Assembly (NCBI GenBank): GCA_965655095.1
Contig: CBFHFQ010000247.1
Coordinates: 1-64,000, forward strand
DNA: 64,000 bases
Reading direction: 5' to 3'
Source of the DNA: Haplodiscus bocki
Lineage: Eukaryota
Program-made: the position numbers and the translations under genes
The notes under the pieces: generated by a model
Database searches by the model: none
Seen by the model: only the letters and a program-made list of their open reading frames with translations
Told to the model about the DNA's origin: nothing
Shown here: one piece after another, positions 1-64,000 of the stretch
Numbering within the stretch: the stretch's first letter is position 1
Layout of the letters: the number at the start of each line of letters is the position of its first letter

Positions 1-1779
1 CAGAACTTCCGTGGTGTTAGCCTTTGGTGGACAATCTTCTGATGACCGGTCCACGTAGAAAACATATGAATCTGTTGACACTGATTCCAAAGAGTTGGTT
101 CGAAACATTGCAAAAAATTTGAGGTGTTGCCACTGATAATGGCTAAGTGACTTGTAGATGTGATGATATAGGCAAAAGTGCAGTCGGCATGCTACATCAG
201 GTGGGAAATCCTTTGAAGCTCCCGCAGTATTAAAAGAGATGATGAAGTGTATTAACTGAAGGTTTAAATGAAACTGATAATTTGTGCGCAAATGCAAGGA
301 GTGAAAGTTGGGAAGGAGGAAATTTGATCATCATTCCTCAATGTCTCCTCGAGGAATCATGATGGCGTCATTGCTGGCAGACAAATCGGTCATAACAAAA
401 ATAAATAACTCTTAATATCATGGATAAAGGTATAAACCCGCCATGTAATACCCACGTTCTTCGAATTGAACTTCAAAAACATCCGAGAAAAATGTCATCG
501 TGCTTAAAGACATCAGTCTGTTCCAAGCGCACACTGAATCAATTGTTGGTGTAACCGTCGCTGGAGTTGCTGTAGCCCCTTTCCTGTTGATGCCCCTGAA
601 GAGACAGTTGAAAGGAGAGGCGAGAAGAGTTCGTTGGGATGTCCAGAGTGAGCTGTTGAAGATGTTAGCGAGACAAAGAAGGGTACCGAGGTGGACGTAG
701 AGGAGGAGGAAATCGACGTTGTTGGTGGCGTGGATGAAGTTGGAGTCTCTTGGTACAAGTCTGAGGGTTTCACGCTCTCAGATTTTTTGCGAAGAGAAAG
801 ACTATGCAAGAAGAAAGTGTCCGCGGGCGTCATTGACACCTCTCACATTCCACAATGCAAGTTTTCAAATCTTCAACATTTATCACTAACCTTTCTTCTG
901 GAAAATCTTTGCTTGCCAGTCATTGGATTCTGTTAGGCTAATTGTGCTAATTGAAACACGAAGATGACTTTGTGAGGCTTTTGTCTTTTAGTGTATGATC
1001 CTTCCAGTGAATTGGTTGTGCGTCCGGATGAGCCCAGGGCTCCTCAGACAGACGTGTTTGGCTCGGTGTTTGAGGTGGGTTCGTCAAATTCAGAGGAATA
1101 GCTTGATAAGAAGAAGAAGAAGAGGAGGACGGGCCCAGTAAAGAGTCCTCTCACAGCTGCATTTGAGAGTTGGTTGCTTTCTGTTCTACCTTGTAGGTTT
1201 CCATTTAGATAGGTGGGTAATTTCTGACATTTTGCAGGTGATGCCGAGTGTGCCGCGGATTTTTCCGGAAACGACGATATCTCGACCGCCGTGGAGACTG
1301 ACGGGCAGTTGAAGAGTCGTTGCATAGTTGTTACTAGGAGCATGGCACCGTTGGCTGGGGGTAGTATGATGTCCATGTGGGTGTTCAAAGTTGAAGCCGA
1401 AACCGGGAGTTATTGGAGCAGGCGTTTGATCATGGTAATATTTGTGTTCAAAATAGGATTTTATTAGTAAAGCTCCTTGTTGGCTCCATGTTTCTTACCA
1501 CACTTGCGCCCTTTTGCTCAATTCAACAACGATACTGCTGCCACTGCAATTCATGCCACAGGGCTCCAACTTACGTCCTTAAGCCGTTCCGTATGTACAG
1601 AGGAGAAGGCACATATCTTGAGTCCTCTAATGAATAGTAAGTATCTTTCTTCTGGATTTTTTGTGGCAAGTCGTGCGTCGTGTACAATGTACTTTTTATG
1701 TCGACAGAACTGAATGGGAAACTGTAGCGAATTAGCCATGGGCCGTCACGGAGCCCTCAACAAGAACCCGAGACTTCTG

Positions 1780-4140
1780 ACACAAGCGGAGGTGAATCGG
1801 ATAACAGTAGGAACCGCAGGAAAATTTTGTCCAAAAAGACATTCTGGATGAAGGAGAGTTATGGGGCGGACAAACTTAGAAAATTTTTATCACTGGGCCA
1901 ACGAACGGAGCCAATTAGTCGAGTCCTTTTACTGCCGGAGTTGCCGGAAAGGTGTTTTGGTCGTGAATCACGGCCATTACGAGATTTTGGGCCATTTCCA
2001 GGGGATTCGCCATTTTCCCTGTGATCAGACTTTGCGTCTTGAAACACCTAGATAGCGAGTTTTAGATTTTCAAGCTAGCCCCTCACTGAAGATGAACTGG
2101 AGCAACAGAGGGACAAGATCGGGAAAAGCCCTTTAGTTGTTCGGGATCGTGAACATCCGTTCACTCAGGACCTGATCGTAGATGAATCTCGGGTAATTGA
2201 GCCAAAGTTACCCCTGTTAAAATTGCTGCATTCTGGAGGAAACTACGTGATCGTGGTCACAGTTTGTACTCTTTGCTGGCATCAATAACGTGGAAGTTGC
2301 TTGGAACCACGATAATTTCCGTAGAGTTTCAGGAATCCTTTTGTGCCTTTTCAAGTTTTCATTGTTGTTTCGCTTTTAGTCATAGATCAGAAATGTAACC
2401 CTGCCACAGATTTTATCACGTGCAAGCAGGTGGGCGGAAGCTCACCAGTTCTATAGTGTGGAGTTCGAGGAGCGCAGACTGGCATTGTGGGCAATTCTCA
2501 GGACTTGTGACGGAGGCAACTTGGTGTGCTATACAGGTTCGAGAGCGATGTTATCCGTCTGGCGTTGCATTAGTGCTTGCTGCTGTTGGTAGCTCAGCGT
2601 CGGGAGTTGCCAATTATGGGGGTCTCACATCCTCGCTGAGACATAGGCAGAATACTTGGGTAGTGGGTACAAAGAGAAATTTGTAGAGTACCTAATCTCT
2701 GATTTACGGCTGCGGAAGAGATGTCTTCAGAAAGTGGCATCATTGGTGTTCAGTTGCTTGGACCCTTTCTCCGAGCCCAAATTCACCATCAATCGTCTGG
2801 AAGAGGCAGAACACCGTGATTGGATGATGTCGCGATCCAGTTTCCGCCGCGCAAAAAAACTAATGAGCTTCAAAGGCCATCACTGGTTGAGCTCGTTGCC
2901 AACGTTGTGAGTGTCTGGCTACTCATCGTGTTTTACCTCAAGGAAATGGCGATAAGTTAGTGGTATAACACGTTTTTTATTTGCCTGTCCATTTATTGCG
3001 TTCAAGTTCTCATTATTTTGTTTTGTTTTGTTTTGTGAGAAGAGTATCGATGGGTTTTTTTACTTCGATCAGATTGCGAAGACCAAATTTCGCGTTGTCT
3101 ACATAATCCTGGAAATCTGTAAGTCAGGCCTTTGTATTGTTCCATCTGGCTCAAGTTGATACGTATACTCTCCAGAACACGTCTAGGAAAAAATCGTGGG
3201 GATTTTCCAGTATGACTCTTTGGTGATCATATAGGCATTTTTAGTTGGCTAGATGATTTCCATAGCATTGCCATGTTCGTCAGTAGGGAAAATGTGATAA
3301 TTCCGTATTTCTTAAATTTCAGTCCCCACTCGGATTAGTAAAGGGATGGGAGCTAGGAGAATTCGAGTAGCACTCCTAGTCTGTTCCTCACTTCCTTGGC
3401 AAGTTCTAGGTAAACTAGGATGCTTTTAGTAGTGCTCTCTGCTCATTCCTCGTGTGTAATTCCATGTGAAAATATGGAACCTTCCATATCACTCCTAGTT
3501 TACTCCTTGTTTTGTAGGTGGCGGCATTGGTGTTTTATTAAGTCTCTTCATTGAGTCTTTGTTTTAGTTGCTCACAATTTCATTGCACTGGGACTTGGGA
3601 GAGCGGAAATACTGTTATCTTGTATTTGGAGAGCTTTCCAGATTTGTTTACTGCTTGTTGCAGGAAATTGAAGTCAGCTTCAGTCTGCGTGTGGTCAATA
3701 AAGGAGGTATATTTGCTGCCTAATCCTTCGTGCTTTGCTCCCATTGCTGGGGAACACTTTCTGGAGGGAAGACGATTGTCAACTGCGCTCGACAAACTGA
3801 ACAGTGTGTTTCTGAGGGCAAATTTTTGGATAGACTGTAGGCATTTTCTGATTGAGTTTGTAAGCACCATCCTGTTGACTGTTGCAGCGCGTCCTCTGGT
3901 TGGGCAAGGCCTTAGCTGTTTTTCCCCGAAGATAATTGTCGCAGGTGACGATTACTCGTTGTTTCAACTCTTGGGACGTCTGATAGAGTCTTTATTGGGT
4001 AAAGGGCAGTAAGGTGGAGGCTGCCAAAGCCAAATACACCCAATATGTGCGTCAGCAACGTCAATTTCAGTAGATTGTCCCCATCACTGACTTTTTCTCC
4101 TTCTGTTGTGGCACATCTTGTTTTCGTTCTCGTCCTTCCA
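1780..4140 (+). pseudogene. Degenerate DNA-transposon-like coding relic (N-terminal zinc finger, possibly hAT-like transposase)
   Basis: Broken + strand ORFs: FYCRSCRKGVLVVNHGHYEILGHFQGIRH (CxxC...H...H, BED/TTF-like finger) at ~1930-2010, and a 153-aa helical fragment at 3551-4012. The region is more GC-rich than its neighbours and has many stops and frameshifts. Family assignment is inference. Confidence 0.35.
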
Positions 4141-5779
4141 CATCAAAAAAAGTAACATCACAACAAGTTCCTAGATCCGAGCTTTCAACACCTACATTTT
4201 TCATCTTTCATGGTATAACATAAAGACACAAATGAATTTTTATTACAGAAGCTATCAGTTTTACTGAACGTCCCAAGCAAATTTCATCAGAGCTTTCACC
4301 TTTTGAAAAGCACTGTGATTATTTTCATTGAATTCCTCTAATTCGAGAGCAACATGATTCTTGTTTATATTAAATTCACTAAAGTTTGTGAATTAATTTT
4401 GCTGATATACTTTTAACTGTAGTTTTCAACCCAGTTGAAGATGGAATTATTGGAATACTTTGAAAACATTTGCTCAAAAGATAGTTCAATACCAATTCCG
4501 GAATTATTCGTACATTTTCCGAGGAAACTGGTGGAAAAAGCTAAAGAATCGTTAGAACAGCATGTACTTGTTTCATCTGCAATCGATGAATTTCGCGATC
4601 AACGAGATTTGTTTTGAAAGTTCCGAAGTTGATAAAACTTAAAGAGCTAAAAATCAAAATCTTTGGCACCTGAACGATCTTGCTCAAATGAAGGCCTTTC
4701 AGTTTACTTTTTCCTCACGATTAACTGCTGTAGACACTGTAACAATACCCCAAAAAATTATTCTCTGTTTTCCTGTTAATTCTTCAGGTTTAACTATCAA
4801 CTTAATTGGAACACTTTAGACCAAAGCTATTTTGAACAATTTCCAATTCATCTCAATGAAGAAACATCACTTGTTTCCTTGACTCAGGATGAAAGTTCTA
4901 ATCCAGGATGTTTTTTTTAATTCGACTTAACACAGATATCCTTATGGGAATAGAGTTTGCGCCTATCACAATTACACGAGCAGTCTCTGCAAGTAGACCT
5001 ATTGATAATAACTCTGACAAAAGGCGTTCAAAATTTTCTTTACTCATCGAAAAATTAGAGAAAAAAACAAAACAAACTTTCAAAACTGTTTTCTATTTTC
5101 AAACACAAACAAAGCACCCTCTGTTACTTCAAATCCAAAAACACACAACACTGAAATCACTCGAAGTATACCTCCTTCTGAAAACTGTGAAAATTAACCT
5201 CCAAAAAGTTCCACTCTGCTACCAGGTATTTAAAAGCAACTGCAGAGGCCAACAGAAATATCCTAGGCAATACTGATTGCCAAACAGATCCAGAAATAAC
5301 CTGAAGTGCATGCTTTCAAAGATAACCTTTTGATGCAACTAACCATCAATTTCAAATTCAAAATACTGCAACGTTACCATCTTCGCAATTTCACAGAACT
5401 CAGAGAACATTTCCGATGTTTAATCCGTTCACTGATTTTATCAGCCGAATCCAAAAAACTTCAGCTGTAACAAATCATTCAAACAGATTAAAAAACAGTA
5501 CATTCATGCTACATACAATCACTACAACTGTTGCTGTATTGTCAAGATCTCATTTCGCACCTCTAATTGTTGCTGATACCTATTCGTTGCGGAGTACAAT
5601 TACTAATCCTTTTTAAACAAAGACAAAGTTGACTGCGACTGCAAATCTATCTCAAACTGTATAAGATCCAACAACTGCTCCTAATAGTGGTCCTTCTGCC
5701 AGTTTGTGTTCATCTTCTTCTGTTCCTATTGTAAAATCAACAAGTCTTCCTCCTGTAAACACACAAAAGTATATCGTAA

Positions 5780-6900
5780 GTTTTTTTGCAATGAATATTT
5801 CTCTCAAAGTTTTTGATGGACTTGATCATGATTATACTCCTGAAAAAATTTTACCTCCAAACGATGGAACCTTCCGTTTTAACAGGGCAGAACAACCCCT
5901 CGATCCTGTAGCCCATAATCAAAGGCGCAATGAATTGGAGTGAATACACTGCTCTTCATCTGCAACGGGTTTAGCCTGGTTTTTACACCTTGGTGAATGA
6001 TACGGAAATGACAACTTTTTTGATTCTGTATCTGCTTTTACAAAACAATTTTCTTCACAAAATGCTGCCTATTAGTTTTTAACGTATAAGTTGAAGCTCA
6101 AGCTTCAACCAAAAGATAAAATTAACAGGTTACACCCTCTCGCTCTGAAAAATCAAAAATTAGTTTAAAAGGCCTGGTGTAAAGGATCTGCTGCAAATAT
6201 TAACTTCAAGTGTATTGGAACTTTCACTCGAAGATTCCCAAGAAAACTGCAAGTCTGTGCTCATAAACGACAAGTTGAAAATATATCCATACAGCTACTG
6301 TTATGGAACCTTCTATTCGTTTATCATACACTGGTTAAACTTGTTGTTGCTGAAAATTTTACGATTGAAAAAAGTTCGTAATCTTGATATACAACTGGAA
6401 TATATTAGTATAACTTCAAAACTGCAATCCGAAAACAAATCTTTGTAAAATTAGGCTCCAAAGCCTAAGGTGATATTTACTCTAAAAAGTGATCCGCAAA
6501 TTGAAAGTAATCCTCCAGTGGTGTTTTTTTTCATAACTTCAACCACTCTGTTTCTAACTGTTTCTGAAAGTAACGAGAAGAAGAAGATGTAAAGCGATTT
6601 TTTTTAATCAAAACCACCTGTCATTTCATTTATTGAATACGTTTAAATCTATCGGAATCAAAATTGTGCAAACGATGTAGCTTCCTCGTATGCTGTAATC
6701 TAATATTCACGTAATAGTTTTGCTTCAAGAAATAATTCGAATTCAAGAAACCGATATTCACCATATCAATCCACTCATTTCGAATAACCTTCAACTTCAA
6801 GTTCATGCGATTGCTGTCATTCACGATATCGTTACCGTTAAAGAGAATTCAGCTCTAACCCAACTCCATCACGATCAAGATACACTGACTTTTTTAAACA
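5780..6900 (+). pseudogene. gag-like region of the retroelement
   Basis: Fragment MNISLKVFDGLDHDYTPE...EQPLDP, a decayed zinc-knuckle-like HSVSNC at ~6545, then an Arg/Ser-rich stretch. It lies directly upstream of pol. Confidence 0.45.
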
Positions 6901-7999
6901 ACGAGGATATTCTAGATCCCCTTGTTATTCTTCTTTCAGAAATAACCGTCATCGTTAATTTTCCAGATCAATTGCTGGAAGTCTACAGTCTTTTGGACGC
7001 TACAAATTTCCGTTGCGAACTCCATCGAGACCACGTGTGTGATCTACATCAGCATCAAGAAGACATGTCAATCCTTTTTAATCAAATTTCTCTGAAAGTC
7101 CTTACCACTACGCTGAAAACTTTTCAGAGTCAAAAGAATTATTTGAAGTCTTTCTGTATACCACTAAAATTACAAATGCCATACCACCAAATGGCTAGTT
7201 CTTTAATCTGTCTTTCCATTCACAGAAAGAAACTGATTCAAGTTTAGCTTCAAGACTTGGAATCGCTTCTCAACTGTATAGGTGTGAATCCAAATCTTTA
7301 TTTTATTTACCATCTTGTATTCTGATTACGCAGAAGTTCATTGCCTGTAATCAAGATCAACATGTTACATGAAAATTTTCGGATACCGCATGTCATTTTG
7401 AAGTTCCATTTAAATGTTATCTTTCTGTTATTTGTTTCTCATCTATGATAAAAAGTTAACATTCAAGATTTTTCCATGAAATTCAAACATTCTTTCAAGG
7501 AATTCCACAATTGCTTCCTTCATTACAGTAATCGATAAGAATTTTTCTCTATTTTCTCTCTTTTATTTATCAAATCATTTCAAAAAATACAACATAAGTC
7601 AAATCCAATACCGTACAAATCTTGCACTTCCACTGAAAAAAAAGGAAAACTATAGTGGTCAAATTTCAAACAAATGAACCACTTTTCACTGAAAAACCCC
7701 AAACTCAATTTCAGTTAAAATTGAAACAAAATTTCAAATTTTTGGATATTTAATCGAAAAGTTCTGAACGCTCACGTTCAGTATTAAAGAAAAACAGTAC
7801 TACGGACAAGGCTACATTTTTTAAGGAAAATTGTTTACTATTAAATTCCAGTTACCACTGCGAAACTTCCTCGCAACTCTCTCAAAACCCGGCCCAAGTG
7901 TATTTTCTGCTTTACCACACTGCAAAGAACACTTGCAGTTTTTAGGAAATTTTCTTGATCAAAATCTTGACAAAAACGATTTCGAATGTAACCGACTCT

Positions 8000-9420
8000 G
8001 CAAAATTCTCTTTAAGAATGCTAATCGTTATGCTAAAAATCGTAAGTATGTTGGATGAATCTCTATTCCGTTTCGGATTAGAATGAGACATGATGCTAAA
8101 CTGCGAACCCAAAGACCTACTAAACAACCTTTTCTTTATAGAAAAAACTGAACGGTTGAGTAGATGATCTGCATAAAATGGTTAATTCAAACAAATCGGC
8201 CCAATGCCTCATGAAAAATTTTTTACTGGAACTACATTTCTGAATCCATTGATCATCATGAAAAAGAATGCTTCTAAAAAACTATTCTGCAAGCAGGACA
8301 TCTCAACTCGAAAACTAATCAATCACTTGAATCTTGGCCACCGGAACCCTTAGCAACAAAGGCTGCTAGGGCTAACAAACAAAACAAGCCTGCAATTGAT
8401 CATAGGTATGCATTTTCACATGCTACAATATGTGACGGAGCTGTTTAATTTAGAGGAGTTTCACCTGGTGATAAACTTTTGCTTTCATTAGAGAGATGTA
8501 TGGCCCTAAGGTTCTTCCAAACTCTTTGACACAAAAATTGTTGATTTCCTCCAACGATTTGATCGAGCAAGATTCTGCGCTGTTAATGTTGATGATATTT
8601 AACTTGAGTTGATTTCCAGACCACGTTTGCTGAACTTTATCAATCAACTTCAATATTTTGCAAATAAATGTTACCCAAATTTAGCACCTGATGAGTCTTT
8701 TTTTCTTTTTTCAAGCTTCTCACTGTAAAAAACCTTGGTTATGGAATTAGTTTTACCACTTTCAAACCAATTCAATTTAAATTTGCTGGAACTCACAAAA
8801 ATCCTTCTCCGACTACAAAACTCGAACTAATGAGGTTCATTGGCTCAGTGAGCTCCCCATTCAATTTTTTTGAAAGACTTCATAATAATTTGAAACATCT
8901 GTGTGATTTATCTATGGATCTTGATGATTTTAACTTCTATAAGGAATTAGAAACAATGTATCAGCAAATTGTAAATTCCATCACAAAGCACGTTACTCTG
9001 AATTTACTTAACACAAAATATCATTCTATATTACTACAGATTCTTCTTAATTGGTATCGGTTGCAGTCTGTTTCAGACAAAAATTGACAAACAAAGAAAA
9101 CTGGATGTTTTTTCACACAATTCTTGTGTTTTTCCGGAAAATGAATAACAACTATGTTCAATTCATCGCGATTTCATCGGAATGGTTTAGTCATTAAAAC
9201 TATACGAACATAAAAATATTGGCTCTGATCACTCTCTTAGTTTTGTGAAAGATCGCAAAACAATTCCTATCTGTTTGACCATGAAAAGAACCTAGCTCCA
9301 ATGTATTATACTGCACAAGTGCAACTGACCAAATTTTAAAAACTCCGTATTATTTATACGAAAAGTTGAAAACTTTCTGTAGCTTTTATGCTAAGTCGCT
9401 TATGCATAAGAAGAACTGCA
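8000..9420 (+). pseudogene. Reverse transcriptase / RNase H relic
   Basis: AAT GTT GAT GAT ATT (NVDDI, a decayed YxDD) at 8585-8599, then LAPDES..LLTVKNLG (KxxF..V.FLG motif), ELMRFIGSV (thumb), RNase H TDSS.IGIG at ~9035 and GSDH at ~9220. Confidence 0.7.
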
Positions 9421-10399
9421 ACTGAAGAAAATAAAGGACGAACATTTGTCCCCGAAAAGTTTTTTTGCGGTACCTACTCATGATACTCAACTCGAGCCGA
9501 TGAATTTTTTAATTAAACATGAAACTGTATTCCCCTTACAAAGAAATGATTGTCACCCAAATTACCTTGCATCAGAAACGATGAATTCTCCTTTCGTAAA
9601 AATGATGGAGGAGAATAAACATTTCAAACCAACTGATTCATTTCCATTCGATGCTGTATATTTCTTGCAAAGGCAATAAAAACACCAATCAGGAAAATGC
9701 TCAAACGTTACTACAACAATCTGTTATTCCAAATGATACTGTTATCATTGATAATGATCACTTGATTAAGAAGATGATTCTACAAGATGATCATCTTTTC
9801 AACCTGATTGAACTTTAAAAGCTAAAGACATTCTTGAACAATCAACCACCACTCCACTGAATATTATTCCATGTACCTCTGGAAATAAAAATAAACTGAT
9901 TCCTAAATGTAAATCTACAATGCAAACTATTTATGAAACATGTTCATCTGTGTTGGGCAATGATTGAAAAAATCAATTTCTGATCCACCAATTTTCAAAC
10001 GCACATCTAAATTCATTTATTTTTTTACCTCCTGATACTTCATTGGATATAGACACAACATTGAAATATCAGAAAACGGATCCTGTTTTGAAAAAATAAA
10101 TTAAAATGGGATACTGAAAATTCATGTCCAAAGAGAAAAACAGCTAATTTTACTGCTAGTTACTTCCTGCTGGAGTAACATATGTTTTATCCTAACCGGT
10201 AATTCGATGATTATACTGGACTGATAACCACCGAAAAGCCATTTCTGAAAAGTAATCACAAATTTCCACTGTATACTGATGATAATCTCTCTTCTCTAGA
10301 TTCTCGTTTATACTGACCGCTTCTTTTGCTTAACCCTGCAAAAAAAAAGTTCACGAACGCTCTCAATCCCATCTGAACATTGCTCAATAGTTTTTTGAT

Positions 10400-12000
10400 C
10401 AATGTCTTTACATTCAAACTCTGCAGAGAGGGCAATGAATTTTCTTTAAAGATTGTATTGACTACCAAACGGATAAACATGAAAACAGGAAACAAAACAA
10501 AGCTCTAACTTTAAATTTTTTAGAAATCTCAACTTTTTGAAACCTTAGTTTCCCTGTGGTCACTAAAGGTCCAATTAACCAGCTTTTGAATGAAAGCGTT
10601 ATAATTTTGTAAACTTTCATCGTTTTAGCAGGTACAATTTAACTGTACCAACTCCCAAAAACGCTATAATCTCGTAAATTGACCACTGGATATCGAAACT
10701 GGGTCGCTCTCATTATCTGATCTAAATACCAACCCACTGATTTATATTCGTTTTTTCATAGCTTTATTTTGGAACTGAATTCTAATTGGATTGTCGTTGT
10801 TGAACCAGCAATTATAAAAATTCGTTCAAAAGTCCACGAATACGAGAGCTGAATAATTAACTTCTCTTGCTTATACAATGTGAAACACACCCAATCTTGA
10901 TAAACTGTTACCACTGAATTCTTTTTTTCACATCAAAACTTTGGAGCTGTTCAATTTTTGGATAAATTGAAATCACTTCCCTGTGGTCTTTCAAATTTAA
11001 TAACAGGACTACGGTAGTCACCTTTGAGGTTTTGAACTAAGACGGAAAAACATACCTCACATAAAAAAATTCGGTGTAATCATAATTTACGTAAGTTATG
11101 TATTTGCTAATCACTTTAGAGATTACATAGTCACAGTTTTAACTCCAAAAAGACGCTCAATTGTCTGTAAACTCATTAATCCACCACTGGATATGGAATA
11201 TTGATCGTCCTCACAATTTAATTACAGATAGAAAAACCGAATATCTCAATACTGAAATTGCATACTTCTGTACTCTGTCTAATAGTAGAGAGTCTCCAAA
11301 AACTTCACAGGCTACTTTGGACAAATAGACATGTTCAAGTACAAAAGAAAATCTTGGAACCCATCTGCGATTGTATTTGCATGATAGCCCTGAAAATTGG
11401 TCTATTCAACTACATTTCTTTGCTTATGTTTATAATACTCAACCCTTGTCACATCTGCTTGTGCCACAATAAGAAAAAATGTTCATGCGCAACTGCGTTT
11501 TCCTCCGAATTTTCAACCAAGTTTCTCTCGAAAACAGTTTTGTGAATGTACTATACAATACTTCTCCGACTTACCACCTCCCTCATTTTATCAATCCAGT
11601 TATTTAAACCCTCTGTTCCATAGCATTCGGTTGAGATCAATTTCTACTTCGTTTATCGCTATTGAAACAGTAATGCTGAGAATTTGTGCAGACATTTATG
11701 AAACTCGCTAGAAGAAATAAATTTTCTTGCATATACAATGCAAGCCAACCCAATCTTGAAAAACCATTGTCTTTACACTCATTTGTTCTATATTGAAATT
11801 TTCAGGCTGTTCAGTTTTCAGATAAACTGAAACCATTTTAAATTGATCCACTCAAAATTGGTAACAAGGCAAAGAATGTCATCTATTATCTTTTAACATC
11901 CATACAGTGAACAAAATTCTGTAACAACTCATGATTTTGATATATCAGATTTGATTTAATCAACGTATATACTTCATACCACAGTTGTGAACTAGGTTAT
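10400..12000 (+). pseudogene. Retroviral-type integrase relic, core and C-terminal part present twice in tandem
   Basis: xxTKGPI at ~10560. HHWI...ITDRKTEYLNTEIA at ~11180-11260. The C-terminal SH3-like segment (AVQFxDKLK) occurs at ~10945 and again at ~11805. Confidence 0.6.
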
Positions 12001-13949
12001 AATGTGTTTGATGGTGATACACTCTGTGAACACAAAAACGATACATCAATTTTGTTGACCAGATTTATAGAAATTTGAAAACTTAGATGAATACCATCAA
12101 CCCTCTTGCTCAGACTCTGATTCTGAAAAGGTATATCATAAACCAAGGTCTTCAAATCTTGAATCTTGCAACAATTTTCGTGAGTTATTCCATATTCACG
12201 ATACTGGAAAATATATGACACTCCGACGTCATTATCTGAGAAATCAAATTCTTCTCAACAAATCAACCAATTACAAGCCTCCCAAAAAAGTCTTGAACCA
12301 ATTATGACTTACGACCACATCTGACAAGATATTTTTGTCTTTTCCTTTCATCGCGTTTTTCTCCGGATAAACAATCAATTTCACGCAAATTGAATTGAAG
12401 AATGTTACTTATTGAAAACCTATGGAAATATCCATAATAGTATCTTTCCTGTTCATCAGACATTGCATCTTTTTGTCTGTATTTAGATTTTGAGACTTTT
12501 TTTATTCCTGGAAATTTTGTCCTTGGAAATTTATTCTTGCTATAGTTTAAAGAAATTGGAATCAACCTTTACCTGTAAACCGTGTAAACCTGTAACTAAC
12601 AATTTCTTTTCTGATACTGATGTTATCCTTGATTCACCTTCAAATTCAACTGGAAAAAATAGTTCAGCCTCTGCTCCACTTAGTTCTGAAAGAAATTCAA
12701 AAAAATAAAGATGCTGAAATTATTGTAAGTACATCAGGTTTTTCTGAAAAATCTAATTCCTTCTCTGAAAACTTCAAGAAACTCCTCTGTAACTTGTCAA
12801 AGGCTCAAAAACTTCCTCTATCACCAAAACCGGGAACTCCAGCTATCAGCCTAGGACCTATCCACATAAGCGATCGATCATATATAGATCCTCTTCCATT
12901 TTCAATACTACCTCTACATCTTACTAAAGCCGTTGTTAGAAATTTGAGGACTTTCAATCAAGGAGAATAACTCACTCGTACATTCATCTTTTGACAAATC
13001 TAACACTCCTTTTCTGCAAAGTAAAGTTAATGAACCATCTACTTCTGCGAGTAAACCACATAAAATTACTAATCTCAAAACTGCCTCTGATCTCAGCTCT
13101 GAAAAATTTTCCTTGTCATATCAAGAATTGTCTTCAAGTTTTTAATCCACAGCAGCTGTTGATGATTCTCCAAATTGCGTAAACGGAGCTTCCTAATCAA
13201 AGAATACCATAATATCCTTTTATCAGAAAGTAAACCACTCTTAAAACTTGAGATCAAGAGCGACTCAATCATCGTTTTCCTCTCGTATGCTATCAACATT
13301 AAGTTCCATCTCTGCATTTTTGCGTCATTACGCACAATCTCGATCATTTGTCTGTGAAAACCTTCCTTCTTCTCTATCTCTGATATTCTATTTTCACTTC
13401 GACCCTACCCTCTTATTGAAAAACTTTTCACTGTCCAATCATACCCGAAATCTACTCATCTAATCGGAGACCAAGAATCAGTTTCGTCTCTGAGATCTAT
13501 CAATACAGGTGAGCTTCAAATCATTCACTGTACGAAAACTCTAAACCTCCTACATCTGATCCGTATCATTGTCTATTGATAGTTGATAATCATTTATTCA
13601 ATCATCCCCGACAATATCTGAGAGATCATATTCTTCCTATAAAATGAAAAGACAATAGTCAGCAGTTTTCAAAAGTGAGTCGTAATCGACACCTGAAGCT
13701 ATCAACTCAAACACTTACTGAAATAACGTTTGAAGTAACTGTAAAGTTCGTTAGACTAAACCATCATCCATTTCCAAACCCAATTCAAATCAATATTCAA
13801 ACTTTCACCAGTCACTTTGTTGTTACTAATTTACACTTTACTTCGACTGACGAACCTCCATTTGATCATCAATGGGGAGGTGTAGCATTCCACAACCGCA
13901 TCTCTGGTCTGAATAACACAAACACTTTTCTTTTTATTTTTCTTCACTG

Positions 13950-15950
13950 TTTTACCAATTTTCTCTTGACTGCAAACTGCTAATAATATTACTTCTGAAT
14001 AGTTTATCCAAACTCCTGATGACCCTAGGATTACTCATCTCCTAGCCACTTTTTATCGTTTTTCGAAAGTACACAATCTACATTTTAGTTCAACTCGGGA
14101 ACAGAAAGATACTCAACTTCCCTCTGAAATTTTATAAACTAGAACGTTTTCTTATGTTTTTTGTTTTTGCTACAGCTAAAAAAATTGAAGCTTTTCGCTG
14201 CTCTTCAACTGCACAAAAAACTCGTGTCTTTTGTGTTCAAGTTGCACATGATAAAAATAGGGGACATGATCGTATGGATTGGCAATCTAACTACAGGCCA
14301 TGGTCCAAAAAAAACGATCAAATTGATAGTAAAAAACTTATCCGAAACCCTCATGCAACGGACCGGACTTTGCTGAAACTAATCATAATTCTTATATTGG
14401 TTCTTTCACTATTTGATAGACTTAGGTTTCAATTTCAAATTGAAAAAAAATTCCATTCTGTGTAGGCAAAATTGACACTCTACACACCGGTGTATTCACC
14501 TACCAACCAAATATTTATGATCGGATGGCATGTCTTGAAATATCTCTATCAAAATCTTCTGACAACCTAGTTTAACTTATGGAAAAGATAGCTGCTCAAA
14601 ATTTATTGGAAAAGTATCTCTCGTTTATGATGTTGAATTAAATGGATCTATATTTGAAGGCCACTTCTTTCCATGTGTGCATTCTGATGGTTTTTGTAAA
14701 CCAACATTTAAACAAAACTTTTCCATTTTTTGATTTCCTGAGCAAACGCGTTTAATATTTCAGATCTGTGATTTTCTTGGATGCATGCCTGAATCTAATA
14801 TCCGTTACTGGTTACAAACAGTTGGGTTCCCTAAAAATACTGGAAAGGAAACTGAAAGAATTATGAAAGGTTTACTGCCAAATGTTTTTCCCTTTACTAT
14901 CTCACTACAGTGAGTTTTTACTCCAACGATTGAAAATTCTTCCACAAGAACTACTTTCTGAAAAAAACCTAGACAAATGCACATCACTCAATTTCCTGAC
15001 TTAAATGTCACATACTGTGAGGGTTTTAATATTAACTTTGGAAACAAAAACCGCAATGTTGTTGATGGAGAACCATAGTTTAGTCGAAGTTCAATGTCTT
15101 CACCATTAGTTTTTGACTCTCTAGGAAAACAATAATCTATTCCCCCAACGAATGAATCAAATGGTTTTGACACTGTAGACTACGATGCTCCTACAGAAAA
15201 AAGATAGAATTTTCCGTTAATCACGTATTTGAATGTTTGGCCATTCAAGAACTGAAAACATACCATCATTTCTGAGAAGTAGCGAGATTATAGTTGCCTG
15301 TCTGTTTAAAATCGTTGTTTACTTCTCAACTGGCACTCGCAGTAATTTTGTCTATGACGAAGGCTCTATTGCTTGGTGGAATGGTTTTCCCCAATCTTTT
15401 TCACCCCTGCGTGAAGCTGACAAACTTTTTGATCGTATACCAATATACAATCAAGACACCTTATTGTGTATTAATCCTATCACAAGACAATCATTTAATT
15501 ATGCTATACATCTATCTTGTGATAACAATCCACGAAAAATTTCAACTTTGGATCCTGATAATGTTGAACATTATCTGCTGACTCCTAAACTTGTATTACG
15601 AGCTACTACAGGTTTGGCTTGCTGATGCATTTATGGCAACATTTGGCTCTCCATTCTGTATTGTAAATCAATGTACCATTATCTTTTCCACTTTCCTGCT
15701 CACAATACATGTTATTACTTTTTTTAAAGCTCAATAGTCTAGTTCTTATAAGCATTGACTTCATGAGAACATAATTGTACTGCGTTCTATCGCATACTGA
15801 TGTGTCAAAAACCACAGCGCAAATGGTCACTGATTCACTTGACGCTGAATGTGAAAAAAAACGTCAACGAAAAAACTTTCGTTCTCTTGATGACCTACCT
15901 GAAATTTCTTTGATAAGTACGTGCTGCAAACTTTAAAAGAATACTGTTTA
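13950..15950 (+). pseudogene. env-like glycoprotein relic, copy A (class III fusion / chuvirus-G / gB-like)
   Basis: Fragments AKKIEAFRC...FC, EGHFFPCVHSDGFCKPTF and ADKLFDRIPIYNQDTLLCINPITRQSFNYAIHLSC. These match the C[YF]xx[LI]P[VI]...[DN]PxTR...C signature of gB/chuvirus-type retroelement env proteins. The position is 3' of integrase. Confidence 0.55.
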
Positions 15951-18900
15951 TACCAAAACTTCGTGCATTAAATTATCTGAAATTAATGAACCGTGAAGAT
16001 CACTGCCCATTGACAAATGTCAAATCGAATTAGCTGAACCATAAATAAGTTCTACTGTTCCTTCTACCTATCTGCATCAGACAAAAGTATGAACTGCAAA
16101 CTCTCCTTTAGATAAAAACAAGACGACGTCGTCAATTCTGACCTTACTCTCTGGCAATACTTTGCAAACATTTGTTAAAACTACCTATCACTCAGAACCA
16201 CCCTACCTCTGTATCATGTATAATCATGGAAAATCTCAAGCAATATGATCAAATAAACAAGCCTGCAAACTGAACAAGAAAATTATTGAAATATATAATG
16301 ACGAAACATAGTTATTAGAGTTGAGAAAAGATTTGAATTTCTGATTTTCTCTGAGATTCTGGAATCTTTCATTTTTTCTCTATTTCTCGTCACATCAAGT
16401 TCTTCCTTAAAGTTCTGAAAAACGAACTTCAATTTAATCCACGTCTCAAAAGTCACTTTGTTCATCACTGAAAAAATCCAAGACATTTTGTTTTGTGCGC
16501 TGCAAATAAGTACTCTTCCAAACATAAAATCGACTTTGTGCTTTTTGCTGCAACATTAATCACCTTTCTGCACTAATGATCATGTACTTTCGAAGTTTCT
16601 TCGTTCAATTTGAGCGTCGAGTACAATGGATCTAAGCGAATCTCAACCGCTCGATACAACTCATGTCTCCTGCTTTTCCAATCGTCAATAAAAACAAAAA
16701 CTACGCAATATGAAAATCACTGGAAAAACTTTGAAAGTTTGTCTTCCTCCCACTGAATTTGTTTCCTAACCTCTGCTAATCAATGTACCGATTGACTCTA
16801 GCGAAACTGTATCACCGGAAAAACTTATTTCTGACTTTTCTGCAAAAACAAAACCAAAAATTGATATCAACAAATCTTTGTACGGTTCTGATACTTCTCG
16901 GAACGATGGAAAGGGAACTCAACAAACAACTGGTAACGCTGATTCAACTGCTCGAATCAAACCAAAAAACTTGTGAAGCTGATTGTTCAAGGTCGCCCAA
17001 AAAAAATATTTTCAATGATCCTGCGTTCTTAACTTCAAAATTTATGCCTCTTACTCTGAAGTTGTCATCGAAACCTGATTTACATCGAAAGGATTCTTTA
17101 ACAACTCAAATGTAAACTGAAAATTTTCAATTCAAATCTCAAAAAGTTTCGCTGTATATGGTTTCATCACCGTATAATAGTCAACTTTCATCTCAATGCA
17201 AATCACTAAAAGGCTCATTATATCTTGTATAGGTTTAGTAGAGTAGCCCTATAAGAGTACTGGACTAAAATTATTCAAACACTCTTCACTCTGCCATTGA
17301 AATTTGGCATTTGGTCCCTCTGTAATCGATTTACACACTGGTGATTCGAATCCAAATGGTGAATCTCCGAACGGAAAAAACGTGTCCATGAAGAGAAATA
17401 TAAACTTTCTGGGGAAACAGATAACCTTCCTCCCAACTTCACAAAAAAATTGTTTCCCAAATTAGAAAGTTTACATCCCAATTTCACTTAATTTATAAAA
17501 TGATTGGTTCGCTCAAAGATTTATGATCCTCTGGAATAAGTTTGATAACACCAAATAACTTTTTGATACGGGTCTGATTTTTCCTAGAAATGCCTCTTTT
17601 CTATTGATTACGCGAATTTTGATCCGGACTGCAATCCAAAGAAAAGTTCTCATTCTTATCCACACTTGTCAAGATACTTTGATCATTCTGTAAATGATAT
17701 ACAACGAACCCTGAAGACATACACTGGTCATATTAACACTAAACTCATAGTGAAATTTTTTTTTTTGACTACACAATCAATAACATTCTATTCCAAGAAA
17801 AAATCGGGACAATTCACATACTAATTCTCAACCTGCATTTTAAGCTCGATTTTCCTCTCCTGCAAAATTCTATAAAAATTTCAAAAGCAAAAATGAACCT
17901 ATCAATATTGATCAATCAACTGACTTTCAAAATACGTTTGAGCACATCAAACAATTTGACGATTGAGTTGGACTGTACCAAGTTAAGAACTCTGATATAT
18001 TTGAAAGTGAACTCCTGAAAAAAGTTCATGACAGATATCAGGCAGCATTTTCGCGTGTGCAAATCTCAAACTGAGACTGAGAACAAAGCAACAATCTTTA
18101 GGTCAGTTGCATTCTACTGCCTTACAGATTTTCACAATAATTTTTCCTTCAAAGTTTTAACACTGAAAGTTATTCAAAAATGAAATTTTCCATATAAGTA
18201 AAAGGAAGTTTTCAATGTAAATTCTTAATTTTTTACACCACGGAAAGACTTTTCTCGTATTATATATCAAGGGTATTTTTTTCTAGCCGTTTATGATCCC
18301 AATTACTAAAGACTTCCGAAAAACTCCGAACTTTACGGGATAAGACTTCTGCAACTAACACTTCATTTTTGCAAACTCTTCTCGCATATCCGTCTGGAAG
18401 TGATGTTTACATTTTCACCTAGTTCCCACAATCAACCGACAAGTTCCGTGAAAGTCCGAATACAGTTCCAAACAGCTGCCCTGCGAGTACTACTTCAGGA
18501 AACTCTTCGAGTGTCCACGGAAAAACCTGAAGATTGTGACAAGAATTTCTGTAATGGAAAAAGTTTCCATCGTTTTCAAGTACTTTTTTTAAACTCTTCT
18601 TACCTCAACCCAATGATCAAGCGGATTCTATTCCTCCTTTTAAATCTCTGTTGCTACACGTGGTAAATCAAAATTAACCATTGAAATTTGTCAAGGATCA
18701 AAATGACCCTGATGTTGAACAAATAAGAAGGGAAACTTTCATCGTCTCAACTGAATCGGAATTTGTTACATGATCAATTCCTGAAGCTTCTCCGAAACAG
18801 AAATACTTAAGATTTGAAGAATCTTTCAGTAACCCTGAAAACGTTTTGAACCAAACCGCATTACCTACTAGGCAAAAAGTTTCACTGAAATTTGATGGTG

Positions 18901-19699
18901 ATGATGAACTTTTTTCTGCAAGGCATGATACCTTGCTTAACAGTGTTCTTGTTAATTATGCACATGCTTATTTCTTTTCGTTTCATACTGGAACTCGGCC
19001 GCGTCAAGAGCCTTCAGGAAGAATTAAAAATATTTTTCATACCACTGATGGTCCAATTGAACCTTGTCCTACGATTCCACACAATCACTGGCATTCTCTA
19101 CAAAAACAAACGCTGCAAAAAAATCTCTCAGTCAGAATTTTACCAACCGGCCACGCGAAAACAATAAGATTTGGAAAACTAATCCTTTCACACATACTCC
19201 TCGGAAGATTAATGGATACTGGAAAATTATAAACAATAACTCTGAAGGTTTTTATAATTCAAAACTTAATTTTTTTTAAACCTACCATTGTAACTCTGGA
19301 AAAGTCTTCTTTCATGTCTGTACAAAGAATTCCTGGCTCACTGGCTCTTAACTGGCTTACTGGCTTTTTACTGGGTTTCTGGTTCCTTATTTTTCTGGCT
19401 CTGTACATTCAGAGACAAAATTTGCTTCTGTACTTTTTCCTGCTCAAGCAAAGATAATGAATTTTTTTTGCTGATCTGCAACTGTTCAAAAGACCCGTGT
19501 GTTTTGCGTTCAAGGTGCACATAGTAAAAACTACCGACACGATCATAGGAGTTGGCATTCATATCAATGCTCTTACCGAAAGGAGTGGATCTTCTTAAAC
19601 GTAAATCTAAGATTCCAAACATCCTTGGGACGGATAATTCTGAACTAAGCTAAACTTCCTTTAAAGATTTTTTCACCAAATTGGATAGATTGGGTTTTC

Positions 19700-21400
19700 A
19701 GGTCGAAATTGAAAAGAGACAAACTGAATTCACTGTAAGGAAAATGAAGATTGTGCAAACTGTTTTACTCACCCATCAACATCTTAATTATAATTGGATT
19801 ATTTCTCCCGCTGATACAAATACCAGATGTTCTGATAAACAAGAATTTTCTATCGACAAAGGTAGCGAGTCAATAATTATTGAAGATGGATTGGTCGATT
19901 CTGATTTTAAGCATGATTAGTAAAGCCTAGAATGTCATACCCTTACGGGATTTTTTTGTGATGGTTTCTTTAAACCAACACTAAAACATCTTTTTACAAC
20001 TGTTTGGTTTCCTGAGAAATTGAATTTAACTTTTCACGTCTCTGAGTTCATCGAAAATATGTCTAAACAGAAAAATTATTACTGCCTAGAAACTAGAACT
20101 TTTTTCAACAGTACTGAAAAAAACACTGAGAAAGCAGAAAATAGATTATCGCTATTTTTTTAACTGTTCTATGTCACCACTGGGAACCAATACTCCATTT
20201 GTTATCACGATTAGGAAGTCTTCCACAAGGAAATCTTTTTTTAAAGAAAACCTAACTTTCTAAACGGAAAACCATTTTGCTTCAGGTTTCAAGGTCTCCG
20301 CCATTCATCTTTGACTCTGCTGCAAAGTAATAATTTTCTCCTCCACTGAGCATTTCAAATAGTTTCGGCCTTGGAGACTATGATCCTCTTTTCATAACAA
20401 AGATATATTTTTCTATCAACTATGTCCTCAGTTTCTGATCATACGGAAAATGAACAAAATACACCAAACTTGCGATTTAAAACGAACACAGTTGCTAGCT
20501 ATTTTGCCAATGTCCGTAAAGAGACCACAATTTGCTGATCGCTTCCCGCTGAAAACTGCAGAAATTTTCTGGTTAAAGAACTCTCCACTGCTTAGCGATT
20601 TGGTTTTCGTAGTGTTTTCTGTTTGAGCCTGATAAACGTTTTGACCATATACCCATATACTATCAGGTCACCCTATTGTATATTGATCCTTGACAAATAT
20701 TTATTTACGCTACTCCTATACCTTGTCACAACAATCCGCAAAATGTTAAAACCATAGATCTTGATAATGATTTACTTTTTTCAGTAACGTCGACACCTTT
20801 ATATTGAGCTAATCTAACACTCTTTGAACTAAAACAGATTCAATCTGCAAAGATCCCGAGTACTTTCACTGCACAAGAAGCTGGATTTTTCTCCAATCCT
20901 GACTTGACTGAATTGTGGTACCGTGTTATTTTCACATGATACTGCCACACTATACTGAAGCCTTTCGTAAAATCAATAACGTTTTTTTTTTCATTCACTT
21001 CCGAAAAAAACCCAACTGACGTTTGTTTGAGTAGTGATAGAATTCGATTTAATGAATACGAAGTTTTAAAGGTCGGTGTACTTGATCACATTTCAAGCGT
21101 TGTTCCTCTGTTTGAGCTGGACTGGTTTGTTGATGCCTTTATTTCATCCTTTTTACAATACGTGATTACGTTCCAGCTGAAGTTTTTTAGTTCTAGGGCG
21201 TTTTAGTATAGACCCTATAAAAATATAGTCAAACTGAGTTTGATCGAACACAGTTTCTTCAAATGTAACACATCCGAAATATTAACTGATTCACAAGATG
21301 CTGTTCGTGGAAAAAAACAACGGAAAAATTTGGAACGTCGTGGTGACGTCCCTGAGTGTTGTTCAAACAACACTAGCTGGAAAAGTATTGAAAAAATTAA
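19700..21400 (+). pseudogene. env-like glycoprotein relic, copy B
   Basis: Homologous to copy A. CDGFFKPTLKHLFTTVWFPE at ~19955-20015, and FDHIPIYYQVTLLYIDP...YATPIPCHNNPQN at ~20640-20745. Confidence 0.55.
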
Positions 21401-24400
21401 AAAATAAAACATATTCCATGCCTAAGACTTCAGACACATTTGAACTAAGCAGCATACTGAAAACCGAGAAGTGTCAATTTAAAACAACTGAACGTGAGAA
21501 GTTTGTTAGTCTTCTTACTACCTACCTATTTAACACAAAATTGTCAAATGCAAACTCTATTGGAGACAAAAACCAAATAGCGTCGTCGTTTACGACCCAA
21601 CTCTCCGATAAAACTCCACAATTTTTTGTTGAAAGTTTTTATCAGCCATGACCACCTCACCTCTGTATCAAATTTACACATGAATGGTTTCCCGAAACAT
21701 GAGCAAATAAACAATACTTCTAACTGAAAGAACTGTCATTGCAGTTTATGGTGATGGTCTCTATTTATTAGGTTTTTAAAAAGCACTTTCTTCAAATGTT
21801 AACAGAGTGACAGTGCATTATTGTATTTTTTTCACTTGGATCGTGAGAAGTTTTCAACTCCCGCATTCTCTTTCAGTTTCCCCTTGTATCAGGTCTGCAA
21901 CACGTTCTTCTTTGAAGACTTTGAAACATAATCCTTGCTTTATTTTTGACGTCAAAAGTTTTCAACACTGAAAATAAAACACTATTTTGAGATTTCAACA
22001 ATTTTTTTGACTCTAAAACATTTCATCTGTGATTCCCTTCTTTTAACTTTTCCCTACTTAAATCAAGTGTCAAGTATCACTGATTAAACAACAACTCAAT
22101 CGTTTGATAGAAAACGATGTTTCCATTTCTGCTCGTAAAAATTAGGATTCTCTCAGATGATTCTCTTCAATGAACGTTGGATTATTCTTTTCCTTCCACT
22201 GACTTCTAATCTTAACCTCTCGTTGAAACATTACGAAGTGATTGTACAAAAACTGTATCTTCTTATAAAAGTCGCTCACTGTTTTCTTCATCAAGCAAAA
22301 ATTCAATCACTGAAACTGAGAACTCCTTACATGGCTCTCAGACCTCTCTACTTAAAGGAAAGAAAATCAAGAAGAAAATCGGAAAATTTTCAATGCAGCT
22401 CGCAAAACACGCTCGCTAAAACAAAACATGTGAAACCGATTCATCAGAATCTCCAATACGAAAAACAATTTTTTTGACCCTGCATTTTGGAATTTGAAAG
22501 TTAGACTCCCCACTCTGAAGCCACCAAATAACATGTTTTTTACAAAAAAACTTCTTTAACAGGTCAACCTTCTACTGAAAAGTTCAATTCAAGCCTCAAT
22601 TGACTTCGCGGTATATGGTTTTGGCACCGTATAGAAAACATCCTAATCCAAATCGATAGAGTGGTTTTTATGATCTATATGCGTTTGAGCATTTAGAACC
22701 ATTTGAAAGCTGGGCTTCAAACAATCAAAATGTTTTCAATCTGCAAGTTTATTTTGTACGCCCTAGTGTCTTTGACCTACATAGCGATGATTCAAATACA
22801 AGCATTCAATCTGTCCTTAAAAAACGTGTCAATAATGAGACGTTTAAACGCTTTTGAGCTAAACTTCCTCCCAATTTGAGAAAGAATTTCTTCTGTGAAA
22901 AAATTAATTTCAGATATACTTCACCGTTTTGTTTCTTCTAAAAAATGAATCTTTCACATACAATTGTTTCTCTGAGAAGTTTCGATCCAATTAAACAATA
23001 ATGTTTTTTTTACTCTAAAGGATCCTTCGGCTAGACCTTCTATCCTTCTACAAGAACGTTTCTTTTCCTGTTACTCAACGTAAATGATCCTATCTGTAAT
23101 CCAACTAAAATCTTCCATCAATTTTTACACTTGTGAAACGTCTTTGATCACCCAATGAGTGATCGAAGGTCGAAAAACTACAATGGCCTTGGTTCAAACC
23201 ATTTTAGGCATTCTGAATTGTCTTTTTGGCTGCACAATCAACAACTTTCTTTTGGTAAAAGCAGTGTGGCCACATGTCGCAAACTGCATCCTCTACTCAA
23301 GTTACACAGTCCTGTACAACAATTTATGGAATCATCAACCCGGAAGTCGAAACTATTCATAATGAAAAAATACCTGATTTTCAAAAACTTTATTACCCTA
23401 TTAAACAAATTGGCGACTTGGATGAATGTATCCACCTAACAACTGAGAACTATCTGGTAATGACACTATGAAGATATTTCGTCATTGATACCTTGTGAAC
23501 CCTTTTCTTGTGCAAATTTGCAAACGCGTCTCAAAACGTTTCACCACTCCTCAATTGAGCCCCAAACCTCTGTCACAATTCTGAAAAAGCTTTACACTTG
23601 AACCTTCCTTCACATTCAAAAAACTGAAAATGCAACTTTCCTTCAAAAATGTATCCCTGAAATCTTTTCAGCAACAAAACTTCCTTCGAAACAACACAAA
23701 CTTTTCACATACAATTCTATGTTATACACCGGAGAAAAAATTCGTTTTTTCTGAACTTACCAATCGAAAAAATTGGAAAAAAACCATTCATGACTGTTCG
23801 TTATTCAAACTTTTGAGGAACTCCAAAAAAACTGTGCATTTGAATATATCTGTTTTTCCTTTAACCACTATTTATTTTGATTAAACAACCTCTTCTCGTG
23901 TCCACCTGATAGCGATGATCACATCTTCGCTTAGTTACCCTGACCAACTCAAAGATCTTCAACTTTTGGAAGAAAAAGTCATGTTGCTGTTTTATGAGTA
24001 TTTCTCATAAATGTTGCCCGTCCACTAGGGGAAAAACTTGATGACCACGACAAGGACTTCCCCAACGCTACAAATTTTCACAGATGTCACGTCCATCTTC
24101 TCGGATTTTCCTCGGTCTTTTATGTATTGAGCAAATTGACTCTGATTCTCTGCTTAGCACTTTATTGGTACATCTGGTAAACCAAAATCATTTAGTGAAC
24201 ATTCCTATTGATAATCAAAACAACGAAGCAGATGCTGAGCAGATCACAAAAACGTATTAACATTGCTTTAACCAAAACTGAACTCAATACATCATCTAGT
24301 TTTGAAGCTTCTTCAAAAAATATCTCTTCTACACATTTCGGATTTTTTTGTAACGCCCAAGAGCCTCAATACACAACTTACAAAAGCTCCAACGCATTTT

Positions 24401-26229
24401 GCTTCATTGATTGTTGATGATAATGTTGATTTCTGTCCTGAATAAAGGTACATTTCACAATATTGTTCGTGTAACATTTGGACACACTGACTATCTTCCG
24501 CCTCGAACTACAAATCACTCACTACAGGATACTGCTTTAAACACGGCAAAAACTCTCATTAACTCTGACGATCTTTCATTCCTACTTCATGGTTTGGCAT
24601 CACTCTCATTGGCATCCTCCTCAAAAAATATTCAAAAATTTCTTAGGTTAATATAATTTTAACTTGTCTCGGGACGACAAAATGATTCCGAAAACAATTC
24701 CGATTATACTTAATCCTGATGTCACTTCTGAAGGAATTTCTCGGTACTCAAAACCTCATATACAAAAATCTTAAAATTGTTTTCAGTTCCAACATTCAAT
24801 TATTGAACAATCTGTATTTCTGAAGAGTTTCTTTTTTATCGGTATTTCCAATATTACCACTGGTCCTGTTCCCCGGTTCTGGGATTCGTGTTGACTCTGA
24901 ATCCCTACTTTTAGCTTTGGCGCTGGTTCTGTTTTTTGTCTGTGGGTCTGTTTTTGGCTCCATTGGTTTCGCCCTATTGCTTCTCTTGGTGTTTACACCT
25001 CTCACTGATTTTCAATGTGTGTTCTTATATGCTGGTTCATAATTTGGTTCTCACTTCTGCATGCTAAAGCCAGCCTAAGATCGATTACATTCGAGAGGAA
25101 GCTGCACTCCTTGGCTCACTTGCTGATCCACAAGAACTTGTTTATTGTGTCACAAGTCACTTTCTGATAAACTGACTGCAACCTGGTTATTACTGCTACG
25201 CAACAGCAAGATCAGAGATAGAAGATTAGACGAACAATGGGAAAGCGAAACTTTCTTCGTATTTCATTGGAATCCCTTAGTTAAAACTGCTGCACTCATA
25301 ATTGAACGCTTTTGTTTGGCGATAATGAACATAACTCCGATGTTTAATCTTAAAATATAAACTCTTTTGTAATTCAAATTTCGCTCGTAATTACCCACTG
25401 CTCAGAATTTGCAAAGTGCCACCGTTGCATTTTCCCAAGTCTTTAACACAACGCAATCCTACCCGTGTTTGTTAGCGTTAAGTTCAATGTGTACTTTGTT
25501 AATACTTTGCCTGTTATGTTTTTAACATGTCCACCAAATGTATTGCACTGAAAACTTCGCTGAAAACACTCTCTGAAATCCAGCAAAAACTTTTTATGAA
25601 CCAACTTTCTGAAGCTTCTTCTATAAGAAGAGTACTTTTTCCTCACTAAACTCGGAATAAATAACGCCAATTCTAGCATCCTGGATTTTTTATAAACCAA
25701 GTCTAATGTGTCGACTTGTTCCTTTTATGTTCACGGTTACCAGACCCTTTCAGTAAATTTTTTCAGCAACGAAGTTATAGTCTTTCAAATGGACAAAGAA
25801 GTTCAACAAACTGGACAAATTTGAAATGATTTCCACGAATTGAAAGTTTGAGATGAAAGATAAATATTGCGCTCAAAATGCAAATGAACTGAAATGAATG
25901 TCCCCTCCAAACGGAAAATGAAGTTAAGGACACTCTTTCATATTTTGACCGCACAACCTTCAAGGTCGGACCCATTAAGTTTCACTCTGAAAAAATGAAC
26001 AGCTTTGATGTGAACCTTCTGAGAACCCAAGTAAAACTGAAAAACAATTACGATACGAAAAACGGAAGACTTATCAAAACGGAAGAATTGAGACCACCAA
26101 TTCCACTGAAATCTAAAGCTTTTTATGAACATGCACCGAAACCAAAGTTTTTCTTTTAAATCCCCGTCGTATGTTTTACATACTAATTTAGAGAAGATTT
26201 TCCTGAAACATCATTGGGTAGAAGTAGAA

Positions 26230-26471
26230 TGTGTATGTATTCTCTATTTAAAACCTTTGTAAATTCTTATGATATATATATTGACTGAGAGTTGAAGTAA
26301 TACCCAGGTAGAGACTAGTTCTGTTCCTGATAAATTATAAATAGAACTACCTTTGAGATCTCAATGTTTTGGAAATTATTAGGGTAACTCGACAGGGAAT
26401 TGTTTTAGTGTTAACTGAAGTAAAGTAACAACCCAACAACAAAACACTTCTTTTAAACTTAACACATAACA
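26230..26471 (+). repeat. Putative 3' LTR preceded by a polypurine tract
   Basis: Purine-rich GGGTAGAAGTAGAA lies immediately before TGTGTATGT at 26230. The segment ends ACATAACA at 26471, giving TG...CA with an imperfect terminal inverted repeat. No clearly matching 5' LTR was seen. Confidence 0.35.
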
Positions 26472-27499
26472 CTTGGTTCTGAATCGACTGTTAGATTCCT
26501 ACTATATTTTTTAAAGGAAAACACAAAACTTTGAGAAAAGCTTGTTGATCTGAAAGTTGCCCCATGGTGTGCAGGGCATTCTTACTACAGTGCATCCCTG
26601 GGCACAGTGCTTTCTTATTAAGTACTTGTTACGGGTTTTGCCAAGAACGGGGTAAGTGTACAGGGCTGAGGTACAAGGCTGTGCCGTAGTAAGTTATCAC
26701 AGGGGTAGTAAACACGGGTAGATTTCAAGTCGAAGTTTATAGTCCAATTCTGAAGACGAGGAAATCTTTCTAGGACAGAAAAAAAAATGTTTCATCGTGT
26801 TTAAACACTCTACAAGGTATTTAGAAAAAACCGGGATAGTCAGAATAACTGAGACATAGAAATGGGCGTCATTTTCTGTCAAGAAAGTATCAAATAATCC
26901 GGACAATCTTTTGAACGATAAACCGTTTTTTGGTATATGTTGCTGTTTTGAGTTGGTTGGTACAATACCAAAAAAGTTTTTACATCAATCAAACAAACGC
27001 AAAAAAATCCAGCTTTCAAGCAAATGGAGACCAAAGAAATGTGAACCAAAAAGGATAATCAGAATCATTTTGCCCTCAAATTCCCCCGTTGACAAATGAC
27101 AAATTGATGTTTCGATTTCTCTGTTTTTAAATATTTTTCTTCAGACAATGTAAACATTGAATGACGTTTGATCCAGAGTTTCGCCTCTGACAGGCAATGA
27201 TTACATTTCACTACGGATATTACTCTTCCTGGATTTTTCGGTCAATCAAACTCTCCGGAGACCCAAGTTGACATTTTTATTGTCTTCATTGTACTCTTTC
27301 TTTCTTTCTGTCTTTCTGCAGTCTACAGCATTTCCGTTTACTTGTGATGACATCTTCTGCAAATTCCAAAAAAAACCTGCAAATCTTTTACTTTACGAAA
27401 AAGAAAAAAAATCTGATTTATCTTCGTTCAAGATTTTTTTCCTTTTTTTTCTTGACTGCATGACAATAAAACTCATAAATACTGGCCGCAGAGCAAAAT

Positions 27500-30400
27500 C
27501 TCAGTGCCGTGATAAAGGTGATAGGTACAAAAAAGGATAATACACCATGCGGCAATAACCCACAATCGGAAATTGTATATATTGTGTATTATATATATAT
27601 ATATAATTCTGCTCCTAATTCGGTAGTGAAGATTTGTCCGCAAGATCCAAGTTCGTGAAGTTTTTTCAAAATAGGTGTTTTTGTAACTGTTTTCAACGGG
27701 CACTTGTTTTGACACATCAGAAAAGTGCGCGCGTTGGCTTTGCTCTTTCTGGAATGAAAGATACAGGTTGCACTGTTTTTCGAGGGGAAAATTAGAGTGA
27801 AAGCAAACCCTTTGGATGTCAAAATATTGTTTTTGCAAGATACCTTCATCAACTTGAAAGTCATCCTCACCCATCAGGGACCTTATTTTACTCTCTCTTT
27901 CCTTTCTACACCGTGTCAAGCCAACACAAGTAGGTCCATGGTTTTTGAGAGTCGAATCGAAACAAACTTCAAAAAAATTTTGATCGAGTGGAATTTGTTC
28001 GCAGATACGTTCAGGGCTGCGCATTTGAAGCAGAAGGGTTTTCTAATGCACTGCTACATTCAACCGGAAAGTCAATTACAACTTCAACGGAAATTCATGC
28101 CTTTCCTTAAAAAAACAGTTTTTAGGTGTTTCTGACTAGCTTTTTGGCCAGCCATGACATCACCCACAAGCAGTCTTACAAGATTGAGAATAATTTTTTG
28201 AATAATTGTTCTCGTGGAGACTGCTTTAGGAATACCGATTGCTCCTTTTGGAAATCAACGTTTTTCATTAATTGTGGAAATATTAGATGTGACACTGGCT
28301 ATGGGCTAACAACGGAGAGTAACAAAAGTTAACAGTCTAACCTGAAATCTCCCTGTTAAGCTCTTTCGTTTCATTTGCAAGGCTATTATCATGCAATTTC
28401 AACAAATTTCACAACCGAGAAGTACTTCGTTGAGTCAAGATGTATCAATAACAGTGCTTGACAAAAGATGTCTGTTTTGAAGTTTTTAACTTCTTTCTTT
28501 TGATGACAGGTGTTTTTCGTGACACTTCGTATGGGGTTCAGAATCCGCTGATTTTTTTGTCCTCCGAGTTTTTTTAACAGCAAGTATTTGTTGTAAAGCG
28601 CAATACAGCGGCGCCCAGTTTACTTGATTATCTGCGTCAAATAAAATCTATCAAAAATCGTCCGGAGACACTCATAGTATGCTCCGCGCTTCAAACTGTC
28701 ACATCAATTTCTGCAAAGGTTGTATAGTCTTACACTGGTTTCAACTGATAACCATACCAAACAATCCAACATTATTCCATCCAAAAGCGCTGTCTAGTTG
28801 CTTCACTACGCGTAGTCTTCGGCTAATTTTGTATGAGGTTAGACAGCACAGGTTAAAACCTTCATTCATACCCAAAAATCACAATATCTGCAGTTCTTCG
28901 CAAAACGAATGCACTTGTTTCTGTGATGATAGATCAGAATCATGAGAGTCAACTGGATTCCAACTTGTTTCTTTTATTAAACCCAAAAAAAATTCGATTA
29001 GTAAATCCACTACCAAACGTTGTAGCCGTAAACCTTGAAACTGTCACGGCTGGACTCTTAAGGACTTCATGGTATGTGTACTGGAGGATATAAGGAAAGA
29101 CCTTGGAAGCTTGTTTTCATTGTAATATTCCTAGTCAAGCCAGCTTAGCGCTTAAGAAACTGAGACTGCGAATATTTGTCAACAAAAAGAGTTGGTTCCT
29201 TTTGGCTCAAAAATTACAAGAAAAACTTCTGCCCAAAATTCATAGGATGAAACGGATGAGAAACGTCTTCATTCCTGATCGCAGAACAAAATTCGGCATA
29301 CGAGTTCACAACATCTACCTGTCTTTACAAAGTAACTAGTATAACAATTTCAAGTAGATCTTAGTAATCAACTGGCGCAGTACCACAGGTAAACTTCTCT
29401 TTAGTTTTTGCAGAACTACTGTTTTAAGTGCTAGGTTATATCTAGTAATGACCTGGTGACTTTTTGATACCTCGCTTGGAAGGTTTCACAACCTCGTTGA
29501 AGGTCAGTTCTAGAGTAGAAGGGGCAGTACAGAGGTCATTTCGCCTGAAGTAATTCCAGGGACCTCAAAGTTGGCCACATCCTGACTGACCGGATGAAAG
29601 TTTCCTCTCTCAACATTTTGAATATCTGCCCATTTGAAAATTTCTAAAACTTTTTGCTTCTGATGACCCTTTGAGGCTGTCTCAAACTCTACAAATGACT
29701 ATGCCAAGCATTTTTTTTGTAATTTCTCCGGAATGATATTGAGGCGCTGGAACTAGTTCTTGCATAAAATTCCGTCGAATTATCGTGAAGTGGTTGTGGA
29801 GTTGCCCCTTTCGTCTAAAGATAAATTATCTTTTGTTAGCTTCTGATATTGCACCAGAAATTTTCTCCGTGGTGCTGTGAAAACGTAACGGACTCAAAGC
29901 AACAAGAGAAGTTTCTTGCCCAGCAATTTCGGTTCCACGACAGAATGAAGTCGCGTAAGTTTTGAAAGTAATAAATTGATAGTTATTTTTCAATTTAATC
30001 ACCTTGCTGACATTTTTGAGAAAAATGCTCGGGCTCGTATTTTTTTGCTCTTATAGCTGAAAAGGCAAGGCGTCATATCGCATTTCTTCACCACCTATTT
30101 CATATACACGATTGTCTTCAAGGCAAAGTAAAAAAAAGTTTTTGTTGATTCTAACTTCGTAAAGTTTCGAGAAATCTTAAAATTTCTTGAAACATGAAGA
30201 AAAAACCCTTGAAGATCTTGAAACTTCAATCAAAACTATCGCTTTGTATCCACAAAAAAAGCGAGGTATTCAAACAACTCGTTGGAATTAGTCGGTTCGG
30301 GAGAGTGTTGTGCAAAAATTTTCAAAACCTGCTGTCTGAACATTTATAGAAGGTCGAATACAAGGCGGTATTTCGATCAACCACTCATGGAGCAGATTTC

Positions 30401-32200
30401 TGCAAGCCATTGACTTCAAAGCATTTGTGGTAACTCCTTAAGTTCTTCATTCAGTTTGAATCATTCATATTTCAGAACATGCCTAGACAAACATTGGAAT
30501 CCAGAGTCATTCATCTCGGATTCCCTGCTGACATCGATCACTGGCGGGTTTTGATGCATATCTGATAGGATCCTAGAATGGCCCAGACAGGACTCCCAAC
30601 CAAATTTCATTTTTTCTCCGCACTCAATTGTTGCTCTTCAAAGTTCTGGCTGTAACCCATTGCATTCGGTGATAAAAATGACGACTTACAGTTGAGTTGG
30701 GAGCCTTCATCAAACTGGACTTTCGCAGGTAGTAAAAATCAGAATCAGAATTCTCGCAGGAGAAATCGTAATTAACTCCATTGTCTACTTGGTGTAAATC
30801 CCACAAGATCAAAAGGCAAGATCAAAACGAGATCAAATCAATGAGCTTCTGCTGAATTGATGGTGAAAAACCAGGTTGCTTTCACTTTCTTATGACTTCC
30901 ACCAACCAGGTATTTTCTCAACGCTGGGTAAAGTTGCGGGAAAAATTCGGTTTTGTAGGAAACCTGCAACAAAAGTCAGATTTGACAAGCTTTTCGACAG
31001 CGTTGTTATACCTGATGTTGCTTGCAGTATCATAAATATTCGCGTTTCAATATTTCTCTTCGCAAGAGACGGTTTTAAGACAGACATTTGCCGAATCTTG
31101 AACTTGCTTTAGCTGCAAAAACTGAAGTGGTTGTCTGAAAACGTTGGTGCGGACTCCGGCACTCCGTTTTGTCAATGGTGGCGTTATGTTATTCTTCACG
31201 CTTTGATGACTGGGTCAGTTTCGACCGACCCACACGGAGGGGAAGTTAGCTTCTTCAACGATATTATCTCGGGATTTGCATACTGGCTGAACTTTTTTTT
31301 CGCTGGCGACTTTTGATAAAACTGCGGATTTTGAAAAAAAAAACGAATCGAAAAGTATCAGAGTCAAAACTTCCAACGTTTTTGTCGACTTTAAAGATGG
31401 TTTACTTGCTTCCGATTCCATCCTCAGGAAGAGGATCATCAGTCAAAAAGAAATGCAATTTCTTTGATCTGCAACGTTTTTTGAGCTTAACGCAAGTTTT
31501 ATTCTTCCTTATCAGGAGCCAATTGCTTTTGTTTCGAACCAATGAAGTTTTGTTGTCTCTTCTCTGGAATCAAAAGCATTCTCAGTACAATTCTCAAACA
31601 TTGGTTTTCCTTCTCTGGATCCAAGAGTTTACTTTGAGTTTTGAAATGCTTCAGTTGTTTCTTGCGACATTCCTGCAGATTTATTCTGAATTTTCTCAAA
31701 TCTTGTTCTTCTTTCACATTGTCTGAGGATCTTTTTCTCGCTTTCCGAAAATTATGCTCTTTTTGATCCAGATTATCAATAATTTGTTGGCTTTCAGTAG
31801 CCTCTAGGTTTTCCAAAACCTTCTCGTACCGTTGCGTACTTTTTTCTCCGAGTGTTTTCATCCTGGACTTGCTCACGAGACCTTTCTCTCTAATTTTCCC
31901 GCAAACAGCGTCATATGGATGGCGATGGACTTCCGAAGGAATGGATCTCTGACTGAGATGTCCTTGCGCCAATTTTGTCCGCCAAAACACAGCAAAGGGG
32001 AAACCATAAATTTGTCAATTTTCTTTCCATTGAGTTTACTCATAATGATGTTACCAGAGAGTTCGGCCTTCTTCGGCTGTTCTTCTAAGCAGCAGGACTG
32101 AGCGTTGATTACACAGAAGACAAATGAGACGAAGCAATCTCATTTTTCTTCTTCCAAACCACAGTGTGAAGATTTTTGAAGTCTGTATCATTCATTTTGT
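27500..32200 (-). mobile_element. Highly degenerate LTR-retrotransposon relic (gag-RT-integrase) on the minus strand
   Basis: Minus-strand YDALPFQL...SPSIF (~30030-30090, RT LPFGL.SP..F motif), then a decayed YxDD-like site (~29945). A charged coiled-coil ORF at 31499-31990 occupies the gag position, and integrase-like fragments lie at ~27500-28300. Confidence 0.4.
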
Positions 32201-33490
32201 TTGAAAACATCGTAGTGAACTTGAAATAAACTATCGAATTAGCCAACTTTTTATTGACTTACGTGCTGGAAGCACTACAAACAGGGTGTTTCCTCAGAGT
32301 GCACCATATCGACTATTTGTGGAAGAAAGGAATGAGGTCCTTTTTTGAGTATTGCGGGAACACATTGTATGAAACAGCTGAGAAACAGAAACTGATTGCT
32401 GAATTTCTCCTTGCAAGGAGACGTCGGTAGTTTCTTGGGGAGATTAACTTATCATGGATACAGGCGACATCTAAAGAAGGTTAGGACTCACTACGGGGCT
32501 TCAGTAATTACTTTCATATTGACAAAGAGCAACTGGAAAAGAACTATTATATTTTTCGAAACGAAGCTCGAATAACAACATAAGACCTCTTGAGAGAGGG
32601 AGAAAAATCTGTCAACAGAATTTCCTTTAGAAAAGAACCCACAACCACCGCCACTTTTCGATCACCAATTGGTGGTACATTGTGGGATTTAGTTACAAAA
32701 GTGTATTTCAATCACCTTTGAAATTGTCAGCCACAGAATTTGTGAAAACAGGGTGCGCTTCGTTCACGTTTTTTGCTATAGACGTCCCTTGCTGTCGGTG
32801 TAAATGCAAGACAAAATGATGATTCAAGTTGAACATGTCATTTGTCAAATTGGTGAACACAGCCTCAAAAAGGTGTTAGTTGTTCTCCGTTCTCCGGCCT
32901 GGCTTGGATCAGGTCAGAAACGACCCAAGTGATGGAAGATTACCACTTCACTACTAGACGATATAACTTTTCAAACTTGTAGAATTCTTTTGCATCCATT
33001 GAAAAATATTCGATTAAAAAATCGTATGAGTCGAAATCTCTGAACAGAGAAACTGAATCAGGTGTCACACTAAATCAGACAAGGGATGTCGTCAGATAAA
33101 AATATATAAACTATCATTTAATATATTTGAAAAAACTCAACTTATGAACAAAATTGTGTTGAAAAAAAAGCAAGGACAAACAAAAGAAAAACCATATCAC
33201 TCCAATTTTCGCGTAAAATTGAGCCATTATTAGGAAGGAACGTTATTCTGCGAGAAACTAGTCATATGACACCATAGCAAGTCACCATGTGGCCCTGTAA
33301 TCGTCTTTGAAACCATTTTAGTTAAAATAAAAAAAATTAGAAAGAAGAAAAGCGGCAATCATAACGCAACAGATCAACAGAAAACACTGGTTGACAGACT
33401 GCGTTCCCTAAAAACAGAAAAGAGGTAAGAGAAGTGTGAACTGAACTATAGTAAAAAAAAAACTCGAGGTCGACTCCACCTTCGTACCTT

Positions 33491-33560
33491 TCAATTCAAT
33501 TTATTTCGATGCATTTCCATTCAATTCAATTCAATTCAATTCAAATTAATTCAAATCCAT
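33491..33560. repeat. (ATTCA)n degenerate pentanucleotide microsatellite
   Basis: tcaattcaat...ttcaattcaattcaattcaattcaa seen directly. Confidence 0.85.
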
Positions 33561-36500
33561 TTCTTTTGAGTTCGAGAGATTTCCCGGCATTACGATAGCC
33601 AGTCGATTGAATACACGATAGTAATACAATGCCTAAGACAATGCGTTGCACAAATTGTCAGAACGGAGTGAAAATTAACTTCAACTCATTTGAAAAAAGT
33701 GAAAACAAAGCTAAACAGATAAACTACTGAGAGGCCAGAGCAATTCATCAACACCTCCATCTGAAACAGAGTTCGTATCAGTTTGATTTCAGGTAAAATT
33801 TGATATTGTTTGACATACTTCAGCTCACTTGGCAGGAACTGGAAATCAAGCATTGTTTCTAACAGTCTGGTACCTTGCATTACTAAAACCAACTAGTAGC
33901 TTCTTGCCACAGGAGGCTTTAAACTGCTCATCACTTCGTTGACTGAATCCAGACAGACATTTGTTCACCCAGTTTTTTGGTATCAGGTAGGTCTAATTTA
34001 AGACCTTGAACTAGTTCGGTGTAGCAATGCGCTCTATAGTACGTTGACAACAGAATAGCGGAACGAGTTATTTAGCCAAAAACCTGCACAATTGCGCCAA
34101 GATGGAAACAATATCAATTGATTCGAAAAATTACAGTTCAAGAGCAAGTGCATAACTGAATGTTTCTATCTGTAGCTCTTTACAACGTACAACAACAGCA
34201 TCAGATGATTGCACGAGCGGAAGGAGCTGGTCCTTAAGTTCATTCAATTCTAGAAAATTGACAACAACTTCAAACGGAATCCTTAAAACATATCTAACAA
34301 TTACACAAGCTTGTTTTTGGAATTGAGCTGGTTTACATCAACAGATCTCTTACATGGTCGGCAAAACAATCATGCAAAAAAAATGCTGCGATTCTTGAAT
34401 GCTCTGCACAGGATTATATTTTAATATGTTGAGACAGTAAATCACAAAACAACTTTGTAAGAAAAACCAACTGCATTCTCACAAACGTCGACTATCTACA
34501 TTTGGCTTTCAGGTGATTCCATTCTGAAAATGGAAACCAGTGATAGGTTCTTTCAACCAGTACAAAATGAATCACGCAATTGGGTGTGATTAAAATCCAG
34601 CATTCGCCTTAGAATAAAATCAGTGAGATACGATATCAACCGTGGTTGGTATCCCCAATGTAAAGGCTGTCAATCACAGCAAGTCTTTCCAACTATAAAC
34701 ACATAAGGACTAACTGCCTTACGTGCAGGAAAAACTTTGTCTCAAATGTTGTCTCAGTTAGTAAACTCTTCAATTGAGTCTAAAGAATACAAGGTGTTCA
34801 AAAAAATTATACAGCTTGCTCAAAAAACGGTAATAAAGTCATAGGGGCGACAAAAAAACGAAAAAAAACAGATAACATAACGAGCTCAATGTAACACTGT
34901 TTTCAAGCCAACCGCACAACGATCTCTTTTCGATGAAGCGTTCAATTTCAATCGAGTTTTTAGACTTTTTGTTTCAAGGTGCCTGGATCTTTGGAGAGTA
35001 AACACTAAAGTACACGTTCATGTTGTTCAGTTTTGTCCAATGCACAAAATTCTCCTTAACTAAATGCAATAAGAAACTGTCGAGAATTAATGTGAAGAAT
35101 CAGAAAAATTCATAACGTCAACGCGAAGGCAAGCCTTAAGGAATGAGACCAGGCCTCGGTTAGGTGTACACGCAGAGAAAAATTCATTAGCCTGGAATAA
35201 AACCCTTAGGTATACAAAGTTCGATAACGTTCCAGCGACGTCAAACCTACTAGAAATGACGAAAAAGCTGCAGCGAACAACTTCTCGATTTTGAAGTTGC
35301 AACAACATTTACTGTCATAAAGTATTCAAACAGCTACAATGTCTTTTGATGCCACTAACAATATTGAACTAAAGTAAAAGAGTGCGAGGCCACCTCATTT
35401 TTTACATTGCAAGATTTCAAAATCAACCATAGCAATAGAAATTTCTTCCTAGGTACACAGTTTAGGATTGAATTGAATACGTACAGATACTTATGTTTTC
35501 CATACATATACTGAATTCAGAAAAAGAGGTTCAGGAACTGACTTCTAGATAATTTATCAGTACAAGCAATGGTTTAGTCACAAATCTTGACTGCTGAATC
35601 TCCTGCAACAATCGATACAAAACTGAAAAATTTGTTTGCTAGAGCGCTTACAATACGATCAACCATTAAAAATTATAACGTGAAGAGAAGCGAATTTCCA
35701 GTGCTTTTAAAAATTTCCCTCAGGCCAGATGTTACATCTAACTAATGAGAGCAAACGTGAAAAAAGTCTTTTCATACGAAGTTAATACCCTAAAAAAGCT
35801 TGTACAAATTGAAAGAAAATTCAAGCAACAACAGTTCAAACAACAAAAAAGCCAAAAGAATCCATTGCTATATCAGACCAAATGACAGGTTAACTATATA
35901 ATCCCTGGATGGTTACAGAGCATACACTCACCAATACACCCAAAAGTGAAAAACACAGTAGCTCCATTTTTCGTTTATTTCATCTTATTGAAATTGATTG
36001 CACACTGAGAATCTAGTTTTAAAGAGCTAGTCTTTTTCTCCTTTGTAAGTTGTTCAAACTGCTTTGAAGCTTCATCAACATTTAGATTCCTCCTCCATGA
36101 TAATCAAAATGAAAAGACCATTTTGTTTTATGTACCATACTTGTTTTTTTGCAGTCATCGCAGGCAACAATCATCTAATGAACAAAAAAGTCACCAGTAA
36201 CCACGTTATTCAAAAATGGCCCAATAAAAATCAAAACACCTGAAAACATAAATCTTTGTTGATTCCACAAAAACAGGATCAGTTTCTCTGTGTAAAATTA
36301 TCAACGTTTGTCAGTAATTGTATGCTTTCCCATGACATCTGGTTGCTGCACTTGTAGAAAGTTTGTACAATTTAACTTGTACAAAAGTTATCACTGCCAA
36401 GGACGTCAGTGTCTGATTTGATCTTCTGAATTTTTGGATACGAATAGTTCCTGTGTATAGGACGCATCATTGAGTTACTTTAATAACAATATTCGTATGT

Positions 36501-39351
36501 AAACAGAAACAATGTCATCAGATAGATTATACGTGAAAGGCAACTGAAATTTTTTTTCCAGCCTAAAGTAAAAAAAACTCAAGTGAAAACCATCGGCTAC
36601 ACCTCAGAATGAGGTTATTGAATGTTGAAGACCTATTGGTGTTTAAACTTCTGCGTTAGGTTAGTATGCAAAAATTGTTCTTCACTGATTTGTATTTGAA
36701 TGGTTACGGAGAAATAGATCAAGATATCACCGTTGTCTAGAGGTGATGGGCAACCTGAGAATTGAGTTCTTAGCCAACTGAGAATCGACCCGAAAGGTTT
36801 TTGGCTAAATTGAGCCGAAGAAAATCCAAAATTTTGTTGATTGCAATCAATTGCCGTGCAACATTGTATTCTCTAAGGTAACCAGACTCAATAAAAGGTC
36901 AGGCTTGGAGTGCTTAGGTTTTTCACCAGAAAAAAAATTCACCGTTTGGGTTCACTAGTTCCAGACGGGATGTTTTTTTGGGCTTCAAGTTCTTTTTTGT
37001 CTTTATTTAACCCTCAATTTTTACAGTTGCTGTCAGGTTGACAAGGTGCACGACGTCGACCTCAACCTGTAGGTGCAATTGCAAGTTTTCTTCAACTATT
37101 AGTTCATGGACTCTAATGCCGCGAACCTAATGACTTCGAACTATGCCGCGAACCAGTTCAGCGCAATCTACAGAATGCGGCACGTTGAAGGCTTTTTCCC
37201 TTTTTCTAACGTGTACAATCAAAAAATGTACCTGCGTGAAGTCTTCATCTCTATCCTAAATAAATATAAACTCTTCTGTTTCGACATCGATTTTGTCCAA
37301 TAATTTTTTTGTTGTGCAAGTTGCAAGCCACACTAATAATCAAACGGATCTCTCCTTCCGGTAGAGTTGAAACATTCATAGCGTCTGCGCATCCTCCCAC
37401 GTGGTGACAGAGACACGTTCACCTGTCCTTATTTGATTATCAAACTCAAAATATCTGCAATTCCTGAAGTTTTGAAAACTTCATGACCCTAGCCGACATT
37501 AGAGGAGTTCATCTTCAGTGGCAATGGGCGCTTTCTATCAAAGCTTTCTATTTCGCAGTACGAACTGCAATTAAATAGAATGAAGTTGTTTAGTTGAATA
37601 AGTAAAAAGGTATTCTTTGCAAATTGCATCGTTGTTAATCTGAAATTTAACTTTGCAAAGACATCTTTTCTCAAGACAACAAAAATTGAACTCTGTACTT
37701 TTCAATTAATTGAAAGAACTTTCGTATTCATTTTCAAGCTAAAGCGTTTTTTTCCTTTTTAGAGTCCAATAGCAGAGTAATTTTTCGAAAGAATCTTCAA
37801 TTACTTCCCTTTACCTATCAAACAAAAGATCCTAAGCTCGTTTCCCATCCGAACAACATTTTGCATCCCAAATAGTAATATATTATATATGGAGGACAAA
37901 TAAATCCATACGCCAGTTTTCTGTCGCCAATAACTCAATCGCTTTTCATTGATTGCCGTGTTCAAATTTCACTGACTGATAACTAAACTGATAAAGTTTG
38001 TCTTTTTAACATCAGAGTTGGTTGTATCTGTCAATTCGTTTATCCGAAGCAAAAGTAGAGAAAGTTATTTGCTCCTCCCTTATACATCTTGGAAAAAATC
38101 AGTAAGCTTAAAACCAAGAGTTTGCGAAAGTGACACATTTTCTCTGGTATACAACAGCGATTTTCAGCTAAAGCAACGATGAATTCAAAGAAAATCAAGC
38201 CAATTTTTTTTTCGATTTACTGCCTCAGTTACATGCAGAGTTAATTTCATTTCTTCCGTCACGTACTATTAAGCATTAGCAAAGGCACAGTGTGGTACTT
38301 AGTCTTTGAAGCTTTCGAGAAATCCTGAGAGGTTAGTCAAAGTGTTTGCACAGCAGTCGTGAATGAAAACTGTTAAGGCGTTGATTTGACTCAATGTCAA
38401 TAAGAGGGTAAACCTGGTAAATTTATATCCACAATTTGGAGGCACATAGCTTCAGCATATCAGCAGTTACTTTCAATTTCAAAGAAACGAGCAAAAACAG
38501 TTAGCGATTTTCTTTCATTTTAAGGATCAAACAAAAAAAAATTCCGAAAGAAAATGGTGAAAGAAAGATGATCTTCTTCTACGACCAAAGTAGCAGAATT
38601 TTTTTCTATGGGAATCGAGGTACTGTTTTTTTTCTGTGAAATCGATAGGAAAAAAACACTCTTTTAAGGCTAATATTTCATGTCTGTGAACAATTTTTGT
38701 AGTTCCATTATTTCTGAAAAGTTTGGCGCGATTCGAAGCTTTCACTTTCATGCGAAATCGTGACAGCTGTTTTGGAGTGAATCAGCCCTAATTCGGTGCC
38801 ATGACCACTAAAGTTTTTTTGGGAGCTACAAAAAGGCACTGATTGAGCCTTGATTCTATAACTTCTCCACCGAACCGCTACCATGCACAAGTTATGGTCA
38901 TAATTATCTTGCTTTGCATCTGTCTGATTTTTCAGTTACTTTAGTTCACATTATTTCCAGAAGGCAAACTAATCCGATATAAAGTTGACCACGTTAATAC
39001 AGACCAATTTTATTGACAATTTGGTGAATAACCAGAACTATCGAGACCGGCTAATTTGAGTTGATGATTTTAGTACAAATCTACAGGAAGCTGTGAACAA
39101 AAACACACGTGTTGTTTACTTCTCTAAAAGCCAGAGACACTACTGTTGCAGCTTACCAATGCTTCATCTCACATGTTAAACAGTTGAATTTCAAAGATTG
39201 AAAAGTAACAACAAACAATCTCAGTGATCGCCAAAGTTATATTCAGAAACAACAGTCAAGTATCCTGATGTAACCCAGAAAGTTTCTTTAGAATTATTTC
39301 CGCTATCTCCTGGAACATTTCGGTCCAAAAACCAAAAAAAACTACAAAAAC

Positions 39352-39551
39352 NNNNNNNNNNNNNNNNNNNNNNNNNNNNNNNNNNNNNNNNNNNNNNNNN
39401 NNNNNNNNNNNNNNNNNNNNNNNNNNNNNNNNNNNNNNNNNNNNNNNNNNNNNNNNNNNNNNNNNNNNNNNNNNNNNNNNNNNNNNNNNNNNNNNNNNNN
39501 NNNNNNNNNNNNNNNNNNNNNNNNNNNNNNNNNNNNNNNNNNNNNNNNNNN
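39352..39551. other. Assembly gap (200 N)
   Basis: Run of N. Confidence 1.
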
Positions 39552-39689
39552 TTTTTGGTTTGGTGGCAATATGCTTAAAGCTAAATGATGAATTCACGTG
39601 TCTTACGACTTCTCCTAATTTGAATGGCAAATAATGTTGGGACAATTTGCAGGAATGTGGCCGAAAATATTGCATTACCGAAATATACC

Positions 39690-40490
39690 CTGTCTTAATA
39701 CATTGATGGGTAGTGTACGCTAACTTTTTACTTTGCTGAAGTACATGCTGTTTCTTTACATTGTTGAGCTTTACCCAAACTTTTTACAATGCTGAGCTAT
39801 ACCCAATTCTAACACATTGTTGAGGTATACCCTATCTTATTACATTGCTAAGCAATTCTCAAAGACTAATACTTTGCTGAGCTATACCCAATCCTAACAC
39901 GTTGTTAAGATATAGCCTATCTTAATACATTGCTGCGGAATTCCCAATTTGAATACAAACTGAGCTATACCTAATCCTAACACATTGTTGAGGTATACCC
40001 TATCTCATTACATTGCCAAGCAATTCCCAAATACTAAAACATTGCTGAGCTACACCCAATCCCAACACATTGCTAAGATATAGCCTGTTTTATTACATTG
40101 CTTAGCATTTCCCAATTTCAAGACATACTGAGCTATACCCAATCCTAACACATTGTTGAGGTATACCCTATCTCATTACATTGCCAAGCAATTCCCATAT
40201 ACTAATACAATGCTGAGCTACACCCAATCCTAACACATTGTTAAGGTATAGACTGTTTTATTACATTGCTGAGCATTTCCCAATTTCAAGACGTACTGAG
40301 CTATACCCAATCCTAACACATTGTTGAGGTACACCCAACTTTGGTTTATTGCTGAGGTAAACCCTAACTCATTACATTACCGATTTATACTCAGTCCTAA
40401 CACCTCGTTGAGGTATACCAAATATTAATCCATTGCTGATTTGTACCCGATCTTAGTACATTGTCGTACCATGGCTGATCTTAACATACT
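39690..40490. repeat. Tandem minisatellite, 28-bp monomer with 168-bp (6-mer) higher-order repeat
   Basis: Monomer is approximately TGAGCTATACCCAATCCTAACACATTGY. The higher-order unit restarts at 39793, 39961, 40129 and 40297, an exact 168-bp period. Monomers are more degenerate at both edges. Confidence 0.92.
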
Positions 40491-41411
40491 GCTGTCAGAT
40501 TGCGGGAAACGTTGTCGCCAGCCAATCAGAATCGAGCATTTCGTCAGCCGATAGCACAATCAAAAATCAACCTACACCTCTGTTATTCAAACCGTAGCCC
40601 GCAGAGAAGAATTAAACCCTTGAACCAGGATTTTCAAGATATAAATCCTAAATGCGATTAAGTTTCTATTAGCCTTTAGTATATATCCATATTTTCATAT
40701 TTATATTTTGCTTGTCATGAACTTTTGGCACCTTCCCCTTTTTGCTGTTTTATTTTGTTGCTATTTTTAAAATGATGTCATGATGACACAATGTAAAATT
40801 CGGCCCTTTGATCTTCCAACTTAAATTAAATTGGCAGATATGACGTCAGGGAACTGGGCTTCCCGATTGGTCGACGGACGTGAGGTCAAAACAAGGGAAG
40901 CGTGACCCACGACTGACCGAGAGCTGAAATCAAAAGAAATATAATCATTTGGAAAAACAGTTGCTCAAACATTCATTCCAACTGTTAATTTTCGTTTTGA
41001 GTTATTAAAACTTCCAATAGTTTTAGTACTTTAAATTATCATCACGTTGTTGTATTATTGTCGATGCTGCTATCTCAAGCATATTTCAGTTAATAAAACA
41101 AATATGCTTTCTACTCGCAAAAAAGACAGTCAAATAGAAGGCTCCTCAGCCAATTAGATGACTCCGATCAAGATATCATTATTGGCAACACTGCTGGTGA
41201 AAGGCAAGAAAAGACTATAGTCAAGGAAGGTACTGGTGACCGGGACTTTACCGAGAACAGTTAAAATGTAACAAATATGTTGTAAAAAAGTAGCTATAAT
41301 TTTGTCAAAGGAATCCGAAGCGTTCGTTCAAATCACGTAACTCTTCTCAAGACCTAAAGGTTTAGTTTTCTGAAAATGCTGAAGCTTTTGAAAAATACAG
41401 ACAAAGATACA

Positions 41412-41740
41412 AGTAGTGTACAAAAAAGCATTTGACACCAAGCGCGCAGGCCGCATCCTCGTCCGACACCAACCACTGAACAAAATTATAAAGATACAAA
41501 TCCTAGTTGTATAATTATAAAATAACTAATAATTAAAAAAATATATTATAATTTTCATATAAATTAATGGATACAATAAAAAATTTATACACTCTAGGAT
41601 TTGTTTTTTTTTGTGATTTTGTTCAGTGGTTGGTGTCGGACGAGGATGCGATCCTTTGTGACTGATGTCAAATGCTTTTTGTACACTACTTAGTCGTGAA
41701 AGTATACAATTATGTTGAATTAGAAATAAAATTGAAATTA
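41412..41740 (+). repeat. Left terminal inverted repeat (internally palindromic over 41412-41690)
   Basis: Reverse complement of 59240-59568, with scattered mismatches. Confidence 0.96.
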
Positions 41741-41869
41741 AAAAAATTTCTTTTAATTTGATAGTACTCTATCATGATATCAAACATTTCTTTCTCCTCT
41801 TAAAATGTATTTTTAACATGTCTAGTTTTTTCGAATTTTTCTTTTACTTTTAGCAACCATTTAATAATA

Positions 41870-44800
41870 CTAATCCCATGGGATACTTTCAACATTATTT
41901 ATATAACATCGCTTATTATCGAAAAAAGATAGTGTTGATTTTTTAACTTCTTGAAGAACCAATTCATGATTAATTGATCTAATATTATAATTATTACATT
42001 CTTGTTGATATTCTCTACCAAATAAACAATTGTAATATTCTTCAAATTTAATATTCATCGATTGAGATTTAGATATACCTTTCAATTTAATTTTACTATC
42101 ATTACCACATTTAAACGCATACAATTTACTTCGTAGACAAACAAATTCATCAATCCAAATACTTTTAGGAGTCTCAATTTTGAAAAATCCAATTATTGTT
42201 TTATTTTTATTACTGAATAGTTCATGATTTTTATTTAAGTTACTGAAATCAAATATAACTTCTAAATTTTTTAGGTCTTTGATAATATCTTTTGTTTTTA
42301 CACTTAACACAAAACTATCAGTATCCATATAATGTAATTGTATATTTTCTTGTCCAAAATAAGGTTGTAATTTATCATAATATGTTTCATACATTAATAA
42401 TTTACTCAATTCTAATACGGAAAATCCCAAGTATATCGGCTTATCCATAAGAACTTCATTTTGTTTGTGTGTATACCTATCACAATTTTCATATGACATA
42501 TGAATTCCATTGAAAGTTAATTTGGATTGTTGTTTTATTTTTTCTCTGAAGTCATCCTTCTTAACAAATTTAATTTTTAAACGATTTCGTACATTTTCTA
42601 TTGTCTTACCATAAAATGCATTATTTAATAATTTATAGAAGTCTTTTTCAAAATCATTCACTGCTTGGTTTCTTTTCTGGATATTTAAATTTATATATTT
42701 CTCTAACCATCTACTCTGTCTAAATGATATTATCTCATGAACTTTATCAACAATCATTCCCTGTCTAACATAAAATTTTAACATCCTATAATGAATCAAA
42801 TAATTTTTCTTATCCGACCAATCACATATTAATTTTTTATTTTGTATATAAGCATCAGGTATAATCTCTTTCATATAATCACTAAAATTATCAGGAATAA
42901 TTTTTTTATTCACAGGAGCAAACAGGAATTTTTTTGCTTTCTCTTTTATATTATCTGGATACTTTAAATCAGCTTCAATGAAATAACCAATGTCACTAAC
43001 ATCTGGAGTATTTAATATATCTGCTAAAGTAACATTATTATCAAATTTAATTTCATTATAGGAAATGGTTCAGACATTGAATGGCCATATAAATTATTAG
43101 CATCAATATACAATATCTTTTTATTATCATCTGATTTAATATATCTATCACCCATTACAGATGAGATACCTCCGCGTATATTATTCTCTAATAACAAAAT
43201 CTTATCTTTATCTTGAAGTGTTTGTAAGTTTATTCCCCTATATTTTAATCCGCACTGCCAAGTATAATCAGGTAAACTAACACAATATAAAGGATTGATT
43301 TCAAATTCATTAAAAGATACTATAATAAATTTCTCAAACACACATGTAAGCAAAAGTACATCACATTTCAAAAATATTTCCTTTAATTCTTCACCTTTTT
43401 TAATTTTGAATTCGCCAATAATATTCATTGTTCGTTCTATTTCTTCATCATCAGGACATTTATCTTTTAATTTACTGAAGAAGTCTTCTTTCTTAAAATT
43501 ATTAACAGGTTTTTGATAATCATCAATATTATTAAAATATTCATATGGGTATGCCAATTTTTTAGTTAAATATTTCCACATAACAGGAAATCCTGTTTTT
43601 AATATTTTAAGATCTTTTTCACCTATATATTTAAGTAAAGCTTCTTCTAAATTTTCAATTTCATCTGGATAATATTTTTTCAAATTTTTAATAGTCCTAT
43701 CATCTTCTTCTAAATTTTCAATTTCTTCTGGATAGTTTTCTTCTATTCTATTAACAATATCCATTATTTCATCACTACCAACAGTCTCTTTTTTCAAATT
43801 TTTCAATGTTTTTTTACTATTATCAACTAATGTCTTAACTAATGAATCCAAACCACTTGATAAGAATCTATAGCTATCAATGAATCTAATACAAGCATAA
43901 GTAACTGATATATACTCATCATTCGTTTTAGGTATTATATCAAATTTTACTTTATTTTTTTTATCAATCAATTTTTAAAAAACATATGACAATCATAATT
44001 ACTAAAATTATGAAATATAATTGGTATAAAATTACTTTGATCTTGAGTAACATTATAATTACATTTACTATGAGCCGAACCTCGATAATTTCCAGTCAAG
44101 TGACAATGATCTGTAACTTTATCAGATTCAATATTTTTTTCACAAAATCGACAAATGTTATTATTTCTAAAATCTTCTTCATCTTTTTGTTTCATAATGA
44201 TATCTTTCTTAGTGTTTTTAAAATAGAAAGCCATTTATTTTCTAATTTTATAACTTCATCTACAAACCAATCAACATTATTATGAGCCAGAGGAGATTTG
44301 TGATAACCACTTTGTAAAACATCATCCAATTCTGATACTCTTCTATACCCATTAAGTATTGGATTTTGTTTATAAATATTCTTTATTTTATTACCTATAA
44401 TAGAATTATCTTTCTCATTATCAGCTTCGAAATCAGCATAAATTCTAAAATATAATGGATTCTTATCAAAATGTTTTTTCCAATAAAGATGTGATTCAAT
44501 TGAAGTTTTAATAGTAGTTATTTTATCATCTCCAGATTTTTCTTTATGTTTCATTAACATATTTTCGCTTGTATATGAACTCAAGCATTGTCTACAAATA
44601 ATTTTTTTGTTATGATCCCCTAGAAACACATCTAATTTTTTATTGAGAATATAATGATTTTTGTAAATTGCTAAATCAATGACTCTATCTGAATTATTTT
44701 TACTAATCTCAATAGGTATCAATTTTTGTTTCCATTGATTCTGATCTTGATAAAAATTTATTTCAAAAATATTAACAGATAAATTATTCAATTCATTAAT

Positions 44801-45711
44801 ATTATGTACATCACTACATCTGAATCCTTTACTAAAATCGAAGCCTTGAATTTTTAACTCAGCAAAATTTTGTCTAAAATTTGAGGCTCTGTTAGGATGA
44901 TTGTTATTACAAGGATGTAAATACGCCAATATTGACCATAAGGAACAATATTTATCAATATTTTCAATATTCAAGATAGCGTTTGATCTCAAAGGAAATT
45001 TGATATAATTTGAACCATTTAATTCATTAGTTTTATAAAAAAATATTGTCATTGAATTAATTTTATCAAATCTCCATCCAGAATCTTTCATCTCTTGCTG
45101 TTGTTTTTGATATTCTAATGGTGATACAACATTAATATTATTAATATCTGTTTCTGTTAAATTATGATTAATATTCAAATTAATAATGAATTCAATTTCA
45201 TCTAATAATTCACCATCTTCATCTTGTTTATCAAATCTTGCCGAAAATACTGTTTGATTTTTGAATTTATATTGATTTATTATTCTAGCGTAAATAACAG
45301 ATAATTCTTTCATTATTTTATTAATAAATCTAAATTCTATCCCAAATTCTGGAAAAGTAGGTGTTATAGTTAATTTAGAATTTGTATGATGAAGATTATG
45401 ACTATCTAGATTAATTTTATATGCAACTTTCAAATTTCTATCAGTAAAAAAATTGGATTAATCATCTTCTTAGCTAATTCTTTATTTAAATGTCTATCAT
45501 CTAATCTAATGTTATCTCGTGCTAGCTGTCTCAACGGTTTAGGATTATATGTTTTTTTAATTTTATTTTCAACAGGTTCTTGAAACAACCATTCCGGTAT
45601 AATCAATTCATTCTGTTTCATATTTTCTATGTGTTTTTTACTTCTCAGGTGTTTTATATAGGATGCTTTATGAATATCAACATTACAAATCTCACAACTG
45701 CGGCTATTCAT
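41870..45711 (-). pseudogene. polB: Protein-primed family B DNA polymerase (pPolB), broken into five ORF pieces by frameshifts
   Basis: N-terminal C2H2 finger (CEIC...HLRSKKH), OTU-like Cys/His segment (DKYCSLWSI...HYIL), ExoI YADFEA, EndoVII-like DHCHLTGNYRGSAHSKCN, ExoII HNFSNYD, RGGIS, motif A YIDANNLYGHSM, motif B KLLNNAFYGKT, motif C YMDTDS, and KLKGI. Confidence 0.96.
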
Positions 45712-45777
45712 TTTTGCGTCTTTTTATATAGTAAGAATTACTTGAAATGATTTATTCAAGATCTCAAAATTCTCCAC

Positions 45778-46605
45778 CTACCTTAATATTGTATCACCAG
45801 GTTTAATTCCAAAATAATGATTAGGAGTTATGAAATCTTGATAATTAATATAATCATTATAATAATTTTCATATTGATTATCTATGTCTTTATTTCCATC
45901 TCTAATTTTAATAACAGTATAATATAAATCACAATAATTTATATTCATATTCTTAACTTGAGGCTTAGTCTGTAAAAATTTTATCAACAATATTACTTCA
46001 TGATAAATTTTACTAATACCTTGAGCATTTTTACTAAAAGGATATTGTTGAGTTTGAAAGTTTTTATCTTTCATTTCAATATAATAATTACTTATAATTT
46101 TATAAAATTTTAAATTTGTTTTACCTTTTAATTCTTGTAATTTATTAATCATATCTTCTGTTGAATTATAATCAGTATTAACCATATTTATATATATTTC
46201 TCTAATCTTTTTATTAGCATAATTTAATCTAGTTGAAAAATCGTGAGATTGTCTATGAACTTTTTTGTCTATCTGATGTTTTTGCTTGTTGACTATATAT
46301 TCACAATTTGTGCAATAAAAACCTTTATCAAATTCTAACCAATTATTTTGATTACAAGTAGGACAATTTGGTAATTGTTGTTGAATAATTGCTTGCTTAC
46401 TTTTAGGATAATTTTTTACTACTAATTGATCATCATTTTTGATAACTTTTTGATTCTTTCTATTCCGAGTCTCATTTTGAACTTGATATTGAGTTCTGAG
46501 AGATGTTAGAGGTTCTCGTTTGCGTAAAATAATATTTTCAGTTGGATGAATTTTATATCTGTGATCCTTCACTTCTACGTAGTATTCACCGTTTAGATAT
46601 TTCAT
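45778..46605 (-). CDS. Polinton accessory protein with zinc ribbon (CPTC...CTNC), 275 aa
   Basis: Intact ORF with TAAATG start and two CxxC pairs. Paralogous to the adjacent 172-aa ORF. Confidence 0.75.
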   Translation of the reverse strand: MKYLNGEYYVEVKDHRYKIHPTENIILRKREPLTSLRTQYQVQNETRNRKNQKVIKNDDQLVVKNYPKSKQAIIQQQLPNCPTCNQNNWLEFDKGFYCTNCEYIVNKQKHQIDKKVHRQSHDFSTRLNYANKKIREIYINMVNTDYNSTEDMINKLQELKGKTNLKFYKIISNYYIEMKDKNFQTQQYPFSKNAQGISKIYHEVILLIKFLQTKPQVKNMNINYCDLYYTVIKIRDGNKDIDNQYENYYNDYINYQDFITPNHYFGIKPGDTILR

Positions 46606-46760
46606 TTAAATGATATTTAAGTACTTACAAATATAAGAATATATATATTTATTATTCGTATATGAATACATGTATTTATACTATATTATTCAATAGCAAT
46701 TTAGAACAAGTTAACTTATTGATACAAGTATAATATTATTCAATATTCGTATATGAGTAA

Positions 46761-47279
46761 TTAAGTGATATCAATATTATATCTACAAATACTTCCCATT
46801 AAGTCGTAGTAAATTATATTCTCATAATAGGACCTATCATAATAACAAATCCATTTCATTAATCGAATACTATCATGTCCTATTCTATAAATACCAGTTG
46901 AAGTTAGAGAATATTTGTTTTGTTCGAAATTGGGATTTTTTAACATGTCTTTATATATATCGATTAAAGTATTATTTATTTTTAAATTTTTATTTTTTAA
47001 TGTTGATAAAACTTTGTATATTTCATCATAATCATCACCTTCATAATTTTTATATACATCTACACATATGGAAAATATTTTAACTTCCGCGTATTTCGAT
47101 CGATTGATAAAATTAATTTTTTTCCGTTGTATTTTAGAGAGTTCATGCTTGAGTTTGTTTACGTTATACCCGCAGACAATACAAGTAAATTCATATTCAT
47201 ATGGAAGCAAAGTATTGCGTTTGCAATGACCACAATTTTTGGCATACTTTTGTATAATTTCATCTTCAGTTAATTCCAT
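46761..47279 (-). CDS. Polinton accessory protein with zinc ribbon (CGHC...CIVC), 172 aa
   Basis: Intact ORF with two CxxC pairs followed by VNKxKH, as in its neighbour. Confidence 0.75.
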   Translation of the reverse strand: MELTEDEIIQKYAKNCGHCKRNTLLPYEYEFTCIVCGYNVNKLKHELSKIQRKKINFINRSKYAEVKIFSICVDVYKNYEGDDYDEIYKVLSTLKNKNLKINNTLIDIYKDMLKNPNFEQNKYSLTSTGIYRIGHDSIRLMKWICYYDRSYYENIIYYDLMGSICRYNIDIT

Positions 47280-47294
47280 TTTTTAAATTTTATA

Positions 47295-48152
47295 TTAGTG
47301 AATTGAATTTAGTTTCTTCATAACTTCATTCTTTTGTTCAAGAGATAGTTTAGTAGGTGAAAGGAGGTTTTGATTATATCTCTCGTGCAAATAATCACTT
47401 CTATAGCTAGGAATAGTATCATGAATTACTTCAGTTATTGTGTATAATTTATACGACCAACTTGTCGAATCACCCTTTGAGAATACTTTTTTAATATCAG
47501 CTGTACGAACTAATTTTCCTAATTTATATTTCGGTTGTTGTTTAACTCTTCGATCTTGAAGATTGGAATAGACTTTTCTTTCATTTAATTTCTTAGAAGC
47601 TTGAAAAGGGGTCATCTTCGTGGAGGTGTGGATTGTATTATTATATTGTTTAATAACAGATGGTAATTCAGATAGCCAATCAGCTCTTCCTTTCTCGAAT
47701 ACTGGTATCTTTAAAAAACTACGTACAGTTCTAATGAATCATTCAGCTATCGAAGGACACTTATCAGTAAAACGAGAATAGTGATGTATAATTTTTGATT
47801 TTAAAAAGTTTCGGAAAATACTATTATAAAACTCAGTACCTCTATCGCTTTCTAATTTGAGAGGCTTTCGTTTTGAGATTGTTAATATATTCGAAAGTTC
47901 GTTTGTGATAGTTTGACTATATTTATTTTTAAGTGGTATAGCCCATAAATATTTTGAGAAGTTGTCAATTATGATGAATATATATCTAAATCCTTTGTCA
48001 TTTGAAATTTTATTGTCAATCATATCGGCAAGATCGATACTCCATAATTCATCAATGTGGTTGTATACTATTTTATTAGTTGGATAATTTTTTCGGGGTC
48101 GAGATGAGTATATTTCATCTATAAAGATTTTAATATCATTCTTCGTGCTCAT
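47295..48152 (-). pseudogene. int: Retroviral-like (rve, DDE) integrase with one in-frame stop
   Basis: WSIDLADM...YIFIIIDNFSKY, ESDRGTEF, then IAE*FIRT (TGA at 47739-47741 replaces the Arg of the conserved ER), then YNNTIHTSTKMTP. Both listed ORFs are in the same frame. Confidence 0.95.
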
Positions 48153-48174
48153 TTAATCTGAGAAATTGATAAGC

Positions 48175-48760
48175 TTTAATGAATTGAAGTTGATAATCTA
48201 GGAAAATTTTGTTGATGATCTTTTTGCAATAAGGGCTGAGTATTCTTCCAGGAAAATGCTTCTTCTAACTCTTCGTCTTTGGATACATCAAATAAAGAAA
48301 TTGCTTTGACATGATCCATCTCAATATTACCCCAATTCATTTCTGGAGTCAACTGCCACTCAATCCATTTTCGATAAAGATCAATGACTATACCTAGGAC
48401 TTCTTTTGTAGAAGAAGATTTTGTTTTTCCTTTTTATGCTTGATGAATTCTTTGTCTCATATTACGAATTAATCGAAAGTTGACATCTGTTTTTATTCTG
48501 TTTTTAACATACTCATTCATTCGGGAACTAATTTGGTTACGATTTTGTTTATTATAAAATTTTTGTTTGTTTAGTAATCGATATTTATTTTCTACATAAT
48601 AGTTTTTATTGTAATTATTTACGCAAAATTTACATTGAGATTGTAATCCATCCTTGAATTTTGTATTTTTATAGAAACTAGATTTTATTGAAATATTTTT
48701 ACAAACACGACATTTTCTAACTAAATCATAATCAAAGAAATCTTTGATACAATTGCTCAT
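48175..48760 (-). pseudogene. HNH endonuclease (phage/giant-virus type) with one in-frame stop
   Basis: CRVC...DGLQSQCKFC zinc finger. Reading through the TAA at 48434 gives KGKTKSSSTKEVLG...TPEMNWGNIEMDHVKAISLFD...FSWKNTQPLLQKDH, the HNH core. Confidence 0.8.
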
Positions 48761-48791
48761 TTTTATTATAATAACTTTATTTGAAATGATC

Positions 48792-49317
48792 TCACATTAC
48801 CTTTAATCGAAGACCATTTCCGTGAAGGTCTGTGAGACTCAATATTTTACTTCCCGTTAACGATTTTAATATATTACTAGTTACTTGAGCTGATTGAGGA
48901 TTTTTAGTCTTCATAGCAACACCAGCTGAAATAATAGGAGTGGCTATTTTCAATTCTGGCTTTAGAAATTTACTCCACGATGTTTGGGATCCTTTGAATA
49001 TGTTTTTTTTTCATAGTATTTTTAAATCCAGCACCTTCCAATTGAAATTGGTTTGGACTAAAAGTGATATATTTCTGACATTTACACTTTGGATTATGGC
49101 ACATATCATGTAATTTGAGCACAGTACAATTTTTATTTAAATCACACCACACTGAGTTACTCATAGCTGATCTATGTCCGTGCGAACATTCAGCATTTTT
49201 AAAAACATCCTTGATAATTTTAACAAGTTTTTTAGTTCTGGGGTTGAATTTTTTATATTCAATAATATTATTTGTATCGCTTTTATGTCTGCCACCAACA
49301 CACCATGTCGTAGTCAT
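48792..49317 (-). pseudogene. Putative virion core / membrane-active precursor protein with adenain cleavage motifs (frameshifted)
   Basis: Cys/His-rich N-terminal part, then LEGA/GFKNTMKK. After a frameshift at the A-run (~49003-49011) it reads IFKGSQTSWSKFLKPELKIATPIISAGVAMK...LTGSKILSLTDLHGN/GLRLKVM*. Confidence 0.6.
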
Positions 49318-49321
49318 TTAA

Positions 49322-50038
49322 TTACTGAAAATCTGAATATTCTGGAGGAGCACTGGGTAAAATATCAATATTTGTTTTCTTTCTAGGTTTAAAAAAGTTA
49401 AATTTAATGTTTATATTTATATTCACATTATTTTTGCTAAAAAAATTATTTAATTTAGTTATTTGTTCTTGACTAAAATTATCTTTACTCATAATATCAC
49501 CGAAAACGTCTTCAACCTTGAATTGTGTATTTTTCACAATTTCAGATCTTTTATCAATATAATGATTATAAATCTTTTTCAACTCTTGTGCTTCTTTTTC
49601 ATCAACCTTCTTATCAAGCATCGATTCTTTCAAAGTTTTTTCATAAAGAAGTGTAATAACATTAATCCAATCTCGTAGCTTAGTATATCTTATTTTTAAT
49701 TTTGATATGTATTCATTAGTGATTAAGATAGCAATACTAGTTAACAAAGCTGTACTGCTTGAAATAATAATAACAGCTCCAGGATTAAACAATCCCAATG
49801 TTGAAGTACTTTTTGCCGATCCTGAGCCGATCACAATTTCGGTGATAAATAACAATGTCTTTTTTTTATTTAAACTTTTAAATTTCTTTTTATAATAATC
49901 ATTATCAACCTTCAGAGATTTAAATAAATTTTCATGATCATGTTTTTCTGTTTGATATTTTAAACTTTTAATTTCGTCATTACGTGTTTTTATTTTTAAT
50001 AATTCTGGTTCGTCTTTTAAATTCGGATAACTTGTCAT
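49322..50038 (-). CDS. Membrane-associated protein (coiled coil plus hydrophobic hairpin; adintovirus 'gasdermin-X'-like) with late-domain motifs
   Basis: 238-aa ORF with hydrophobic segments LLFITEIVIGSGS and GAVIIISSSTALLTSIAILI. N-terminal YPNL and C-terminal PSAPPEY. Confidence 0.7.
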   Translation of the reverse strand: MTSYPNLKDEPELLKIKTRNDEIKSLKYQTEKHDHENLFKSLKVDNDYYKKKFKSLNKKKTLLFITEIVIGSGSAKSTSTLGLFNPGAVIIISSSTALLTSIAILITNEYISKLKIRYTKLRDWINVITLLYEKTLKESMLDKKVDEKEAQELKKIYNHYIDKRSEIVKNTQFKVEDVFGDIMSKDNFSQEQITKLNNFFSKNNVNININIKFNFFKPRKKTNIDILPSAPPEYSDFQ

Positions 50039-50068
50039 TTATTAATAGAAAAATAAGTATTTATACAA

Positions 50069-50296
50069 TTATATTGATTGGTCTGAAAATTGTTTTTCTA
50101 ACAAATCCATCGCGATATGCTCTTTTAATATTCTCTGTCTGTATAATTTTTCAAGAGCAAGATTTCTAATAATCTCAATTTCATGATCAGTAAATTTGGA
50201 CTGTTTTAATATATTTGGCTCAACTAAACTTAACATTAAAATAAGGCTTCGTTCATGTCTAACATCTTCAAATATACTATTGAAGTAAGCTTCCAT
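50069..50296 (-). CDS. Small hypothetical protein (75 aa), paralog of the adjacent ORF
   Basis: Intact and directly abuts the upstream ORF (TAG-ATG). Shares a YFxxIFE start and hydrophobic pattern with it. Confidence 0.6.
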   Translation of the reverse strand: MEAYFNSIFEDVRHERSLILMLSLVEPNILKQSKFTDHEIEIIRNLALEKLYRQRILKEHIAMDLLEKQFSDQSI

Positions 50297-50539
50297 CTAC
50301 TTATTCAAAATTCTCTCGATAATAGATTCTTCTTCGTTTTTCATAAAAGATTGATAATCTTCAAATTCTTCTAATAATATATTTTTAAACTCTAAATTTA
50401 AACGATTAACATTATTTTTACTAAATCCTATTTCGTTTAATAAATTTTTATCATTTTGAATTAAAAATATCAACAAAACTATTTTTTTATAATCTTGAAT
50501 AGATTCGAATATATCTTTAAAATAATTTGAGTTATCCAT
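50297..50539 (-). CDS. Small acidic hypothetical protein (80 aa)
   Basis: Intact ORF within the co-oriented gene array. Confidence 0.6.
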   Translation of the reverse strand: MDNSNYFKDIFESIQDYKKIVLLIFLIQNDKNLLNEIGFSKNNVNRLNLEFKNILLEEFEDYQSFMKNEEESIIERILNK

Positions 50540-50569
50540 TTGAAATATATAAAAGTATTTATATGAGTT

Positions 50570-59568: not shown

Positions 59569-60365
59569 GATATAGTGCCAGAAAATGAACTGTTTTTTAA
59601 ATCACTGCCAGTTCTAATGTTTGAATTTAGCGGACCATACAATGAAACACAAATTGGACATGACTTCAGTTCACAACAACCAAAGATTTGATGCTGAAAT
59701 AGATAAAGGATCTACCAAGTTGATATGGTACCCTACATCATCCTTTTCGATGTTCAACAGTTGGCGATATATTTTGCGATGCACATTTTGTATGTGTTTT
59801 CTATTTTAACGCTTTATGTGTTAAAAGCAGGCAAAGTTTTTAAATGACTTGAATCTATACTACTGAATAATCAAAGTCCTGATTTTGAAGGTAAGTCTGA
59901 AAAACTGCAGAGATTCTCAGTTCCCATTGCTCCGCCATTTCTTCCGTGCTATTTTCACTTTCATTAATTAAAAAATCAAAAGCACGTCAAATACAATGCC
60001 AAGAAAGTCCTAATTGTCAAATTTTTAATTGCCCCGCCCGTTTTTGCGCAGATTCGCGGAGTGTTTTGGAGAAACAACGAGTCGGAAGTGTTTGCTAGCT
60101 TCGCTCTCATTGCCTTGTTGGTATGAGTGAAGAATTTAGATGCTTACTTTCCCATATACTAAACATGTATTTTCAAATGTCATGATTGTGTGGATTGTGT
60201 GGAAGCAACACCATAGCGGTATAATTGATGTTTACTTTACTTGAAGTGGCCGCCACCTGGTGATTTTCACCGAAGCCTCCACTGGATTTAAGAGTCTAAT
60301 TGCCATTTCCATGTTGGAATAGGGGCAGATATCCTCTGTTTGGCCTGTTCAAATTTCAATTTCAG

Positions 60366-60563
60366 GTTTGCAGCAGCAGCATGTTTCAATGATGTCGATG
60401 ACCACATTTATGTAATTGGGGGACTGAATGGTAGAAACGAAAGACAGAAATCAGTGGAAAAATTGAAACTACTGTGTGATGGTCATCCAATTGGAAGCTG
60501 GCAATTGACTAAGCCAATGGAGTCTGCCAGATATGGATGTGCCGCTGTTTCTCTCGAAAACAA
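60366..60563 (+). CDS. Internal exon of a host kelch-repeat protein gene
   Basis: tttcag acceptor and gtaagt donor bound a 198-bp phase 2-2 exon. It encodes FAAAACFNDVDDHIYVIGGLNG...SVE...W....PMESARYGCAAV, matching the kelch consensus (GG, W, PMxxAR). Confidence 0.9.
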
Positions 60564-60959
60564 GTAAGTGGCATGTTACACACAAAAATGTTCAAAAGAT
60601 TTTTGTTATCATGACTATTGTCAATGCACACATTGACAATTCATCTTCCAGAGTTTCGTCTTTCCGAGAAACAATAAAAAAAATCTAGGTAATTTTAATC
60701 AGTCCAGATGGTATTACAGCTGTATTGTAGATATGAACCAAGAATTATGCAGAGCATTTACAGTATGAATGAATCATTCTAATAAAAATAGCAATGACTC
60801 ATATTGTTGCCAGTTGCCGCCAGCAACGGACAAACCTATACAATCGCTTACGGAAACCCATGTAATGGACCAAATCAAAGATATTTGCCATTATTTCTAG
60901 ACAGAAAGGACATTAAAAAGATTTGTTGAAACATGATTTGTTATGTTCCTATGAAAGTA

Positions 60960-61300
60960 ATGATTTGACTATACCCCGGTCAAGAAAACATTGATAACAT
61001 CGATGATTCATCTATGTTGTCATAAAAAACCAGCCCTTTCATTGAAAAGACAACGATAACATCGATGCAACAGTGAAGAAGCAGTGATGATTTCGATGCA
61101 AACATTAAAGATCATTAAAGTTTTCAACGTGCTAATCTCTGAAACAAGGACGTTTCATAGATGATTCTTTGAAGAAAGATTGATTCAACTTTGATAAAAC
61201 ATTTATGATTTCGATTCACCCACTGAAATTCATTAATGATCACAAAGCACAAAATTTCAATTCATCGACGTTCATTAAATTTTCATGCATCATTAACGTC
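60960..61300. repeat. Degenerate short tandem array with recurring (A/T)TCGATG cores
   Basis: GATAACATCGATG occurs twice, along with GATTTCGATG, TTCATAGATG, GATTTCGATT and TTCATCGACG at roughly 30-60 bp spacing. Confidence 0.45.
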
Positions 61301-64000
61301 TCGTTCGCAAGTAAGCAGAAATTTTACGCCTTAACTTAACTTAAGCTGCTTAACTTACCGGGTGGTTTAGGGTGAGTTGAAATGAGGAATGAACGTAAGT
61401 GGAGATCTAAAAATCAAAGTTGTAAGAATTTAAAAATTCGGATCTTTTGCAAGACTCCAAGTAAAAAGTCAAGTTTTTGCTTGTTCAATCTTTGTGTAGT
61501 CCTGGCTGGTCATGATGGAAAAGTTTGCTCTGAAAAATTCGGATATTTTGGTCAAAACAATTAAGGTTGAACATGACTCTGAGATTTTTATGATGTGAGT
61601 AATTTAACTTCCTGTCGGCGCTTTTTCCTTCCCGTAGATGAGAGAATGAGTAATGTTCCATTATAATTGCCAAATACGGTAGATTAAATGCTAATTTATA
61701 AAAGACTAATGTTCCTTTTCTATCAATTCCTAGTTCCATTGTTGTAGCAGCTGTAGTGAATTGTTTTTCTTCCTTCTACGCTTTCTTTTTGCTTTCTTTT
61801 ACGCTGGTGTCCAATACAACAACAGGTTGGTCTTTTTAAACGCTCTCTGCTACTAGTGCAGATGTGTTTTTCCCTCATTGATGTCCCTACTGGCTGCCGC
61901 TGCCACATGTTCCAAAGAATTCTTGTATTCGATATACATTTGGATCAAATATGAATGCTGAAACGTTATAATTCGGCTTCTTGGAGTGAACTTTGACCAC
62001 ACCGTCGTTTACTTGATTGAGTTGAGTGCTCTACTGACGGTTCTGGTGTGGCTATTGGAAATTAACAGACAACTGGATGCTCGAAAAGCACCCTCCGGAT
62101 CTAAATTTAAAACGGTTTTTGAATTGGGAGATTGATCTCATACTTTTTTACAAAAACTGCCACCCAATAACCTTGACTGAGTGAGCTTCTTGTTTCTACA
62201 TGGTCCAGAATTTCTCAAAATGTGCTTTGGCTGGATGTATAAAAATTTTATCTGACCTATTTCCAAGTCGATTACTACCGTGAACAGCGATTCCTTGCGC
62301 AGACCCTCGTCATCATCAGGCAGAGATGGAGTCTTCCTGATTTCGGCAGCTTGTCGAATTCCCTAACATCGAAAGGACGAGCTATCTCTAAATAAGCTTG
62401 GGAATGATGGTAAAGGAAAAGCTATGGAGTGTGCTTTCCAATCAACTCGCGAGAACGGCTTCGTCGAAATCATCAAGATTCTTCTGCAACATTTTAATTT
62501 TCACCTCACCAAATTTTTGGACTGTCAGTGCAAATTTTAATTTCACAGTAATAGTGATTCATGGATACACTGAATGTTCTGCAGTTTCTTCTTTTCTCTC
62601 CGATTTGATTGTTTAGAGCAAAATTCGTTCTCAGAGGGCTTCTTACTATAATTTCGGTGTGAGGACAGAATTTCTGCTTTACCTTTATCTATCTTTAAGT
62701 AGGGATAGCTTCGGGCCTGCTAATTTTCCGGTTGGCGCGTTCCTTGAACAATTTGTTAAATGTGAGGTCTAATTTTTGAAAACTGTTTTTGGTGTGCATC
62801 AGAAGCTGTCTAATAGATCCCGAAAACCGTTCGACTCTTGTCATAATAGACATGCTAAAAAATGATCAAACTACACACTGTCTAATGGAAGAAATGTTAT
62901 TGTTTATTGTAGCTAATGTGTTCGTCAAAACTTAATCTACGGTGTTCTTCGATGAAATGAAAGAAATCAGCCGTTCCGTTTCGTAAAATGAGGAAAAAAA
63001 CTTCCTAGGAGAACTTTGCAACGTTTGAATGTGTAGTTGGTGTTCATTACAGTTTAGGTTAGGACTGGAATGTCTGTAAAAATCTTTGAATTCACTTATC
63101 ATTTTTCGCAAAGCAGAATTTTTGGTATTGAAGAACTGTTCATTGCATTCTCTGCCCTAGACATGGTAGCGACTACAATACGAAATGATCTCTTTTTTGG
63201 TTTAACCGCGGAGATCACACAGGACCACCAACTTTATGTGGCCTCAATAGTGGACCCGTACGACTCACTTTTCACTAGGTCTACAAACTTTTCACGTACT
63301 TGTGTAATTTGAAAAGTCAAGTGAACAGTGCAACACGTTCCCAATTATTTGTCTTCGAAAATGCACTACAAAGTCACAATGCCTAAAAAGAACCTTCTAT
63401 TTCCTGTTTCATCTTTACATAGGTAACAAAAACGGAACGGAGGCCTTTTCCACAGATTTGAAACTTTGTAGCAACATTAAGATTTCATTTCAAAAGTTTG
63501 ATTTACAAAAGAACGGCGTCCATCTGCTCGCTTGAATCTATCGCAGCCGTTTGATTAATGTACTTCAAAGTGAAAAAGAGATAAGAAACCAAGGGATATC
63601 ACGTGTTGAATCACGCCTTGAAGCAGTCCCTTTGAAAACACAGGTTGATCAAACTGTCTTTTCTTTTCTTTCAACACGGCTGACACCCATGTTTGAAAAA
63701 AAATTGTGTAAAACTAGAAATTTAGCCAGGAGTTGAAAAATTGTTTGTTTTCTCTAAACTTTTTGGACATCAAAAGTCTGTCTTACCATTTCCGTTTCAC
63801 ATACTGCATCCTGACATTTCTTTTCCATGGCTGAAAAAAATAAGAGCGACCATCCAATTATGGTGAAAAAGTTAATCGAATCTTTTTTGACAGCTCATCC
63901 TGGCCAATGCTGCTAAAATATTTTTTAAAATTTGCACAACTCAACAATCTGTCGACCACGATGAGAAGGTCTGTTGTACAAGTAGTATAATGAAAGATTA

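Follow-up and report, generated by a model that had tools for sequence, protein, structure and literature searches.

Quasi-palindromic hairpins at both ends of a decayed Polinton in a 64-kb window of Haplodiscus bocki DNA

Introduction

The model of Polinton replication is inferred from the genes and ends of these elements. Long-range terminal pairing is familiar from the adenovirus panhandle, the bulged left end of MVM and LuIII parvoviruses is resolved by a bubble mechanism, and the composite transposons Tn5 and Tn10 have four ends, outside and inside, of which the outer and inner ones differ in a short patch. Polintons (Mavericks) with a Beta-class family-B polymerase (PolB) are 13–25 kb in size, carry terminal inverted repeats (TIRs) and (AGT)2 ends, and are flanked by a 6-bp target duplication (PMC8097293, and the available parts of PMC8502044 and bioRxiv 10.1101/2023.08.22.554363). 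The available parts of these sources also give, for this adintovirus-type group, an rve integrase, capsid, ATPase and protease, and a PolB without PF03175 that has vOTU-like motifs and an HNH-type insertion; the Beta class is described as having a PolB that carries an OTU and does not belong to the PF03175 type (PMC8502044). The (AGT)2 end motif of Polintons is the jumping-back motif of protein priming (PMC8097293).

The virophages of Halocafeteria seosinensis and PLV subtype 4 have been reported to carry TIR palindromes adjacent to the target duplication; the available text of that preprint proposes hairpin priming and places the palindromes preferentially with non-pPolB replication genes (bioRxiv 10.64898/2026.07.28.741278). 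The hairpin telomeres of parvoviruses, such as the bulged left end of MVM and LuIII, provide a 3' fold-back primer from a bulged, imperfect stem that is seen in one orientation (PMC1185569, in the part available). Casposons are self-synthesising transposons with a pPolB, and some of their TIRs contain internal palindromes (PMC4046053, in the part available).

We examined a Polinton within a 64-kb stretch of Haplodiscus bocki DNA (the whole stretch analysed, hereafter the window), which is like the Beta-class elements in the features named above and differs from them in a TIR that opens with a 279-bp palindrome in which the terminus recurs. It resembles the Halocafeteria virophage and PLV ends in that its TIR has a palindrome adjoining the target duplication; in the available text, however, those palindromes are 52 nt in the pictured subtype, come from a screen that allowed gaps of at most 10 and occur mostly with non-pPolB genes, whereas the arms described here are about 100 bp, enclose a 70-nt loop, carry a fixed bulge and accompany a polymerase of pPolB type with protein-priming motifs. 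Unlike the parvoviruses, the window element is double-stranded when integrated and has an integrase and protein-priming motifs, and no NS1/Rep nickase was found in it. Casposons differ in being prokaryotic and in using a Cas1 integrase, and whole-terminus fold-backs are not described in the available part of PMC4046053. The element shares with Tn5 and Tn10 its four ends and the short patch by which outer and inner ones differ; unlike theirs, its end modules are 279 bp and encode no transposase.

A search for the words "palindrom" and "hairpin" in the main text of PMC8502044, PMC8097293 and bioRxiv 10.1101/2023.08.22.554363 gave 0 hits, and terminal palindromes for pPolB Polintons were found neither in PMC11296320, PMC12220804 and PMC12945077 nor in literature searches that took in few subscription papers and no Repbase reports. 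An end structure of this kind thus appears not to have been described, in the sources covered, for the polymerase class to which the element is assigned by sequence; shorter terminal palindromes are known from virophages and PLVs. An initial annotation of the window had stated that Polinton TIRs are usually described as simple inverted repeats; within this virus group, palindromic termini have already been reported (bioRxiv 10.64898/2026.07.28.741278, in the part available).

Results

The window contains a decayed Polinton of 18,157 bp (positions 41412–59568), bounded by AGTAGT and ACTACT. Its outer ends adjoin a 6-bp target duplication with one mismatch (5/6), GATACA on the left (41406..41411, + strand) and GATATA on the right (59569..59574, + strand), in agreement with the initial annotation, which had taken these for true Polinton ends. 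The two ends match at 90.7% as an inverted repeat of 329 bp (41412–41740 / 59240–59568); they also match at 78% as a direct repeat over 283 nt, a relation that had likewise been pointed out. For Polintons/Mavericks the ranges are 100–1500 bp for the TIR, 13–25 kb for the length and 5–8 bp for the target duplication, with an (AGT)2 or (AG)3 end, and the element falls within all of these; it also has the rve integrase, double jelly-roll (DJR) capsid and packaging ATPase genes, of which the first two are broken. The element is a Polinton by the features tested and, as judged from its predicted polymerase, a decayed Beta-PolB Polinton.

The TIR continues for about 50 bp past the hairpin described below, as annotated: the left continuation (41691..41740, +) is 94% identical to 59240–59288, and the right continuation (59240..59290, −) contains a terminus-like heptamer at 59282–59288. 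An older, decayed TIR remnant lies at 41728..41863 (+), ends at the PolB stop and is 71% identical to its right copy (58334..58488, −). The right subterminal region has a unique stretch of 750 bp (58489..59239) that includes approximately three 144-bp tandem units; the difference reflects an insertion on the right or a loss from the left, at a short motif that is shared. A (TA)24 microsatellite lies inside the element (57638–57686). Outside it, a 200-N scaffold gap (39352–39551) is followed by a nested 28/85/168-bp tandem array (39748–40464) 1 kb left of the element, and the left flank has diverged direct repeats (67–69%) in 10727–11838 and 16058–22633, about 860 bp and 5.45 kb apart, within a long stretch of negative GC skew. 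None of nine flanking ORFs gave a Pfam match.

Most element genes, several of them broken, lie on the minus strand; three ORF pieces near 57304–58272 are on the plus strand, opposite to the remaining element ORFs. A Pfam scan of 30 stop-to-stop ORF pieces of the element detected a retroviral-type integrase broken by a stop (47295..48152, −; PF00665, E 1.4e-11), a DJR major capsid protein also broken by a stop (52377..53666, −; PF21738, E 5.4e-12) and an A32-like packaging ATPase (55990..56529, −; PF04665, E 1.5e-11). The product of 51909..52340 (−), which we take from its motifs to be an adenain-like protease, had no Pfam match and was matched by tblastn to ORFs in two of the distant loci described below (L007, L008). 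Neither a Rep/HUH nickase nor a primase-helicase was matched by Pfam among the 30 pieces.

The family-B polymerase gene (41870..45723, −) is broken and spread over several frames, and matches the intact PolBs of loci L011, L014, L008 and L015. It includes the polymerase core, an endonuclease VII domain (43968–44234, −; PF02945 by Pfam) and, at motif level, terminal-protein-like and vOTU-like motifs (44645–45094, −). PF03175 was absent from the 30 window ORF pieces and from 5/5 long related PolBs; the polymerase fits the definition of the Beta-class adintovirus PolB, its OTU being a putative assignment made by motif. Within the N-terminal piece, the Ser-Gly pair S126-G127 is kept in 56/76 and 58/76 aligned relatives, C171 in 61/81 and H268 in 38/62 (relatives aligned from 150 representatives). 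A terminal-protein linking Ser plus Gly and the vOTU catalytic Cys and His are the criteria of PMC11071308 (available part), and these four residues are motif-level matches to those positions, in domains that are predicted. Similar motif pairs were seen in 4/8 long PolB ORFs of the distant loci. The C-terminal piece gave 2018 hits among 5024 candidates, and the best 120 of the 2018 comprised the window's own protein and 119 relatives at 75–84% identity, which suggests that the polymerase protein family is large. PDB sequence searches with the polymerase gave no useful match, a single-sequence fold model of its N-terminus was unusable (pLDDT 32.8), and the Atlas neighbours of one homologue showed PF02945 and PF03175 at a score of only 0.78. 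The short ORF piece 45430–45723, upstream of the terminal-protein-like region, has a C2H2-like zinc-finger pattern by eye and no Pfam match, and a 33-bp tandem repeat lies inside the polymerase gene (43641–43745).

Quasi-palindromes make up the first 279 and the last 278 bases of the element; their arms measure about 100 bp and their loops 70–75 nt (6–7% GC), the arrangement that the initial annotation had proposed for both ends. On the left, the outer arm (41412..41514, +), which starts with the (AGT)2 motif and is the functional element end, pairs with the inner arm (41585..41690, −) across a 70-nt loop (41515..41584, +; 7% GC, oriented like the right loop), and the inner arm ends in a second, outward-facing terminus, ACTACT (41685–41690). 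On the right (59291–59568), the inner arm (59291..59392, +), with the inner terminus ATTAGT, and the outer arm (59468..59568, −), the functional element end, enclose a loop of 75 nt (59393..59467, −; ~6% GC). The element accordingly has the four terminus-like sites that had been claimed. Each stem is interrupted by a bulge; on the left, a GC-rich outer-type sequence (41438..41451, +) is partnered by the inner-type sequence 41651–41665, and on the right the outer-type bulge is 59529–59542 and the inner-type bulge 59317–59331.

DNA folding, the check proposed in the initial annotation, gave −86.1 kcal/mol for the left hairpin (z −18.45) and −97.9 kcal/mol for the right (z −22.32), with 0/200 shuffles as good in either case. 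Nowhere else in the 64 kb is there a long local inverted repeat (the two axes have 33 and 47 exact 12-mer seeds, every other axis 1–2), and the arms of the two hairpins are not perfect copies (80–90% identity). In the computed fold, the 3' end of either single strand is paired to its last base at the left and to within 2 nt at the right, as expected for the fold-back of each end that had been suggested, and the remaining element strand is left as a 5' overhang; such a predicted end could serve for self-priming and would equally be a duplex terminus rebuilt locally. The panhandle is more stable than the two hairpins (−294 vs −186 kcal/mol), and the hairpin is therefore not needed thermodynamically; the local hairpins should nonetheless form ahead of the long-range panhandle.

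The inner termini face outward. They are unable to end a full-length element, and their only options are closure of the 279-bp unit or inside-out pairing; the initial annotation had envisaged full elements that end at the inner ACTACT, which this geometry does not accommodate. A third terminus-like heptamer, AGTCGTG (41692..41698, +; 6/7 like the true end), faces inward and is head-to-head with the inner end. It is present at both ends of the element (41692–41698, 59282–59288), separated from the inner terminus by 1 nt on the left and 2 nt on the right; heptamer-like sites number 31 in 36,302 positions (P ~0.003, calculated post hoc), and it is possible that the heptamer is an older terminus.

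Several other readings of the hairpin region were tried. The DNA behind the hairpin was rejected as a decayed arm copy (204/300 shuffles were as good, and there was no arm similarity past 7 nt). The likeness of the loop to this same DNA was reached by 0/300 shuffles, yet 5/189 element windows scored as well, and it was attributed to AT-richness. Rfam gave two matches, both to miRNA-precursor models and below the cut-off (65.8 vs 230 and 53.3 vs 200 bits), which is what any long hairpin gives. A bacterial promoter/terminator scan, a type ill-suited to a eukaryotic host, was at chance level.

The four arms were aligned from their termini over 98 columns, 94 of them ungapped. Within the bulge, outer is like outer at 15/16 columns and inner like inner at 14/17, whereas the outer and inner arms of one end agree at 9/17, in accord with the outer/inner polarity previously described. 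Six columns distinguish outer from inner arms and all lie inside the 15 of 98 columns that make up the bulge (P 1.8e-4); both the polarity and the orientation of the loop are identical at the two ends (2/2). At each end, 25/26 columns of the terminal 26 nt are preserved in the inner arm. Private changes are commoner in the inner than in the outer arms, as if the inner arms were less constrained.

Two transversions are common to both arms of one end and different at the other end, with pairing kept (41432/41671 vs 59548/59311, and 41478/41624 vs 59502/59358). With 4 left-right differences between the outer arms and 10 between the inner arms in the 94 ungapped columns, independent decay has a P of 0.002–0.004, calculated post hoc on 2 sites, or of 0.013–0.028 for these transversions when six misaligned columns are kept; column 41441 pairs left-outer with right-inner and neither pattern fits it. 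The end-shared transversions therefore imply that the arms of one end copied each other by fold-back or template switching, an indirect indication that sequence has probably passed between them. Such exchange is compatible with replicating elements or later chromosomal events alike. Passive arm-to-arm copying occurs in any quasi-palindrome, and for this reason arm copying shows folding and not function.

No solo unit or further arm was found in the 45,843 flanking bases of the window, which is too little DNA for testing MITE mobility, and neither the 279-bp nor the 278-bp unit has a target duplication around it (the flanks differ). A protein-profile scan of a prokaryotic genome set for same-family DNA returned 0 relatives among 54 pattern matches; the PolB piece had no match in phages and the TIR none in plasmids. 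A degenerate PolB motif scan gave 18 loci (L001–L018) from binned assemblies, all with distant PolBs (31–45% to the polymerase C-terminal piece). This is eukaryotic Polinton-like DNA within 16 bacterial MAG records (three loci in one record), probably from binning contamination. The TIR DNA matches none of the 18, none of them holds both ends, and in none was a hairpin of this size seen at an element end, a weak test where no locus has both ends. The endonuclease VII piece matches 14/18 of these loci, and the domain was found in 5/5 long PolBs scanned; it is widespread and, in this weak sample, does not by itself predict a long hairpin.

Two small hairpins (arms of ~14 and 25 bp; z −7.8, −6.5) occur in L011 and L014, a related pair in which PolB is last, as in the window element. 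Those at L011 10645–10809 and L014 6516–6680 differ by one compensatory change and lie where the similarity of the pair stops, at the apparent PolB-side boundary, where a terminus would be expected. The sole long inverted repeat among the 18 loci (L010 2754–3325) was rejected as a tandem-repeat foldback whose placement at an element end is only putative; its arms consist of short tandem repeats and it is flanked by a 16-nt direct repeat. In L008, AGTAGTA and TACTACT lie 200 bp apart downstream of the genes (5303–5511) with only 7 bp complementary, which may be chance, and the PolB (146–4177) has an N-terminal Rho_N-like domain (PF07498).

Discussion

The element has a hairpin at each end, integrated by its outer ends and keeps a fixed outer/inner polarity. 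Our leading reading, held tentatively and at somewhat less than even confidence, is that protein priming on the displaced strand uses a duplex origin formed locally by the hairpin, the quasi-palindrome folding back when the strand is single. Protein-primed strand-displacement replication would release a single strand, the 3' end of which would pair with the inner arm 279 nt away and rebuild a double-stranded origin without an 18-kb panhandle; the terminal-protein/polymerase would then start the second strand at this rebuilt origin. Origin or integrase factors could recognise the outer arm as the active end by its bulge at nt 27–40. A copy-back mini-replicon that became attached to an older end (the heptamer at 41692) may have been the origin of the hairpin, which TIR homogenisation would then have copied to both ends. 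Such a local origin uses the element's own enzymes, explains why a full terminus is kept in the inner arm, and needs no nick, so that the hairpin would never be inverted and no flip-flop is predicted. We count in its favour the z values of the hairpins, the paired 3' end, the 25/26 terminal columns, the end-shared transversions, the clustering of differences in the bulge, the kept protein-priming motifs, the (AGT)2 end as a jumping-back motif, the agreement of the two ends in polarity and loop orientation, and the smaller hairpins of L011 and L014. Against it stand the single copy, the more stable panhandle, the more changed inner arms and the 18 distant loci with no hairpin of this size at their ends; moreover, arm copying is read post hoc from 2 sites, arises passively too and has a discordant column in 41441, and the terminal-protein and vOTU domains are putative, assigned by motif.

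The same observations may also be read as a historical accident, in which copy-back or end-joining added a 279-bp mini-element to an older terminus and the element replicates by an ordinary panhandle; this we regard as possible and rather doubtful, and we say the same of it taken together with its sequel, in which TIR homogenisation spread the hairpin to the other end and passive template switching keeps the arms alike. The third heptamer, head-to-head with a spacer of 1–2 nt at both ends, agrees with an accident of this kind, as do the older TIR remnant behind the hairpin, the energy of the panhandle, the greater divergence of the inner arms and the 18 distant loci without such a hairpin. The "old end", however, amounts to 7 nt, with no arm similarity past the heptamer (204/300 shuffles); a tight bulge beside near-identical stems is hard to obtain by even decay, and a 280-bp palindrome should be costly to maintain. 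An assembly or read fold-back artefact is very unlikely. Long reads are known to fail at palindromes, but the arms here are 80–90% identical, the loop is unique, the asymmetry is the same at both ends, a target duplication is present, and the sole N gap (39352–39551) is outside the element.

Two further readings give the hairpin a more active part. Members of the endonuclease VII family cut cruciforms and branched DNA, and PF02945 lies in the polymerase; a folded 3' end might self-prime to form a hairpin-closed duplex, which the polymerase's endonuclease VII domain would cut so that ends are regenerated. We consider this unlikely, and equally so when it is joined with a bulge that guides asymmetric resolution, as in the left-end hairpin of autonomous parvoviruses. 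The computed fold has the exact geometry for self-priming, asymmetric resolution of the bulged left hairpin is described for MVM and LuIII, as are flip-only ends (PMC1185569, in the part available), and the same model has been proposed for palindromic virophage and PLV ends (bioRxiv 10.64898/2026.07.28.741278, in the part available). The initial annotation had called the ends parvovirus-like, and of this the 3' fold-back geometry stands; the rest is opposed by the failure to find a Rep/HUH gene among the 30 ORF pieces, by the kept protein-priming motifs and by the agreement of the two ends in polarity (which independent flipping would give in 50% of cases). The endonuclease VII domain, furthermore, does not track the hairpin (14/18 loci and 5/5 long PolBs, with no long terminal hairpin seen). 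That the 279-bp unit is, or spawns, a MITE moved by the Polinton integrase, the element being a composite with outer and inner ends, seems to us quite improbable. Each unit does have two correctly oriented termini with 25/26 identical terminal columns and no coding capacity, and is short, non-coding and TIR-bounded (279/278 bp, ~100-bp arms); with a large protein family (2018 hits) the integrase could possibly be supplied in trans. Both units, on the other hand, lack a target duplication of their own, the 45,843 flanking bases hold no solo copy (weak evidence in so little DNA), and the TIR homology extends beyond the unit. The ends are also direct repeats (78%), and for that reason host recombination between them could leave solo units without transposition; units born in this way could keep the original target duplication and, in contrast to transposed MITEs, would in most cases show the outer-type bulge in each arm.

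The hairpin was seen in one copy, and the sequence does not establish the element as either a MITE or a rolling-hairpin replicon. If the unlikely case held that it represents a hybrid-telomere Polinton lineage, with protein priming kept and bulged fold-back self-priming added, resolved by the polymerase endonuclease VII domain, that unexplained domain would gain a function, and protein-primed replication would be linked to the rolling-hairpin mode; 279-bp mini-elements could be released from the same ends. Tests of terminal hairpins have been called for (bioRxiv 10.64898/2026.07.28.741278, in the part available). The bulge and loop are a built-in marker that tells outer from inner and flip from flop, and counts of isomers and solo units among genomic copies would separate the panhandle, local-origin, rolling-hairpin and MITE models by sequence alone. 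The finding would gain weight were the hairpin to turn up in further copies, or were both flip and flop isomers to occur among them. Should the hairpin prove a feature of the whole family, terminal palindromes would extend beyond non-pPolB elements, and ends of this kind may be placed wrongly by TIR-calling pipelines.
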